IMG/VR virus record: IMGVR_UViG_3300032323_003295
Coordinates: 28,490-92,489 of that record
DNA length: 64,000 bases
Reading direction: 5' to 3' (one strand)
Source: a virus
Taxonomy: Duplodnaviria > Heunggongvirae > Uroviricota > Caudoviricetes
Part shown: positions 1 to 64,000 of the stretch, piece by piece
Numbering within the stretch: the first letter of the stretch is position 1
Layout: the number at the start of each line of letters is the position of its first letter
Made by a program: the position numbers and the translations under genes
Notes under the pieces: generated by a model
Databases searched by the model: none
What the model saw: the letters and a program-made list of their open reading frames with translations, nothing else
Told to the model about the DNA's origin: nothing

Positions 1-1
1 A

Positions 2-502
2 AATTTTTATACTTTAGCTACTACAGATGATATTGGTGCAACTGGACCTACTGGTCCTCAAGGTCCCATAGGTCCTACAGGAAGTCAAGGCCCAACTGGT
101 TCACAAGGTATTCAGGGTGCAACTGGTCCTAATGGAATTCCTCCTACTATAGGAAGTTGGAACTTATCTACAGGTGCAAATACTGTTAGTTTTACAGTTG
201 ATGCTGGTCAATCATATGTTATGTGGGTAAATGGAAATATTCCAAATGGTATTGTTAATTGGAATGCAACAGTAACACTATCAAACTCAAATGTTCCTGT
301 AATAGGTACACAATATGGTTGGTATTATCTTGCAGGAAATGCTTTGGTTTTAACATCAATACCAAGTCAGATAGTTGGAACTCCAGGAACTATTATTACC
401 TCATCTCCCGCAATTTCAAACTCAAACACATTTACATTTGGTATAACCAATAATAGTGGCTCATCTCAAATAGTATATTATGGATATGTTAAAATAAGTT
501 AA
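2..502 (+). CDS. Collagen-like repeat fibre protein, C-terminal part (5' end lies outside the window)
   Basis: The frame is open from nt 2 and runs through the listed 221..502 ORF. It encodes Gly-X-Y triplets ([33 protein letters not shown]) followed by a globular C-terminus that resembles the C-terminal region of the 568..2385 protein. Confidence 0.6.
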
Positions 503-567
503 TAAATATTTTGGATTGTTTGACTTGTAATTTTTTATATATACTTTAATAAAAATATTTATAGAAA

Positions 568-2385
568 ATGAGTTATAGTAGTGATAGTTTCTTAAAACCA
601 ATTGGTTCAGATAAAAACATTAAATTTTATGATAATACTGGTAATTTAACTTATACTATTAAACCAACATTTATAACTGATGTTATAGATGAAGTTAATT
701 TACTTAGAGTTATCTTAAAAAGTAGTAAAGAAGTTAAATTAGACTTTATCAATACAAATGAACCTATTTTAGCTAAATCTATATTACTTGAACAAATATC
801 AACATTATTACAAACAAATGATTATGTTGATAATTCACAACCTGTAGTAGGCTATACAACAGCTCCTTATAGTTATGATACTTTTTTAAGACCTATAACT
901 GACAATGATAGAAATATAAAAATATTAGGAGTTGATTTATTAGTAAAATATACTATTGATCCATTTACTATTAATAATACTAATGTATCTGGTAATTTAA
1001 TAAGAATAAATCTAAAAAGTAACAGAATAATAACTTTAGAATTTTCTACTTCAAATGAGACTAAATTGGCAATTATTAGATTGAGAGAACAAATAGATAT
1101 TTTAAATCAAAAAGTTCCTTTGTTAATTGATAAAAATGTACAAAATTATATAATAAATTATGTAGAATCTAGATTTACCAATATTATAACTGATATTATA
1201 CCATCTCAAGATAGTATATACAACTTAGGTTCAAGTGCTTCACAATGGAAAAGTTTACATGTTTCAGGACAAACAATTTATATTGGTGGTCTTCCTCTAT
1301 CAACTGATGGTGAATCATTAGTTGTAAATAGTATAAATCTAGGAACAACTGCCTCTCCTTTAATTTTATCCAGTAATCAAGATACTTTATTAATAAATAA
1401 TAGTGTTTTTATTGGTGCAACTGGTCCACAAGGTCCTACTGGTGTATCTGGTCCACAAGGTGCTACTGGTGTAGCTGGTCCACAAGGTCCTACTGGTGCT
1501 GATGGTCCACAAGGTCCTACTGGTGCTGATGGTCCACAAGGTCCTACTGGTGTAGCTGGTCCACAAGGTCCTACTGGTGTAGCTGGTTCACAAGGTGCTA
1601 CTGGTGCTGATGGTCCACAAGGTCCTACTGGTGTTGATGGTCCACAAGGTGCAACTGGTGTAGCTGGTCCACAAGGTGCAACTGGTGCTGATGGTGATAG
1701 ATACTCAACTACTTCATCAGATACTTTTACTATACCAGAAATTGGATTTGAGAGAGATTTTTTAGTTGGTACATCATTAGCATATACACCATCACAAACT
1801 ATAATAGTATCACCTAATGATAATCCAACTGACCATTTTCATGGTATTATTAATAGCTACTTTCCATTAACCGGAACAATGAGTGTTACATGTACAGAGG
1901 ATAATGGATTATCAGGTCAAACATACTCTAATTGGCAAATTAACTTATCTGGGGCAGTTGGTGTACCTGGTGATATTGGTCCAACTGGAAGTCAAGGTAT
2001 ACAAGGACCTACTGGAAGTCAAGGTATACAAGGACCTACTGGTCCAACTGGATCACAATACTACTCTTTCAGTAACATAACTTCAAGTGTTATTTCAGGA
2101 ACTTACACAGTGACAAATAATGATTTTTTAAAGACATTAGTTTATACTGGTACTGCTAGTATAAACCTACTACTAGCATCATCTTTAACATTTGTAGAAG
2201 GAACATCAATTACATTATTACAAAAGTCATCAGGACAAATAAATGTGGTTGGCTCAGGTGTAGTTATTAGTACAACAAGTGATGTTGTTGCTACTACCTA
2301 TGGTGCTAATTCATTAGCAGATATATTAGTTTACTCTGCATCTAGTCCAGAGGTTATAGTAAGTGGAAAATTAAAATTTGCATAA
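568..2385 (+). CDS. Collagen-like triple-helix repeat protein, putative tail fibre
   Basis: 605-aa ORF with two Gly-X-Y blocks: [16 protein letters not shown]... for about 32 triplets (nt ~1414-1700) and [25 protein letters not shown] (nt ~1963-2052). Collagen-like tail fibres are common in phages. Its stop overlaps the next start (TAATG). Confidence 0.8.
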
Positions 2386-3749
2386 TGAGAAATATTACTC
2401 CATCTACATTAGGATTTGGAATCACAACAACTTGGAATGGTACTTCATGGAACAATGGTACTCCAAATGTAAATATGATAGCAAGAATAGCTGGTACGTA
2501 TACAACAGCTACTCATGGTAGTATAAGTTGTTTAGATTTATTTTTAGATAGTGGAACAACAACAGTATCTTCTAATACTTATATTAGAGTAAATAGAAAC
2601 ATAACACAAGCTGCCTCTGGGGTAACTTTTAACATATCTAGTAATGGAGCATTAGCTTTATATGATCCTAATGTTGATACAACAAGTGTTAAAGTTACTA
2701 TATCAAGAACTTTACCTTTTAATGTAGCTAGATTAGATTATAGAGCATTGGGTGATCCAATAGGTGGTAAAACTGCTCAATCACTTTCAACAGGAACATT
2801 AGCCAATAGATTTTTTACATATAATCCTGTTTCAAATGGTCATGTTACTAATTACTTTTTCAATGCCACCACTATAGGTGTTGATGTTGCATCAAGTAGA
2901 TTTATACCTGGAACTGGAATTTTAATCAGAACACCAAATACATTCTCACTAACACCTGCACCTTGGACTATAACTACAAATAATGTTAGTGTTACTGGAA
3001 AACTTAATGCAGGTGTTATAAGAGTACCATTTCAAAAGTCAAATTTGCCTAATACTAGTACCTTTATACTTATATCAAATCCTTATTCAGCTCCAATAGA
3101 TATGAATAAATTTATGAACACTAATTCTTTTTTAACTGGAGTAATATTTGAATGGTTAAGAACAAATGCAGCTACTGGTGGGAGTTATTTTATATCAAAT
3201 AAATATTCACCAAATACAAATACAACATCAACATCAACACTTGGAGTTATTGGAGTATTTCAGGGCTTTATAGTCGAATTACCTAATACAACTACAGAAA
3301 ATTCTATAGTTTTTACACCAGATATGATGGTGGTAAGTGAACAATTTAATTTAACTGACTCATTTATAATAAATTTAAGAAATCCTGGTATTGATTTACC
3401 TGATGGAAGATTTTGTTATACTGAATTAAGAAATCCTGTTAATTTTAAAACCAACACAAATACTTTAAGTTCTAGTAGTCCACTTCTTAATAGAGTTGGA
3501 ACAAGTTCATATACATTATATGGTGATACAACTCAAAGAACATCTATTGATATTGATGTTTTTTCTACAACAACTTCTACAAATATATCACTATTATCTA
3601 CATTTGGTAGATTTACCAATGCTTCAACAACAATAACTTTACAAGATTTAACTTTAAGTACAACACAAAACTTGAAAATTAGTTCATATACATTCTCAAC
3701 AATTGCAGGTGTTACTTATAGTGGAAGATTCAAAATAAATATAAGCTAA
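2385..3749 (+). CDS. Ser/Thr-rich structural protein, putative fibre/adhesin component
   Basis: 454-aa ORF translationally coupled to the collagen-like gene. Low-complexity S/T/N-rich sequence typical of fibre proteins. No catalytic motif recognised. Confidence 0.55.
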   Translation: MRNITPSTLGFGITTTWNGTSWNNGTPNVNMIARIAGTYTTATHGSISCLDLFLDSGTTTVSSNTYIRVNRNITQAASGVTFNISSNGALALYDPNVDTTSVKVTISRTLPFNVARLDYRALGDPIGGKTAQSLSTGTLANRFFTYNPVSNGHVTNYFFNATTIGVDVASSRFIPGTGILIRTPNTFSLTPAPWTITTNNVSVTGKLNAGVIRVPFQKSNLPNTSTFILISNPYSAPIDMNKFMNTNSFLTGVIFEWLRTNAATGGSYFISNKYSPNTNTTSTSTLGVIGVFQGFIVELPNTTTENSIVFTPDMMVVSEQFNLTDSFIINLRNPGIDLPDGRFCYTELRNPVNFKTNTNTLSSSSPLLNRVGTSSYTLYGDTTQRTSIDIDVFSTTTSTNISLLSTFGRFTNASTTITLQDLTLSTTQNLKISSYTFSTIAGVTYSGRFKINIS

Positions 3750-3901
3750 TGAAAGAAAATCAATTTTTAGAAATTCAAGGATTAAATGATGATGAATTTA
3801 ATTCAATAATTAATAATCCACAAGATCTTAGTATTTTTATTACTACTTCTAATATGGAAGTATTAACTCAAGAACAATTAGATTTAATAAATAATATTTG
3901 A
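3749..3901 (+). CDS. Small hypothetical protein (50 aa), below the ORF-track threshold
   Basis: Its ATG overlaps the stop of the upstream gene (TAATG at 3747-3751) and the frame is open for 50 codons. This is the same coupling pattern as at 2385. Confidence 0.3.
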   Translation: MKENQFLEIQGLNDDEFNSIINNPQDLSIFITTSNMEVLTQEQLDLINNI

Positions 3902-3956
3902 AATACATTTACACAACCAAAGTAAAAAAGTAATCATATAATTTAATATATATATT

Positions 3957-4916
3957 ATGATAAAGAAATATTTAGAATTCATTAAAGAAAATAAAGAAGA
4001 CTTCAACTCTATAGGAGAATGGGTAGAATCTTTATATTCAGATGAATATATTAAAAATATAGTTAATAGATTCTTAGGTGAAATAACACCTGATATTAAA
4101 TTATCAAATGCTATTAACCTATTAGATAAAAGAGAACAAGCTGATATAAAGAAACAAATTGAAGATTATCAACAAAATGGTTTACAAGAGCATCCAGAAG
4201 TAAAAGTATCTGCTTCTACAGAAGTTGAAGACCTTTTAGAATCTGAAATCACAATGGCAGGTAAAGGTATATTCAATTCTTTTTTGAAAGCATTAACTGC
4301 TTTAGGACAGAAGAATGGACAACCAACATTAGATAAGTCACCTGATGAGTTTTTGTTGTTCTATCACTATCCAAAATTGATTTCTGATGATGTTAAGATA
4401 GTATTTAGTAGATTCAAATCTTTATCTAAATATGTAGAGATGATTGACTATGCAAAAAATGAAGTTGATTTATACTTTGGTATTAAATGTGATGGTAAGT
4501 TTGAGTATGGTATTTCTTATGAAGAGTCTTTACCTATTGGTCAATTCAAATTATCACAATCTGTTATTAAATGGATTGTTCAATTAGATTTAAAATCTGC
4601 TGCTTCTTTGAAAAAAGAATTAGTTAATTTATCATATCAAGATATTCTTTTATTAGGTAAAATTAAAACTGATATGAAAGATTTTACACCAGGTTATCAC
4701 GAACAAAGGTCAAAACCAACATTAGTTGATAAAGTTTTATCATTTGGTTATTATGGTATTGGTAAATGGGATAATGGTAAATTAGATGAAGGAGAATTAT
4801 TTAATATAAAGGGTAACTTTAGTAACTGGATATTAAGTAAAAAATGGTCTGATAAAGTTTTAATAAGTGTTAAAGCTCAATCATTCTGGTTAAATATACA
4901 TATAAAATTGAAATAA
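3957..4916 (+). CDS. Hypothetical protein with CTS-like N-terminus (MIKKYLEFIKENKEDF)
   Basis: 319-aa ORF. Its N-terminal motif is shared with 29135..29974(-) and others (see findings). Confidence 0.6.
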   Translation: MIKKYLEFIKENKEDFNSIGEWVESLYSDEYIKNIVNRFLGEITPDIKLSNAINLLDKREQADIKKQIEDYQQNGLQEHPEVKVSASTEVEDLLESEITMAGKGIFNSFLKALTALGQKNGQPTLDKSPDEFLLFYHYPKLISDDVKIVFSRFKSLSKYVEMIDYAKNEVDLYFGIKCDGKFEYGISYEESLPIGQFKLSQSVIKWIVQLDLKSAASLKKELVNLSYQDILLLGKIKTDMKDFTPGYHEQRSKPTLVDKVLSFGYYGIGKWDNGKLDEGELFNIKGNFSNWILSKKWSDKVLISVKAQSFWLNIHIKLK

Positions 4917-5389
4917 TGAGAAAGTTTACAGAAAGTTTATCAAATGATATATTTGAAGATGAAGATAAATTAAAGTTTTTATTAACTGAGTTTGGTGATT
5001 ATAATCTTACTTATACAATAAATTATCATTTACAAAGATGTTGGAATTTAGAAGATGAGAGTGGAGATTTATATGCTGTTAGAACATCTGATAAAAGTTT
5101 TGATGATTTATATCAAGAACATGAAGATAGAACTGCAGCAGGTAATATCAAAGATATAAAAGGTTATTATAAAGCTTATATAATAAGATTTAAAGAAACA
5201 TATGCTATATTAACTGCTGACCAACAAAGAACTGGAAGAGCATATGGAATACCTACTTCTAAGACTTATGGGTTTATGGAGGTTGCACAAGATGTTCAAC
5301 ATAAAGTAGAACAATTAGGACACACATTTGCACTTGCTATGAGAGATAGTGAGTTTGATATAATGATATTAGAAGGAAAACATAAATAA
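4916..5389 (+). CDS. Hypothetical protein
   Basis: 157-aa ORF whose start overlaps the upstream stop (ATGA). Confidence 0.5.
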   Translation: MRKFTESLSNDIFEDEDKLKFLLTEFGDYNLTYTINYHLQRCWNLEDESGDLYAVRTSDKSFDDLYQEHEDRTAAGNIKDIKGYYKAYIIRFKETYAILTADQQRTGRAYGIPTSKTYGFMEVAQDVQHKVEQLGHTFALAMRDSEFDIMILEGKHK

Positions 5390-5399
5390 AAATAAAACT

Positions 5400-5786
5400 A
5401 TGAAATACATAAAAACATTTGAAGACATCACTGATGATGAAAACTTTAATCCAGTATTAGGATTTGATGACAAAGATGATACTGAACAAGAAAAATCTAC
5501 ATTTGATTTAGATTTAGCAATCACAAGAGTAAAAGAAGAATTTTCTGATGATGAAGTTGCAACCAGATATGATGATGAGATGATGAACTGGATAGATTCT
5601 GACTGGGAAGAAGATGGTAATTATGATTCTGAATATGATTGGTATATTGACCACAATAATGGAGAAGCACAAGATGTTGTTATTGAAGAAATGATTAAGT
5701 GGTATAAAAGTACTTATGATAAAGATATGAGTGATGATGACTACTCTGATTTATTTGATGAGATAAAGTCAGAATATGGTTTATAA
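5400..5786 (+). CDS. Highly acidic small protein (candidate DNA-mimic / anti-restriction) with MKYIKTFEDI N-terminus
   Basis: 128 aa, very D/E-rich throughout (e.g. DDEMMNWIDSDWEEDGNYDSEYDWYIDHNNGEAQD). A rho-independent terminator follows at 5798-5826. Confidence 0.6.
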   Translation: MKYIKTFEDITDDENFNPVLGFDDKDDTEQEKSTFDLDLAITRVKEEFSDDEVATRYDDEMMNWIDSDWEEDGNYDSEYDWYIDHNNGEAQDVVIEEMIKWYKSTYDKDMSDDDYSDLFDEIKSEYGL

Positions 5787-5828
5787 ACAATTAAAAAGTT
5801 TTCTATATAAATAGAAAACTTTTTTTAT

Positions 5829-6275
5829 ATGAAAAAACCAAACAAAGAAGAAATATTAAATAAATGGGATTCAGTACTTAGTGGTATGGGAATGTCAGAA
5901 GATAAAAAAGAGTGGATGTCACAATATGCTGAACTACATGCCACTAATGAAATAGTTACTGCACCAGATGAGATAATAACTTCACAACCAGATTATGGTA
6001 GTTTACTACCAATTGCAATGAAAATTGCAGCACAAACAATAGCACTTGATTTAGTACCAGTTCAACCAATGAGTAGTAATTCTGTTGATGAAATGAAAAA
6101 AATCAAACAGGAAGTTAAAGCAGAAAATCGTGAAAGAAAAATTGATTCTATTGTTGAAGGTAAAGAGTTCAATGAAATGAAGGTTGAAGAACATCCTGAT
6201 TTTAATGGTGGACCTGTTGGTAAACTATTCTATATGGATATGGTATATGGTTCAACAAATTCAACTATAATATAA
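5829..6275 (+). CDS. Hypothetical protein
   Basis: 148-aa ORF directly after the terminator. Confidence 0.5.
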   Translation: MKKPNKEEILNKWDSVLSGMGMSEDKKEWMSQYAELHATNEIVTAPDEIITSQPDYGSLLPIAMKIAAQTIALDLVPVQPMSSNSVDEMKKIKQEVKAENRERKIDSIVEGKEFNEMKVEEHPDFNGGPVGKLFYMDMVYGSTNSTII

Positions 6276-6427
6276 TGTCAGTTTATAAATCACCTGGTGT
6301 TTATACAACTCATGTTGATAAAACATACATCAAAATACCTAAGAATAATTTACGTAAAATAAAAATAAGAAGAATGTTAGGCTTACCACCTAAGAATGAA
6401 CCTATATTTATTAGTTTCCATATATGA
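6275..6427 (+). CDS. Small ORF (50 aa) with tail-sheath-like N-terminal motif MSVYKSPGVYT
   Basis: TAATG coupling to the upstream gene and ATGA coupling to the downstream gene. YxSPGVY is the conserved N-terminal motif of contractile tail sheath proteins, but this ORF is only 50 aa. Confidence 0.3.
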   Translation: MSVYKSPGVYTTHVDKTYIKIPKNNLRKIKIRRMLGLPPKNEPIFISFHI

Positions 6428-6828
6428 AAAAGACTAGTATATTATTATTTTTATTAATAACAGCTTTTGTTTATTCACAAAAAAAAGTTGAATATTATAA
6501 CCATGGTTATGATGGAATGGAAAGTGTAAGTAATGTCAGAGGTTCTGATTCAATGGTAGTTTATTCTAATTATAAGTCAAGACCTCTTATAAGAAGAGAA
6601 GTTTGTGATAGTGTTTTGAGAAATTATAGAAAATTAAAGAATGGTTCTTACATAGTAAATATAAAAACCGCCAAAGTGATTGGTAGATTAGAGATAGTTA
6701 GAAAACACAATTTAGTATCAATTAAATATTTTTATGAAAGAGTTGAATATTCCAATGGTTTAATAGAAGTATATAAAAGTCCTGTGATAAAACCTAAAAA
6801 GAAAAGTAAAAAGAGAGTCATGAGGTAG
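6424..6828 (+). CDS. Secreted or lipoprotein-like protein with N-terminal signal peptide
   Basis: MKKTSILLFLLITAFVYSQ is a Bacteroidetes-type signal peptide. C-terminal basic tail KPKKKSKKRVMR. Confidence 0.55.
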   Translation: MKKTSILLFLLITAFVYSQKKVEYYNHGYDGMESVSNVRGSDSMVVYSNYKSRPLIRREVCDSVLRNYRKLKNGSYIVNIKTAKVIGRLEIVRKHNLVSIKYFYERVEYSNGLIEVYKSPVIKPKKKSKKRVMR

Positions 6829-6841
6829 TAATATATACCTT

Positions 6842-7174
6842 ATGATAAATATCTATTTAGTATGTGCAGAGATTAATGGTGAGAGATTACATAAGATAGG
6901 ATATACAAAAAGAAGTATAGAAGAAAGAATTAAAGAGTTTAGAACTGGTAATGCATCAGACTTCTACATTATAGATTCTTTTAGGTCAAAATGGGGTACA
7001 AAGATAGAAGCAAGTTTACATAGAGTATTTAAGTCTAAGAAAGTAAGAGGTGAATGGTTTAATTTAACCGATGAAGATTTATTATCATTTCAAGAAAAAT
7101 GTCAAACATTACATGATAATTTTGAACTAATAACAAACAACAATACATACTACTTAGATAAAGGTAGTTTTTAA
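6842..7174 (+). CDS. T5orf172/MUG113-like (GIY-YIG-related) domain protein
   Basis: IYLVCAEINGERLHKIGYTKRSIEERIKEF...GEWF matches the T5orf172 domain pattern (GYT...R...EWF). Confidence 0.5.
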   Translation: MINIYLVCAEINGERLHKIGYTKRSIEERIKEFRTGNASDFYIIDSFRSKWGTKIEASLHRVFKSKKVRGEWFNLTDEDLLSFQEKCQTLHDNFELITNNNTYYLDKGSF

Positions 7175-7190
7175 AAAATAAAATATAAAA

Positions 7191-7460
7191 ATGGATTTAA
7201 AAGAACACTCAATTAGACAATATATGTCTAATATAGATTTCAAAAATGATGATTGGAAAATATCAAAGATATTAGAAGATATGCGTAAATTCTTAGGTGA
7301 AGAACCATCAATTGATGTTGTCTATAAAAAAGATGTTATGATTAATGAAGTAACTGGTATGGCAAAAGAATTTGTTGATGTTGACAAAATTCAAATTGTA
7401 TTTACTGGAACTGATAATAAATTTCATAAATTAGAATTTGTTGTTGGAGAAAAAATATAA
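7191..7460 (+). CDS. Hypothetical protein
   Basis: 89-aa ORF in a co-oriented chain of small genes. Confidence 0.4.
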   Translation: MDLKEHSIRQYMSNIDFKNDDWKISKILEDMRKFLGEEPSIDVVYKKDVMINEVTGMAKEFVDVDKIQIVFTGTDNKFHKLEFVVGEKI

Positions 7461-7692
7461 TTATAAAATGAAGTTAGAAGATTACTATTTAGATCTTGAT
7501 AAAGTATCAACTCTAAAAACAGAAGATGAAAGACAAAATATACATAACTATTACAGAGATATGATGTATGCAGTTTCAGAAAAAAGACATGACCAAGCAG
7601 AATGTATTAAAAATACTTTATTTAAAGCAGGTTACTTGAAAAATGTAACACAAGAAGAAAGACAAGAAAAAATTGAAACTATTTTAGGATAA
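7438..7692 (+). CDS. Hypothetical protein
   Basis: 84-aa ORF that overlaps the previous gene by 23 nt. Confidence 0.4.
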   Translation: MLLEKKYNYKMKLEDYYLDLDKVSTLKTEDERQNIHNYYRDMMYAVSEKRHDQAECIKNTLFKAGYLKNVTQEERQEKIETILG

Positions 7693-7985
7693 TGAAATTT
7701 GATATAATTGAATACTTAGGTAAAATTGAAGATGGTGCATTAGTAATTCTAACTTTAAATTATGAAGATGAATACTATGAAGCTACTTTTTATTATAAAA
7801 ATCAATTTGTAACTTTAACAGTAGATGAGAAACTGGAAGAAATTCTAGGATGTGACATTGAAAAGTGGAAAGGTTATAATAAATTGGTTTTAGAAATAGT
7901 AGAAAGGTTAGTACCTTACAATGAAATTATAAATACTTTAGATGAAATAGATTTAGATTATTACTTTGGTGAAGCAGAAGAATAA
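7692..7985 (+). CDS. Hypothetical acidic protein
   Basis: 97-aa ORF coupled by ATGA. A terminator hairpin follows at 7986-8012. Confidence 0.45.
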   Translation: MKFDIIEYLGKIEDGALVILTLNYEDEYYEATFYYKNQFVTLTVDEKLEEILGCDIEKWKGYNKLVLEIVERLVPYNEIINTLDEIDLDYYFGEAEE

Positions 7986-8012
7986 AAGTCAACTTAGGTT
8001 GACTTTTTTTAT
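7986..8012 (+). terminator. Rho-independent terminator
   Basis: AAGTCAAC-TTAG-GTTGACTT stem followed by a T7 run. Confidence 0.6.
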
Positions 8013-8038
8013 ATAAAAAGAAAAAGTCAAACTAATAA

Positions 8039-9736
8039 ATGTTAATAAGTGAAATAGGAATTAGAGGTTATAAATCTTTTGGAAACAATGAACAAGTATT
8101 AAAATTAAATACAGAAAAAGGAGAATTAGTTCTTCTTGTAGGAAACAATGGTAATGGTAAATCTTCATTACTTGAATCCTTTGAATACTCACTTTATGGA
8201 AAAGTAAAGTCAGGTAAAGCAAAAAAATGGCATAAATTATCTTCCTTGCCAAACAGAATTAATGGTGAATTACTAAATAGAATAAAATTTGTTGCAAATG
8301 GAACAGATGTTGAAATACAAAGAGGTATAGGACCAAGTGTTCTAAACCTGATTGAAAATGGAATACCTAATGAAAGAGCAGGTAAAGCTAACATTGATGA
8401 TAAAATTGAAAAGTATATTGGATTAGATATTGAAACATTCAAATCATTTATATCTATGTCTATCAATGACTTTAAAAACTTTATATCATTAACTAATGAA
8501 GAAAAACAATTATTATTAGATAAGTTATTTAACTTAGAAGTAATCAATATATTAAATGGTATTCTTAAAGATATAAACAAAAACAATAAGATAAGATTAG
8601 CTTCTTTAGATTCAGAGATAAGAACCTTAGAAGATTCTATTGATTCTATTAAAAGGTCTATTGAGAAAGCAATTGAGAAAGAGAAAGAGAATTTACAACA
8701 AGAAATTGACACTCTTACTGATGAAATGAACTCTAAAAAAGATGAGTACAAACTTCTTAAAGAAAAAGTTGATAAGATTAAAGAAAAAGAAACAATTCTT
8801 TCTGATGAGTTGGATATTGAGAAAAGACAATTAAGTTCTACTCAAAATGATATTAGAAATGTACAAAGAGAAATTGACCTTTATGATTCAGGAAAATGTC
8901 CAACTTGTTCAACAGATTTCTTATCAGAACATTTTGTTACATTAAGAAATTCTTTAGTTGAGAAAAAGAATTCTCATGAAGGTATATTAGTTGAGATACA
9001 AAACAATATAGCTTCTATAAGAGCAAAACAGACTAAATTAAAAGAGATTGCAGATGGAACAACCAAATCATTCAATGATTTAAGTTACTTGCTTAAAAAC
9101 TATAAAACACAGATTGATAATTTGAGTAGAAAGAAAGGTTCTCAAGTAAATGAGTCAGTAAATACACAAGAGTTTCAAAATACTATAGATGACTTAGAAG
9201 AGAAAAAATCATTAAGTCATGATGGTGCTACAGTTTGTAAAGAAAAAGAATTATTTTATAAAGAACTTAATAGAGTTTTAAGTGAAGATGGTGCAAAGAA
9301 ATCAATTATTGCAGGTATTATCAAACCTATTAATCACTTTATAGCTGAGAACATTAAGAAAATGGGTTTACCATTTGAGGTTAAATTAGATGAGACATTT
9401 AGTTCAGAGATTAAAAATCTTGGATCTGTTGTAGAACATGATTCATTAAGTACAGGAGAGTCCAAGAAGGTAAACATTGCCATCTTAATTGCTTACTTAA
9501 AATTAATTAGAACTAAAAAACATATCAATATTTTGTTCTTAGATGAAGTATTTTCATCAATTGACATAGAAGGTATAGATTCTATATTATTGCTTCTTAA
9601 ATCATTTGCAAATGACTATAACATCAATATATTTGTTGTTCACCATGCTATTTTGAACCAAGAGATGTTTGATAGAATAATTAAAATAAACAAAGAAGTT
9701 TTTTCTTATATAGAAGAAGTAGAATATGAACATTAA
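8039..9736 (+). CDS. Rad50/SbcC-like recombination ATPase (T4 gp46-like)
   Basis: Walker A LLVGNNGNGKSSLL, a long central coiled coil with a CPTC zinc-hook motif, Walker B LFLDEVFSSID and H-loop VVHH. At 565 aa it is the same size class as T4 gp46. Confidence 0.8.
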   Translation: MLISEIGIRGYKSFGNNEQVLKLNTEKGELVLLVGNNGNGKSSLLESFEYSLYGKVKSGKAKKWHKLSSLPNRINGELLNRIKFVANGTDVEIQRGIGPSVLNLIENGIPNERAGKANIDDKIEKYIGLDIETFKSFISMSINDFKNFISLTNEEKQLLLDKLFNLEVINILNGILKDINKNNKIRLASLDSEIRTLEDSIDSIKRSIEKAIEKEKENLQQEIDTLTDEMNSKKDEYKLLKEKVDKIKEKETILSDELDIEKRQLSSTQNDIRNVQREIDLYDSGKCPTCSTDFLSEHFVTLRNSLVEKKNSHEGILVEIQNNIASIRAKQTKLKEIADGTTKSFNDLSYLLKNYKTQIDNLSRKKGSQVNESVNTQEFQNTIDDLEEKKSLSHDGATVCKEKELFYKELNRVLSEDGAKKSIIAGIIKPINHFIAENIKKMGLPFEVKLDETFSSEIKNLGSVVEHDSLSTGESKKVNIAILIAYLKLIRTKKHINILFLDEVFSSIDIEGIDSILLLLKSFANDYNINIFVVHHAILNQEMFDRIIKINKEVFSYIEEVEYEH

Positions 9737-9747
9737 ATAAAAGTATA

Positions 9748-9984
9748 ATGAAGTTAAACTTACCACTAAATATTATATATGATAGAACATTAAATAATTG
9801 TCCTGAATGTGGTTCAGATAATACATCTCTTGTATTTCTTATACCTGTTGGTACAACAAGTAAACCTATAAAGAAGTCAGAAGAGAAGTGTAAGGATTGT
9901 GGATTTACATCTGAATATAGATTTGAATTATTAAATAAGATAAATAGAAGATCAGAGAAAATAGATAAAATTTTAGATAAATAA
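9748..9984 (+). CDS. Zinc-ribbon small protein
   Basis: CPECGS...CKDCGF is a CxxC...CxxC pair. 78 aa. Confidence 0.5.
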   Translation: MKLNLPLNIIYDRTLNNCPECGSDNTSLVFLIPVGTTSKPIKKSEEKCKDCGFTSEYRFELLNKINRRSEKIDKILDK

Positions 9985-9992
9985 ATATAAAT

Positions 9993-10199
9993 ATGGGATT
10001 TAACAAGCGTTACTTAAACAAAGAAAAGATTATAAATGTATATAATCAGGGATTACCAAAATTAATTCAATTCATTGAGAATACAGATTGTTTAATATTT
10101 GAAGATGAATTTTCAGAAGAGATTTCAGATATGGTATTAAACTATGATTTTCCAATACTTGAAGAAAAAATAAATGAATTAATAGATGAATCTAAATAA
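9993..10199 (+). CDS. Hypothetical small acidic protein
   Basis: 68-aa ORF that overlaps the next gene start. Confidence 0.4.
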   Translation: MGFNKRYLNKEKIINVYNQGLPKLIQFIENTDCLIFEDEFSEEISDMVLNYDFPILEEKINELIDESK

Positions 10200-10911
10200 A
10201 AACTATTATGCTTTACTTGGAGTTATAAATACCTCTACTGAAAAAGAGATAAAGAAAGCTTATTATAAACTTTCTTTCATTCACCATCCAGATAAGAATG
10301 GAGATCCAATTGTATTTGGTGATTTAACAGAAGCATATGATATTCTTTGTGGTGAGCAAAGAGAATCATATGATATGAGAAGTAGATTTGGTAATAACTA
10401 CAATGAGTATTATGAGTTATTAGAAACTGATTTTAATTTCAATTTTGATGACACTAAGGATAAATTAGAGAAGTTCAAAAAGAATGATGTATTTAATATT
10501 TACATTAAAGTAGATGATACTTTTGATGGAAAGATTGAATATGAAAGATGGGTAATGTGTAAGACTTGTGATGGTTCTGGAAAAGACTTATCATCTAAAA
10601 TTATTATTAAAGATAATGATGGTAAGGTATTACATATCTTTGATGCAGATGATGGTTGTGATTTCTGTGAGGGTAGTGGTAAAGACTATACTGGTAATAA
10701 ATGTTCATTTTGTCAGGGTCAGGGAAAAGTAGGTTTAACTCCTTGTAAGACTTGTAAAGGAGATAAACGTATTTTGGGTAAACAAAAGTTAAAGAACATT
10801 AAGCTAACTGGTGATGAAACTAAGTTAGAAGCAATGGGTCATTACTCAAAAGATGAAGCTGGTAAAATTGGATATTTGTTACTTTTTAAGGCGTTGGAAC
10901 CCTCTGAATAA
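10186..10911 (+). CDS. J-domain protein with DnaJ-type Cys-rich zinc finger (truncated DnaJ architecture)
   Basis: N-terminal J domain YYALLGVINTSTEKEIKKAYYKLSFIHHPDKN with the HPD motif. Four CxxCxGxG repeats (CKTCDGSG, CDFCEGSG, CSFCQGQG, CKTCKGDK). The DnaJ C-terminal substrate-binding domains are absent. Confidence 0.8.
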   Translation: MNLNKNYYALLGVINTSTEKEIKKAYYKLSFIHHPDKNGDPIVFGDLTEAYDILCGEQRESYDMRSRFGNNYNEYYELLETDFNFNFDDTKDKLEKFKKNDVFNIYIKVDDTFDGKIEYERWVMCKTCDGSGKDLSSKIIIKDNDGKVLHIFDADDGCDFCEGSGKDYTGNKCSFCQGQGKVGLTPCKTCKGDKRILGKQKLKNIKLTGDETKLEAMGHYSKDEAGKIGYLLLFKALEPSE

Positions 10912-11551
10912 AAAGTGTAACTATATAAGGTTGCATATTATTGTGTGCAACTGTTGATCCACCAGTTGTGTTAATAGTTGCTGAAGATCCTGCCCCTCCT
11001 GTTATTTTACTATCTGGATAATTACCAGCAGGCGGACCATTCCAAGTATACCATGGGATTTGAGTAACTCCAGGAGGTGGTGTTCCAATTTTTAAATTAT
11101 AACCTTCTGAAAAGTGTGAGTGTGGAGGCATTTCAGTAACTAATAAAGTATGCTTTTTAGTACCTGGAAATCCAGAACTTAAACCTGGTTGAGTAAGATT
11201 AATAAAGTCTGCATCACTTGGATCATAACCTACAGAAACATTACCTCCTTTATCCACAGTTCCATTTAGACCATTGCATATGGCCCAACCATATCTTTCA
11301 CCTGGTGTACCATCTGGTTTTGTTGCCCTACCAAGACCTGGATTTGGCCCAGTCATATTAAAATTTTCAGTTATATAAGTTTGTGCAACTGCAAGTTCTT
11401 TAATATCACCTATTTGTGCACCATATACTGCATCAACTAATAGCAATTCAATTTCTTTATGCTCTGCTGCAGTAATAGATCCATTAGTTTGTAGATAACT
11501 ATTTATTTTATCTACTATCTGTTGTCTTGGTGGTGATGTGGTTAATGACAT
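10886..11551 (-). CDS. Phage tail collar domain protein (tail fibre component)
   Basis: Collar-domain signature ...GERYGWAICNGLNGT...GGNVSVGYDPSD...LVTEMPPHSHF (the terminal P-H-x-H). Gly-rich C-terminus. It is the last gene of the minus-strand fibre operon. Confidence 0.7.
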   Translation of the reverse strand: MSLTTSPPRQQIVDKINSYLQTNGSITAAEHKEIELLLVDAVYGAQIGDIKELAVAQTYITENFNMTGPNPGLGRATKPDGTPGERYGWAICNGLNGTVDKGGNVSVGYDPSDADFINLTQPGLSSGFPGTKKHTLLVTEMPPHSHFSEGYNLKIGTPPPGVTQIPWYTWNGPPAGNYPDSKITGGAGSSATINTTGGSTVAHNNMQPYIVTLFIQRVPTP

Positions 11552-11583
11552 ATTAATTTAATTTATTTTTATATATTATTTTT

Positions 11584-14500
11584 TTATTGTGAATAATCTC
11601 CTGAATAATCTCCTGAATAATCAGGTGGTAATGCAATTGTTGAAAAAGTAAAAAATTGTCCTACTGTTTTTATAACTGGTCCATTAACAATATTACCATT
11701 AACCACTGTAAATGCTTGGGTATCTGCAAATGCCAGAACATAATATGTAGTATTTGGTGTTAATCCTGTTTGATTTGACAACAATACTGGTGGTGTTGTA
11801 GATGATGTAAAAATAGGAGTAATACCTGAGAGATTTGTTAATATATTTGAATCTGAACTCAAATAAAGTCCACTAGAAACATATTGTACATTACCTTGCA
11901 CAGAAACATTACCACTTATAGTTACAGATGATGTTGTTATATTTGTTGGTGGATTAGTTGTTACTACTACTGATGAAGAAGCACTAACTACAACATTAGG
12001 TATACAAATAATAGTATTATCCATTATTGAACTATCAAGACTATCTACACCAATTGTAACATTATCAACAAATATAAAATCAGAGTTTAGATAATCAATA
12101 TTAGGTGCAACACCTTCATAAGGAATTTGTATACCTTTATAAATATTTTCTTCTTCAAAATATTTAAAGAAAGGAATCATATCAGTTTCATATAACTTAA
12201 TATTATCTAATACCAACATAGATTGACTTCCACCCATATTACCATTTCCTTGAATACTCATCATTAAATCAGTCTTATTATAAAAATATTCATATTTCTT
12301 TTTAATAGTATTTGAACCAAATCCAGTATATCTTTCTGCTGATGTTTTTTCAACAGAGTCAAATCTAAATGAATTTTGAACTGATAAGTGATTAATATTT
12401 TGTGTTATTGGTAAATAAGACATTCTTCTATAAACAGGACTAGACTCACCATCTCCAGTAGGTAGTGATCCAATTTCAAAATTAAGATTATTAAAATGTA
12501 AAATTGGTAAGTCAACACTTGGTGTTATTTCAATTCCAACATCTTCTATATATTTCTTATATTTAATAATCAATTCCCATCTATCTAGTATTGGGTAAGT
12601 TGGATTTTCATTTTGAATATAAATAGTCCAATTACCTGATGCATTATTAGTTACTAATTCCTCAATGTTTGTTGAATTAGAAACACCAAATCCTAATGTA
12701 CCTATACCAGTTTGTTTTTCCATAGAGAAAGTTCCAGTATATGGTTGATTACCTGATGAGAGTGGAGTGGTTGATAAAATATCAAATACAGTATTTATTA
12801 ATTGTGTTTCTGTACTTGATAAATTGTCATTTTTCTTTAAACAAATAATTTTATTATCTGGTGATTTCAAATTAATTATAATATTACTTAAATTAGAACC
12901 TTGACAATTTAATGAAATTTTAACAGCAATGCTAATAATGTCTTCTGCTAATAATTCTAGTCCAAAAATACATTCACTTGTTGTTATTGTTTGTGTAACA
13001 ATGTTATTTGGTACTTGTTGATATGATAAGAAGGCTCCACCTACTATTAAATTAGAACCACTTAAAGTCATAGTTCTTACCAAAGAAGTTGATGGGTTAA
13101 GAGTACCATCAGTATAAGTACTTGCTAATGTACCACCATTATTTCTAATTGAAATAACTTTTCCACAAGGGTTATTATTATAACTGGTGAATTCACCACC
13201 TATATATGAGAAACTATAATTAGAACTAAATTCTATATCATATGCAAATGAATTTAGTCCTGTACCAGTATTAAATCCTGTATCAACTGAACCATTAGAA
13301 CTCAACCTTACTATATTTTTACAAGTTCTAAGTGATGAATCTCTATAAGATGTAAAGTTACCAACTACATAAATTCTACTTTGATCATCTACTGCAATTT
13401 TATTAATAAAATTATTTGATGAATTAGGTAGAAATGACTGAAATGTTGGTGTAATAAATCCCTTATTATTAGTTGAAGTAGTATTACTTATAGTAAATGA
13501 AGTATCAACACTAAGTTTATTGGATACTATTTTTAATTTTACTATTCCATTTGTATAATAAATAGCACCACTTGTAATCTTAAATCTGGTTATTTTACCA
13601 CCAACTATAATATTTTCATTATTATCAACTGCTACAGTAGATGGAATATCACTAGTTAACTGAAATGCAAAGTCTGTTGGTGCATCATTATAAATACTTT
13701 TTTCTGAAAAATTACCATTAAAATCAAATAAAATAATTTTGTTTACATATTTTATACCTGTTGTAGAAAAAAACCGAGTAAAATTACCAATTACTACTGA
13801 AAACCACTCTATAGTATTTAAAGTTGATCCAATTTTTCTAAATGCAATATCTGTAATAAATCCATTGAATTGGTATTCTATTGGATCATTATCTGCATCT
13901 TTGTTAAACTTTATTACTCTACCTAATACATTACCTGTACTAGTAGTTACTGGATTAATATAATTTATAATAATAAATATATTATTATCTAATGTAGTAC
14001 CAATGGCAGTTTTTACAACTACTGCTTTGATAAATTCAATATTACTATCAAAAGGTATTGTAGTAGGAAAACCATTATCAAGAGTAAAATTTGTATTTAT
14101 TCTACAAACCATATCTACTGGTAATCCATTATATTCAGTAAAATTACCTGCTACTATAATCTTACCATCTGATTGTCTATCAACAGACCAAACTTCACCA
14201 TTAAATCCATCAAGAAAGTTATTTTCTGGAATCATTGAACTTAGTGAACCAACATCAAATGTAAAGATATTACTTGCAGTAAGTGTACCACTATCAGCTG
14301 AAATATTTGATTGTGTTGCAGGATTTAAAAAAGGACCACTAAGTTCAGTTTCTGAATCATATAACCTTTGATTAGTTTGTGTAAATTTAGAATTGGCAAT
14401 ACTATAAGTAACAACATCAAACTCTACTACACTATATCTTGTTTTTGCTACATTAATTTTATCATTATTTAATATTGCACCTGAGTTGGTTGCAGTTAAA

Positions 14501-16935
14501 TATAATTCATTTCCAGTAACACCTGAATCTATATAATCTTGTATTGTAGTAGAAATAATTGAAGCACTATCTGCTGATATAACTGCCTCAGATCTATTAA
14601 ATGCTAAGTCTGATGACTTTTTAGTTGAAAAAGTCCAACCAGCATTATAAAAATTAGATATATTATCTAGTTTTGGATTAAATGGTTCATTAAAAGCAGA
14701 ACCATCACCAATAAAATCAGTAAATAATTTATATTTAGTTCCTAACTTATATAATCCATAATTTAAGTCAAAAGAATTTCTAAAACGTGATGCACTTGAA
14801 AGTACATCATATGTAGGATAACCATATAAATTATTTCTATTTACAGATTTACCAGTCAGTGGTTCATATGACCTAAAATCTCTACCTAATGTAACTGATC
14901 TTGTAACATCATAATTAGTATCAATCCAAGAATTAAAACTAAATATACTTGATGAAATTGGACTTTCATTAGATTTTAATAATGATCTATTAGTATCATA
15001 AAACTTAAAGTTTTGTATAACACTTGATGCAGCATATCTTGTAACTTTACCAGTTTCTGGAAATAATAATATCTGATTTTGTTTTTTATCAACAACAACA
15101 TTATTTCCATTAACTGCCAAAACTTTTACAATACCATTATATTCTGGATTATATAATATAGGAACTGGTGGTGCTCCATTAATTGACACTGCATTTGTAT
15201 CTTTATCAATTATTATATAATCACCAGGAAGTAAATTGTGTCCAGAAGTTCTTGGTGGTGTTGCAGTACCAAATACTAAAGTAATATTACTAATTTGACA
15301 ATTTTCAGTAGCTTGTATATTAGTAAAATAATAATCAGGATAAGTAGAATTAAAATGTCCTCCATTAAAAAATCCATCAATCCAATGAGTATCAAACATT
15401 TCTGTAATTTTAGGATAACCTTTAAATAAACCATTATTCCAAACTCCTGAGAAATAACCATTAAAGAATGCTCCTGATAACCAAACATTTCTAGTTATCT
15501 TAATTTTGTGATTAGATGAATCTTTTTCAATTCTTCTGTATGGAAATGTAGTATTTAAACTAACTTCAATCCAAGTTTTATTTATGTCTATATCACTTAT
15601 AGTGTAATAATCTCTTAATAATTTTCTATTTTCATTTATATCAATTGCTACAATATTACCAATTGATACTTTATCACCAACCTTGAATAAGCCACAAGAA
15701 TGTGTTGAACCACTAATTTTTATTCTCCAAGATACATCATAAGAATAAAGAACTGCAGAGTAAACATCATCAAAATCTCCTACTACAGTGTCATCTCTCC
15801 AACCATTATTCCAAACTCCATTTTCCCAAATACCTGCTTTAAAATAACCATTTCCTATTTTTGACGCCAAACTAAATGTTACACCATTTGAAACAGATTG
15901 AAAATTATATACAGAATCTAATATATCAACATCAATATTGGTAGGTGTAGAAGATGCAGCAGGTAATACTTGTAGATTGTTTAATGGATTATATCCACCA
16001 ACTAAACTTACAATTGATATACTTGCAACATATGTTGTAGTTCTTGGTAAAGATGACATACTTGGTCTAAAAACCAAATATCTTTTAGTTCCATTAATAT
16101 TTGTAGCTGCCAAATTTATTTGACTAAAAGTAGCAATTGTATTAATTGAACTAGTTAAACCAGATAAACCACTTACTTCAAAATTAATTGGATTACCCCA
16201 AGAGGCTCTACCCAATTTTAAGTCATTTTTATTTACTAAAAATGCTTCAATTATATCATTTGAATTACCACCAGTAAAATTAAAAGTAAAATCTAAATTG
16301 AAATAATCATAATCAATTAAAGTTGCTATATAGTTATTGTTAAGTGAAACTTCTTCTAATCCTGATCCAAAAGTTGAATAAAGTGGACCTATGACACTTG
16401 ATGTTGATGAAAAATACCAGTTATAAGAACCATTGTTAGAAATAGAGTTAACTTCATAACACCATCCATTTGGTTGACTTTCATCATTTACTGGAACATT
16501 TAAGTATCTAAACTCTCTATATCCATTTATTAAAAAGTCTATCTCTCTAATTGATGATGCCTTTATATAACTTGATGTAAATGCATCTAATGCACCATAT
16601 CTAATAATATTAACAGAACTTTCAGATGAAAGTGTATTTGCATAAGTATAAAATTGTACTTCACTATTTTCCAAAATTGATAATACTTTTACAGAACCTG
16701 CATTAAAAGGATTACTTAATTGTATATCTACTATAGATGCTGATCCACCTTTAATAGTAGTTAAAAATTGATAATTCTTCTTTTGATTATATAAACTAGG
16801 ATTTGTAAATTCACTATTTATATAGAATAGAGTATCACCTAGATTAAGTTGTTTTCTAGTTATACCATTATTTAATATATATTCCCAACTTTGTTGTGAG
16901 TTTCTATCATAAAATGTTGATGGTGAGTTTTGCAT
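11584..16935 (-). CDS. Giant multidomain fibre/adhesin protein (1,783 aa): delta-60-type beta-propeller repeats, P-domain-like module, NGxF repeats, C-terminal (SGDY)n
   Basis: Repeats GKIIVAGNFTEYNGLPVDMVCRINTNFTLDNGF, YVVGNFTSY...IVRLSSNGSVDTGF and YIGGEFTSYNNNPCGKVISIRNNGG fit the delta-60 / DUF5122 pattern GxFTxYNG...RLNxDGSxDxxF. LSNIIINLKSPDNKIICL is proprotein-convertase P-domain-like. WENGVWNNGWRDD and FFNGYFSGVWNNGLFKG are paralogous to repeats in 19056..24338. The C-terminus is DYSGDYSGDYSQ, encoded by a 12-nt tandem repeat at 11592-11627. Confidence 0.8.
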   Translation of the reverse strand: MQNSPSTFYDRNSQQSWEYILNNGITRKQLNLGDTLFYINSEFTNPSLYNQKKNYQFLTTIKGGSASIVDIQLSNPFNAGSVKVLSILENSEVQFYTYANTLSSESSVNIIRYGALDAFTSSYIKASSIREIDFLINGYREFRYLNVPVNDESQPNGWCYEVNSISNNGSYNWYFSSTSSVIGPLYSTFGSGLEEVSLNNNYIATLIDYDYFNLDFTFNFTGGNSNDIIEAFLVNKNDLKLGRASWGNPINFEVSGLSGLTSSINTIATFSQINLAATNINGTKRYLVFRPSMSSLPRTTTYVASISIVSLVGGYNPLNNLQVLPAASSTPTNIDVDILDSVYNFQSVSNGVTFSLASKIGNGYFKAGIWENGVWNNGWRDDTVVGDFDDVYSAVLYSYDVSWRIKISGSTHSCGLFKVGDKVSIGNIVAIDINENRKLLRDYYTISDIDINKTWIEVSLNTTFPYRRIEKDSSNHKIKITRNVWLSGAFFNGYFSGVWNNGLFKGYPKITEMFDTHWIDGFFNGGHFNSTYPDYYFTNIQATENCQISNITLVFGTATPPRTSGHNLLPGDYIIIDKDTNAVSINGAPPVPILYNPEYNGIVKVLAVNGNNVVVDKKQNQILLFPETGKVTRYAASSVIQNFKFYDTNRSLLKSNESPISSSIFSFNSWIDTNYDVTRSVTLGRDFRSYEPLTGKSVNRNNLYGYPTYDVLSSASRFRNSFDLNYGLYKLGTKYKLFTDFIGDGSAFNEPFNPKLDNISNFYNAGWTFSTKKSSDLAFNRSEAVISADSASIISTTIQDYIDSGVTGNELYLTATNSGAILNNDKINVAKTRYSVVEFDVVTYSIANSKFTQTNQRLYDSETELSGPFLNPATQSNISADSGTLTASNIFTFDVGSLSSMIPENNFLDGFNGEVWSVDRQSDGKIIVAGNFTEYNGLPVDMVCRINTNFTLDNGFPTTIPFDSNIEFIKAVVVKTAIGTTLDNNIFIIINYINPVTTSTGNVLGRVIKFNKDADNDPIEYQFNGFITDIAFRKIGSTLNTIEWFSVVIGNFTRFFSTTGIKYVNKIILFDFNGNFSEKSIYNDAPTDFAFQLTSDIPSTVAVDNNENIIVGGKITRFKITSGAIYYTNGIVKLKIVSNKLSVDTSFTISNTTSTNNKGFITPTFQSFLPNSSNNFINKIAVDDQSRIYVVGNFTSYRDSSLRTCKNIVRLSSNGSVDTGFNTGTGLNSFAYDIEFSSNYSFSYIGGEFTSYNNNPCGKVISIRNNGGTLASTYTDGTLNPSTSLVRTMTLSGSNLIVGGAFLSYQQVPNNIVTQTITTSECIFGLELLAEDIISIAVKISLNCQGSNLSNIIINLKSPDNKIICLKKNDNLSSTETQLINTVFDILSTTPLSSGNQPYTGTFSMEKQTGIGTLGFGVSNSTNIEELVTNNASGNWTIYIQNENPTYPILDRWELIIKYKKYIEDVGIEITPSVDLPILHFNNLNFEIGSLPTGDGESSPVYRRMSYLPITQNINHLSVQNSFRFDSVEKTSAERYTGFGSNTIKKKYEYFYNKTDLMMSIQGNGNMGGSQSMLVLDNIKLYETDMIPFFKYFEEENIYKGIQIPYEGVAPNIDYLNSDFIFVDNVTIGVDSLDSSIMDNTIICIPNVVVSASSSVVVTTNPPTNITTSSVTISGNVSVQGNVQYVSSGLYLSSDSNILTNLSGITPIFTSSTTPPVLLSNQTGLTPNTTYYVLAFADTQAFTVVNGNIVNGPVIKTVGQFFTFSTIALPPDYSGDYSGDYSQ

Positions 16936-17017
16936 AAACTATATATTAATTTAAGTTTATCACTTTGATTATTTTTTATACTTCAAAAACAAAATAATTA
17001 CCAATTATCCATTAATT

Positions 17018-18382
17018 TTAGTCTAAAAAACCATCATTCTCATTAATTTCTGCTATACAATAATCTACAGAATATCCATCCTCAGTTTTGTTATGTACTA
17101 AAATATTATTTGCATAGTATGTGTGGTTACCCATTATTCCCAAATTATATGTAATAACTTTTTTGGTTATTAGTTCAGTTATTTTATCAACTATAGCTTC
17201 TTCATTATCTATAGTAAGTAAAACATCACTCTCTTCTATTTTTTCTACATCAAAATTATATAATTTTTTAGTTATTTCAGGATTAAATGATGACCAACCT
17301 TTGTTAACAACCCAATATGGATGACAAGTAGTAGATTTTATTGATATACCACTTGATAATTCATATTCAACAATATCACTTCTCATTGGACTGACAACTT
17401 TAACTACTTCACCAGGTTCTTGTAATTTAGTTTCTTCATTATAAGTTATTATAATATCACCAATTTTAACATCTTCAATATTTTTAGTTGTATAATCAAA
17501 CATTGTTATTTTAGTTCCTTTTACAAAACAACAAGTATCAATATTAATTGGATCATCTAACTGACATACTGCGGTATAATCTTGAATAGATGATACACTA
17601 CCATTATTTTGTATTTGAATAATATAGTAAAAATCATTATCACTAATTAAATAATATCTATTACTACCAATAAATAAATCTGATAAAGTACCATTCTCAT
17701 TTAAAGAAGTGTATATTATAGTACCAATTACTAATTCATTATTAAAATATATTGTATTAAGTAAGTCTGCTACACATATTGGACCATTTGTTATATTTGA
17801 ATCATAACCTTGACTTGATATATTAAATGTTTTAACATTAAAAGAAGAACATTGTACATGTGACTCAATCTTACCAGATGTGTCTATTTTACATCTATAA
17901 CTTATGTTATTCAATAATATTCTCCAAAATCTACCTTGTCCATTGAATGTAGTATTATCAAAATTTTTAACAAAAGTTAAATTATTTATTATTGTAGTAG
18001 TTGCTACACCATTATTATCTTTAAGTAATATAGAATTTATAACAGGAAATCCACATACTAAATCGTCATTAATTTGTGAATCTCTGGTTGAAATTAATAT
18101 AGTTGCAGTATCAACAGATACTGCAATTGTTTTATATGCACTAAATTGACCTACACTATCTATTATTCTTATTCTAAATGTATGATCACGTACCTGAGTT
18201 ATAGTATGACTATAACTACCACCTCCACTTGTTGGTGTATTTCCTGGAGAATTAGGATTATGATTAACTAAAATAGGTTGAGACCAAGGTGATGTAGTAG
18301 ATGTTCTCCATTGGATTTGATAACCTGATATACCAATATCATCAGTTGCTCCATTCCAAGTTAAGTTTATTATATTTGACAT
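17018..18382 (-). CDS. FN3-domain + Hint (intein-like autoprocessing) domain protein
   Basis: N-terminus LTWNGATDDIGISGYQIQWRTSTTSPW is FN3-like. Residues 285-431 run from CFVKGTKIT (Cys1 block A) through TTCHPYW (TxxH block B) to NILVHN (terminal HN). The +1 residue is Lys, so this is a Hint/BIL domain rather than a canonical intein. Confidence 0.7.
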   Translation of the reverse strand: MSNIINLTWNGATDDIGISGYQIQWRTSTTSPWSQPILVNHNPNSPGNTPTSGGGSYSHTITQVRDHTFRIRIIDSVGQFSAYKTIAVSVDTATILISTRDSQINDDLVCGFPVINSILLKDNNGVATTTIINNLTFVKNFDNTTFNGQGRFWRILLNNISYRCKIDTSGKIESHVQCSSFNVKTFNISSQGYDSNITNGPICVADLLNTIYFNNELVIGTIIYTSLNENGTLSDLFIGSNRYYLISDNDFYYIIQIQNNGSVSSIQDYTAVCQLDDPINIDTCCFVKGTKITMFDYTTKNIEDVKIGDIIITYNEETKLQEPGEVVKVVSPMRSDIVEYELSSGISIKSTTCHPYWVVNKGWSSFNPEITKKLYNFDVEKIEESDVLLTIDNEEAIVDKITELITKKVITYNLGIMGNHTYYANNILVHNKTEDGYSVDYCIAEINENDGFLD

Positions 18383-18476
18383 ATTTTATTATATTTTTTT
18401 AGGTTTATTATATTTGACATATTTTATTATATTTATTTTTATTCTAACAGGTTATTTAAAACTATAAAGTTTAAAT

Positions 18477-19025
18477 TTACACTGGTATAAAACTATATTC
18501 AGCTGTACTCACATCAAGAGTAACTTTATAATTTCCTGCCACTACTGGAATTTGAAGGCTCACATCATCCACTGCAGTTCCTGTTGGAAAAGATGTTTCT
18601 CCATAAATTCCACCATCTACATCAAATTGAGCATTACCATTAACAAAAGCTCCTGTTATTGTATATGTATATAAATCATTTCTTACCATAGTATAACCAC
18701 CTTGAACAGGAATAGCACTTCCAATAATTTTTATATTATAATCAGGATCTGCTACAATAGCATCTCCTGGTTCAGATAGAATATCAATATCAAGAAAATT
18801 GCTACAAGGTGCCAATTCACTAACTCTTATTTTAATTATACCATCAAAGGAAGTAGTAAAGGTAAAACCACTTAATAATTGCCACCTTTCCACACTTGCC
18901 ACTAATGGGGTTTCGTTTTGAGTTCCATCAATACTCATATGAGTTTCACCTTGTAAATACCCAGGCCAAGTTATCTTAAATGGTCCAGAGCCAACAAGAT
19001 TATCTATTTTTACTATTACTTCCAT
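18477..19025 (-). CDS. Hypothetical structural protein
   Basis: 182-aa ORF inside the co-oriented fibre operon. Confidence 0.5.
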   Translation of the reverse strand: MEVIVKIDNLVGSGPFKITWPGYLQGETHMSIDGTQNETPLVASVERWQLLSGFTFTTSFDGIIKIRVSELAPCSNFLDIDILSEPGDAIVADPDYNIKIIGSAIPVQGGYTMVRNDLYTYTITGAFVNGNAQFDVDGGIYGETSFPTGTAVDDVSLQIPVVAGNYKVTLDVSTAEYSFIPV

Positions 19026-19055
19026 ATTTTTATTTTTATTTTTATTGGAGATGAT

Positions 19056-22000
19056 TTATTGGCGTTCTACTGTTATTACTATTTTATGTGAAGCCGGTAC
19101 ATATCCTAAATTATATTGTTGTTCACCACTACCAGGATTTAAAGAATAAACTTGACTAGAGTAATAATTTGCATCATTAGGATTATACTTAAAACCTATA
19201 CCAAAATTTACTGGTGCTTGACTTACACCTGTAGCGGTTGTATTTTGTATGCTGATAGTTAGGAATCCTCTACCATGAAGACCAGTTCTATTGTCATATA
19301 TGGGTCCGGTTGGAAGTCCTGAAGTTCTAATACCAGATACTCTCACATAAGCAGTGAAATTAGTATTACCAACAGATACAGTATTTATTATTTCAATTAC
19401 ACCTCTTAAATAGTCATAATTACTATAAGCACCATATTCTCCGGAAATAGTGTCAATTATAGATATAAGTCCACAAGTACTTGGTGTAATTGGTGTAATT
19501 GGTGTAATTGGAGTTGTAGGTATTGTACCAACTTCTCCAAATGAACTAGTTGAACCCCAAGCAGGTGGAGTATCATTAGTAGTAGCAAGAAATATAATAC
19601 GTGTTGGATCAGTATTAGATTGTGTATAATCACTTAATGATTCATTATGAAATATATTCCAAACATGTAAAGATGATGTTCCACTAATAGACATACCATT
19701 GTTTAGAACTTGTAATGCATAATTATCAATAACTGAACCATTTTTAGTTAAGTTAAAATATGAACCATTCCAGTTACCATTTCTCCATAAACCATCTTCC
19801 CATAATACATTATATGCATTCATATAATTAACAATACCATTTTTCCAATTCATACCTACTGCAGTTCCTGAAACAAATGTTCCATTTTCCCAAGTAGAAA
19901 TATTAAACTCACCACCATCAAATATACCATTCTTCCAATAACAAGTATCACTAAAATTAAATGTATTAACATTTCTTGTTACATAAGGATTAAATGAACT
20001 TGATAAAAATCTACCACTTTCAAATGTACCATCCAACCAAACTGAGTTAATCATCTCACCACTTGGATGTGAAAATATACCTTTTTCCCAAAGCATATTT
20101 TTTAAGATAGCTTTATTGACAACTTTAGTAGTATCACTTGACCTTTTAATATCAGTATATAATTTTCTATCTGTAATATACTTATCTTTAATATCAGTTA
20201 CATAACCATCTCTCCATAAACCATAATATCTTCTTGTAGTTGAACCAGTTGGTGGAAAATTATATGACTTTACAAATTTATCAGGATTAGATTGTGATAA
20301 TATTGAAGGTGTTCCACCAATTGCAAGATGACCACTTCCTAAAAATTCTCCAAATGAGAATATACCATTATTCCAAACTCTTCCTTTAAACTGACCTCCA
20401 TTAAACTCACCATCAAACCAATTTGAGTTAGTTATAGTGTTTGCATTACCAAACTCACCTCCATTAAATATACCATATTCCCAAGAATAGTCTTCTTTAG
20501 GTTGTAAACTATTGTCAGGTAAATTTGATCCATAGTAAGATAAGAATTTACCACCATTAAATATACCATTTTTCCATTTTGCTTTATTTCTAAACTCACC
20601 ACCATTAAATATACCATAACTCCAAGTAGCAGTATTAAGTACACCTTGTGTATCATTTGTAGCAAAAACACCTGAATTAAATATACCATTGTTCCAAGTA
20701 ATAACAGAATTTGAAATACCATTATACTTCTGAGAAACAATTTTGGAATTTTCCACAACTGCATAATTTATAGTCCCATTATAGAACCAGGTATCATCTA
20801 TAGGAATTGATGTATCACCTATAAGACCATTATTAAATACACCATTATAAAATTTAGAATAGTAAAATTTACCACCATTAAATACTCCATTTTCCCAATC
20901 ACTTTTATAAAACTCACCATTTAAAAATGTACCATTTTGCCATGAAAATCTTGCATTAAATTCAGTACCACTTTTATAATATCTGGTTTTTACATTTTGA
21001 TTATAATCAAAAATAAGACTATTATCAAAGCTTCTGGAGTTATAAAATAGACCATCACTAAATATACCATCTACCCAAATTGATTCTTTTACCAATCCAT
21101 TTTTAAAGTTTCCACCATTCCAAATAGAATCATAAATTATACCATTATCCCATATATCATTACCACCTACAAAAAATGAGTTCATATAAGTTGCCTTTGA
21201 TAAAATATTAGAATTATCTGAAAATATAGTATCTACAAAAATTAAATTTTTTATTTTTTTAATATTATTAAAATCTTTATCACTAACATCAAAAGATTCA
21301 TCTCTCAATAATGAGTTTGTAATATATGCTCTTTTAAATATACCTGTTATAATTCTAGATCTATTAAACTTAGTTCTATGTAAATAACCATATTTATTTT
21401 GTGCTCTCATAGTTAGAAATAATCCATCTTCTAATAAATTAGGAAATGTATCTCCAGGTTTCAAAATTGATTCTAATTTAATAGTTTGATTAGTTCCTGT
21501 AATTGTACGATTTACAATTTTATATGCATCAGGTAATCTTGTTAGTGAACCGGTAACACCTGTTACTCTTATTGTTGCATTAGAGTTACCACTATTTATT
21601 GTAACAATATCATTTATCTGATAACCTAATCCTTGGAATGATTGTGTAGAACTAATTAATACACCACCATTTAATATACTTTTAATTTTTATTTTTTTTA
21701 TATTAGGACCTTCATTATTAGCACCACCAGTAGAAACTAAAGAGATATTTAATTCATCATTTATATTATAACCAAAACCAGGATTTAAAATTGTTGCAGA
21801 TGTTATAAAATAAGGACTAGTATTACTTACTGTTATTTCTACTTCTAATCCTGTTCCAGATCCTCCAGTAGTTTGTCTTGTAGTATAACCACCACCTGCA
21901 CTACTTGCATAATAATAGTTATTATTATTACCATCAGGGATAAGTTCTATCTCAAAAGCTGCTCCAATAGTAGATGCATTAACATTTATTGTTAATCCTG

Positions 22001-24338
22001 TTCCTGAACCTCCACTTGTACTAAATGTACCATTAGTATAACCTGATCCTGGATTATTAATTACAAAACTTGTAACTTTTCCTCTTGTATCATAATCAAC
22101 TGCATTTAAGAATACAACACTACCAGTTCCTAAATAATCATAATCTACTTCACTTGCAATACCTTCACTTGATATTTTATTAGAAAATGAAATACTATTA
22201 GTACCAGTTAAACTATAAAAACCACCACCATTTAATATATCTTTAGTGATATTATTATCATTACTATAATTTATATGATTTCCACTATTCCAATTTGAGT
22301 TCTCAAATATACCACTTTCAAAATCTGAGTTTACAATATAAGCTTCTGAGAAATCTAATATACCAGTTCCTAAAAATGTATTATTAAATACTCCTGAGTT
22401 TGATGTTATATAATCTGTATTAGTTTGGTATGTGTTATCTTCAAATTTTTGTTTTATAAATATATCAACTGAGTAATAATCTTTACCCTTAATATCTTCT
22501 AATTTATTTCCTATATTATCAACTGAATATCTATACTCATTTTCTTTTGGTGTAGAAACAAATGCATTATACTCAACTCCTAATTTTGTAAATCCATAAC
22601 TAACACCTAAGTTATAATCTATATACTCTTTATAAGGACCTATTTTAAATTTAGTATCAAAGAAATTTAATAATTCACCAGAATTATTATTTATTTTAAT
22701 TCCTTTAATATAAAAACTATCTTTTAATTTGAACTTCTCATAACTTCTTTTATTAATATAAAACTTATAAACTTTATGAGTTACATTTGAGTTATTAGTA
22801 ATAGTATATGTAAATTCATCATAATCAAGTACTTTAATTATATTATCACTAATATAGTTTGAATTTAAAAATAATGAAGATTTATAATGTGAGTTTACTG
22901 ATTTAACTTTATTAAACCTTGAGTTTTCAGCCCTTGAGTTTCTAATCTCTGTATTCTCAATATTTGCATTTATAAATTTACAATTATCAAAGAGAGCTTT
23001 ATTTACAGTAAGTCCACTTGTAGTAAAATTTTCAACAATATTACTTCCCTTTAAATATTCCTCAACAATATTATAAGAACTTGCACTTGTACCTAATTTT
23101 GAGTTAGTAACATTACCATTATTTATAACTGCATTTTGAATATCTGAATTAATAACAAAGTTATAACCATAACCATTATTATCTGGGTTATTAACTTTTT
23201 GATAAGGTAAACCATTAGGAGCAGAAGAAGTTGCAAAAGAGTAGTCAAACTCTGCAAAGTAACTACTTTGTTGACTATAGAAAGAATTCATTATACCAGT
23301 CTGCCATATTGTATTTAATAAAGTTCCTGAATTCCAAGTTGCAGTAGGACTATTCCATATTATTCTTTCATCATTAGTTCCATAAAGTCCTCCATTCCAC
23401 TGACCATCAAATTGTCCTCTTCTAAAGTTAGACTTTGTAATTATTGGTGGATTATTATTCTCATGTTTAACATTGACTTGCCAAGATAATAATATAGGAT
23501 CCCAAGTATAAACAGAATCTTCTTTAAATTCAGCAATAATACTATTTGAATATGAATAAGTAAAACTACCATTTAATATAAGTATTTTGTTATTTGAATT
23601 AGTTGCTGCAATAGAATAAGAACCTAACATAAAATTGCTACTAATATTAATCCAATTTGATGAATCATTTTTAATAAAAAATCCTGGTGAACCTGTCAAA
23701 CCTGATGTTTCTCCCCAATCTGTTACAGGTGCAAATCCATCCAATTTATCAGTAAATATAATATTATTTTGATTTTTATTAAATTTGAAATCTAAAATAC
23801 CATCTCTTGTAGTTATCTGTCTATTAACATGAATAAAATCATTTTGATCTTTAATATAATATACCTTAATAAAGTCATCAAAAACTTCTTGATTTTCTGA
23901 TGTTTCATTTGCAGGTAACCAACCAACAAATTCTATATCCAATACAATTCTACATTCATCTACAAAAAGAACTTTATAACCATCTCTACCTTTCTTATAT
24001 TTATCTTGTTGAATTAATAAATTACTATCATAAGCACCATTAATAATAAATACTTTATCATTGACTTTTAATCCTGAATTTACTTCTGTGTAAAATAAAG
24101 TATAGTTAACACCAGCTATTTTATATGGTTCAACCCAATTCAATAATCTTGGACTACTTGGGTTACCATATCTAAAGTTTACAATAGTTTCATCTATTGG
24201 TGTAGGTAATGTTTTTAGAAAGTCATAACCCACTAAATTAATACCTGAACCTATTTCAGCCAATTCTTCTGTTGTTATAAGATAAGGTTTGGTAATTATT
24301 TTTTTTTGTATTATATTTGTTGATGAAAATGTATTCAT
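19056..24338 (-). CDS. Giant fibre/adhesin protein (1,760 aa) with tandem WxNGxFxxGxF decapeptide repeats, beta-helix-like region, (TPI)3 linker and C-terminal globular domain
   Basis: More than 25 copies of a ~10-residue unit (WNGGNFKNGLV, WENGVFNGGKFYYSKFYNGVFNNGL, SYGIFNGGEFRNKAKWKNGIFNGGKF, SWEYGIFNGGEFGN...WFDGEFNGGQFKGRVWNNGIFSFGEF, YWKNGIFDGGEFNISTWENGTFVSG). GGSGTGL repeats. The PITPITPITP linker is encoded by a 9-nt x3 repeat at 19483-19509. Distinct C-terminal domain. Confidence 0.8.
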   Translation of the reverse strand: MNTFSSTNIIQKKIITKPYLITTEELAEIGSGINLVGYDFLKTLPTPIDETIVNFRYGNPSSPRLLNWVEPYKIAGVNYTLFYTEVNSGLKVNDKVFIINGAYDSNLLIQQDKYKKGRDGYKVLFVDECRIVLDIEFVGWLPANETSENQEVFDDFIKVYYIKDQNDFIHVNRQITTRDGILDFKFNKNQNNIIFTDKLDGFAPVTDWGETSGLTGSPGFFIKNDSSNWINISSNFMLGSYSIAATNSNNKILILNGSFTYSYSNSIIAEFKEDSVYTWDPILLSWQVNVKHENNNPPIITKSNFRRGQFDGQWNGGLYGTNDERIIWNSPTATWNSGTLLNTIWQTGIMNSFYSQQSSYFAEFDYSFATSSAPNGLPYQKVNNPDNNGYGYNFVINSDIQNAVINNGNVTNSKLGTSASSYNIVEEYLKGSNIVENFTTSGLTVNKALFDNCKFINANIENTEIRNSRAENSRFNKVKSVNSHYKSSLFLNSNYISDNIIKVLDYDEFTYTITNNSNVTHKVYKFYINKRSYEKFKLKDSFYIKGIKINNNSGELLNFFDTKFKIGPYKEYIDYNLGVSYGFTKLGVEYNAFVSTPKENEYRYSVDNIGNKLEDIKGKDYYSVDIFIKQKFEDNTYQTNTDYITSNSGVFNNTFLGTGILDFSEAYIVNSDFESGIFENSNWNSGNHINYSNDNNITKDILNGGGFYSLTGTNSISFSNKISSEGIASEVDYDYLGTGSVVFLNAVDYDTRGKVTSFVINNPGSGYTNGTFSTSGGSGTGLTINVNASTIGAAFEIELIPDGNNNNYYYASSAGGGYTTRQTTGGSGTGLEVEITVSNTSPYFITSATILNPGFGYNINDELNISLVSTGGANNEGPNIKKIKIKSILNGGVLISSTQSFQGLGYQINDIVTINSGNSNATIRVTGVTGSLTRLPDAYKIVNRTITGTNQTIKLESILKPGDTFPNLLEDGLFLTMRAQNKYGYLHRTKFNRSRIITGIFKRAYITNSLLRDESFDVSDKDFNNIKKIKNLIFVDTIFSDNSNILSKATYMNSFFVGGNDIWDNGIIYDSIWNGGNFKNGLVKESIWVDGIFSDGLFYNSRSFDNSLIFDYNQNVKTRYYKSGTEFNARFSWQNGTFLNGEFYKSDWENGVFNGGKFYYSKFYNGVFNNGLIGDTSIPIDDTWFYNGTINYAVVENSKIVSQKYNGISNSVITWNNGIFNSGVFATNDTQGVLNTATWSYGIFNGGEFRNKAKWKNGIFNGGKFLSYYGSNLPDNSLQPKEDYSWEYGIFNGGEFGNANTITNSNWFDGEFNGGQFKGRVWNNGIFSFGEFLGSGHLAIGGTPSILSQSNPDKFVKSYNFPPTGSTTRRYYGLWRDGYVTDIKDKYITDRKLYTDIKRSSDTTKVVNKAILKNMLWEKGIFSHPSGEMINSVWLDGTFESGRFLSSSFNPYVTRNVNTFNFSDTCYWKNGIFDGGEFNISTWENGTFVSGTAVGMNWKNGIVNYMNAYNVLWEDGLWRNGNWNGSYFNLTKNGSVIDNYALQVLNNGMSISGTSSLHVWNIFHNESLSDYTQSNTDPTRIIFLATTNDTPPAWGSTSSFGEVGTIPTTPITPITPITPSTCGLISIIDTISGEYGAYSNYDYLRGVIEIINTVSVGNTNFTAYVRVSGIRTSGLPTGPIYDNRTGLHGRGFLTISIQNTTATGVSQAPVNFGIGFKYNPNDANYYSSQVYSLNPGSGEQQYNLGYVPASHKIVITVERQ

Positions 24339-24417
24339 TTAACTATTATTAACTTTTTAGTATATATAAAAAAATTAATAGTCTAAACTATTTTTAATTA
24401 TCTTTATACAATATAAT

Positions 24418-25131
24418 ATGACAGACAGAAAAAAAATATTAGTATTCTCAGGAGCTGGAGTTTCTAAAGAAAGTGGTGTGGAAACTTTTCGTGATTCAGA
24501 TGGTTTGTGGAACAACTTTAAAATTGAAGATGTTGCTACACCTAATGGATGGAGAAGAGATAAAGAACTTGTATTAAACTTCTATAATGAAAGAAGAAAA
24601 CAACTTAAAACAGTTCAACCAAATAAAGCTCATGAATTACTTGCCAAACTTGAAGATTATTTTGATGTAACCATTGCAACACAAAATGTTGATGATTTAC
24701 ATGAAAGAGCTGGTTCTACAAATGTTATTCACTTACATGGTGAGTTAACAAAAGTTAGATCAACTCTTGATTCTAAATTAGTTTATGATTGGACAGAAGA
24801 TTTAAACCTTGGTGATAAATGTGAAAAAGGTTCTCAAATGAGACCTCACATTATTTGGTTTGGTGAAGGCCTTAATGAAGATAATGTTAATAATGCAGTA
24901 ACTGCTGCAAAAGAATGTGACATTTGTATTGTTATTGGAACTTCTATGCAAGTTTCACCTGCTAATGAAATTCCTTTTCTTACAAAATACAATACTTTAA
25001 TTTACTATGTGGATCCAGGAGACAAAGATTTTTATGTTCCTGAGTTCAGAGAATTAGAATTTAAACATATCCAAGAACCAGCAACAACTGGAATGGAAAA
25101 ATTATACAATGAACTAACTAAACAATTATAA
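24418..25131 (+). CDS. Sir2-family NAD-dependent protein deacylase (sirtuin/CobB-like)
   Basis: Sirtuin motifs GAGVSKESGVETFR, TQNVDDLHERAG, HIIWFGE and IVIGTSMQVSPA. 237 aa. The usual 4-Cys zinc module appears degenerate. Confidence 0.85.
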   Translation: MTDRKKILVFSGAGVSKESGVETFRDSDGLWNNFKIEDVATPNGWRRDKELVLNFYNERRKQLKTVQPNKAHELLAKLEDYFDVTIATQNVDDLHERAGSTNVIHLHGELTKVRSTLDSKLVYDWTEDLNLGDKCEKGSQMRPHIIWFGEGLNEDNVNNAVTAAKECDICIVIGTSMQVSPANEIPFLTKYNTLIYYVDPGDKDFYVPEFRELEFKHIQEPATTGMEKLYNELTKQL

Positions 25132-25134
25132 ACT

Positions 25135-25389
25135 ATGAATGAAAAATGGAATAACTGGTTTGATAAAGATTATTACAAAACAGACAAGTACTCTGACTAT
25201 AATAAATTATTGAAGGAAATTGGCTCTTCTTATGAAATTGATGATTTACTAGGTGGTTATATGAAAAATAACGATTGGAATACTTATAAGCCTAAAAAAG
25301 ATGAAACTCCACAAGAAAGAGAAGCAAGACTATTAAGAGAAAAGGCACAAGAAAGAGAAGCTAAAATTGATTTAATTTTAAAGAAGTAA
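25135..25389 (+). CDS. Hypothetical protein
   Basis: 84-aa ORF placed 4 nt after the Sir2 stop. Charged C-terminus. Confidence 0.45.
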   Translation: MNEKWNNWFDKDYYKTDKYSDYNKLLKEIGSSYEIDDLLGGYMKNNDWNTYKPKKDETPQEREARLLREKAQEREAKIDLILKK

Positions 25390-25390
25390 T

Positions 25391-25522
25391 ATGAAGGTAG
25401 ATTTTGATTTTGTAATTAAGAATTTTAATAAACATCTTAATATTGCAGCAAAGGCAAATAAAAGAAAAACTAAAATTATAAAGTTACTATCTAGTATAGA
25501 TATTAAACAATCTGTATCTTAA
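25391..25522 (+). CDS. Small ORF (43 aa), below the ORF-track threshold
   Basis: TAATATG overlap with the upstream stop. Open frame MKVDFDFVIKNFNKHLNIAAKANKRKTKIIKLLSSIDIKQSVS. Fills an otherwise 160-nt gap. Confidence 0.25.
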   Translation: MKVDFDFVIKNFNKHLNIAAKANKRKTKIIKLLSSIDIKQSVS

Positions 25523-25551
25523 TATATACTTTTATAAAAATAATAAATATT

Positions 25552-26121
25552 ATGAATTTACAAGAATTATTAAACAAATGGAACATCAAGTGTGATGTTA
25601 ATACAGTTTTATCAATGTGGAATGAATCACATCGTTCTTATCATACATTAAATCACTTAAATGATTTAATTGATCAGATAAATGAAAATAAAATTTCTTT
25701 TAATGAGAAAGAATATGAGAAGTTATTAATCACTGCTCTTTTTCATGATTGTGTTTATGATCCAATGAAACAAGATAATGAAGAAAAATCAGCTCAATTC
25801 TTTTTAGAATGTTGTCAAGATAAATCTAACAGAGATATTCAAGACATAAATCAAATGATTTTAGATACTAAAACTCATGAACCAAGTAACAGACTTTCAA
25901 GTAACTTTATTCAGTTTGATATGAATGTTATTACTAATGGAAATTATGAACAATTACTTGATTGGGAAAATGGTATATACAATGAATATAAAGCTTATGG
26001 AAATGATGCTTATAAAGATGGTAGAGTTAAATTCTTAGAATCTTTATTAGATAAACATCCTTACATTTATAATTCAGATAATCTTTCTGACTTAATAGAA
26101 TATGTAAAAACTAATTACTAA
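25552..26121 (+). CDS. HD-domain metal-dependent phosphohydrolase
   Basis: H...H then LITALFHDCVYDP (the HD motif). 189 aa. A terminator follows. Confidence 0.7.
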   Translation: MNLQELLNKWNIKCDVNTVLSMWNESHRSYHTLNHLNDLIDQINENKISFNEKEYEKLLITALFHDCVYDPMKQDNEEKSAQFFLECCQDKSNRDIQDINQMILDTKTHEPSNRLSSNFIQFDMNVITNGNYEQLLDWENGIYNEYKAYGNDAYKDGRVKFLESLLDKHPYIYNSDNLSDLIEYVKTNY

Positions 26122-26124
26122 AAA

Positions 26125-26152
26125 GAAAACCACTCAAATGAGTGGTTTTTTA
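26125..26152. terminator. Bidirectional rho-independent terminator between convergent genes
   Basis: ACCACTCA-AAT-GAGTGGT stem followed by TTTTT. Confidence 0.6.
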
Positions 26153-26947
26153 TTAAAATCTATTAAACTTTGTAATGACACTTTCTACAACTGCAGGTTC
26201 TTGTGTTGCTTCTTCTGGTTTTGCAACACCTGAATGATGTTTAGAAATAATATCTACAATATCTTTTCTTTTGTTACATTCATCAATAAATGTTTTATAA
26301 GTAGTAACTAACTCTTGATTCCAAATAATACCTGATAAAGAATCAGCTAGTGCTTTTTCAGTTTCTGGGTTTACTTCACCATCAAGTACTTCAACACTAT
26401 CCATTGATATATCATTATTTTTAACCCAAGATCCTTTTTCTATATCAAAAAGTAATGCATTTGAAAATTTTAAAGTTGGATTTTCAGCTGCTAAATCAAA
26501 TTTATAATCAAATTTAATTACTGCACTTGACCAAATACGACCATGTTCCCCCAATTCTGTTTTTCCTTCAGCCGCAATTTCTTTGTCCAACATTGGAATT
26601 ATATTCACAACTTTTTTATCATTAAATGTTTCATCAGTTAGTAATAATTTACCACCTTCAACTTTTAATTTTCCTTCATTTGGTTTATAATTTACCAAAT
26701 ATGAAATTGGATGACTTTTTGCTTCATCAGTAAGATCACTTCCACCCATAAATCTGAATGTATAAGCAAATCCTTGCTCAGCAATATTTTGTTTTTTTAA
26801 CATTTCTCCAATAAGTTTACCCTTATCAGATTTACCTTTAACAGCAGCTTCTAATCTATCTAAGAAACTCTCATTGAATTTTTTAATGTATCTCATTACA
26901 AATAATAATTTTCTTTTATATATTAAAAATAAAAACTTATTTTTCAA
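26153..26947 (-). CDS. Hypothetical protein; probable true start at Met17 (nt 26899) giving N-terminus MRYIKKFNESF (CTS-like)
   Basis: 264-aa ORF. The internal Met17 N-terminus matches the MKYIK-F-ES family motif. Confidence 0.55.
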   Translation of the reverse strand: MKNKFLFLIYKRKLLFVMRYIKKFNESFLDRLEAAVKGKSDKGKLIGEMLKKQNIAEQGFAYTFRFMGGSDLTDEAKSHPISYLVNYKPNEGKLKVEGGKLLLTDETFNDKKVVNIIPMLDKEIAAEGKTELGEHGRIWSSAVIKFDYKFDLAAENPTLKFSNALLFDIEKGSWVKNNDISMDSVEVLDGEVNPETEKALADSLSGIIWNQELVTTYKTFIDECNKRKDIVDIISKHHSGVAKPEEATQEPAVVESVITKFNRF

Positions 26948-26963
26948 TTTTTCATATAATAAT

Positions 26964-27263
26964 ATGGAACATACTAAATCATCATTTTATTTTACATCTA
27001 AAAATGATAACTGGCAAGTAGATTATACTTACTATACAACAACTCATTATAAAACCACTTTTACACAATTAAAATCAACTGTTTATTTGAATAATGAATT
27101 ATATTGGGATTTTGATGGAATACCAAACACCAGAACAGACAATCCAACTAAAAGTCAAGCTAAAGAAATTATAAGTGCTGCCAGAAAATTATATAAAGAA
27201 AACTATAAATTACGTGATGATAGAGATAAAAAACTTTCTAAGTTAGGTATTAATAATTCATAA
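26964..27263 (+). CDS. Hypothetical protein (ORF 26874..27263 trimmed to internal Met MEHTKSSF)
   Basis: The listed ORF overlaps the 5' end of the minus-strand gene. Trimming to Met31 removes the overlap and leaves a 99-aa protein that fills a 300-nt gap. Confidence 0.4.
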   Translation: MEHTKSSFYFTSKNDNWQVDYTYYTTTHYKTTFTQLKSTVYLNNELYWDFDGIPNTRTDNPTKSQAKEIISAARKLYKENYKLRDDRDKKLSKLGINNS

Positions 27264-27975
27264 TTATCCACTCTGTTCCCATTATAGTCTTTTTAAATTC
27301 AAATCTACAATTAGGATATAATTCTCTCAATCCATCAAAGTCATAATAACTTAGTAAAAACTTACCCTGAATATTATTTAATATTTCTGCCAATTCTAAA
27401 TGTGAATTAGTTCCAAACTCATGATTTATATAATACTTCTCTTTACCTTTATATGGTGGATCAACATAGAAAAAAGTTTCAGAAGAATCATACTTATCAA
27501 TAATATCTTTATAGTCAGTACTATAAATACTTGTAATTCTATCTATCTTTGGTTTATAAGCTCTATATTTCATCTTAAATATTTCAAACTCTTTATCACT
27601 TCTCCAACTATCCTGACCAATTTGATAAGGGTTAGAACAAGTCAAAACTACCAACCATTGTAATGCCAATAAAACATCATCTTTTGTAGTAATAATTCCT
27701 TTCAATGAAAATCTATAAAAGTCTTCATCTACTTTAGTTGACTTAACTAAGTCAATAAAATCTTTATTACTCTGTAATTGAGTGAATAGATTATAGTTTA
27801 GATTATTAATATCATTATAGATAAAGTCAACATGAGCATATTTGTCATAGTCTAAAGAAAAGAAAACACCCATCATGCCACCAAATGGTTCTACATAAGT
27901 AGATATATCTGTTGGTATATTGGGTGTTATAAATTGTGAAAACTTTGTTTTTTCACCAATATATGGAATTAACAT
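27250..27975 (-). CDS. DNA N6-adenine methyltransferase (Dam-like)
   Basis: Motif I VEPFGGMMGV (FxGxG) at the N-terminal side and motif IV FFYVDPPYKGKEKYY (DPPY) at the C-terminal side. Confidence 0.8.
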   Translation of the reverse strand: MLIPYIGEKTKFSQFITPNIPTDISTYVEPFGGMMGVFFSLDYDKYAHVDFIYNDINNLNYNLFTQLQSNKDFIDLVKSTKVDEDFYRFSLKGIITTKDDVLLALQWLVVLTCSNPYQIGQDSWRSDKEFEIFKMKYRAYKPKIDRITSIYSTDYKDIIDKYDSSETFFYVDPPYKGKEKYYINHEFGTNSHLELAEILNNIQGKFLLSYYDFDGLRELYPNCRFEFKKTIMGTEWIIMNY

Positions 27976-27978
27976 ATA

Positions 27979-29088
27979 TTATTTTTTGAATTCTTTTTTG
28001 TCAGATGATATATAAAATTTATCAAAGTCATAATACTTATCATAAACTTCTCTAACTTTTTTAAGTGTTACCTCATCTAAGATGTCATACACAGACCAAC
28101 CTTTTGGATTAATGTATTGATTAACAGAACCATATCTATTAATATCATCTTTTTGTTTTCTAACCATATAGTATTCTTTAACAAGATTAAATCTTTCTTT
28201 AGTTAAATACTTATCAGGATTAGTGATTACTGTCTTAACTGCTTCAACAACTTCATTAAAGTTTTTGTTTGATGTTAATGTTGAGATATTGTTTATACCT
28301 TTATCATTAACTCTTGACTGATAACAATGAACATAATAAACTAATCCTTTTTTCTCTCTAACTTCTTGGTATAAAGGAGATTTTAATCCTAAAGATAACA
28401 TTGCATTAATAAAGTGAACATAAGCAAAGTCTTCTTCAATTACTGGAGATAAAATTGCAATAGATGTTTTGTCTTTAAAGTCATTGTTTAATTCCATTGG
28501 AGTATCATGATTTCCAAAACTAACATCACTTACAATAACTCTTTCTTGAAACTCAATACCTTTATCTTTGAAGTCTTTATGTTTAGAAACATTGATAATT
28601 TTTGTTGGTTTAGCATATTGTAATTCAAAGAAGTTAAGACAATCCATAAATTTAAGTTTCTCTAAATCTTGTCTTGAACCAATTGGTGAATAATCATTAA
28701 ATAATTTTCTTGAAAGGTTTAACATATGAGATTGAGTTTGATCATTAAATGAATCCATATACTCTTCTAATACAATTTTTCTTTCATTCTCAAATTGTTC
28801 TTTAGTAATATTAAAAGTTGTTAATAAATCTACAAATTTTTTTTTCCATTTATTAACTTTTTCATCAAGTCCTGTTAAATAGAAAACAATTTCATTGGAA
28901 GAAGTATAGGCATTCCAATCAATACCATCTTTGTCAAAATCTTCTTGTAAGTGATCAAATGATTTGCATAAAAGGTGTTCCATAAGATGTGAGAGCCCAT
29001 ACCATCCTGGTTTTTCTAAGTTTGTTGAACCCTCATATACTACATAAAATCCACTTAAATCTGTGGGACTTTTTAAATTTATTATCAT
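27979..29088 (-). CDS. M16-family (pitrilysin/insulinase-like) zinc peptidase
   Basis: Inverted zincin motif GLSHLMEHLLCK (HxxEH) near the N-terminus. 369 aa. Confidence 0.7.
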   Translation of the reverse strand: MIINLKSPTDLSGFYVVYEGSTNLEKPGWYGLSHLMEHLLCKSFDHLQEDFDKDGIDWNAYTSSNEIVFYLTGLDEKVNKWKKKFVDLLTTFNITKEQFENERKIVLEEYMDSFNDQTQSHMLNLSRKLFNDYSPIGSRQDLEKLKFMDCLNFFELQYAKPTKIINVSKHKDFKDKGIEFQERVIVSDVSFGNHDTPMELNNDFKDKTSIAILSPVIEEDFAYVHFINAMLSLGLKSPLYQEVREKKGLVYYVHCYQSRVNDKGINNISTLTSNKNFNEVVEAVKTVITNPDKYLTKERFNLVKEYYMVRKQKDDINRYGSVNQYINPKGWSVYDILDEVTLKKVREVYDKYYDFDKFYISSDKKEFKK

Positions 29089-29134
29089 ATTAAAATTTGT
29101 TTTAGTAATTTATATAACTAAATAGTTATAAAGT

Positions 29135-29974
29135 TTAACTAGCATTCAAAAAGTATTCTTTATCAGATTCACAATGAATAAGAAATTCATTATCAGTTAT
29201 GTCATACTCAATAAAAGGATATATTTTCAAAAATTGAATTAATTTTTTATTAACATCTTCAATGGTATGTGGATAATCTAAATAATCTGCTAATTTTTTA
29301 GTAAATATAACTATTCTATCTTCTTCTATAATAACAAAATCTTCCATCTTACAACTGAAAAAATCATGCCAATTATTAATTAGTTCTATACAAAATCCTT
29401 TACTTGCATACTCTTCAAATTCTTTTTGAGTTATACCTAATTGCTCCATCATAAGTTGACCATATTTAGTTTTATGATAACCATATGAGTATCTAATAAT
29501 TGCTTCTTCTGGATAATCTTCAATACCACTCCATCCTGGACCACCTAATAGAACTTTTTTATAATCTAATCCTAATCTCTTAACAGTAAAATATAAATAT
29601 GTATCAATATCACCATTTATTTCTTCAAGTGAACTTTGATGAAGTTCAACAAATATATCTTTATCATCTGAGTCTTTTGCCCATTTACCTACAATTTTAT
29701 CAGCTTCTTTTGAGAATATTTCTTTTATTACATCAAATGTAAATCCTTTAGCATCCATTTCTTTTTGATGTTCTTTATAGTCTTCTTCTGGATCTTGGTT
29801 TTCTCTCTTACATAATGTTGAAAAATTAGGGCCACTACCAAGAACATCAAAAATTGCTTCTTTCCAATCATCTCTCAGTTGTGTAATTTCATCTCTTGTA
29901 TAAGATTTTTTAGCTGATTGGTCAAAATAATCTTCTATACTCTCATTTACAAATTGTCTATATCTTTTTATCAT
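29135..29974 (-). CDS. Hypothetical protein with CTS-like N-terminus (MIKRYRQFVNESIEDYF)
   Basis: 279-aa ORF. Its first 16 residues closely match those of 3957..4916. Confidence 0.6.
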   Translation of the reverse strand: MIKRYRQFVNESIEDYFDQSAKKSYTRDEITQLRDDWKEAIFDVLGSGPNFSTLCKRENQDPEEDYKEHQKEMDAKGFTFDVIKEIFSKEADKIVGKWAKDSDDKDIFVELHQSSLEEINGDIDTYLYFTVKRLGLDYKKVLLGGPGWSGIEDYPEEAIIRYSYGYHKTKYGQLMMEQLGITQKEFEEYASKGFCIELINNWHDFFSCKMEDFVIIEEDRIVIFTKKLADYLDYPHTIEDVNKKLIQFLKIYPFIEYDITDNEFLIHCESDKEYFLNAS

Positions 29975-29989
29975 AACATATATATTAAT

Positions 29990-30997
29990 TTAGAAACTTC
30001 TATTTTTTAAATAGTTAATAAAATTAAAAGAATCATCTATTTTTAATTCAATCATATCATTAGTTATTTCTATATCTATAAAATCTTCCAATCCTTTTTC
30101 TTTTTGAAAATAATGTTCTGCAGGATCCTTTCCAATTTTACTTACTACAACTTTAGTATTTATTTTATAATCCTCAAAGAAATCTCTAAGAGTCGCTGAT
30201 ACTCTTAAACCAACATTATCATTATCAGAAACAATTACTATACTTGATGGTTTCTTCTCAAGTATTCTATATAATTGTATTGCACTCCACATTGCACTGG
30301 AACAACTTACAGACTTTCTACCAAGCTTTCTAAGTGCCATCATATCAAATATACCCTCAGTTATCCAAATCTCTTCTCCTTCATTTATATTGTCTAATCC
30401 CCAAACTGGAATATCAGGACAAGCTAATGAGTACTTTAGTGTTTTAGTTCTTGGTGGATCAAACTTTTCTGTTAGATTATCTTTACCTATATTTAATTTT
30501 CTTATAGCACAATTAACAAGTTTATCATTTTCAAAAAGAGGAATGATAATACCACCATTTTCAATACCATCATCTAAGAATTGTTTTAATACAGGATGTG
30601 ATGTTGCACCAATCATTTTAAGATGTTCTAAGTCAATAATAGAAGACAGACCTAATAACTTATATTCTAAAATAGTTTGTTCACCTATACCTCTACTAAT
30701 AAGATATTCAAATTCATCTTGACTAAAGTTTCCAATATTTTTTATTATCAAACTGGTTAGATTTTCTAAATCTTTTGGTGTAACAATCACATCATCAGCT
30801 GTTGAATTTAATTCTTTAATATTTACTTCAACCATTCTATTGTCAGATGAAAAATTCTCCTTAACTTTGTCTAAGATTTTTTCAATTCTAATTATTTTAA
30901 GTGGATTAATGTCTGTAGGTAGAAAGTTTTTGACTACTCCATTAACTGATCGATTATTGTAAAGTATGAATCCTAATTCTTCAATAGTATATTTCAT
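29990..30997 (-). CDS. Toprim-domain protein (DnaG-like primase C-terminal region; probable primase component)
   Basis: Toprim acidic motifs IWITEGIFDMMAL (E) and IVIVSDNDNVG (DxD). No N-terminal zinc-binding domain. Confidence 0.6.
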   Translation of the reverse strand: MKYTIEELGFILYNNRSVNGVVKNFLPTDINPLKIIRIEKILDKVKENFSSDNRMVEVNIKELNSTADDVIVTPKDLENLTSLIIKNIGNFSQDEFEYLISRGIGEQTILEYKLLGLSSIIDLEHLKMIGATSHPVLKQFLDDGIENGGIIIPLFENDKLVNCAIRKLNIGKDNLTEKFDPPRTKTLKYSLACPDIPVWGLDNINEGEEIWITEGIFDMMALRKLGRKSVSCSSAMWSAIQLYRILEKKPSSIVIVSDNDNVGLRVSATLRDFFEDYKINTKVVVSKIGKDPAEHYFQKEKGLEDFIDIEITNDMIELKIDDSFNFINYLKNRSF

Positions 30998-31065
30998 AAA
31001 TAATTATATAAAAAAATTTTGTGATGATTAATAAAATGTATATATTTGTACTCTAAATTATAAAA

Positions 31066-31680
31066 ATGATAAAAGTAGGACTTTCTGGCAATAGATACTC
31101 TGGTAAAACTAGAGTGGCTAATTTATTTAAACAAATAGGTATTCCTGTATTTGATGCAGATACTGTACTACGTTTTATATTAAACTACAATTGGGAATTA
31201 TTAGGTGAGATTAAAGAAGAATTAGGAAGTGAAATCTTCCAAGGTGACTACTTAAATTTCAGAGAAATTAAAAACCCAGAAGTGTTCAACAACATACTAA
31301 AAATGGTTGGACCTGATATTTTCAGAGCTTATGAAAGGTTCAACAAAAAACAAACTTCAATATACACTATTTTCCATTCATCTATCTTGTTTGAAACAGG
31401 TTGGGATAAAAATATGGATAGAAGTATCAGTATATTTGCTTCTCATACAGATAGAATTAGCAGATGTAAACAACTTACTAAAATGGGTTTATTACAAATC
31501 AATGATTTATCAAAGACTGAAATGGATCAACTTGAAAAAAATAGACTATCTGACTATACAATCCATAATTATAATGATGAAACATCAGCTTTTGGTGATA
31601 CTTTTAATCAAGTATGTAAAGTTGACCAAAAGATTATTGACACCTATTTATTTAATGAAGCCACTAAAAGAGTAATTTAA
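31066..31680 (+). CDS. coaE: Dephospho-CoA kinase-like P-loop kinase
   Basis: MIKVGLSGNRYSGKTRVANLFKQIGIPVFDADTV parallels CoaE GLTGGIGSGKST...VIDAD. 204 aa. Confidence 0.65.
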   Translation: MIKVGLSGNRYSGKTRVANLFKQIGIPVFDADTVLRFILNYNWELLGEIKEELGSEIFQGDYLNFREIKNPEVFNNILKMVGPDIFRAYERFNKKQTSIYTIFHSSILFETGWDKNMDRSISIFASHTDRISRCKQLTKMGLLQINDLSKTEMDQLEKNRLSDYTIHNYNDETSAFGDTFNQVCKVDQKIIDTYLFNEATKRVI

Positions 31681-31681
31681 T

Positions 31682-32098
31682 ATGAAGAAAATTAGACTGA
31701 AATGTGTTGAAAAAACACCAAGTAAATTAGCATTTGTTAAGTTATTAAAAGAGGTAACAGGTTATGGTTTAAAAGAATCTAAAGATATTGCAGATACTTT
31801 TGATTATGATATTAATAAAGTTGTTGAGTTTGAAATATTAAGAGATAAAAGTATTGACCAGTTTAGAAAAGACTTGAGAGAAATTGGTGGTCAATATTTA
31901 GTAAATGGTGGTGTTGAGTTTGATAGAGAATACAAATTACTAACATTAGGATTAGGTGAACAAGAAGATTATGTTGACTTTATTTCACAGAACTTAAATT
32001 ATTTTACTAATCAACAAGAAGCTATTAAACTTATACTTACTAAACTAAGTAAAGAAGATTTAATAGAAATAACAAATAAATTAGATTATACTTTATAA
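31682..32098 (+). CDS. Ribosomal protein L7/L12 C-terminal-domain-like protein
   Basis: KLAFVKLLKEVTGYGLKESKDIADT...VVEFEILRDKSIDQFRKDLREIGG parallels L7/L12 CTD [24 protein letters not shown]...SKEEAEALKKALEEAGA. No N-terminal dimerisation/L10-binding region. Extra ~60-aa C-terminal extension. Confidence 0.55.
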   Translation: MKKIRLKCVEKTPSKLAFVKLLKEVTGYGLKESKDIADTFDYDINKVVEFEILRDKSIDQFRKDLREIGGQYLVNGGVEFDREYKLLTLGLGEQEDYVDFISQNLNYFTNQQEAIKLILTKLSKEDLIEITNKLDYTL

Positions 32099-32099
32099 A

Positions 32100-32498
32100 A
32101 TGGCAAATGCACACATTCACTCTAAATCATCTGCTAGAAGATTTGGAGGACAATTAGAAGATTATTTAGAAATTCATATTAAAATGGATTGTTCAAAGGC
32201 ATATATCTCTGATAATCGCCACAGAACTTTGACTCACAATTCTTTTTGGATTCATGAAGTAATGATACCTATTTTTGGTTATACCATTACTAACTCTGAT
32301 GGTAAAGAAGTATCAGTAAAAGATATTTGTGAAATACATATTTTAGAAGATTTTGGAATGAGGTTTATTCCAACTGCACAAGATTATCTTGAACATATGG
32401 AATTTCAAGATTGGATGCAAAATGGTATTAAAGATTGTCCATCATCATTCAAGAAATTAAAAGAAAAAGGTAATATTAAAAAAACAATGTTAGACTAA
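32100..32498 (+). CDS. Hypothetical protein
   Basis: 132-aa ORF coupled to its neighbours (TAAAATG and ATG overlaps). Confidence 0.5.
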   Translation: MANAHIHSKSSARRFGGQLEDYLEIHIKMDCSKAYISDNRHRTLTHNSFWIHEVMIPIFGYTITNSDGKEVSVKDICEIHILEDFGMRFIPTAQDYLEHMEFQDWMQNGIKDCPSSFKKLKEKGNIKKTMLD

Positions 32499-33223
32499 TG
32501 GTAATGGTAGTAATTTGTAAAAAAGCAACTATAAAATTGGTAAAGGGTTTACCATATCAAGTAGTTGCATTAGAGAATAGTAAAAGAGATAGATTTGGTA
32601 GAGTTTGTATTAAAGATATGGGTTGGTATACAGTCAATAACTTTGAAACTACTGATGGTAAACCTTTGCCTAAAATTGACATAGCCAGAAAAGTGGAGAC
32701 TATTGAAGAAAGATTAGAGTTTTCACAATTATCAAAAGGAGATATTCTTATCTGTAAAAGTGATAGTTATAAATCTTTAATTAAAGGTAGTATGTATAAG
32801 ATAAGTGAATTATCAAGTGTTAGTAAACAAATGAAAAATTGGAGTGGTGGTACTTATACACATATTGATAATTATGTTAGATTTGAAGGAGTATCAAGAA
32901 AACTAATGTTTAGTTCTTGGAGATTTAAGAAACTACCTACTGACCAAGCAAGAGAAATGACACTTGAACAAATTCTTAATGATGCACCTGATAAAGTTAC
33001 AAGAACTGATTTTAAAAATCTAAGGAAGATTGAACACATTGAAAACAAAAATGAAGAATTAATGTTAGTTCTGGCAAAATCTATATTGGATGGAAATAGA
33101 CATAAGTTAAGTATTGTTGAATGGGCGGTACAACAATTAGGTAGAAAGATGGATTTACAAAGAAGTGATTATAGTCATTTAATGAATATGAAACTTAAAG
33201 ATATTTTAAAACTAATTGATTAA
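32498..33223 (+). CDS. Hypothetical protein
   Basis: 241-aa ORF. It ends in a (TAA)6 microsatellite at 33222-33242. Confidence 0.5.
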   Translation: MVMVVICKKATIKLVKGLPYQVVALENSKRDRFGRVCIKDMGWYTVNNFETTDGKPLPKIDIARKVETIEERLEFSQLSKGDILICKSDSYKSLIKGSMYKISELSSVSKQMKNWSGGTYTHIDNYVRFEGVSRKLMFSSWRFKKLPTDQAREMTLEQILNDAPDKVTRTDFKNLRKIEHIENKNEELMLVLAKSILDGNRHKLSIVEWAVQQLGRKMDLQRSDYSHLMNMKLKDILKLID

Positions 33224-33322
33224 TAATAATAATAATAATAGAATACAAGACCAATTTCAAAAAGTGATTTGTTGACACTAATTTCAACAAAAAATAAAAA
33301 CAAAAATAAAAACAATTAAATT

Positions 33323-35221
33323 ATGGTAACACAAATTTTGGCCTATTGGCCTTGGATGCTCTTAGTAGTATCAGTACTTATGTACAAATTCATTTTTAGA
33401 GTATTTTTTGGACTAGTTATTGTTCCTGAGAACAAAGTTGGTCTAGTAACAAAAAAGTTTGTACTTTTTGGTGCAAATAAAGAACTAAGTGGAGATAGAA
33501 TTATTGCAGTAAATGGAGAAGCAGGTTTACAAGCAAAAATGTTAGAGACCGGTTTACACTGGTGGATGTGGCCTTGGCAATACTCTGTTGATATGCAAGG
33601 ATTTATAGTTATTCCAGAAGGACACATTGGTTTGATTTCAGCTAAAGATGGTAAAGTTCCACAAACAGGACGTATCTTAGGTCGTAGAGTTGAGTGTGAA
33701 GATTATCAAGATGCAGAAGCATTTATTAAAAATGGTGGTCAGAAAGGTCGTCAAGCAGCTTATATTACAAATGGTAGTTATAAAATCAATACATTCTTAT
33801 TTGAAATATCAACTACAAAACAAGTAAGTGTACAAGAGAATATGGTTGGTATTGTTACAACATTAGATGGTGAACCACTTAGTAAAGACCAAATTGCTGG
33901 TGATAAAGTAGAAGGTCATAACAACTTCCAAGACTTTGATGCTTTCTTATCAGAAGGTGGAAATAGAGGTTTACAAACACAAGTTATTCAAGCAGGTTCT
34001 TATAACCTTAATCCTTGGGCTGTTCAAGTTGAAGAAGTACAAATGACAGAAATTCCAATTGGTCACTGTGGTGTTGTTATTTCTTATGTTGGTGCTGATG
34101 GTGTTGATGTAACTGGTGCTGGATTTAAACATGGTAACTTAGTATCTAAAGGACAAAAAGGTGTTTGGGCAGAGCCACTTGGACCTGGTAAGTATGCAAT
34201 TAATGTATATACTAATACAATTGAGATTGTTCCAACAACTAACTTAGTTCTTAACTGGGCAAATGCAAGAACTGAATCTCATAATTTAGATAAAGGATTG
34301 AGTACAATTACAGTACGTTCTAAAGATGGTTTCCCATTTAACTTAGATGTATCTCAAATTATTCACATTCCAATGGCAGAAGCACCAAAAGTAATTGCAC
34401 GTTTTGGATCTACACAGGCACTTGTATCTCAAGTATTAGAACCTACAATTGGTAACTACTTCCGTAACTCTGCACAAAATTCAGATGTTATTGCATTCTT
34501 ATCTACTCGTCAATCAAGACAAGATGCTGCCAAAGAAGCTATTTCATCTGTACTTGAAGAGTATAATGTACACGCTGTAGATACACTAATTGGAGACATT
34601 ACTCCACCAGAATCATTGATGAAAACATTAACAGATCGTAAGATTGCAGAAGAGCAAAAAACAACTTATGAGACACAAAAAATGGCTCAGATTCAAAGAC
34701 AAACTCTTGAAAAAGAAACTGCAATTGCAGATATGCAAAGTGAAGTTGTTAAGGCAAATCAAGGTGTGGAAATCTCTGAAAGACTTGCTGATGCAGAAGT
34801 TAAGAAAGCAACAGGTGCTGCTAGTTCAGTGAAGATTGCTGCAGAAGCTAATGCTGAAGCAACTAAATTAAATGCAGAAGCTGAAGCAACAAGAAAAACT
34901 CTTATTGGAGAAGCTGATGCAAATGCCATCTTGGCAGTAGGTACTTCTACAGCAGAAGCTTACAAATTGGCAGTTAATGCAATGGGTAAAGATAACTTTA
35001 CTACATTCAAAGTAACAGAAGAGATTGGTAAAGGTAAAGTGAAAATTATGCCTGACTTATTAATCAATGGTAGTGGACAAGGTGGTAATGGTTCATTAGA
35101 TGGATTACTTGGAATGCAAATCATGGAAATGATGGGTAAAGGTATGAAACCTGCAAATAACAACAATATTGTTGACATTCCAGCAGTTGATGAAACTACT
35201 GACAAGAAAGGTAAAAAATAA
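33323..35221 (+). CDS. Flotillin-like SPFH/Band-7 membrane protein (YqiK/FloT-like)
   Basis: N-terminal TM helix WPWMLLVVSVLMYKFIFRVFFGLVIV, an SPFH core, and a C-terminal coiled coil with the Glu-Ala-rich flotillin repeat AEANAEATKLNAEAEATRKTLIGEADANAILAVG. 632 aa. Confidence 0.8.
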   Translation: MVTQILAYWPWMLLVVSVLMYKFIFRVFFGLVIVPENKVGLVTKKFVLFGANKELSGDRIIAVNGEAGLQAKMLETGLHWWMWPWQYSVDMQGFIVIPEGHIGLISAKDGKVPQTGRILGRRVECEDYQDAEAFIKNGGQKGRQAAYITNGSYKINTFLFEISTTKQVSVQENMVGIVTTLDGEPLSKDQIAGDKVEGHNNFQDFDAFLSEGGNRGLQTQVIQAGSYNLNPWAVQVEEVQMTEIPIGHCGVVISYVGADGVDVTGAGFKHGNLVSKGQKGVWAEPLGPGKYAINVYTNTIEIVPTTNLVLNWANARTESHNLDKGLSTITVRSKDGFPFNLDVSQIIHIPMAEAPKVIARFGSTQALVSQVLEPTIGNYFRNSAQNSDVIAFLSTRQSRQDAAKEAISSVLEEYNVHAVDTLIGDITPPESLMKTLTDRKIAEEQKTTYETQKMAQIQRQTLEKETAIADMQSEVVKANQGVEISERLADAEVKKATGAASSVKIAAEANAEATKLNAEAEATRKTLIGEADANAILAVGTSTAEAYKLAVNAMGKDNFTTFKVTEEIGKGKVKIMPDLLINGSGQGGNGSLDGLLGMQIMEMMGKGMKPANNNNIVDIPAVDETTDKKGKK

Positions 35222-35226
35222 TAAAA

Positions 35227-35265
35227 CCTTTCTTAAAAATAAACCTCTATTTTAATTAATAGAGG
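35227..35265 (+). terminator. Rho-independent terminator
   Basis: AACCTCTATT-TTAATT-AATAGAGGTT followed by a T7 run. Confidence 0.7.
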
Positions 35266-35299
35266 TTTTTTTATGTCTAATATTTTTATATATAGTTTT

Positions 35300-35719
35300 A
35301 TGATAATTAAAAAATTTGAAAATTTTAGACCTATTGGTTTGAGAAATGGTAAAACTGAATTAGGTAATCTACAAAAAGAAGTTGAAATTAGAATTGATCT
35401 TGAAAAAATAAGACATGCATCAATTCAACAATATAGACATGGTTTTAATAGACTAAGTGGTAAAATTGAAGACTATGAGATTATAGATTTAGTTGAGAGA
35501 GCAATTGAAGAAATAACAATTGCACTAATGCAGGATAGATATGATATTAAAGATGAAAATGGTAAACCAAATAGATTCATCATCAGAGATAAAGAAACAA
35601 AATTAAATGTAGTTTGTGAACTAAGACCTGGTGAAAATGAGTTTACATTAACAGTTATAACAGTAATGAGAGTAGAACATTTCAGAACTGCAATAGGACA
35701 ATGGGTAGTAGAAGTATAA
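35300..35719 (+). CDS. Hypothetical protein with CTS-like N-terminus (MIIKKFENF); ORF 35273 trimmed to Met10
   Basis: The first ATG of the listed ORF lies inside the terminator T-run. Met10 gives MIIKKFENFRPIG, which matches the shared N-terminal family. A bidirectional terminator follows. Confidence 0.5.
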   Translation: MIIKKFENFRPIGLRNGKTELGNLQKEVEIRIDLEKIRHASIQQYRHGFNRLSGKIEDYEIIDLVERAIEEITIALMQDRYDIKDENGKPNRFIIRDKETKLNVVCELRPGENEFTLTVITVMRVEHFRTAIGQWVVEV

Positions 35720-35721
35720 AA

Positions 35722-35752
35722 AAAACCTCATATTTTCATATGAGGTTTTTTA
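35722..35752. terminator. Bidirectional rho-independent terminator between convergent genes
   Basis: CCTCATAT-TTTC-ATATGAGG flanked by A-run and T-run. Confidence 0.7.
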
Positions 35753-35765
35753 TTTGAATTAGATA

Positions 35766-36857
35766 TTATCCAATAGTAAGAAAGATTTTTCTTGATGAGC
35801 GGTCAACACTCAAAACTTTCACTCTAATATCTTGTCCAGATGTGAACTTCTTACCAAGTTTCTCCATTTCTGATGTGTGGATTAATCCAACTGTTTCATC
35901 ATCTAAGATAACTAAAGTACCAAATTGTTTAACATCTTTTACTCTACCTTCAATCAGTTGACCATTTTTGATAGTGTCCCATAAAGTTTCTCTCAAAACT
36001 TGAGTAAGGATAATCTTATCTTTGATAATCTCTTTGATATAGAATTCAATTTCTTGTCCTGGTTTGATTTCAGAAATTCTGTTTTGCCACTCTTCTGTTA
36101 CATTAGCTTTGTGGATCATACCTGTTAGACATTCATTAAACTCAACAAAGATACCAAATGGTGTAGTTCCAGTAACTCTACCACCATATAAGGTGTTGAA
36201 CTCAAGATTACTGATTTCATCAGGAATCAAGCTTTGTAGATACTTTCTACGACTTACTATGTAAGTTCCTTCATGTTCAGAGAATGACTCAACCATTACT
36301 TGGAAAGTATCTCCAATAATAGAACTTGGGTCATAAAGTTTGTTGATACCTGCTAAGGTATTAGGCATAAACGCAGGAAGAGTAACTCCTCCATTTGTTA
36401 ACTCTACATCGTAACCTGCAGGGTTTAATGCTCTAATATAAGCAGTTACTGATTCTCCTTCCTCTAAAGACTTCATATTTTCATGAGCTCTAGATTCATA
36501 TAAAGAAGCAATACTTCCTTTGATGAAGTAAGTACTTTGTACTACCTCAGTGATTAACAAATCAACTTGTTCTCCAATTTCAATGGAGTTAAGATATTTT
36601 GCTTCACCTGGTTTGTTCTCAATACGAACATCATCTTTGTAACCAACAACACTGAACACATACTGATTAGACATCATACCCAAATAAGTAGATCTTACTA
36701 CTGAACCAGCAGATGGAGTTTCTATTTGAATAGAGTCATAAAGTGAATCAAGGTATTTATCTTGTAACTTTTGTCCTTTTTTATATGTATCTTCTGCATA
36801 TAAAAGGTCAAAGTCTGGATTACCTAATTCTGGATTTAAAATTTCATTTTGTGTCAT
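35766..36857 (-). CDS. Ribosomal protein S1-like protein with multiple S1 RNA-binding domains
   Basis: 363 aa with about four S1-like OB-fold repeats, e.g. GQLIEGRVKDVKQFGTLVILDDETVGLIHTSEMEKLGKKFTSGQDIRVKVLSVDRSSRKIFLT. Confidence 0.75.
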   Translation of the reverse strand: MTQNEILNPELGNPDFDLLYAEDTYKKGQKLQDKYLDSLYDSIQIETPSAGSVVRSTYLGMMSNQYVFSVVGYKDDVRIENKPGEAKYLNSIEIGEQVDLLITEVVQSTYFIKGSIASLYESRAHENMKSLEEGESVTAYIRALNPAGYDVELTNGGVTLPAFMPNTLAGINKLYDPSSIIGDTFQVMVESFSEHEGTYIVSRRKYLQSLIPDEISNLEFNTLYGGRVTGTTPFGIFVEFNECLTGMIHKANVTEEWQNRISEIKPGQEIEFYIKEIIKDKIILTQVLRETLWDTIKNGQLIEGRVKDVKQFGTLVILDDETVGLIHTSEMEKLGKKFTSGQDIRVKVLSVDRSSRKIFLTIG

Positions 36858-36909
36858 ATTTATTTAATTTAAGTGTTTAAGTTTTATTAGTAAAATTGAA
36901 AAAGTTTAG

Positions 36910-37257
36910 TTATCTCAATCTTTTTATTTTATTTTTTGTCATATAATCTCTAAGTTTTGCAGCTTCTTCAAATTTTTCATTCTTAATAAGCTCATCCATT
37001 TTAATATTAGCTTCCTTAGTTATTTCTTCTACAGACTTTTTGGATTTTTTAATATCCAATATAGAATTGTAGAACTCATTCATTTCTGTTATATCAGTAA
37101 AATATTTATTGTTTTCTAATTTATCAGTCTTTGATATTTTATTATAAAAATCTTTTGTTAGTGCAGAGTTATCCATTAGATACTTGGCAAGATGATAAGG
37201 TCTATTTTTAAATAGTTTTAGAAAATTTACAAGATTGTTTTGAAACTCTTCATTCAT
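36910..37257 (-). CDS. Small protein with C-terminal UVR motif
   Basis: DELIKNEKFEEAAKLRDYM matches the UvrB/UvrC-type UVR motif. Confidence 0.45.
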   Translation of the reverse strand: MNEEFQNNLVNFLKLFKNRPYHLAKYLMDNSALTKDFYNKISKTDKLENNKYFTDITEMNEFYNSILDIKKSKKSVEEITKEANIKMDELIKNEKFEEAAKLRDYMTKNKIKRLR

Positions 37258-37287
37258 AACTTTTTTATGAAATTACATTGATTAAGT

Positions 37288-37977
37288 TTATATTTTCTCA
37301 AATATAATGTTAAAATAATAATCAAATCTATAAGTTGAACTTGGTTTTTCTTGGTTAAAAGTAACTTTAATTGAAGACTCATCAAACTCAGTTTCAGTTT
37401 GTAACTTAGTTAAAAGATTAGAAGTATTTATAGAATTTTTATTCCATGTATTATTATATCTAAGAGTATTTTGATTTCTCAAATCAACATAGTTTATATA
37501 CAATTGAATAGTTTTATATCTATATCTATTAAGAATATTATAATTTATGTAACTCTTAATTGCAGTATCTGTATTTGCATAAATGTTCATGTCATTTTTA
37601 ATCCCCTCAAAAGTTCTAAACTTTTTAAGTGTTGCAAATAAGTAATCAGTTATTATAGTCTTTAAATCTATTGTCAATATCCATCTTGTATTATTATCCA
37701 ATTGAGATTTTGGTTGAGATGGATCTAAAACTAAAGTATGATTACTTTTTTTATTATCACTAGATGAGTAAACAATAGATGCAAATGATGATTCAATTGA
37801 AAGGTCCAATTGCTCACCATTCTGATTTTGATAGTATATTATATCTAAAGTATCTATAACTATACTATCTTCTATTTCTAACATCTTTGCACCAAAAAAT
37901 GTACTTTCTTCAAGCATGTTTAATGTTCCATATACTGCTTTAGTTTGATACTCTGGTGATATATAACTTCTTCTCAT
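37288..37977 (-). CDS. Hypothetical structural protein
   Basis: 229-aa ORF immediately downstream of, and co-oriented with, the two large structural genes. Confidence 0.5.
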   Translation of the reverse strand: MRRSYISPEYQTKAVYGTLNMLEESTFFGAKMLEIEDSIVIDTLDIIYYQNQNGEQLDLSIESSFASIVYSSSDNKKSNHTLVLDPSQPKSQLDNNTRWILTIDLKTIITDYLFATLKKFRTFEGIKNDMNIYANTDTAIKSYINYNILNRYRYKTIQLYINYVDLRNQNTLRYNNTWNKNSINTSNLLTKLQTETEFDESSIKVTFNQEKPSSTYRFDYYFNIIFEKI

Positions 37978-37985
37978 TTCTTCTT

Positions 37986-40900
37986 TTAATTTGATGGTCC
38001 AATATTTGTTGGTATTGTAATAGGTATTATTATATTATTTTTATTTACAATATTTTCATCTATTGTATATTTCTCTAAATAATCTTTATTTGCTTTAGTT
38101 AATGTAGATGTTTCTAAATAATACTTTAAATCCCAAGTTGATGAGAAAATGAAGAAATCATAAATAGAATAACCAAATTCATCTAACATTGGATAAACTG
38201 ATTTCTCATCTGCATTATCTTTTAATTTTAAAATGCTTCCTTTTCTATTTATTTTTCTAACTTTTCTTTCTTTGACAATACCAAAGTTTGTTAATGTAGT
38301 ATCAAATAAATAGTTACCAGTTTTTTTATACTCATAATCTCTTTTAAATAATTCTATATCATAAAATAAAGGCATGTAATATCCACTAAATCTATAGATA
38401 GTATCACTTAGTATATTTTTTGAACCATGATAGTTTTCTGTAACCTTAGGTGCAAATTGATTCTCAATTATATTAACACCAACTGGATTACCATTATAAT
38501 AATTCAACTGATTAATATTTAGTATTTTACCATTTTCTAACTTTCTGAAAGGATTTAATGGATTAGGTAAGTTAATAGGTCTTTTTAACAAAGATTGTAT
38601 TTTAACATCTAAACTATCAGGTCCTTCACACTTAATTATATAAGGTAAATTAACAATATTATTAGTATAACTATATTTATTAATTGTATTATCTTCATCA
38701 ATAACTACATAAGATACATAATCAGTAAATCCATACTTATTAGTTATATCATTTATTGATGCCATAAAATTAGTAGCAGTTAATTTTTTATATAATTCAT
38801 TATAAAGGTCATCTCTATTAGTTGATGAAACATTAGTATATGTATTATCTGATATATTTATATTAACTAATATATTTTTCCACTTTTTATTGATATAGAT
38901 TATAATACCATTATCAAGTGTTGAAGTACTTGCAGTACCATTAGTTGCCATATAATATTTATCATTTAGTAAAATAATTGGATTTCCATTTTTATTATCT
39001 TCTGTATAGCTTCTGTTATATCTAAAATCTGTATCTGGTATTAAACTATATCTTCTTTCCCAACCATTATAAATACCTGGTTCTAAACCTGGTAATATTA
39101 CCAAAGAATTATTATATAATATTTCATTATGAACAACATAAGAACCAGCAGTATATGTTTTAATAGGATTCCAAATTTCAACTAATTTCCATTTGAAATA
39201 ACTTGGTACAAAAAAAGATGTAGATTTGCTCCATTTAAGTTCATTAATAATTGTATTATTGACATTATTATCTATTAATGATATATAATAATTACCACTA
39301 CTTTTAACAATATCAGATTTAGAATATGTTACAGTTGAATTAAAGTCATTAATAGTGGATATATCAACCCATTGACTTTGATTAGGATGGAAAATATTAT
39401 TATCTGTATTAGATATAAAAACTTTATTATTATACATTACAATACTTCCTGTTGCATATTGATTAGAAGGTTTCCAAAAATCTATAGTATAAGGTATCAA
39501 GTTACCTATACCAATTACAGATGAATTATAATATTGTGTACTTGTTTGTGTAGGTAGAGTATTTTCTACATAATATTCACCTGAATTATACACAAAACTA
39601 CCATTTGTATTTAAACTTCCAGGTGACCAAAATATCTCTTTATTAGTAAGAATATTACTATAAATATCCCAACCTTGGTTAGTAGGATTTGATAAAACAT
39701 CAACAGGAATAGCATTTAAAATAATTTTAGTGGTAGGTCCACAAGGTCCTAAAGGTAGACCACTTCTATTTTGATATAAAATATCATCAAATATAACAAT
39801 AGAGTTAATAGCATATATTTTATCCATTTTCCATTCATCAATTATAGTCCATTCTAAAGTACTTGCAGATTGTGTCAATGATGCTGGTATAGTATTGGTA
39901 AGAGAAAAATCATTATCAGATAATAAAACAGACATTTTATAATCCACAAAATCATTATTTGTTGATATGTTAATTTTATCAATTTGATTATTAGAGTTTA
40001 AGTTAACTCCTTCTACTTTATAAATTTCAAATCTAATTCCTCTAAATAAACTATGATTAGGAACTGAGTCATCTCCAACATTAAAGTAAGAATATTTTAT
40101 AGTATTCTTTTTAATATCACCATTTAAAAATTGTGTTTGCTTACTAAAAAAGTAACTAAAATAATCATAAGAGTAAGTTCCTTGATTTAAGTACTTATCT
40201 AACTCAAACTTAAATGTGTTATCAATAGTATTATCACTATTAAAATTCTCAACATGTAAACTATGATGTAAATATGATGATGTTGCAGAATTTATAGTAT
40301 AGAAATAATCTAAATTTCTTTCAATTCTTCTAGGATGTATATCAGAAACATTTACAGTTCTATTATAATCTTCAAATATCAAAGAGTTATTTAGTAAGTA
40401 AGGCATATCATTTCCTGATATTGAGTTTTGAAATCCAAATCTACAATAAACTGGATTCTTTCTCCATATTTCTGATAAGTTACCAGTTGTATCATCTACC
40501 TTAAAAGTTTCATAATTTGCAGTGTACTCAGATGATACAGGAATTTTAACCACTTCATTCTTATAAACAAAGTCATCTAAATCTCTTGGATCAGTTTTAC
40601 TTGTCAAATCTTCAAAATACATTTTAGTTTCATCTGTATTTGTAAGGTCTGTTAACTTTTCATATTCATATTTAGAATATTCAGTATCAATCAATCTATC
40701 ATCAAAATCTTTAATATCAGTAAGTTTTGCCTTATAGATATTAAATATTGTAGGTGGATTATTAAAATCAACTATAGTATTAATTGTTTTTTCAACATTA
40801 TTTACCTTATAAGTGTAACTATTCTCATTAAATTGAAATGAATAATCACTATTAACACTAATTGAATTAGTACCACTTTGAATTAAACTATGATAAAGAC

Positions 40901-42278
40901 CATCAATATTAATTAACCAAATATCAGCAGTATTAAAATTATCAATAGTAATTGGCATATCACTCATATCTTTCAATATATTATCTCTAATCTCACCAAA
41001 ATTTTGATTAAAACTTGAATAGGTCATTCCACCAAAATCTAAATCAGATATTATTCTATACTTAGTTACAATTACTTCACCATAATTTTCAACTGCTGAT
41101 TTTGTATTAGTAGTTAAATCTTTAGTATTGATTATTTTAACACTAGATGCTTGTTTTTTAGATGAACTAAATCCTAAGTCTCTTTGCATTCTATCTTCTG
41201 ATGTATTACCTTTAGTGTTTTTAACTTTAATTAATTGATTTGTAATAGTTTCTGTATATTGTTCTACTTTATAATATTTACCTTTATATTCTACATAAAA
41301 AGGTTTCTTATCTGTCCAAACTTCTTCAAATGGATAACCACTTGGTGATGATAATATATTTCTATCATCACCTGATAAAACAACAATATCACTTTTTAAA
41401 GGAACTGGTATATAAGATGACATTGTTGTTACCAACTCTAAATCATCTAAATAAAATCCATAGTATCTATTTATAGACCAGCTTCTTTTTTGTTCTGGTG
41501 TAGATGGTGTATCATCAAATAAAAAAGACAAGTTTAGTATATTAGGAAAAACAACCTTATTATTTTTATAAGAATCAAATACAAACTTTTCAAATTCAAA
41601 TATTTCTTTTTCTTCATCTAAAATATCATCAATGAATAATGATTTAGAAGTATATCCACCATTTTGATAATCAATACCATTCCATCTACAAAACTCAAGA
41701 TTTCTAAAATCTATTTCTAATGGTGCATCAGGAAAATATTTGTTATCAACAAAGTTTGTATATAACCATTCACCAAATAAACTTTCTTTAGTTAAATCAA
41801 ATAGTTTAATTGTTTTGAATTTACTAATAATATCAGATTTAAAATTTGCAGTTGTTAGTGTTCCAATACCAGGACCATCTACTCTAAATACAATAAAGTT
41901 TTTAGGAAGTCCTGTCTTAGTAATATAAAGTGGTGCAAAGTATTCATACTCTTCTGAATAATTCTTATTATCAATTATATTTCTTGCACCATAGTTATAT
42001 AGTTCATCATATTGATAAGCAAAATCATTTGACATTGTTTCTGCATCATTCTCATATTTTATACTATATGCAGTCTCTGCTGGTAAATCTTTATAAAAAT
42101 AAGGTATTAACTCATCATAATAATTACTCTTATTAAATGAGACCTTTTTGAATTTGTCAAAAGACAAATTCATATTTGATTCAATACTATCTAAACTTAG
42201 CTTATAGTTAGTATCAATCATTATTTTTATATTAGTTGTTAAACCAACATTGGTTCTTAATATGGCAAATGATTTCAT
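37986..42278 (-). CDS. Large virion structural protein (1,430 aa; baseplate/fibre candidate)
   Basis: Long uninterrupted ORF, N/Y/S-rich with no catalytic motifs. It is tightly packed with the 1,066-aa gene upstream (7-nt gap). Confidence 0.7.
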   Translation of the reverse strand: MKSFAILRTNVGLTTNIKIMIDTNYKLSLDSIESNMNLSFDKFKKVSFNKSNYYDELIPYFYKDLPAETAYSIKYENDAETMSNDFAYQYDELYNYGARNIIDNKNYSEEYEYFAPLYITKTGLPKNFIVFRVDGPGIGTLTTANFKSDIISKFKTIKLFDLTKESLFGEWLYTNFVDNKYFPDAPLEIDFRNLEFCRWNGIDYQNGGYTSKSLFIDDILDEEKEIFEFEKFVFDSYKNNKVVFPNILNLSFLFDDTPSTPEQKRSWSINRYYGFYLDDLELVTTMSSYIPVPLKSDIVVLSGDDRNILSSPSGYPFEEVWTDKKPFYVEYKGKYYKVEQYTETITNQLIKVKNTKGNTSEDRMQRDLGFSSSKKQASSVKIINTKDLTTNTKSAVENYGEVIVTKYRIISDLDFGGMTYSSFNQNFGEIRDNILKDMSDMPITIDNFNTADIWLINIDGLYHSLIQSGTNSISVNSDYSFQFNENSYTYKVNNVEKTINTIVDFNNPPTIFNIYKAKLTDIKDFDDRLIDTEYSKYEYEKLTDLTNTDETKMYFEDLTSKTDPRDLDDFVYKNEVVKIPVSSEYTANYETFKVDDTTGNLSEIWRKNPVYCRFGFQNSISGNDMPYLLNNSLIFEDYNRTVNVSDIHPRRIERNLDYFYTINSATSSYLHHSLHVENFNSDNTIDNTFKFELDKYLNQGTYSYDYFSYFFSKQTQFLNGDIKKNTIKYSYFNVGDDSVPNHSLFRGIRFEIYKVEGVNLNSNNQIDKINISTNNDFVDYKMSVLLSDNDFSLTNTIPASLTQSASTLEWTIIDEWKMDKIYAINSIVIFDDILYQNRSGLPLGPCGPTTKIILNAIPVDVLSNPTNQGWDIYSNILTNKEIFWSPGSLNTNGSFVYNSGEYYVENTLPTQTSTQYYNSSVIGIGNLIPYTIDFWKPSNQYATGSIVMYNNKVFISNTDNNIFHPNQSQWVDISTINDFNSTVTYSKSDIVKSSGNYYISLIDNNVNNTIINELKWSKSTSFFVPSYFKWKLVEIWNPIKTYTAGSYVVHNEILYNNSLVILPGLEPGIYNGWERRYSLIPDTDFRYNRSYTEDNKNGNPIILLNDKYYMATNGTASTSTLDNGIIIYINKKWKNILVNINISDNTYTNVSSTNRDDLYNELYKKLTATNFMASINDITNKYGFTDYVSYVVIDEDNTINKYSYTNNIVNLPYIIKCEGPDSLDVKIQSLLKRPINLPNPLNPFRKLENGKILNINQLNYYNGNPVGVNIIENQFAPKVTENYHGSKNILSDTIYRFSGYYMPLFYDIELFKRDYEYKKTGNYLFDTTLTNFGIVKERKVRKINRKGSILKLKDNADEKSVYPMLDEFGYSIYDFFIFSSTWDLKYYLETSTLTKANKDYLEKYTIDENIVNKNNIIIPITIPTNIGPSN

Positions 42279-42284
42279 GACTTA

Positions 42285-45200
42285 TTATTTTTTACTTGTT
42301 GTTGAGAAGTCATCAATGTAAGCAGGTCCACCACCTATATTATTGAACTTTCTAACTGCAACTTTATTTCTGTTTAAATTAAATTTAAGAGTAAATGTGA
42401 ATGGTCTATTTTCAGATTCATTCTCTACAAAAAACTTTAATTTCTTAACATGTTTAACTGTCTGAGTTGAATTATTCAAATCAATATATTGATAGTTTAA
42501 TCCATTTTGACTACTATCTAATGAGTTCATTTTAAAATAAATATTCAATGGAACTATTATAGAATTTCTGTCACCTGCAGCAACTGTACGAATCTTGTCA
42601 CTATTTACTTCTTGAATACTTTCAAGGTCTTTAACAACTGGATGAATTGTAGTCAAGAATTTAGTTGTTGATGCAACTGATACTGTAGTATCATTCCACT
42701 TTGTAGGATCTAATAATGATTTATTATTACCAATAAATGCCAATATTGTTGATTCATTATAACCAAGATTATATTCATTAGATGAAAGTACATTAGTTAC
42801 TGAGTTTGAATTATCTGTATTAAATGCATTACCAACATTTTCAGATAGTTTAGAAACTGTTGTTTGTGTAATAGAATCATAGTTAACCATCCAAATAAAT
42901 TGATTATCAAGTTGTGTTCTTGTTTGACCACTTACATCAACTGTTTTTAATTCATCTTGATTATTTACCCAGAAAGTTTGAGGTGCAGTTGAATTATAAA
43001 CATTACCTGTACCATCAATATAATTTCTATTTGATAATAAACCTAATACTGATTCAGTTGCTTTATTTCTAAACTTAACAACAAAGTCCTTAATTATATA
43101 AATATTATTTTGGTAAACTCTACCTGTAGGAGCACCTGTTGCAGTATATGAATCTAAGTAATCTTCACACTCAACATTGAATGTTGTTTCTGATCCATTT
43201 GATACAACAAACTCTTGGTTATTTCTAAGAATAATAATTTCAAGTTCACCTTTAGCTCTTTTGATTTTTTCTTCTAATGCAGTAATTCTATCTGTTAACT
43301 TTTGAATATAAGTATATAAATCTAATGAAACACCATTTTCATCTTGAAAACCAGAAAGAACTTTTTTAGCTTCATGATGATAAGTAACATTATTAACTGT
43401 TACTGTATCTGATAAGTGTTCATCTAAACCTTTAGCAGATAACTCAGCATTCATACTTATTTTTAAATCTTCCTTAGTAGCTTCTCTTAATATAAATTCA
43501 TTTTCATTAAGAACTGTATTTAAGTCATCTGGAAAGTCCACTGTCACTATATCAGACCAATCTGATTCTACTGCAGCTTCTGGCCAACCTACCTCTGAAA
43601 TTGATTTAATTCTAAACTCAATTCTTTCATTTGGTAAAATAGGTAAGTCAAATTGATTTATATTAGGAGTATCTGCAGATGTAACATCTTCAATTTGCCA
43701 AGTATATTCACCAGTTGTACTATTATAAACTCTTTTTCTTGCATCTGTTTTATATTCAGACCAGTTAGAAAAAGCTGCCTTACTCTGAGAATCTGTTATT
43801 GAATAAGTCTCAACTGGAGATTCTTTACCATCTTTACTTACTTTTCTGTATTGAACTCTAAATTGTACAATTTCTTGTGGTCTAGTTCCAGTTGTAATAA
43901 CTGCTTGAGGAATATTCCAGAAACCTCTTACATTAAATTGAGGATCAACTTTAGTTTTAGGATCTTTTGAAAGGTCAATAATCTCTTGAGTTACTGATGC
44001 AAGTAATTTACTTTTACTGTCTTTTTTAGATATTAATCCTTCAATCTCTAAATCTGCTTGTTTCTTTGCAGAGTCTGATTTATACTTAGTAAATTTTGAA
44101 GTTTTATTTCTTGATAAAATTGCTTCTTGTACTTGTTGTATCTCTGATTTTAAAGATAACTGATAATTATGTTTTTGTTTAACTAAATTAGAATCTGGTG
44201 AATCAGTAAGGTGTTTATTAATTTGAACAACCTTGAAGTTATCAACACTCAAAGTTGGCGCAACAGGAGTACCACCTAATGCATTAGGAGTTTTCTTAGC
44301 AACTAAATCTTGTAAAACAACACCATAATCATAAACATAATCAATATAGAATTGTTCCATTGACAAACCATTTGCAGTAGATGTAGAATCTAATCTTAAA
44401 TCATTTGTATAATAACCAGTACCTAAACTCCATTTCTTGGCAACTAAGTGATTATCAGTATTAATTGGTTTAATGAAAAGAACATTTCTCTCATTGTAAC
44501 CAATACTTACTCTACATCTTTTAGCATAAATAACATCAGAATAAACTTTTAATGTTCCAACACCAACTGGGATTGGCTCAATTCCTTCTAATCTTTCAAC
44601 TCTAACTCTTGGATTACTCTCAACCGTAGAAACTTCAATTATTCTATATTTAGTGGATGATTGAGCAGTATTTATAATTAACTCATCTCCAACTGCCAAT
44701 TGTCTAGTCTGTCCTGCATCAACTACTAAATACTCAAGAGTATCTAATACATACCAAAGTTTTTTATTTAATCTATCTTCTTGTATTCTCAATACACTAA
44801 ATTGACCATCATATAATAAATTATTTGGTTCTAAATCAAAAATCTGTTCATCAAATTTAGGATTAGTAGCATTTAAAACACCTGTAGTAGTTTTATGCCA
44901 ATTTTCAAATTCTGAAATGATGATATTTGCATTTCCTCTAAATAATTGATTATATGAATTTAATGCTGATTGACCATTAGTAGTTAATGAACCATCTGCA
45001 TTTTTCTCAAAATCAACAATATATCTTCTAACTAAACATTTTCTTACATTATCTTCAATTTTGTTAGATAGGTCTAACTCTACTGAAATCATTGGATCCA
45101 TTAATGAATCAAAGAACCAGTTTGGACTTGATTTAAAAGTTGATATAAAACCAATACTACTAATAGGTGTAGGGTCTCTATTCAAATCTACAGTAACTAA

Positions 45201-45485
45201 CTTCTTATACTTATTTTGTGTAGTTGTTTGTATTAAAGAACCAGCACCATCAATACCATACAATGAATTTATATTATTATTCAATCTATCAATCTCACCT
45301 TTTAAAGATGTAAAAGATGGCATTGTGAAGTTTCTTAATACTCCATTTGCATCAAATATTTGAAGATTTACTGATGACTCAGTTGTTGTTGTTAATGAAC
45401 TAATTTTAGATAGTATTTCAACAATATTTTTATTATAAGATATTATTTGGTCTGCTACCTTTGGAAATGAACTTTGAATTGCCAT
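42285..45485 (-). CDS. Large virion structural protein (1,066 aa)
   Basis: Long ORF that is first in this minus-strand structural block. Internal coiled-coil segment around aa 700-760. No enzymatic motifs. Confidence 0.7.
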   Translation of the reverse strand: MAIQSSFPKVADQIISYNKNIVEILSKISSLTTTTESSVNLQIFDANGVLRNFTMPSFTSLKGEIDRLNNNINSLYGIDGAGSLIQTTTQNKYKKLVTVDLNRDPTPISSIGFISTFKSSPNWFFDSLMDPMISVELDLSNKIEDNVRKCLVRRYIVDFEKNADGSLTTNGQSALNSYNQLFRGNANIIISEFENWHKTTTGVLNATNPKFDEQIFDLEPNNLLYDGQFSVLRIQEDRLNKKLWYVLDTLEYLVVDAGQTRQLAVGDELIINTAQSSTKYRIIEVSTVESNPRVRVERLEGIEPIPVGVGTLKVYSDVIYAKRCRVSIGYNERNVLFIKPINTDNHLVAKKWSLGTGYYTNDLRLDSTSTANGLSMEQFYIDYVYDYGVVLQDLVAKKTPNALGGTPVAPTLSVDNFKVVQINKHLTDSPDSNLVKQKHNYQLSLKSEIQQVQEAILSRNKTSKFTKYKSDSAKKQADLEIEGLISKKDSKSKLLASVTQEIIDLSKDPKTKVDPQFNVRGFWNIPQAVITTGTRPQEIVQFRVQYRKVSKDGKESPVETYSITDSQSKAAFSNWSEYKTDARKRVYNSTTGEYTWQIEDVTSADTPNINQFDLPILPNERIEFRIKSISEVGWPEAAVESDWSDIVTVDFPDDLNTVLNENEFILREATKEDLKISMNAELSAKGLDEHLSDTVTVNNVTYHHEAKKVLSGFQDENGVSLDLYTYIQKLTDRITALEEKIKRAKGELEIIILRNNQEFVVSNGSETTFNVECEDYLDSYTATGAPTGRVYQNNIYIIKDFVVKFRNKATESVLGLLSNRNYIDGTGNVYNSTAPQTFWVNNQDELKTVDVSGQTRTQLDNQFIWMVNYDSITQTTVSKLSENVGNAFNTDNSNSVTNVLSSNEYNLGYNESTILAFIGNNKSLLDPTKWNDTTVSVASTTKFLTTIHPVVKDLESIQEVNSDKIRTVAAGDRNSIIVPLNIYFKMNSLDSSQNGLNYQYIDLNNSTQTVKHVKKLKFFVENESENRPFTFTLKFNLNRNKVAVRKFNNIGGGPAYIDDFSTTSKK

Positions 45486-45519
45486 TATTCTAAAATGATT
45501 TTTTAGTATATATTAAATT

Positions 45520-45795
45520 TTGTTTATTTCTTTAAGTTTTATTTTGTATATTTGTGTCATGAAAATATATAATGTAACATTTAATGATGGTGGTTGGCAT
45601 AGTGGTCCACTACCAAGTTTTCAGATAGTGGCTGAAAACAAACAAGAAGCAATTGAAAAAGTTTTAGAGAAAAATCCACGTTATAAAACTGGATGGGATA
45701 AATGGGCAAGTGAATTCAAAATAGAAGGATATGTCATAGAAGTCTATGATGAAAAAACATATAATAGAAATAAAAATTTGGATAAATTGGTTTAA
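45520..45795 (+). CDS. Hypothetical small protein (the start may be Met14 at 45559)
   Basis: 91-aa ORF. The hydrophobic first 13 residues overlap a promoter-like AT-rich region. Confidence 0.4.
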   Translation: MFISLSFILYICVMKIYNVTFNDGGWHSGPLPSFQIVAENKQEAIEKVLEKNPRYKTGWDKWASEFKIEGYVIEVYDEKTYNRNKNLDKLV

Positions 45796-45824
45796 TACCT
45801 TATCTTTGTAAAAAAATATAATAT

Positions 45825-47669
45825 ATGATAGATAGAATAGTAGCAAAATTAGAAGAAGCAAATACAGCTTATAGAACTGGTAACTCAATCATGTCTGATA
45901 AAGACTATGATGAAATGGTTGACTTACTTTTTTCATATGACCCTGAGAATGAATTTTTCTCTAAAGTAGGTTTAGAAGTTATTGATGAAACAAGAAAGTC
46001 TAAACTGCCTATTGACATGGCTTCTATGAATAAAATTAAAACTATGGAAGAAATTCATAGTTGGTTAAGATTAAAAGGTATCAATCTTAATACTGAAATT
46101 GTTGCAACTCCTAAGTTTGATGGTCTTTCATTATGTCAAGATGAAATCAATACTGGTACTTTTACAAGAGGTGATGGTATCTATGGTCAAAAATCAGATG
46201 AACACTACAAATTAATCCAAAATCATTTATGTGATAATGGTAGCTTTGCTTATACTTATGGTGAAGTTATTATGCCTAAGAAAACTTTCTTAGAAAAATA
46301 CTCTTTAGATGCAGGAACAGGTGAGTTTGCAAACCCAAGAAACTTAGTTGCTGGATTACTTAACTCAAAAGAAGTAACAGAACCTCTAAGAGATTGTCAA
46401 TATATTAAATATGGTGCAATTTCAAATCCAGGAATTACATTCACTACAAAATCAGAAATACTTGATGTGTTAAATGCTCACCAAAGAGTTGGTGTTAACT
46501 ATCATGTATGTAAAGCAAATGAACTTACAGAAGAACTACTTATTAGTTTATTCCACAATTGGTCTACTGACTATGAAATTGATGGTATAATTCTTGAAGT
46601 AAATAATCTTGACTTACAAGAAAGTTTAGGAAGAGAAACATCTTCTAACAATCCTTGTTATGCAAGAGCATTCAAACATGATTCATTTGAACAAAGAGCT
46701 GAAACTACAATCTTGGCAATTGAAGATAATATCTCAAAACAAGGTTTAGTTAAACCGGTTGCTATCATTGAACCTATTAAATTAGATGGTGTAACTGTTT
46801 CAAGATGTACACTTAATAACTACAAATTTGTTAAAGATAATAGATTAGGAGTTGGTGCAAGAGTTGTAATAAAAAGAAGTGGTATGGTTATCCCTAAGAT
46901 TGTTGAAGTTTTAGAATCTGTTGAGTTTGTTATGCCTACTATTGATGGTGTTGAACTTGGATGGAATGAAGCTGGTATTGAAGTAATCACTTTAACTGAA
47001 ACTGATGAACAAAAAATAAAACAAATAGTTGCTTTCTTTGAAATTTTAGAAGCAGACAATGTTGGTGAAGGTGTTATTACTCAATTATGGGATGCTGGTT
47101 TTCAAACAATTGAATCAGTATTAAAAGCAACTAAAGCTGATTTAGAATCTATTGATAGATTTGGTAAAAGAAAAGCAGCTATTGTTTTTGACTCAATCAG
47201 AAAAGCCACTACAAATGTTGAGTTATCTAAACTACAACATGCTACAGGTTTCTTCAAAGGACTTGGTAGTAAAAAATTAGCTCTTTTAGAGTTTGATGAA
47301 AAGCCTACATTAGAACAAGTTATGTCAATTGAAGGATTTGCTGAAATTTCTGCAAAATCTTATTTGGATAGCTATGATAAATTCTTTACATTTGTTAAAG
47401 GTCTTCCAGTAACAATTGCAGAGAAAGTAGAAGCAGTACAAGTTGGTGATGATTTAGTGGGTACTTCATTTGTATTCACTGGAGTAAGAAGAGCAGACTT
47501 AGAAGAAGTTATCACATCAAGAGGTGGTAAAATTGGTTCATCTGTATCAAAAACTACTACTCACCTTGTAATGAAAGCTAAAGGATCAGGATCAAGTAAA
47601 GAAACAAAAGCAATCAGTTTAGGAGTAACAATTCTTACTATTGCTGAATTAGAAGATATGTTGAAATAA
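45825..47669 (+). CDS. ligA: NAD+-dependent DNA ligase
   Basis: N-terminal Ia domain, adenylation motif VATPKFDGLSL (KxDG), OB, zinc-finger, HhH and C-terminal BRCT-like region. At 614 aa the size is typical for LigA. Confidence 0.9.
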   Translation: MIDRIVAKLEEANTAYRTGNSIMSDKDYDEMVDLLFSYDPENEFFSKVGLEVIDETRKSKLPIDMASMNKIKTMEEIHSWLRLKGINLNTEIVATPKFDGLSLCQDEINTGTFTRGDGIYGQKSDEHYKLIQNHLCDNGSFAYTYGEVIMPKKTFLEKYSLDAGTGEFANPRNLVAGLLNSKEVTEPLRDCQYIKYGAISNPGITFTTKSEILDVLNAHQRVGVNYHVCKANELTEELLISLFHNWSTDYEIDGIILEVNNLDLQESLGRETSSNNPCYARAFKHDSFEQRAETTILAIEDNISKQGLVKPVAIIEPIKLDGVTVSRCTLNNYKFVKDNRLGVGARVVIKRSGMVIPKIVEVLESVEFVMPTIDGVELGWNEAGIEVITLTETDEQKIKQIVAFFEILEADNVGEGVITQLWDAGFQTIESVLKATKADLESIDRFGKRKAAIVFDSIRKATTNVELSKLQHATGFFKGLGSKKLALLEFDEKPTLEQVMSIEGFAEISAKSYLDSYDKFFTFVKGLPVTIAEKVEAVQVGDDLVGTSFVFTGVRRADLEEVITSRGGKIGSSVSKTTTHLVMKAKGSGSSKETKAISLGVTILTIAELEDMLK

Positions 47670-47980
47670 TGGATAAACAGAAAAGTGCATTTTATAATGG
47701 TATAACATTTGTTGATATTGAAGGACAAATTAATTTACCTATAGATTATGAAACAGACAGAATACCTAACAAAGGTGATGTTATGTGTTTTAATAGTATT
47801 ATTGGTAATAAATCAACTTATCATCATTGTGTAGTCTTATATGTATATGATAAAAGAACTATTTTATCTGGACCAATTGAAGATGGTGAAATATTTTCAA
47901 CATCAATATATGTAGTTACTAGAAAGATAGAACCTGAATTAGGAGAAAAAACATGGAAGTCAATTTTAGAAAATATTTAG
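47669..47980 (+). CDS. Hypothetical protein
   Basis: 103-aa ORF with its start overlapping the ligA stop (ATAATGG). Confidence 0.45.
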   Translation: MDKQKSAFYNGITFVDIEGQINLPIDYETDRIPNKGDVMCFNSIIGNKSTYHHCVVLYVYDKRTILSGPIEDGEIFSTSIYVVTRKIEPELGEKTWKSILENI

Positions 47981-47981
47981 T

Positions 47982-48284
47982 ATGAATGAAGAGTTAGAAT
48001 TACATTTAGATAATATGATTCAAAATATGAAAGAAATGACTGATATTCTTAAAAGATATAATGATAATCATAGAGGTGAAGATTTTGGTACAGTCAGATT
48101 TTATAAAGGTGTTGAAGATGGTATCTTAGATAACATGATTAATGCAGATGAAAAACAGTTTAATACTATAATGACTGCTTATAAGTTCAGATATTATAGA
48201 GAGTTTAATACTGATAAAGAATTACTCAGAAGTGAGATAACAAAAAGAATTAGAGAAAAAAAGTTAAATAAATTAATAGGATAA
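47982..48284 (+). CDS. Hypothetical protein
   Basis: 100-aa ORF. Confidence 0.45.
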   Translation: MNEELELHLDNMIQNMKEMTDILKRYNDNHRGEDFGTVRFYKGVEDGILDNMINADEKQFNTIMTAYKFRYYREFNTDKELLRSEITKRIREKKLNKLIG

Positions 48285-48288
48285 AGTT

Positions 48289-48702
48289 ATGTGGACATTT
48301 ATAATTGGATTTTTAATAGGTGGATTAGTATTTGGTGTTTTAGGGTTTTTAGTTGGAAATTCAAAAGAACAAAAAGAAACAAAATCCAAAGAATCTAAGA
48401 AAGAAGAACCAAAATACATTAGACGTGGTATTTGGTCTAATGGATATAGTAGTGGTTCTGGTGAAAATAAGAAAGAATTTGAAGTACAATTTGAATTAGG
48501 TGAAATAGAATCCACTTCTACTAAATCAAAAGTTGTTGTTATATCATTAGTTTCAAGTCGATCTGAATATAATGATGCTTCTACTAGAAAAAGCCTTTCA
48601 GAAATGGTTGATAATACTTGGATGTTATCAACAGACATTGAGTGGATTGATGATACATCAAAAATGAGAAATGATAAAATTGACCAAATATTAAATGGAT
48701 AA
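48289..48702 (+). CDS. Membrane protein (one N-terminal TM helix)
   Basis: MWTFIIGFLIGGLVFGVLGFLVGNS forms a TM segment and is followed by a charged region. Confidence 0.5.
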   Translation: MWTFIIGFLIGGLVFGVLGFLVGNSKEQKETKSKESKKEEPKYIRRGIWSNGYSSGSGENKKEFEVQFELGEIESTSTKSKVVVISLVSSRSEYNDASTRKSLSEMVDNTWMLSTDIEWIDDTSKMRNDKIDQILNG

Positions 48703-48723
48703 ATATGGATAAATTATTAGAAG

Positions 48724-49335
48724 ATGATGTATAAACTAAAAGATGGTGATATAGTTAAAATATTACCAATATTAAAAAAGAATGGTTTCTCACCAGTAGA
48801 AGAACTAAGAGGGTTTTATATTGGTGGTAAAGTAATATATGATACACCACAGAACCATTTAAGAATTGCCTTAAAGAATAAGTCTTATAAAGAAGGATCA
48901 TATCAAGATCCATCAAGTTTACAAAGAGCAAAGGTTGTACTTTGTATTTATCATGAAGGTGAGATAAAATTTACATTAGTTGGTAAAACAATCAAAGACA
49001 AGTTAATAAATGGTTATAAATTTGATCCAAGAAATAACTATCAATTGAAGGTAAATATTGAAATGATAAGTAGTCATGTAGGCCCATTACAATCATTTGA
49101 TAATTGTGAAGTTATTCAACAAGATTGGGATAAACCCAATATTGATATTGATAGTCAGGAAGCATGGTTTGAATGGTTAAGAACAAAACAACCATTTTAT
49201 ATTGAAGATTTTGTTGAGAAACAAAATGTTTTTAATAATATTGACATTCTTAAAAAAGAAGGACTTAGTGATTATATTTATGAAATAATTGCAGAGAATA
49301 GAGAGAAAAAAATAAATCAAGTATTGACAGTATAA
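48724..49335 (+). CDS. Hypothetical protein
   Basis: 203-aa ORF. Confidence 0.5.
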   Translation: MMYKLKDGDIVKILPILKKNGFSPVEELRGFYIGGKVIYDTPQNHLRIALKNKSYKEGSYQDPSSLQRAKVVLCIYHEGEIKFTLVGKTIKDKLINGYKFDPRNNYQLKVNIEMISSHVGPLQSFDNCEVIQQDWDKPNIDIDSQEAWFEWLRTKQPFYIEDFVEKQNVFNNIDILKKEGLSDYIYEIIAENREKKINQVLTV

Positions 49336-49486
49336 AAAGTATAAAAAAACATAGAGAACTAATCAAACTTTATATATACTTTGTAATATAATTTGTTACA
49401 ATATAAAGCAATTAAAAACAATCAAAAACAATCAAAAACAATCAAAAGCAATTGACAGCAAGTCAACAAAAAATCAAAAGCAATCT

Positions 49487-50092
49487 ATGGTATCAACAGC
49501 CCCAATGAGTTTGTTCAGTGAACAAGAGAAAATTTTTAAAGAAAGAACAGGTAAAGACTTTTCAACACTTTACCAAAAGTATTACCCAAAATTAATATAC
49601 TTCATATCCAAGATATGTAAGGATGTGCAAAAAGCAGAGGATATTTCTACAGACTCCTTTATAGTTGCACTAGAAAAAATAGACAAGTATGATAAAGACA
49701 AAGCTCAATTCTCAACTTGGTTATTCACAATAGCAAGAAATCTTGCATTACAAGACTTAAAAATAGAAAACAGAAGTATCTCATTAGACATTGAGTTTGA
49801 TGATGAAGGAACTACTTTAAAAGACTTTATACAAGAAACTGAGAGTAATGAAGCAGTTTATGATGTGTATAGTAAAAAAGCAGATGTTTTGAAAAAACAT
49901 ATCTCTGAATTGAAAGAACCTTATAAGACAGTAATTGAAATGAGAGAGATAGACAGAATGGCCTATAAAGATATAGCTGACCTATTAGGTAAGAACTTAT
50001 CTACTATAAAGTCACAAATTAGAAATGGTCGCCATATTCTAATGGAACAATCTAAGAAAGAGTTTTTAGAGATAGATGAAATGTATTTATAG
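49487..50092 (+). CDS. Sigma-70-family RNA polymerase sigma factor (ECF/group-4-like)
   Basis: Region 2 FSTWLFTIARNLALQDLK and region 4 HTH EMREIDRMAYKDIADLLGKNLSTIKSQIRNGRHIL. 201 aa. Confidence 0.75.
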   Translation: MVSTAPMSLFSEQEKIFKERTGKDFSTLYQKYYPKLIYFISKICKDVQKAEDISTDSFIVALEKIDKYDKDKAQFSTWLFTIARNLALQDLKIENRSISLDIEFDDEGTTLKDFIQETESNEAVYDVYSKKADVLKKHISELKEPYKTVIEMREIDRMAYKDIADLLGKNLSTIKSQIRNGRHILMEQSKKEFLEIDEMYL

Positions 50093-50110
50093 ATATTAAA
50101 AAGAAAAATA

Positions 50111-51364
50111 ATGAATGTAGAACAATTAGCTAAAAGAGCTATTGATAAAATTAAAACCACTTGGGGTCTTCCTCAAAGTGGTTTTATTGCTGGTGGATCT
50201 ATTGCAAACCTAATCTGGGAAGAAGTATCAGGTAACAAAGCAGTTATAAATGACATTGATGTATTTTTATTTGATGGTATTTTAGAGAAGTTAGTACAAG
50301 ATAAATCTCAAACTCTTTATGAACATTCTACCAAAGAAGACATTTGGTATGAAGATTATAATGGGATTGCTTTTATGACTAAAGAAAAAGATTTTTATTG
50401 TATAACTGAATCTACTAAAGATGGTATGTTCAACTATGTAAAATATCAATCTAATTCTCCAGAACCAAGAGTAGTAATTGATTCTTTTGATATTAATTGT
50501 ACTGCAGTTGGATATTCTATTGACAATGATGAGTTTTATTGGACTGATGAATTTGAAAAATTCTTAGAGACAGGTATATTAAGAATTACTAATGTTAAGA
50601 CACCTTCTCATACAGCATTGAGAATAATCAAAAAAGCAGATGAATTAAATGCAACTCTTACTGAATTTGAATTAAACATATTACAATATGCTTTAAGTGA
50701 TAATGTTTACTTGAGTCCATATAAAGTTAGATTTCAAGAAAGATACTTAGAGGTATTTGTTAAATATATTGATAGATTGAGTGAATTCTTTTATATACAT
50801 AAGGATGTTGAATGTATTGAATGGCTTAGAGTTTCACAAAATAAAGATGTTAAACTTTGGAAGTTAGTATCAAGTAACCAAAGAGTATTTGATGATAAAA
50901 ACCTATCAGGGTTAAAATCAGATAATTATTTATTCTACATCAGAAATATCTATAGTAATAAAAATCAAAATCTAAAACTAATTTGGGAACATTTACATTA
51001 CTTTTATGATACACCAGGTTATGTTGACAAAGAAGTAGCAGAAGAAGATATTAAACTTCTTTCAAGATTTGTTTACAATGCACCTAATGCAATATCTAAT
51101 TTGAAAGGTCTAAAGTTATCAGAACAGATTAATCTTGTCAAGAAACTTCTTGAAGTGTATAAGGATGATCCTATCATAGCAATATCTGTATTAGAAAAGA
51201 ATAAATTAGATAAAGATATTGATATAGATGAACAAACTAAATTACTACTTGAGTTATCAGTTAGAAAGGAAATTGTTAATGATACAAGAGGTAAAGTAAA
51301 TAAAATACTTATTGAAGATGAAACTGATGATAAAGAAGTTATAGATAAACTTTTCACAATATAA
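50111..51364 (+). CDS. Pol-beta-superfamily nucleotidyltransferase; tRNA nucleotidyltransferase (CCA-adding)/poly(A)-polymerase-like
   Basis: Head motif GFIAGGSIANLI...NDIDVF parallels GGAVRDLLLG...DIDI. Downstream DSFDINCTAVGYSIDNDEFY and GILRITNVKTPSHTALRIIKKADEL parallel the RRDFTINA.../LRxVGDP...EDxLRxLRA blocks of class-II CCA enzymes. 417 aa. Confidence 0.5.
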   Translation: MNVEQLAKRAIDKIKTTWGLPQSGFIAGGSIANLIWEEVSGNKAVINDIDVFLFDGILEKLVQDKSQTLYEHSTKEDIWYEDYNGIAFMTKEKDFYCITESTKDGMFNYVKYQSNSPEPRVVIDSFDINCTAVGYSIDNDEFYWTDEFEKFLETGILRITNVKTPSHTALRIIKKADELNATLTEFELNILQYALSDNVYLSPYKVRFQERYLEVFVKYIDRLSEFFYIHKDVECIEWLRVSQNKDVKLWKLVSSNQRVFDDKNLSGLKSDNYLFYIRNIYSNKNQNLKLIWEHLHYFYDTPGYVDKEVAEEDIKLLSRFVYNAPNAISNLKGLKLSEQINLVKKLLEVYKDDPIIAISVLEKNKLDKDIDIDEQTKLLLELSVRKEIVNDTRGKVNKILIEDETDDKEVIDKLFTI

Positions 51365-51393
51365 ATAATATAAACAAAAACAAATAATAAATT

Positions 51394-51717
51394 ATGACAA
51401 CAAATGCAATAGAATTAACACCATCAACTTATGAAGATTTTGTAAAAAATGAATATGTATTAGTAGATGTTTGGGCCCCTTGGTGTGGCCCCTGTAAACA
51501 AATTTCACCAATTATAGATCAAATCTCTTTAGAGTTTATGGATCAATTACATGTTGGTAAATTAAATGCTGATGAAAATAGAGACATTCTTGTTGAATTA
51601 GGAGTTAGAAATATTCCTACATTAATCCTTTTCAAAAATGGAGAGATTGTTGAAAGAAGTACAGGAATGACTAGTAAAGAAAAATTAGCTGAATTGATTA
51701 ATACTCACTTAAACTAA
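51394..51717 (+). CDS. Thioredoxin
   Basis: WAPWCGPCK active site inside a thioredoxin-sized ORF of 107 aa. Confidence 0.85.
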   Translation: MTTNAIELTPSTYEDFVKNEYVLVDVWAPWCGPCKQISPIIDQISLEFMDQLHVGKLNADENRDILVELGVRNIPTLILFKNGEIVERSTGMTSKEKLAELINTHLN

Positions 51718-51721
51718 TTTA

Positions 51722-52228
51722 ATGGAACCAACAGAATATTTATTTGAATTAATTAATCAATCAAATATTTCACTATTAGGTTACACTTTCAAAGAAGAAA
51801 GAATTAAAGATGAAATTATTTCTAAAGTTTCTCATATTGAGATACCAGAAATAAATTCATCTTTTTCTATGCTTTCTTATATTAGAGATTCTAAAATTGA
51901 TTCAGTATTAAATAATAAAACTGAAACACCAAGTCACTTTTTATTAGACATAAATAACTTTATGGTAGGTAGAGGTGAATTGAGTAGAGCCAATGTGATA
52001 AAAAATGCTCTTCAAAGAATAGCAAATGAATTAATAGATACTAATTTTAAACTATTAATCACTTGTCCAATATATACTACTGCAGGTAATGATGAATACA
52101 ATTTCAGTGGTGGTAATACAGGATTATATATGGCCGATTTTGTAGGTATAATTAGAGAAGATAGAGTAAGAATAATGAAAAACCGTGAAGGTGGATCTCA
52201 AATAGATATAAAATATGATAGCAAATAA
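51722..52228 (+). CDS. Hypothetical protein
   Basis: 168-aa ORF that overlaps the smpB start by 14 nt. Confidence 0.5.
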   Translation: MEPTEYLFELINQSNISLLGYTFKEERIKDEIISKVSHIEIPEINSSFSMLSYIRDSKIDSVLNNKTETPSHFLLDINNFMVGRGELSRANVIKNALQRIANELIDTNFKLLITCPIYTTAGNDEYNFSGGNTGLYMADFVGIIREDRVRIMKNREGGSQIDIKYDSK

Positions 52229-52649
52229 TAGAAAGGCTTATTATGAATTTCACATTCACGAAGAGTTTGAAGCAGGGGTTGTATTGGTTGGAAGTGAAGT
52301 AAAATCAATTAGAATGGGTAATGTTACTTTAGCAGATTCTTTTATTTACTTAAAAGATGGTGAAGTATGGCTCAAGAATATGAATGTGGCTAGATATAAA
52401 TCATCACATCCATTAACAAAACATGAAGAGAACAGAGATAAGAAGTTACTTTTAAGTAGAAAAGAAATCAATAGAATTGAAAGAAAACTACAAGACAAAG
52501 GAACAACTGCAATACCATTAAGTATATTTCTAAAAAGAAACAGAATTAAAATTAAAATTGGTGTGGCAACTGGTAAAAAATTATGGAATAAAAGAGAAGA
52601 TATTAAAAAGAAAGATATAGAAAGAGAAATGAAAAGAGGTATGGTTTAA
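52215..52649 (+). CDS. smpB: SsrA-binding protein SmpB
   Basis: KAYYEFHIHEEFEAGVVLVGSEVKSIRMGNVTLADSFIYLKDGEVWL...KLLLSRKEINRIERKL matches SmpB along its full length, including the conserved basic C-terminal tail. Confidence 0.9.
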   Translation: MIANNRKAYYEFHIHEEFEAGVVLVGSEVKSIRMGNVTLADSFIYLKDGEVWLKNMNVARYKSSHPLTKHEENRDKKLLLSRKEINRIERKLQDKGTTAIPLSIFLKRNRIKIKIGVATGKKLWNKREDIKKKDIEREMKRGMV

Positions 52650-52679
52650 TTTTATATATAGTAAAAATTAATATGTAAT

Positions 52680-53552
52680 ATGACACCATCTAAAATAAAA
52701 TTGATTGATTATTTGAAATCAAATTATAATAAAAAATCTAAAGATGAAATAATTAAAGATACAAATCTTTCTTGGAACTATATACAAAAAATTGCTTGTT
52801 TAAATAAAATCAAAAAAGGTTCTAATGAATCAAAAAACAACTCAAAGTATTCAAAAATAATTGATTACAATGATAATATAACTTGTTATTGGATAGGTTT
52901 TATACTTGCAGATGGTCATATATACAAAGAATCCAACATTCAGATAAACTTATCAATAAAAGATAAAGAATATATTTTAAAAATTGAAGAACATATAGGA
53001 AAAGTATGTAAATATGAGTATAAAGATGATATAAGACTTGTAATATCAGATAGAAAAAGTGTGAGTAAATTATCTAATGACTTTAATTGGTTGTCTAATA
53101 AAACCAAGAATCCAGTAAAAATACCTGATAACATAACCAATGACCAACTATTTAGCATGATGATTGGATTTATAGATGGTGATGGATGTATAAATAAAAA
53201 GGGTTTGTTATATCTTAAATGTGATTCTTCATGGGGATATTTTTTAGAAGAAGTATATTATATACTAACATCATCAAAAAAGAATTTTTATATATCACCT
53301 GATGGATGCTCAAATATATGTATAACTAAAAATAAAGAAGTACTTAAAATCAAGAATAGAGCATTGTCTCTAAATTTACCTATAATGAATAGAAAATGGG
53401 ATAGAGTAGTTGATAGAACATTAAAATGTGATAAATATAACATTATACAAAATCTACTTATTGAGGGACATGATATTAAAAAGATAAAAGAAAATACTGG
53501 GTTTAGTCAGTCACTTATTTATAAAGTTAAAAAAGATTTAAAATGGAAGTAG
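52680..53552 (+). CDS. LAGLIDADG-family homing endonuclease (two-motif monomeric type)
   Basis: Two LAGLIDADG motifs: WIGFILADGHIYKE and MIGFIDGDGCINKKG. 290 aa, free-standing between smpB and the next gene. Confidence 0.75.
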   Translation: MTPSKIKLIDYLKSNYNKKSKDEIIKDTNLSWNYIQKIACLNKIKKGSNESKNNSKYSKIIDYNDNITCYWIGFILADGHIYKESNIQINLSIKDKEYILKIEEHIGKVCKYEYKDDIRLVISDRKSVSKLSNDFNWLSNKTKNPVKIPDNITNDQLFSMMIGFIDGDGCINKKGLLYLKCDSSWGYFLEEVYYILTSSKKNFYISPDGCSNICITKNKEVLKIKNRALSLNLPIMNRKWDRVVDRTLKCDKYNIIQNLLIEGHDIKKIKENTGFSQSLIYKVKKDLKWK

Positions 53553-53696
53553 AGTTAAAAACAAAATCATTAAATGAAATATTAAATAAATGTAATTCAT
53601 TAGGGTGGGATATTAAAAAGACAAAATTAGTAAGTAAAATTTTTGAAGATTTATCTGAACCTGATAGTTATTATGTAAAATTATATTTGAAAAATA

Positions 53697-54047
53697 ATGA
53701 AAAATAACATAGAAGACTTCTTTGAAAAACTCCATAGTTCAGGTAGTGAGGAAGAAGTAATAAAAAACTTAAAAAGGATTATCAAAGGTTTCAATGTATC
53801 TACATACAAAGAAAGACTTATGAGTAATCCTTATTTTAGTTTATTGATAAATGAAATCAAAGGTGATATTTTATTTGAGATTGGTTTAATTAAAGATAAT
53901 ATAGAATTAGAAATAAGAGGTATAGATGATGCTTTAGGTAAACCAATTAGTGTTAGTGACTTTAATAGATTAAAAGATTTGAAAAGAGAATGTATGGGTT
54001 TACTTTATGAAATAAATGATCGAATCAATGATTTGATTTTACTTTAA
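53697..54047 (+). CDS. Hypothetical protein (N-terminus MKNNIEDFFEKL)
   Basis: 116-aa ORF. Its N-terminus weakly resembles the shared family motif. Confidence 0.45.
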   Translation: MKNNIEDFFEKLHSSGSEEEVIKNLKRIIKGFNVSTYKERLMSNPYFSLLINEIKGDILFEIGLIKDNIELEIRGIDDALGKPISVSDFNRLKDLKRECMGLLYEINDRINDLILL

Positions 54048-55655
54048 TAAACTATTAACAAACTTCTCAATTATATTTAGTTTTATCATTGATTCCTCAA
54101 ATTCATCATCAGCACCATCACAATATGAAACATATCTAGACATATTACTACTACTTGAATCAAATGAATTTATAACATCATTATATGGTGTTGCTAATTT
54201 ATTTCTACGATCTGATATGAAATCTTGTATAACACTTAACTTATATTTAACCATTATTATATCATGTATATTCTCAATATCAACAGACTCAATATAGTTA
54301 TTTATTTTCTCACCTAAATTTAACAATCTTTTTATTATAGTAATAAGATTTTCATCATTTGATTTTAGAATAACATCTAAGTTATTTCTGTAAATATTAC
54401 TATAACTTGTAGTATTTCCTCTACTATTTTTAAATACACTTAAAACATTACTGAAATAATACTCTTTATCATCTTCATTTACTAAATTATATAATTGATT
54501 AATAAGATTATTCAATGAACTCATATTATTATCTAAATAAAGATTAAATATAACAAACTTATTACACATTATATTATTAACAAATTTATTCAATTTAGAA
54601 AAGTCTTCTGTATCTTTATGTAATCCATACTTAGCAACTAATTTAGTAGTATAATTATTAATATTTATTTGCTTTATATCATAATCAGACATAAGAGCAG
54701 TAGCACCTTGTCTAGCACTAGTTCTATCTCTTCTTATAGTATTTATATTTGGAATTGAAAGTAGTTTATCCATATAGACAATAATAGCAAAGTCTGCTTT
54801 TTCTATAGCAGTTTCAATTATACCTTGATTATCTAATGTCCAATCCATAATATTACCTCTACTATCTAATGGTTTATTAAAATCTGCTAAATTGGCTTTA
54901 TGTTTAGGTTTATCAATTTTAATTTCTTGTCTTAATTGTCTATTATTTTTAGTATAAAGATGTAATCTAAAATGATCACCATCTGTATGAATAATACCAT
55001 TATTTTCATCATCACGTCCTAATCTCCAAGTATATTGATAATTTTGTGCAAAATCTGGTCTATCTCCATAAACAGATGTTCCATCTGATTTATAATCATT
55101 ATAAACATAAATTGCATTAGAATTATAAGTATCAATAAATACTTTACCAATTACTACTCTATTTGAATCACTATTATCACCAAGTACAACTAAGACATCA
55201 TCACCTGTTTTTAAACTTTTATAATCTAATACTGATGATAATTTACCTTTATTTATTCCTAAACTATTTTTAATATAATAAAATTGATCCTGATTAAAAT
55301 TTTTATTTTTATAAGAATAATCATTTTCTATCTTAACATATGGTGTAGTTAAATTACCTGTACAAGTTTTACCCAAAAATCCTTGTTCTACAGAGAACCA
55401 ATATTTTATACAATAAATATCCCAGTTATTATTAACTGGTTCATTATTCTTAACTTTAATTGCTTTTGATGTTCTAAGATATTCTAAATCATCTTCTTTT
55501 ATTCTTGAGATAGGAATATTATATATACCCATTAATCTTTTAATATCATCAGAGAAAGATGTAGCACTTTTTTGCCCTATTTTCTTAGTTAAGAATTTAA
55601 GTGTATTAGTAATCACTTGTGATTCAAAGGCTTCATATAATTTAATGTATTTCAT
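54039..55655 (-). CDS. Hypothetical protein with CTS-like N-terminus (MKYIKLYEAFES)
   Basis: 538-aa ORF with a family-type N-terminus. Convergent with the gene at 53697. Confidence 0.6.
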   Translation of the reverse strand: MKYIKLYEAFESQVITNTLKFLTKKIGQKSATSFSDDIKRLMGIYNIPISRIKEDDLEYLRTSKAIKVKNNEPVNNNWDIYCIKYWFSVEQGFLGKTCTGNLTTPYVKIENDYSYKNKNFNQDQFYYIKNSLGINKGKLSSVLDYKSLKTGDDVLVVLGDNSDSNRVVIGKVFIDTYNSNAIYVYNDYKSDGTSVYGDRPDFAQNYQYTWRLGRDDENNGIIHTDGDHFRLHLYTKNNRQLRQEIKIDKPKHKANLADFNKPLDSRGNIMDWTLDNQGIIETAIEKADFAIIVYMDKLLSIPNINTIRRDRTSARQGATALMSDYDIKQININNYTTKLVAKYGLHKDTEDFSKLNKFVNNIMCNKFVIFNLYLDNNMSSLNNLINQLYNLVNEDDKEYYFSNVLSVFKNSRGNTTSYSNIYRNNLDVILKSNDENLITIIKRLLNLGEKINNYIESVDIENIHDIIMVKYKLSVIQDFISDRRNKLATPYNDVINSFDSSSSNMSRYVSYCDGADDEFEESMIKLNIIEKFVNSLLK

Positions 55656-56185
55656 TACTTATATATTAAAATAAATTTTTCAAATTAAAACTTTTGTTAT
55701 ATATTTGTATAATAATAATGAGTTATTAAGGTTGACAGTTATAAATAATGAACAAAAGTCACATAACTTTAATAATGTTTATGGTAAGTAAGTAGCTAAC
55801 AAATAAGTTAACACCTTTGATAAAATTAGTGAACTACCTTGTACTTAAATATATGATAAAATGTAAAGGTGTAGTATTGAAATTGTGATGGTAATAAATA
55901 CTCAAAATCTAAACAGATGATAGTAGGTTATAAATAAGAAAATAACTTACTGAAACTAAATCCAACACTATGAAGAAATTAAATGCGTAGAATGGTAACA
56001 CTACGAAACCAAGGACACAAATCCATTAAAAGGTAATCCCAAGTGATTAGATCATAAAAGTTAAGGTTAGGCTCTCGGATTCCGGCCATACTTAACAGGC
56101 GTTCCACCCTCTTCATATTTTTTTAAAATAAATTAGGTTGAATAAAATAATTGTTCTACATTTGCAGAACTAAAAATTAGAAATT

Positions 56186-56590
56186 ATGAGTTTAAAAGAA
56201 AAAATTAGCAAAGACTACATGACTGCTTTCAAAGAAAGAAATGCAGTAGCAAAAAATTTACTTTCTGTAGTAAAAGGAGAAATCCAAACTATTGAAAAAA
56301 ATACAGGAGTTGATTGTCTTTCTGATGCAGAAGTAATCAAAATCCTTAACAAAACAGCAAAGTCTTTAAATGAGGTTATTGCAACAAGTGGTGATGAAGA
56401 GTCTAAATTACAATTAACTATTGTAGAAGCTTTACTTCCAACTGCATTAACAAGAGAGGATATTGTTGCTAAAGTAAATGAACTTGTAGCATCTGGTGTA
56501 ACAAATGTAGGTGGTATTATGAAAGAGTTTGCAACTTTACAAGTTGACAGAAAAGTAGTATCAGAAGTAATCAAAGAAGTATTAGTTTAA
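56186..56590 (+). CDS. GatB/YqeY-domain protein
   Basis: MSLKEKISKDYMTAFKERNAVAKNLLSVVKGEIQ...ILNKTAKSLNEVIATSGDEE...EALLP parallels the YqeY family (MSLKERL.EDMK.AMKAKDK.RLSTIRML...). 134 aa. Confidence 0.7.
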   Translation: MSLKEKISKDYMTAFKERNAVAKNLLSVVKGEIQTIEKNTGVDCLSDAEVIKILNKTAKSLNEVIATSGDEESKLQLTIVEALLPTALTREDIVAKVNELVASGVTNVGGIMKEFATLQVDRKVVSEVIKEVLV

Positions 56591-56847
56591 TCTGAATTAA
56601 AAGTCTTAAAGTCTTTTACTTTAGTTGGCATACCACCAGTATCAATACCTTTAGTCCATTCATCATTGAATACCCATTTTTTATCTTTGGGAGCATTCTT
56701 TTTTGATTTGTACTTCTTACGCATTGCAAAGATGTATTTAAGTTGTTGAAAGGATTTTGCTGGCATAAGGTATATATAAAAAATTAAAAACAAAAATGGG
56801 AGCATTTTTATTAGGAATATTTGTTGGGTACATCCTTTGGGGTACAA
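56587..56847 (-). CDS. Possible small protein (86 aa), uncertain
   Basis: Open frame with a protein-like C-terminus (DEWTKGIDTGGMPTKVKDFK). It is convergent with the GatB/YqeY gene and overlaps it by 4 nt. The alternative is a noncoding region. Confidence 0.3.
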   Translation of the reverse strand: MYPKGCTQQIFLIKMLPFLFLIFYIYLMPAKSFQQLKYIFAMRKKYKSKKNAPKDKKWVFNDEWTKGIDTGGMPTKVKDFKTFNSD

Positions 56848-57013
56848 AGAAATAGATAAGCATTAAAGAGACAGTGACATGAGTAATCAAGTGAGGCACA
56901 CATAAAACAGTACCAATGAAAATGTTGAGGTGTTAGACCACCATATGTTTATCTTTTTTAAAAATAAATTTGGTAGAATAAAAAATTAGTATTACTTTTG
57001 TATCAAATAAAAA

Positions 57014-57181
57014 CAAAATAATTATGGAATTTACAAGAACTATAAATATTAATATAGGTGATGTGGTTGAATGCTTAACTTCTGATGGTTGGGAATGTGG
57101 TATAATTACAAAATTTACTGAAAATAAAATTATTGTATTTATGGATTTTATTGGTAAAGAATGTGAATTTAACATTGATGA
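57014..57181 (+). CDS. Small ORF (55 aa) downstream of the conserved promoter-like motif B
   Basis: MEFTRTININIGDVVECLTSDGWECGIITKF... This is preferred over the antisense 56933..57205 ORF because the AAAATAAAT-N6-GAATAAAA motif and the TACTTTTG element lie upstream in + orientation. Confidence 0.3.
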
Positions 57182-57465
57182 TATAAGATAAAAATAACAA
57201 ATCAAGAAAAATTAAAAATAAATTAGAAAAAAATTAGGTAGATAAGTAAACTTTTATTACTTTTGTACTATAAAAATAACAAAAAAACAAAAAGAGAGAA
57301 TAAAACTTTAATATATATAATAATGAGAACAAATTTCAAACATACAAGCTTTAGTAAGTCGTTCAAGTGGTTTAGCCACAAGTTCGGATGTATGAGTATG
57401 TCGTTCTCAGATGTAACTTTAATTAGTTAGTTATATTGATAAGAGAATAATAAAACATAAACAGA

Positions 57466-57497
57466 AACCCGAACTTTACAAAAAGTTTGGGTTTTTT
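57466..57497 (+). terminator. Rho-independent terminator
   Basis: AAACCCGAACTTT-ACAAAA-AGTTTGGGTTT (with one G.U pair) followed by a T-run. Confidence 0.6.
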
Positions 57498-57507
57498 CAT
57501 TTTATAA

Positions 57508-57580
57508 TCCCCCTAAACATTGTTGGTGGATGTACCAGACTTTTAATCTGGGAAGGTGGTTTCGATTACCACAGGGGGAA
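57508..57580 (+). tRNA. tRNA-Lys (anticodon TTT)
   Basis: Manual fold: acceptor TCCCCCT/AGGGGGA, D stem ACAT/ATGT, anticodon stem CCAGA/TCTGG with loop CTTTTAA, T arm GTGGT-TTCGATT-ACCAC. 73 nt. Confidence 0.7.
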
Positions 57581-57586
57581 CAAAAT

Positions 57587-57659
57587 ACAGGTCAGCATAA
57601 TGGTATGCACCAGGTCTCCAAAACCTTGGATGGAAAGAGTTCGACTCTCTTGGCTTGTG
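57587..57659 (+). tRNA. tRNA-like, Trp(CCA)-like, degenerate (possible pseudo-tRNA)
   Basis: Canonical T arm AAGAG-TTCGACT-CTCTT and D arm GCAT-AATGGT-ATGC, with anticodon loop CTCCAAA. The acceptor stem needs two G.U pairs and the anticodon stem has a mismatch. It shares GGTCTCCAAAACC with the Trp tRNA at 57825. Confidence 0.35.
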
Positions 57660-57669
57660 CAAATATAAT

Positions 57670-57742
57670 GGACCTTTCGTATAGCTGGTGCGTACGTTGG
57701 ACTGAAAATCCAAAGGACAGGGCTCGATTCCCTGAGGGTCCA
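57670..57742 (+). tRNA. tRNA-Phe (anticodon GAA)
   Basis: Acceptor GGACCTT/AGGGTCC, anticodon stem TTGGA/TCCAA with loop CTGAAAA, T arm CAGGG-CTCGATT-CCCTG. 73 nt. Confidence 0.7.
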
Positions 57743-57744
57743 CT

Positions 57745-57817
57745 TTGATGGTAGCTTAATTGGTTAAAGCACTTGGTTGTGAGCCAAGGGATTGCGGGTT
57801 CAAGTCCCGTCTGTCAA
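57745..57817 (+). tRNA. tRNA-His (anticodon GTG)
   Basis: D arm GCTT-AATTGGTTA-AAGC, anticodon stem CTTGG/CCAAG with loop TTGTGAG, T arm GCGGG-TTCAAGT-CCCGT, acceptor with two G.U pairs. Confidence 0.65.
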
Positions 57818-57824
57818 CCCAAAA

Positions 57825-57898
57825 TACGTCATTGGTGAAATGGTATCATCCTGGTCTCCAAAACCAGTGTTACAGGTTCGAGTCCTGTATGGCGTGCT
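57825..57898 (+). tRNA. tRNA-Trp (anticodon CCA)
   Basis: Acceptor ACGTCAT/ATGGCGT, anticodon stem CTGGT/ACCAG with loop CTCCAAA, T arm ACAGG-TTCGAGT-CCTGT. Confidence 0.75.
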
Positions 57899-57905
57899 GA
57901 TATGG

Positions 57906-57979
57906 TGATTGTCGTCTAAAGGTTAGGATGCCTCCCTGTGAAGGAGGAGATGCGGTCTCGGGATCCGTCTTTCACCCAA
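57906..57979 (+). tRNA. tRNA-like element, His(GTG)-like anticodon arm, non-canonical (probable pseudo-tRNA)
   Basis: Perfect anticodon arm CCTCC-CTGTGAA-GGAGG and a D-arm-like CGTC...GATG. The acceptor pairs at only 5 of 7 positions and the T arm is non-canonical (4-bp stem, 9-nt loop). Confidence 0.3.
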
Positions 57980-57988
57980 ATAATTCTC

Positions 57989-58062
57989 TCCCGTAGCTTA
58001 AATGGAGAAAGCCGCATACTTTTAATATGCAGACTACTGGATCGTACCCAGTCGGGGGAACT
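57989..58062 (+). tRNA. tRNA-Lys-like (second TTT anticodon), unusual T loop
   Basis: Acceptor TCTCCCG/CGGGGGA, D arm GCTT...AAGC, anticodon stem GCATA/TATGC with loop CTTTTAA, T stem ACTGG/CCAGT with atypical loop ATCGTAC. Confidence 0.5.
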
Positions 58063-58135
58063 AATTTACAAGCACTCAACTTTTTAAGGAGAGGGAGTTC
58101 AATTATTTATATATAAAAGAAAAGATAATTGAATT

Positions 58136-58936
58136 ATGAAGGAGTGTAAGTATTGTGGATTTACAACAGAAAATGGATTAAAACTTGGTGGACATATTAC
58201 AAATTGTAAATTAAATCCAAATTATAAAATTAGATGTAGTAAATTAAGTGAAATTGGTAAAAATAGAAAATTATCAGATGAAACTAGAAAAAAAATATCA
58301 AATAGTAGAAAAGAATATTTAAAAAATAATCCTGATAAAGTTCCTTACCTATTAAATCATAGTAGAAATGAATCATATCCTGAGAAATATTTTACTGAGG
58401 TTTTTTTAGATAAAAATATTAATATAACAAAATCCTACAGAATTGGATTGTATGAATTAGACTTTTGTATTTTAGATAAGAAAATAGATATAGAGGTTGA
58501 TGGTAGTCAACACTATTTAGATAATAAAATTATTGAAAGTGATAAAAGAAGAAATAAATATTTAGAAGACTTAGGTTGGGATATAATTAGAATAAAATGG
58601 AGTGAGTATCAATTATTGAACAAGGATTCTAAAAAGTATTTTATTGATAGTTTAATACTTTATATAAATGGATTAGTAGAAAACAAACCAACATTTGAAC
58701 TATTAGATAATAAAAAGTATTGTGAATGTGGTATAGAAATATATAAACGTTCTAAAATGTGTTCTAAATGTGATTCATTTAAACAAAGAAAGGTTGAAAG
58801 ACCTTCATTATACCAACTATTAAAAGATATAAAAGAAACAAACTATGTCTCAACTGGTAAAAAATATGGTGTTAGTGATAACACTATAAGAAAATGGATA
58901 AAGAAATATAATGCGGATTTAGCTGAGACGGTTTAG
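58136..58936 (+). CDS. Homing-endonuclease-like protein: Zn finger + NUMOD3 + DUF559 (PD-(D/E)xK, Vsr-like) nuclease + Zn ribbon + C-terminal HTH
   Basis: N-terminal CKYCGF...GGHITNC. NUMOD3-type GKNRKLSDETRKKISNSRKEY. DUF559 core YRIGLYELDFCILDKKIDIEVDGSQHY...DKRRNKYLEDLGWDIIRIKWSE. CECG...CSKC ribbon. HTH TNYVSTGKKYGVSDNTIRKWIKKY. It sits inside the tRNA array and its last ~24 nt overlap the next tRNA. Confidence 0.7.
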   Translation: MKECKYCGFTTENGLKLGGHITNCKLNPNYKIRCSKLSEIGKNRKLSDETRKKISNSRKEYLKNNPDKVPYLLNHSRNESYPEKYFTEVFLDKNINITKSYRIGLYELDFCILDKKIDIEVDGSQHYLDNKIIESDKRRNKYLEDLGWDIIRIKWSEYQLLNKDSKKYFIDSLILYINGLVENKPTFELLDNKKYCECGIEIYKRSKMCSKCDSFKQRKVERPSLYQLLKDIKETNYVSTGKKYGVSDNTIRKWIKKYNADLAETV

Positions 58937-58984
58937 CGTATGGTTGAAGCCCATAAGAGGTCGGTTCGATTCCGTCAGTCCGCA
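58913..58984 (+). tRNA. tRNA, anticodon GAA (Phe-like; second copy)
   Basis: Acceptor GCGGATT/AGTCCGC, anticodon stem TATGG/CCATA with loop TTGAAGC, T arm GTCGG-TTCGATT-CCGTC (one mismatch). The 5' end overlaps the upstream CDS. Confidence 0.5.
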
Positions 58985-58993
58985 CAAAAAATT

Positions 58994-59085
58994 AGTCTGA
59001 TAATGTAGTGGTAACATTATGTAGTCGATCCAGATTTTTCTGGGGTATCTTCCGCTCATCACAGGTTCGATTCCTGTTCAGACTA
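58994..59085 (+). tRNA. tRNA-like element of aberrant length (92 nt), anticodon undetermined
   Basis: Perfect 7-bp acceptor AGTCTGA/TCAGACT, D arm ATGT-AGTGGTA-ACAT and canonical T arm ACAGG-TTCGATT-CCTGT. About 25 extra nt lie between the D arm and the T arm, including hairpin TCCAGA-TTTT-TCTGGG. No standard 7-nt anticodon loop could be placed. Confidence 0.4.
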
Positions 59086-59289
59086 CTAAAAGTTGTTTTG
59101 TAACAAACAAAACACTACTAAAAATAAATAAAACAAAGAATAAAATTTTAATATATAAGTTATGAAAACAATTATAAGTACTCACATAGTGAGAGTGCAA
59201 AGCACTACATCGTCAAGTTCATCAAGTCGCTCAAGTAAATTGAGGGAGGATCTTGTGTATTCATAATTTTTTTAAGTAAAAGTTATATG

Positions 59290-59322
59290 AAACCCACAAA
59301 CCTCAAAGTTTGTGGGTTTTTT
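59290..59322 (+). terminator. Rho-independent terminator
   Basis: AACCCACAAAC-CTCAAA-GTTTGTGGGTT followed by a T7 run. Confidence 0.7.
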
Positions 59323-59326
59323 TATT

Positions 59327-59399
59327 GGTTCCATCGTTCAATTGGATAGGATAGGTCGCTACGAACGATCAGATATAGGTTCGAATCCTATTGGAATCA
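59327..59399 (+). tRNA. tRNA-Arg (anticodon ACG)
   Basis: Acceptor GGTTCCA/TGGAATC, anticodon stem GGTCG/CGATC with loop CTACGAA, T arm ATAGG-TTCGAAT-CCTAT. Confidence 0.7.
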
Positions 59400-59406
59400 C
59401 AAATAT

Positions 59407-59494
59407 GGAGAGTAACTGGCTGGATGAAGGCCTAGTTTTGAAAACTAGTAACTCGGAGAAATCTGGGTTGTGGGTTCGAGTCCCACACTCTCTT
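59407..59494 (+). tRNA. tRNA-Ser (anticodon TGA), long variable arm
   Basis: Acceptor GGAGAGT/ACTCTCT, anticodon stem CTAGT/ACTAG with loop TTTGAAA, variable-arm hairpin, T arm GTGGG-TTCGAGT-CCCAC. 88 nt. Confidence 0.65.
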
Positions 59495-59499
59495 CAAAA

Positions 59500-59587
59500 G
59501 GAAGGATAAACCAAGTTGGTCTATGGGTCGCAGTCTTGAAAACTGTTGGGGGTAACACCCGTGTGAGTTCAAGTCTCACTTCTTCCG
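59500..59587 (+). tRNA. tRNA-Ser (anticodon TGA, second copy), long variable arm
   Basis: Acceptor GGAAGGA/TTCTTCC (Ser-like), anticodon loop CTTGAAA, variable hairpin GGGGTAACACCC, T arm GTGAG-TTCAAGT-CTCAC. 88 nt. Confidence 0.6.
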
Positions 59588-59592
59588 CAATT

Positions 59593-59678
59593 AGTGAATA
59601 AACCATGATGGTGATTGGGTCTGCCTGGAAAGCAGTACATACGTTTAGATGTATAGAGTTCGATTCTCTTTTTCACTG
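59593..59678 (+). tRNA. tRNA-Ser (anticodon GGA), long variable arm
   Basis: D stem ACC/GGT, anticodon stem CTGC/GCAG with loop CTGGAAA, variable hairpin TACAT-ACGTTTAG-ATGTA, T loop TTCGATT. 86 nt. Confidence 0.6.
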
Positions 59679-59686
59679 CTAAATAT

Positions 59687-59772
59687 GGAGAGTAAACCTT
59701 GATGGTGATAGGGTCCGCCTGCTAAGCGAGACGTCCGGGAAACTGGATAGGATTCAATTTCCTTGCTCTCTT
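59687..59772 (+). tRNA. tRNA-Ser (anticodon GCT), long variable arm
   Basis: Acceptor GGAGAGT as in the 59407 tRNA, D stem ACC/GGT, anticodon stem CGC/GCG with loop CTGCTAA, variable hairpin TCCGG-GAAA-CTGGA, T loop TTCAATT. 86 nt. Confidence 0.6.
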
Positions 59773-59803
59773 CAACTTATATAAGTTCTTTAATATAAAT
59801 TAG

Positions 59804-60616
59804 ATGATAGATAAAGCAATATATTCACTTTGGACAAAACCAATGGATAACTTTCTACTTGGGTTTAATAGTGAGGAAATATTTATAAAATGTTTATCAA
59901 TTTCATTAGAAATGAGTAAGAAGTATTTTACTCATGTTGAATTGGTAACAGATATTAAAGGTAAAGAACTTTTGATTGATAAGTATAAATTACCATTTAC
60001 ATCAGTATCTATTGAATTAGAAGAAGCTCTTAAAAATATTGATTCTAAACATTGGGCTATTGGTAAAATATATGCCTGTAAGATACAGAAAGAACCATTT
60101 ATTCATATTGATAATGATGTAATTTGGTCAAAAAAACCTCATATTGACTTATTAAGTGCAGATGCTTGTTTTCAACAAAGTGAGGTTATGAAAGATGTAG
60201 GATTAGGTCATATACGTCCTTATATTAATCTTGTAAATAATTTTAGATTAGATTCAAAATATATAAATTGGGATTTTAAAGAATCTTATAATTGTGGTAT
60301 AATTGGATTTAATAGATTAGATATATTAGATATTTGGTGGAATGAAGCATTAAAATACATTGAATATATTGACAATTACAATATGGAATATGAGATAACA
60401 TCTTTAATTTTTGAGCAATTTTATATTACTAATTTATGTAATTATTTTAATTACAATGTTAAGTTGATTACTGATTTCTCATCAATAAATAATATTGAGG
60501 ATGCAGCAGGTATATTAGGATATACACATTTTGTATCTGATAGTAAAAAGACTAAAGAGAATGAATTAGTGATTGAGACCGTATATGATCATGTAATGAA
60601 TAAAAGAATAACTTAA
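59804..60616 (+). CDS. Hypothetical protein
   Basis: 270-aa ORF directly downstream of the tRNA array. Confidence 0.5.
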   Translation: MIDKAIYSLWTKPMDNFLLGFNSEEIFIKCLSISLEMSKKYFTHVELVTDIKGKELLIDKYKLPFTSVSIELEEALKNIDSKHWAIGKIYACKIQKEPFIHIDNDVIWSKKPHIDLLSADACFQQSEVMKDVGLGHIRPYINLVNNFRLDSKYINWDFKESYNCGIIGFNRLDILDIWWNEALKYIEYIDNYNMEYEITSLIFEQFYITNLCNYFNYNVKLITDFSSINNIEDAAGILGYTHFVSDSKKTKENELVIETVYDHVMNKRIT

Positions 60617-60646
60617 ATTCAACTAATCACCTGGTATGTCTATTGT

Positions 60647-61678
60647 TTAATACGAAATACTTGCAAAATTATTACCAACAATTACTAATTTGTTATCTCC
60701 ATAAGTAATTGCTTGACCTCTAGATGTTATACCACTTCGACCAGTCCACACATCAGCACTAGATGATGTTGTAATTCTTTGAACACCAACACCTGGATTA
60801 GTAAGTGCTTCTATACCAACAAATACTGCACTTATATCACAATAAACAAGTGATGATAATCTATTTGGTCCTATATTATCAACTGATGAAAAGGTGGTAG
60901 CTATAGATGTACTTTTTTGTTTATCTGTTGAAGTTAATGAACCTAATACATAAAGTCCTGCAACAGGACCACTAGATGCCCAACTAATAGCTCTAAAATT
61001 GCCTGATGTTGAAAGAGAAGTATTATTCCAATTTATACCATCTATTGAATAATAAACTTGATTTCCACTAAAGTTTGCATATATGAAATATCCATTATAA
61101 AAATGTATCTGACGAAAATTACTAGTAAATGGTAATACTGCAGAATTTAATACCCATGTAATTCCATCTGATGATACTAAAACATCAGTACTACTTCCAA
61201 ATTCATTTAGTACTACATAAATACCATTACCATAAGCTATATTTGAAGGTATAGTACTAGGATGTGTTTGTAATGTCCATGTAATACCATCAGGACTAGT
61301 CATAATTTGACTTGTACTAAACTCATTTGGGTTTGGGCGGTATCCTACTGCCACAAATAATCCACCACCATAAATGACACGAGAAAATCTTTTTCCAGAT
61401 GGGGTTGTTTGTAATGTCCAAGTTAAACCATTGGGACTGGTCATGACTGATTGAGTGTTTCCATTGATGACATCAATTGCAACAAAGGTACCATTTCCAT
61501 ATGCAACAGAATCCCAATTTCCAGAAGGAACACTCAGTGCGGATTCCCATGAAAATCCTGGTAGATATGGTTTTGTATTAACACTTTTTAAAGAAGCATT
61601 TATAGTAGGCTCTAAGCCGTTAAGTTTTTTAATTGTTGTTTTTGTAACTCCTATAATTTTCCCTGTAAAATTAGCCAT
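60647..61678 (-). CDS. BNR/Asp-box repeat (beta-propeller) protein, probable fibre-associated
   Basis: Repeated SxDGxTW motifs (TSPNGLTWTLQT, TSPDGITWTLQT, SSDGITWVLNS, SIDGINWNNTS) alternating with IAYGNGxFVAV-type strands. Confidence 0.6.
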   Translation of the reverse strand: MANFTGKIIGVTKTTIKKLNGLEPTINASLKSVNTKPYLPGFSWESALSVPSGNWDSVAYGNGTFVAIDVINGNTQSVMTSPNGLTWTLQTTPSGKRFSRVIYGGGLFVAVGYRPNPNEFSTSQIMTSPDGITWTLQTHPSTIPSNIAYGNGIYVVLNEFGSSTDVLVSSDGITWVLNSAVLPFTSNFRQIHFYNGYFIYANFSGNQVYYSIDGINWNNTSLSTSGNFRAISWASSGPVAGLYVLGSLTSTDKQKSTSIATTFSSVDNIGPNRLSSLVYCDISAVFVGIEALTNPGVGVQRITTSSSADVWTGRSGITSRGQAITYGDNKLVIVGNNFASISY

Positions 61679-61692
61679 AATTTATTAATTTT

Positions 61693-64000
61693 TTAAGATA
61701 ATTCAACCCATGTACTATCAGGTGAGAAATAAAGAGTTCCACCTGAACCACTATCTGGTAATAAACAATATCCTATGATTCTTACAAATTCAGTTGTAGC
61801 AGAAGGTGCAGTTTCACTAAACTCACCAGATGTTGTGCTTAAAAATTGTATACCACCTATTGTCATTGAATTATAATATGTTGTAGAAGCTTTGTATATA
61901 CCTCTAAGCAGCATTCCATCACTTGCATCAGAACCTAGTGCAATTGCTAAAACTCCAGTAGCAGAAGAATTACTAGCATCTACAAGAGTCCAACCTGATC
62001 CACTTAAATAATGTATTGCATTTGGAGTAACTGTACCAGATTGTCCATACCAAATTATATTACCAGGTGAAATTTTTTCAACTTCTCCAGTAACATCATT
62101 TCTTGTTAGGATTGAATAAGATCCACCACTTGTAGTAGGTACTGTTGGTAATTGAACTTTACCTTTAAGGTATGTTTTGATTATACTATCATTACCTAAA
62201 GTAACTGTATTAGAACCATTACCATACGTATCATAACCAATTACTATTTGATTTGTTTGATTACTATCTTGTGCTCTTGCTAAATAACCTATATAAACTG
62301 AATTATCTGATATATGATTAAAAGCAGTAGAGGTTAAATTACCTGCTTCATGACCAAATGAGACATTATTACTACCAATTGTGTTATACCATAAAGATTT
62401 AAAACCTACTGCAGTATTGTTTTGTGCTGTTTGTAATGATGTAATTCCCACAGTAAATCCTGTTCCTGGGCCTATTTCACTTGCAGTAGATGTCATAATA
62501 GTTGAAGAAGTTGCAAATGTTCTACCTGATGTCTCTAAAGTAACTGAACTAATTGTACCTCCTGTACCAACAACTATTGTTGCAATTGGATAGTAGTCTA
62601 TTGAATTATTTGGAGCAACTCCACTCACTCCTGGTCCACTTGAATATTTTAATTGTACTCCTGAGTATGTTCCTGGTGTATATCCATTACCACCTGAAAA
62701 AGTTCCTAATACAGAGATACCGGTAGTGCTTCTGTGACCTGCTTCAAGACCAAGGGCTGTATGACAATTACCAGATGTGTTATAATATATTGCGGCATCA
62801 CCAATTGCTGTGTTCCATACTCCTGTTCTATTATTGAATAATGAATTTCTACCAAGACCTGTATTTTGATAACCTGTAGTATTATTTGGTAAAGCCTGCC
62901 AACCAATTCCAATATTATCAGCTCCTGTTGTATTGAAGTACATTGAATATTTACCAACTGCAGTATTATAATTTCCTGTTGTATTTGTTTGTAATGAACC
63001 TTGACCAACTGCAGTATTATCAGCTCCTGTTGTATTTGAATCCATAGTACCAGCCCCAACTGCAGTATTATTTGAACCTATTGTATTGCTTAATGCAACA
63101 GAACCAATTGCAGTATTATTTGAACCTGTTAATAATGATCCTATACCTACTTCAAATCCACCTCCTGTTCCACCTAAAAATGAATTACTTATAGTCATTT
63201 TTGTAGTGGAATCTATAAATCCTGAACCTTCACTACCTACTAGTACTGTTACTGATATAACTTCTCCAGAACCATTAACTACAATGTCTGCCTTAGGATA
63301 TGAGAGTGCTTCACTTCCAGTTGCATAAATTAATTGACGACCTAAATATGTACCTGGTACATAACCACTACCAGGTGTTATTACTCCAAATGTATTAATT
63401 ACAGTTGTACTATTCAAGAGTGAGTTATTACCAACTGCAGTATTAGATGTACCAATAGTATTAAAAGATAATGAGTTATAACCAACTGCAGTATTACTAT
63501 TACTTCTATTATATCTTAAAGAATTTGCACCAATTCCAATATTGAATTGACCAATTCTATTCTGATTTAAAGATTGATGCCCTATTGCAACATTAAATGA
63601 ACCTGTTGTGTTTACTGATAAAGCACTTGCACCAAATGCAGTATTTCTACTACCTGTAGTGTTTGTACCTAATGTCATAAGACCAAATGCAGTATTAGTA
63701 GAAATATTACCTCTACCTCTGTTATAAACATAACCATCTTCATCAACTATTAAAGAAACAGTTCCACCAGATGATGAGACTAAAAATCTACTATTTATTA
63801 TACTTCCTGTACCAACACTTAAAACTCCAGTTCTTACACTTGAATATGTTCCTATAGAAACATTACCTGATACTGTAGCACCACTTGTTGTAGTAATAAA
63901 CTTAAACTCTGTTTCAGATTCATCCCATATAAATGCTTGAGTATCTGAACTTCCTCTATTAATAAATAAACCAGCATCATATGTAGGTACTCCTGATTGA
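61693..64000 (-). CDS. Tail fibre protein with phage tail-fibre repeats; N-terminal end lies outside the window
   Basis: Repeats NTAFGASAL..NTTGSFNVAIGHQSL...NTAVGYNSL..NTAVGNNSL match the phage tail-fibre repeat NxAxGxxAL..N..G. The frame stays open from the listed Met (63678) to nt 64000 without a stop and with fibre-like sequence, so the CDS is partial. Confidence 0.7.
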   Translation of the reverse strand, partial: QSGVPTYDAGLFINRGSSDTQAFIWDESETEFKFITTTSGATVSGNVSIGTYSSVRTGVLSVGTGSIINSRFLVSSSGGTVSLIVDEDGYVYNRGRGNISTNTAFGLMTLGTNTTGSRNTAFGASALSVNTTGSFNVAIGHQSLNQNRIGQFNIGIGANSLRYNRSNSNTAVGYNSLSFNTIGTSNTAVGNNSLLNSTTVINTFGVITPGSGYVPGTYLGRQLIYATGSEALSYPKADIVVNGSGEVISVTVLVGSEGSGFIDSTTKMTISNSFLGGTGGGFEVGIGSLLTGSNNTAIGSVALSNTIGSNNTAVGAGTMDSNTTGADNTAVGQGSLQTNTTGNYNTAVGKYSMYFNTTGADNIGIGWQALPNNTTGYQNTGLGRNSLFNNRTGVWNTAIGDAAIYYNTSGNCHTALGLEAGHRSTTGISVLGTFSGGNGYTPGTYSGVQLKYSSGPGVSGVAPNNSIDYYPIATIVVGTGGTISSVTLETSGRTFATSSTIMTSTASEIGPGTGFTVGITSLQTAQNNTAVGFKSLWYNTIGSNNVSFGHEAGNLTSTAFNHISDNSVYIGYLARAQDSNQTNQIVIGYDTYGNGSNTVTLGNDSIIKTYLKGKVQLPTVPTTSGGSYSILTRNDVTGEVEKISPGNIIWYGQSGTVTPNAIHYLSGSGWTLVDASNSSATGVLAIALGSDASDGMLLRGIYKASTTYYNSMTIGGIQFLSTTSGEFSETAPSATTEFVRIIGYCLLPDSGSGGTLYFSPDSTWVELS

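Follow-up and report, generated by a model that had tools for sequence, protein, structure and literature searches.

Vsr-like "EDxHD" homing endonucleases with NUMOD motifs were described in 2009-2011, and this family includes I-Bth0305I (PDB 3r3p) and the T-even phage protein Hef (PMC2677866, PMC3239194). The known members occupy introns, split-intein loci and the space between nrd genes, not tRNA arrays. In I-Bth0305I, two NUMOD2 motifs are N-terminal and the nuclease is C-terminal. Homing genes in phage tRNA clusters are represented by T4 segB. This gene is co-transcribed with tRNAs, and the maturation of tRNA-Arg cuts between the last sense codon of segB and its stop codon (PMC2330249). 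Experiments have shown that SegB recognises the T-arm motif GGTTCRANTCC and cuts at tRNA 3' ends (PMC2330249). HNH endonucleases of phage tRNA regions (T5 F-TflI/II/IV, phiKZ gp296, Chewbecca gp228, Bop hegA) also live in this niche. Both ingredients of the locus reported here were already known: the EDxHD class of homing enzyme, and the placement of homing genes within tRNA clusters (T4 SegB, T5 F-Tfl).

We analysed a window of 64,000 nt from a virus of the class Caudoviricetes, in which an endonuclease-like ORF interrupts a tRNA array (Table 1). Upstream of the ORF, ARAGORN and Rfam called seven tRNA or tRNA-like genes at 57508-58061. The downstream part begins with tRNA-Phe and a doubtful 93-nt tRNA-like call (58913-59086), followed by four tRNAs at 59327-59677. 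Because the coordinates of the ORF and tRNA-Phe overlap, the last eight codons of the endonuclease gene (ADLAETV and TAG) lie within tRNA-Phe nt 1-24 (58913-58936), and the TAG stop is positioned in the D-arm. The earlier note, made from the sequence alone, had claimed a 266-aa gene that ends about 24 nt inside the next tRNA and splits the cluster in two. The 24-nt overlap with tRNA-Phe(GAA) and the tRNA calls on both sides (57508-58061; 58913 onward) bear this out.

Table 1. Features of the endonuclease locus, numbered from the first letter of the window.
Feature	Position	Strand	Basis or remark
tRNA "X", left flank of the insertion site	57905..57976	+	Rfam tRNA, 34.3 bits
tRNA-Lys(UUU)-like gene, atypical T-loop	57987..58061	+	ARAGORN only; no Rfam call at the gathering score
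Leader of the endonuclease gene, 74 nt	58062..58135	+	Contains 13-bp hairpin
Homing-endonuclease-like ORF	58136..58936	+	ATG start, 266 aa, stop codon included
N-terminal CCHC zinc finger (C5, C8, H21, C25)	58136..58216	+	Sequence reading; AF2 beta-beta-alpha, pLDDT >90
NUMOD3-type DNA-binding helix, aa 43-59	58262..58312	+	Pfam NUMOD3, E 0.002
Vsr/DUF559-type PD-(D/E)xK nuclease core, aa 80-177	58373..58666	+	Pfam, Foldseek, family profile
Cys4 zinc ribbon (C196, C198, C209, C212)	58715..58780	+	Cys conservation; AF2 short strands 194-202
C-terminal helix-turn-helix, aa 225-265	58808..58930	+	HTH_28, E 5e-4
tRNA-Phe(GAA), right flank of the insertion	58913-58985 (ARAGORN); 58913-58984 (Rfam)	+	Rfam 56.7 bits, gathering score 29

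By analogy, the window gene is a putative Vsr-type counterpart of SegB. Like segB, it is free-standing in a phage tRNA cluster, has the orientation of the tRNAs and carries a hairpin at its start. It is also absent from close relatives, and neighbouring tRNA genes appear to travel along with it. Since the end of its ORF overlaps the next tRNA, tRNA maturation would remove its stop codon. The segB resemblance that had been proposed is closer than claimed, as the processing at the end of the segB ORF (PMC2330249) parallels the overlap at this locus. The nuclease classes are unrelated: SegB is a GIY-YIG enzyme, whereas the window protein is of the Vsr-like PD-(D/E)xK type. Domain-model searches gave no GIY-YIG match in the window protein, and it is not a Seg-type member. 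It shares its niche with the HNH enzymes of tRNA regions but differs from them in catalytic domain.

The ORF is a real gene, based on the number of homologues and on dN/dS. At least 857 homologues of the protein were found. The dN/dS was 0.33-0.36 between the window and L090/L001, which are 79% identical relatives, and 0.08 between L090 and L001. Compared with the ORF of L006/L087, the window ORF had only synonymous differences, four in number. No paralogues of the gene were found within the window. A protein on another contig, P0001, is 99% identical to that of the window.

The central domain of the protein scored above the Pfam cut-offs for REase_MTES_1575 (PF18741; 41.4 vs. 38.2 bits), DUF559 (PF04480; 36.5 vs. 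20.6) and RAP (PF08373; 35.4 vs. 24.2), the last of which models the same nuclease core as DUF559. The REase_MTES_1575 and DUF559 models both matched 36 of 36 relatives. The candidate catalytic residues are E83 (SYPE), D109 (LDF), D122 and H126 (EVDGSQH), and D136. Among the 36 relatives, the first four are invariant and D136 is nearly so. By Foldseek, the closest solved nuclease fold was I-Bth0305I (3r3p_A, TM 0.75, E 4.7e-4), and Vsr (1cw0, 1vsr) and DUF559 (3hrl, TM 0.73) were also matched. Thus the check for a nuclease fold, set beforehand, was positive both by Foldseek (3r3p, Vsr, DUF559) and by Pfam. A profile built from the family had 3r3p as its best PDB match, although a marginal one (E 0.0019, 21 bits), and the single sequence of the window protein did not match 3r3p at E up to 10. 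The profile alignment placed D109 on D196, D122 (the x position) on N208 and D136 on D222, with H126 one residue before H213. By this alignment and the conservation among the 36 relatives, the composite E, D, x, H, D residue set of EDxHD homing endonucleases is present.

Compared with I-Bth0305I and the EDxHD family, the window protein has a similar Vsr-like fold, equivalent acidic and His residues, a NUMOD-type fusion and free-standing phage forms. By sequence, they are linked only marginally (E 0.0019), and the Pfam assignment of the window protein is DUF559/MTES_1575. The His lies four residues past "x", as in DUF559, vs. five in EDxHD. Furthermore, the nuclease of the window protein is central, with the zinc finger and NUMOD3 on its N-terminal side and the ribbon and HTH on its C-terminal side. 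The claim of a homing endonuclease built on DUF559 rather than on GIY-YIG or HNH stood as to architecture, but such an enzyme has a precedent in the known EDxHD homing family (PMC2677866, PMC3239194). With bacterial DUF559/Vsr proteins, the window protein shares the core fold and the catalytic motif PE...D...E-x-D-G-x-Q-H...D. JGI calls many homologues "very-short-patch-repair endonuclease", and together with the Vsr-like fold this would fit a T:G mismatch repair enzyme. We find such a role scarcely credible, since no Vsr model was among the Pfam/NCBIfam matches at E up to 10, and the protein has extra sequence-specific DNA-binding modules, a tRNA-array location and a sporadic distribution. 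Dassa et al. (PMC2677866) found the residues for mismatch recognition to be missing from Vsr-like homing enzymes.

The modules on either side of the core gave weaker matches. NUMOD3 scored 18.5 bits, under the Pfam cut-off of 20.4; it matched 14 of 36 relatives, with a best E of 3.7e-5. In this helix, S55 is invariant in the family and E49, K53, I54 and R58 are nearly invariant. HTH_28 scored 20.5 bits in the window protein, under the cut-off of 25, and matched 12 of 36 relatives (HTH_23, 10 of 36). I-TevI_ZnF was weak and likewise below its Pfam cut-off (13.6 vs. 27 bits, E 0.065). Relatives have different numbers of the N-terminal zinc-finger module or another module in its place, with zf-C2H2_6 matching 3 of 36. 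Ribbon residues C198, C209 and C212 are nearly invariant in the family alignment. The AlphaFold model (mean pLDDT 87.6) contains a beta-beta-alpha finger at 1-23, a ribbon at 194-215 and three helices at 225-265. We regard the sub-threshold domains (NUMOD3, HTH_28, I-TevI_ZnF) as supported because of the matches in relatives, the conserved Cys and the AlphaFold model. Of the domains listed in the earlier note, DUF559 was found above its Pfam cut-off, and NUMOD3 and the HTH were sub-threshold here but backed by relatives. The zinc finger and the second zinc ribbon were recovered in the AlphaFold model, and the Cys of the ribbon are conserved in the family.

The zinc finger, NUMOD3 helix and HTH, a series of small modules, recall the DNA-binding domain of I-TevI, and therefore a long and loosely read DNA site is implied. 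Unlike in I-TevI, the nuclease lies between the modules, and the matches are weak. The C-terminal HTH also gave weak HTH_Tnp_1 and IS481-like matches, as would a transposase or nuclease of an insertion sequence or another transposon targeting tRNA genes. The probability of this origin is negligible in our judgement: the protein has no transposase catalytic domain, and the junctions coincide exactly with the ends of tRNA genes. This candidate was rejected because neither terminal inverted repeats nor target-site duplications flank 57983-58912.

The C-terminal part was also found on enzymes of another class. Residues 194-263 were matched by tblastn in HNH endonuclease genes adjoining tRNAs in phiKZ, Bacillus and Enterococcus phages. 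The identity over these residues was 41-53% for phiKZ gp296, Chewbecca gp228 and Bop hegA. The T5 F-Tfl enzymes are linked to the module via the annotation "F-TflIV" of Bop hegA alone. In IMG/VR, 55 of 58 HNH-type carriers of the ribbon/HTH module lay within 2.5 kb of a tRNA. The zinc ribbon and HTH form a module common to the Vsr-type and HNH endonucleases of tRNA arrays.

We compared the alleles at the insertion site. The site is occupied in the window, L006/L086/L087, L007/L090 and L001, and the check for an empty allele in related genomes found the gene absent from this site in L088, L002 (LR745206.1) and L094. In L088, which has about 93% identity to the window in its flanks, tRNA-X (11964-12036) and tRNA-Phe lie 7 nt apart. 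The 3' end of tRNA-X (CACCCAAA) is common to the window and the empty allele, and on the other side the empty and occupied alleles are homologous from position -1 of tRNA-Phe onward. At the same site, L089 has an HNH endonuclease (phrog_10822, 7e-43) with the same ...NADLAETV* end running into the tRNA, and the nucleotide homology between L089 and L090 begins at the ribbon/HTH module. The clean two-sided junction is known from this HNH allele, not from the Vsr-type gene. On its left flank, the window allele loses colinearity with the empty one, having an additional tRNA-Lys and a shuffled tRNA order. The tRNA-Lys(UUU)-like gene is missing between X and Phe in L088 and present in two copies in L006. 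It belongs to the DNA that is extra relative to the empty allele, and it may therefore be tRNA cargo. Empty and occupied alleles do not differ in tRNA-Phe nt 1-28, so this half-site by itself cannot account for self-immunity.

Between the window and L006, a block that ends at the 3' end of tRNA-Phe (57748-58985) is 99-100% identical, and several neighbouring stretches are only 77-94% identical. This block is weak evidence for co-conversion, because 55600-56500 is likewise about 100% identical. When the whole region was searched against the phage collection at the nucleotide level, most matches were to tRNAs only, and huge-phage relatives were also identified. Given the fold, the empty site in L088 and the HNH gene at the L089 site, the homing-endonuclease reading of the earlier note is supported, with cleavage as a predicted activity.

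The lineage is large, as 441 clusters (50% identity) match the family profile at E<=1e-30. A tRNA lay within 2.5 kb of 64 of 65 non-redundant family loci, and 59 of the 65 had at least three. The nearby tRNAs were on the same strand as the gene in 92% of cases. The median gap from the gene to the next tRNA was 10 nt, with an overlap at 12 loci. In a scan of MAG contigs, tRNAs were within 2.5 kb of all eight family matches but of none of the 72 weaker DUF559 matches. These control matches were mostly nuclease-core-only and on bacterial genome contigs, and 69 of the 72 stopped short of the zinc-finger/NUMOD3 region. Generic bacterial DUF559 genes thus differ from the window family in not being near tRNAs, and this count led us to reject the idea that all DUF559 genes favour tRNAs.

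Further members were found in the tRNA arrays of Klebsiella, Acinetobacter, Rhizobium, Leptolyngbya and Lak phages, and GenBank entries for phages already label several relatives "homing endonuclease protein". In coliphage F2, the cassette comprises tRNA-Asn and the endonuclease gene, which runs 15 nt into the third part, a divergent tRNA-Arg. Where F2 has this cassette, MM02 has a 3-nt Met-Arg spacer and its resident tRNA-Arg gene. The family gene is unannotated in F2 and a "hypothetical protein" in other records. In 10 of 21 cases, a protein and its nearest relative in the set had the same downstream tRNA type (permutation p about 0.0015). The agreeing pairs were mostly 60-81% identical, and nearest relatives of about 50% identity usually differed (Trp, Lys, Ile). 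The identity of the downstream tRNA yields no target site, because this agreement is confounded by phage relatedness. We found no description of a Vsr/DUF559 homing lineage in tRNA arrays in open-access papers and preprints. By this search, it is a large lineage, not previously described, that is found almost only in phage tRNA clusters.

Several related lineages (window, L001, L007/L090) hold the gene at one site, as would be expected from descent and loss. In addition, local decay is suggested by the shuffled arrays and by the linked tRNA-Phe, which has a T.T mismatch in its T-stem. The gene might on these grounds encode a phage-against-phage exclusion nuclease, or be a decaying former homing gene, which cuts or once cut rival arrays but no longer homes. 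We consider this unlikely. The ORF is under purifying selection, the protein is identical where the contig flanks are 77-94% identical, and its catalytic residues vary hardly or not at all in the family. Among near-identical coliphages, the member is sporadic (11 of 236 related T4-like coliphage records). Exclusion is also compatible with homing, and the two are not mutually exclusive.

The hairpin in the leader is formed by 58096-58108 pairing with 58123-58135, so that its last base directly precedes the ATG. The leader folds at -12.1 kcal/mol (z = -2.8), and a larger context gave z = -3.2. Comparable hairpins abutting or including the start codon were also found in L089, L003 and F2 (z -2.9 to -3.2), and weaker ones in L090 and L001. 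No terminator-like site was found between the upstream tRNAs and the endonuclease ORF. A sigma-70 scan gave 12 sites vs. 13.4 in shuffled sequence, so no promoter is called. The endonuclease gene is probably co-transcribed with the tRNAs.

Co-transcription, the almost exclusive tie of the family to tRNA arrays, the above-cut-off RAP match and the presence of organellar-ribosome RAP-domain proteins among the best fold matches would all suit a RAP-like RNA nuclease or binder that aids the processing of the surrounding polycistronic tRNA precursor. Such a role is very unlikely in our view, since close relatives have equivalent arrays without the gene and an HNH DNA endonuclease swaps in at the same site. 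Moreover, the NUMOD3, zinc-finger and HTH modules are typical of DNA-binding homing enzymes, and the active-site residues match DNA nucleases.

We conclude that the gene is most probably a free-standing Vsr-type homing endonuclease gene in a tRNA-tRNA spacer of a huge-phage array. A point against this is that tRNA arrays may just tolerate insertions of this kind, which would then persist there. During co-infection with a gene-free relative, the enzyme would cut the rival array at or near the intact tRNA-tRNA junction. Repair from the carrier genome would copy the gene and the neighbouring tRNA cargo into the rival, and the carrier would be protected as the insertion splits the target. The gene would be transcribed within the tRNA precursor, and its output may be held low by the start-codon hairpin. 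Maturation of the tRNA-Phe 5' end would remove the last eight codons including the stop, an idea already proposed for T4 segB.

A wider role is conceivable but doubtful. The Vsr-type lineage and the module-sharing HNH enzymes would read a generic tRNA-tRNA junction and carry tRNA cargo by repeated break-and-repair, and so be a main engine that builds, shuffles and spreads the arrays, and not mere passengers. Their dosage would be set by the RNA processing of the array, because tRNA 5' maturation would remove the stop codon.

Closely related phages differ strikingly in their tRNA arrays, and the cause is poorly understood. The lineage is nearly confined to these arrays, lies against tRNA 5' ends, exchanges nuclease domains at one site and brings additional or substitute tRNA genes, and homing enzymes are therefore a plausible general cause of array turnover. 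This would extend the single case of T4 SegB, and the cultured members in T4-like coliphages make the idea directly testable. Apart from this, the window gene is an ordinary selfish element. We advise annotating it as a Vsr-like homing endonuclease and not as a repair enzyme.

The endonuclease gene lies in a tRNA array of a huge phage. Uncultured phage records of 634-735 kb (LR745206, LR756501-4) and a 639,601-bp ENA contig (L001) are related to the region of the gene. ARAGORN and Rfam dispute five array genes: those at 57508-57581, 57587-57660 and 57987-58061 were called by ARAGORN only, and those at 57905-57976 and 59594-59677 by Rfam only. The T-loop of the gene at 57987-58061 reads ATCGTAC vs. 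the usual TTCRANT. Unlike its counterparts in relatives, the tRNA-Phe at 58913 contains a T.T mismatch in its T-stem. Lys-UUU, Trp-CCA, Phe-GAA and Ser-UGA isoacceptors occur twice each in the array (57508-59677). The ORF stop, placed by the earlier note about 24 nt into the following tRNA, was borne out to the base: the TAG at 58934-58936 closes the ORF 24 nt inside tRNA-Phe.

Features of the window around the endonuclease gene
Feature	Position	Strand	Details
NAD-dependent DNA ligase	45825-47669		
Sigma-70-type factor	49487-50092		
LAGLIDADG-type endonuclease-domain ORF	52680-53552	+	290 aa; LAGLIDADG_3 27.2 bits vs. 22.5; phrog_4645 E 1e-14
YqeY-like protein	56186-56590		
Terminator-like hairpin, T-tract	57463-57496		directly before first tRNA (57508)
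Seven tRNA or tRNA-like genes	57508-58061		ARAGORN + Rfam combined
Endonuclease ORF	58136-58936	+	266 aa; inside run of co-oriented tRNA genes
tRNA-Phe(GAA)	58913-58985		ARAGORN + Rfam; Rfam 56.7 bits
Doubtful 93-nt 'tRNA-Leu(CAG)'	58994-59086		ARAGORN only; no Rfam call
Terminator-like hairpin, T-tract	59289-59320		directly before tRNA sub-array at 59327
Four further tRNAs	59327-59677		ARAGORN + Rfam combined
DUF6734 protein	59804-60616		

The DUF559 nuclease core proposed earlier was confirmed by both Pfam and predicted structure. Residues 92-171 matched REase_MTES_1575, DUF559 and RAP, each above the Pfam cut-off, and NUMOD3 (aa 43-59), I-TevI_ZnF (aa 194-212) and HTH_28 (aa 235-260) matched below it. 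The AlphaFold model (pLDDT 87.6) has an alpha/beta core preceded by a small finger and a long helix and followed by a ribbon and a three-helix domain. In Foldseek searches of the PDB, the core matched the homing endonuclease I-Bth0305I in its catalytic domain (3r3p; E 4.7e-4, TM 0.75, 23% identity). Further matches were Vsr of E. coli (1cw0 and 1vsr), the DUF559 protein 3hrl and mitoribosomal proteins with a RAP domain. 3r3p was also the best PDB match of the family profile, at a marginal E of 0.0019. Across 36 aligned relatives, the central block shows strong conservation (consensus S-x-E-T-K-K-K-I-S...N-P-D-K-V-P-Y-L-L-N-H...S-Y-P-E-K-Y-F...Y-E-L-D-F...I-E-I-D-G-S-Q-H...S-D-K-R-R); E83, D109, E120, D122 and H126 are invariant and D136 nearly so. 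The 3r3p construct carries D196A and H213A; allowing for these mutations, D109, D122 and D136 align with D196, N208 and D222, and H126 is one residue off H213. Together with E83 of the SYPE motif, the aligned residues make up the composite pattern 'EDxHD' of Taylor et al. (PMC3239194). Both protein ends are modular across the relatives. Zinc fingers number one to three at the N-terminus, unless an unrelated helical module takes their place; at the C-terminus, the Cys4 ribbon is present once or twice and the HTH one to three times. NUMOD3 was found in 14, HTH_28 in 12 and HTH_23 in 10 of the 36. The predicted product is a Vsr-type nuclease that is intact and flanked on both sides by DNA-binding modules. 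The ORF is under purifying selection: dN/dS was 0.33-0.36 when it was compared with two relatives of 79% identity and 0.08 when these two were compared with each other, and four synonymous changes separate it from L006/L087.

We recovered syntenic relatives by scanning with the neighbouring YqeY gene and found three states of the insertion site: the subject gene, no gene, or a different enzyme. The subject gene fills the site in the window, in L006/L086/L087, whose protein is identical, and in L007/L090 and L001 (78-79% identical), and every such carrier has the 24-nt run into tRNA-Phe. In contig L088, with flanks ~93% identical to the window, the site is empty: the left-flanking tRNA (tRNA-X, 11964-12036) and tRNA-Phe (12044-12116) are 7 nt apart, with no homologue. 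L002 (LR745206.1) and L094 are also empty. In locus L089, the same spacer holds a 282-aa HNH endonuclease (phrog_10822, E 7e-43) that terminates with the same ...NADLAETV* inside tRNA-Phe. L089 and L090 share 93% nucleotide homology from the start of the ribbon/HTH module through tRNA-Phe and no nucleotide homology in their nuclease domains. Homology between empty and occupied alleles begins one base 5' of tRNA-Phe in junction alignments, and the 3' end of tRNA-X is common to L088 and L089, placing the right edge of the insertion at the tRNA 5' end. The subject ORF simply runs on past this edge to its first in-frame stop. Compared with L088, the window has an extra tRNA-Lys-like gene (57987-58061), a 74-nt leader and the endonuclease gene. 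Transposon-type ends were sought, and neither inverted repeats nor target duplications flank the insert. The insertion lies exactly in the inter-tRNA spacer and is polymorphic for presence, absence and replacement. The empty alleles and the HNH replacement support the homing-endonuclease reading of the earlier note.

Between 57748 and the end of tRNA-Phe, the window matches L006 at 99-100% identity; identity falls just past tRNA-Phe, and the background has stretches of 77-94%. This pattern slightly favours gene conversion, although a block at 55600-56500 is equally identical. The tRNA order varies among relatives (L088, L089, L090, L001 and L002) despite flanks ~90% identical; the Trp and Lys genes are 5' of tRNA-Phe in the window and 3' of it in L088. 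The tRNA-Lys-like gene is present twice in L006. The position directly after tRNA-Phe is a second indel. The 93-nt tRNA-like call there, whose L086 counterpart has a four-base anticodon, is replaced by a 389-aa ORF in L001 (7332-8501; no match in Pfam or PHROG) and by a 395-aa ORF in the contig of P0001, a homologue 99% identical in protein. The YqeY-like and DUF6734 proteins flank the array just upstream and just downstream, respectively; L001 has a TyrRS-like gene between YqeY and the array, a position without such a gene in the window. The LAGLIDADG ORF, ~5 kb upstream of the array, is a probable second homing gene; just downstream of it, around 53544-53665, the window differs from L006 and L088 by an indel.

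No terminator-like hairpin was found between the endonuclease gene and its neighbouring tRNAs, so the gene is probably transcribed as a piece of the tRNA precursor. The two terminator-like hairpins of the window are similar in sequence (GAAACCC...GGGTTTTT). By RNA folding, a 13-bp hairpin ends immediately 5' of the ATG (z -2.8); five other leaders have similar hairpins, with z <= -2.8 in four of the six overall. RNase P maturation of tRNA-Phe would strip the last 8 codons, the stop among them, from the message. A start hairpin and stop removal by RNase P were both previously proposed for segB (PMC2330249), and start-site hairpins have been noted for Vsr-like homing genes (PMC2677866). In a mixed infection, the enzyme would cut at the uninterrupted tRNA|tRNA junction of the rival's array or close to it, and repair from the carrier would copy the gene and adjacent tRNAs into the rival. 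The carrier would be protected because the insertion splits the target site. I-Bth0305I makes a double-strand break as a dimer held together by the nuclease domain (PMC3239194), and the subject enzyme may plausibly do the same.

The subject protein has at least 857 homologues, and a family profile search of 1.84 billion representatives gave 441 clusters at E<=1e-30. We surveyed 80 IMG/VR loci and 8 MAG contigs, which formed 65 clusters at 90% identity. A tRNA lies within 2.5 kb in 64 of the 65 clusters, at least three tRNAs in 59, and 468/506 nearby tRNAs are on the same strand as the gene. The median distance is 69 nt to the upstream tRNA and 10 nt to the downstream tRNA, which is within 25 nt in 26/48 loci and overlaps in 12; in several 10-nt overlaps, the TAG stop is the conserved U8-A9-G10 of the tRNA. 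A scan of bacterial and archaeal genome contigs gave a sharp control: all eight strong matches adjoin tRNAs, all in MAG contigs, vs. none of 72 weaker DUF559 matches, 69 of which cover the nuclease core only. The Vsr-type lineage is near-exclusively restricted to tRNA arrays. The ribbon/HTH module alone is also found on HNH endonucleases near tRNAs (phiKZ gp296, Bacillus phage Chewbecca gp228 and Enterococcus phage Bop hegA); in IMG/VR, 55/58 HNH genes with this module lie within 2.5 kb of a tRNA.

Among cultured phages, the same pattern was found in Rhizobium phage TM61, Acinetobacter phage AB-Navy97, Leptolyngbya phage Lbo-JY46, Lak-A1 and T4-like coliphages, and the Klebsiella phage Lion_ER11 member overlaps tRNA-Arg by 15 nt. 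The member in coliphage F2 (MN864145.1, 2258-2929) lies between tRNA-Met and tRNA-Arg, also with a 15-nt tRNA-Arg overlap, and is present in only 11/236 related records. In the non-carrier MM02, these tRNAs are 3 nt apart. The F2 insert carries tRNA-Asn and a divergent tRNA-Arg that substitutes for the resident one. The F2 member is absent from the GenBank annotation, is a 'hypothetical protein' in related records, and has N at the D122 equivalent (EVNG), as does I-Bth0305I; at the F2 site, vB_VIPECOMC06 has a gene annotated 'homing endonuclease'. In the 735-kb phage LR756501.1, the family member (4914-5789) runs 10 nt into the next tRNA. Two other ORFs lie in that array (2452-3285 and 3641-4354): one has weak matches to a C2H2 zinc finger and a phage endonuclease I-like domain, and the other encodes 237 aa of a fragmentary aminoacyl-tRNA synthetase of class I (Trp/Tyr; E 1.6e-35).

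The nuclease belongs to the Vsr-like/EDxHD class (Dassa 2009; Taylor 2011), to judge from its fold, catalytic residues, NUMOD motifs and sporadic distribution, with marginal sequence similarity. The domain order is unlike that of I-Bth0305I because the nuclease is central in the subject protein. The gene shares its niche and layout with T4 SegB, to which the earlier note had likened its placement, and with the T5 F-Tfl enzymes; the nucleases of both are unrelated. By analogy, we regard the gene as a Vsr-type counterpart of SegB and not as a member of the SegB family. Homing genes of the GIY-YIG and HNH types are mentioned in papers on tRNA arrays (PMC8421152, PMC6409571); in the part of the literature that we searched, we found no Vsr/DUF559 lineage described as linked to such arrays. 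What is worth following up concerns the family: its near-exclusive occurrence in phage tRNA arrays, the exchange of nuclease domains at one site, and tRNA genes as cargo.
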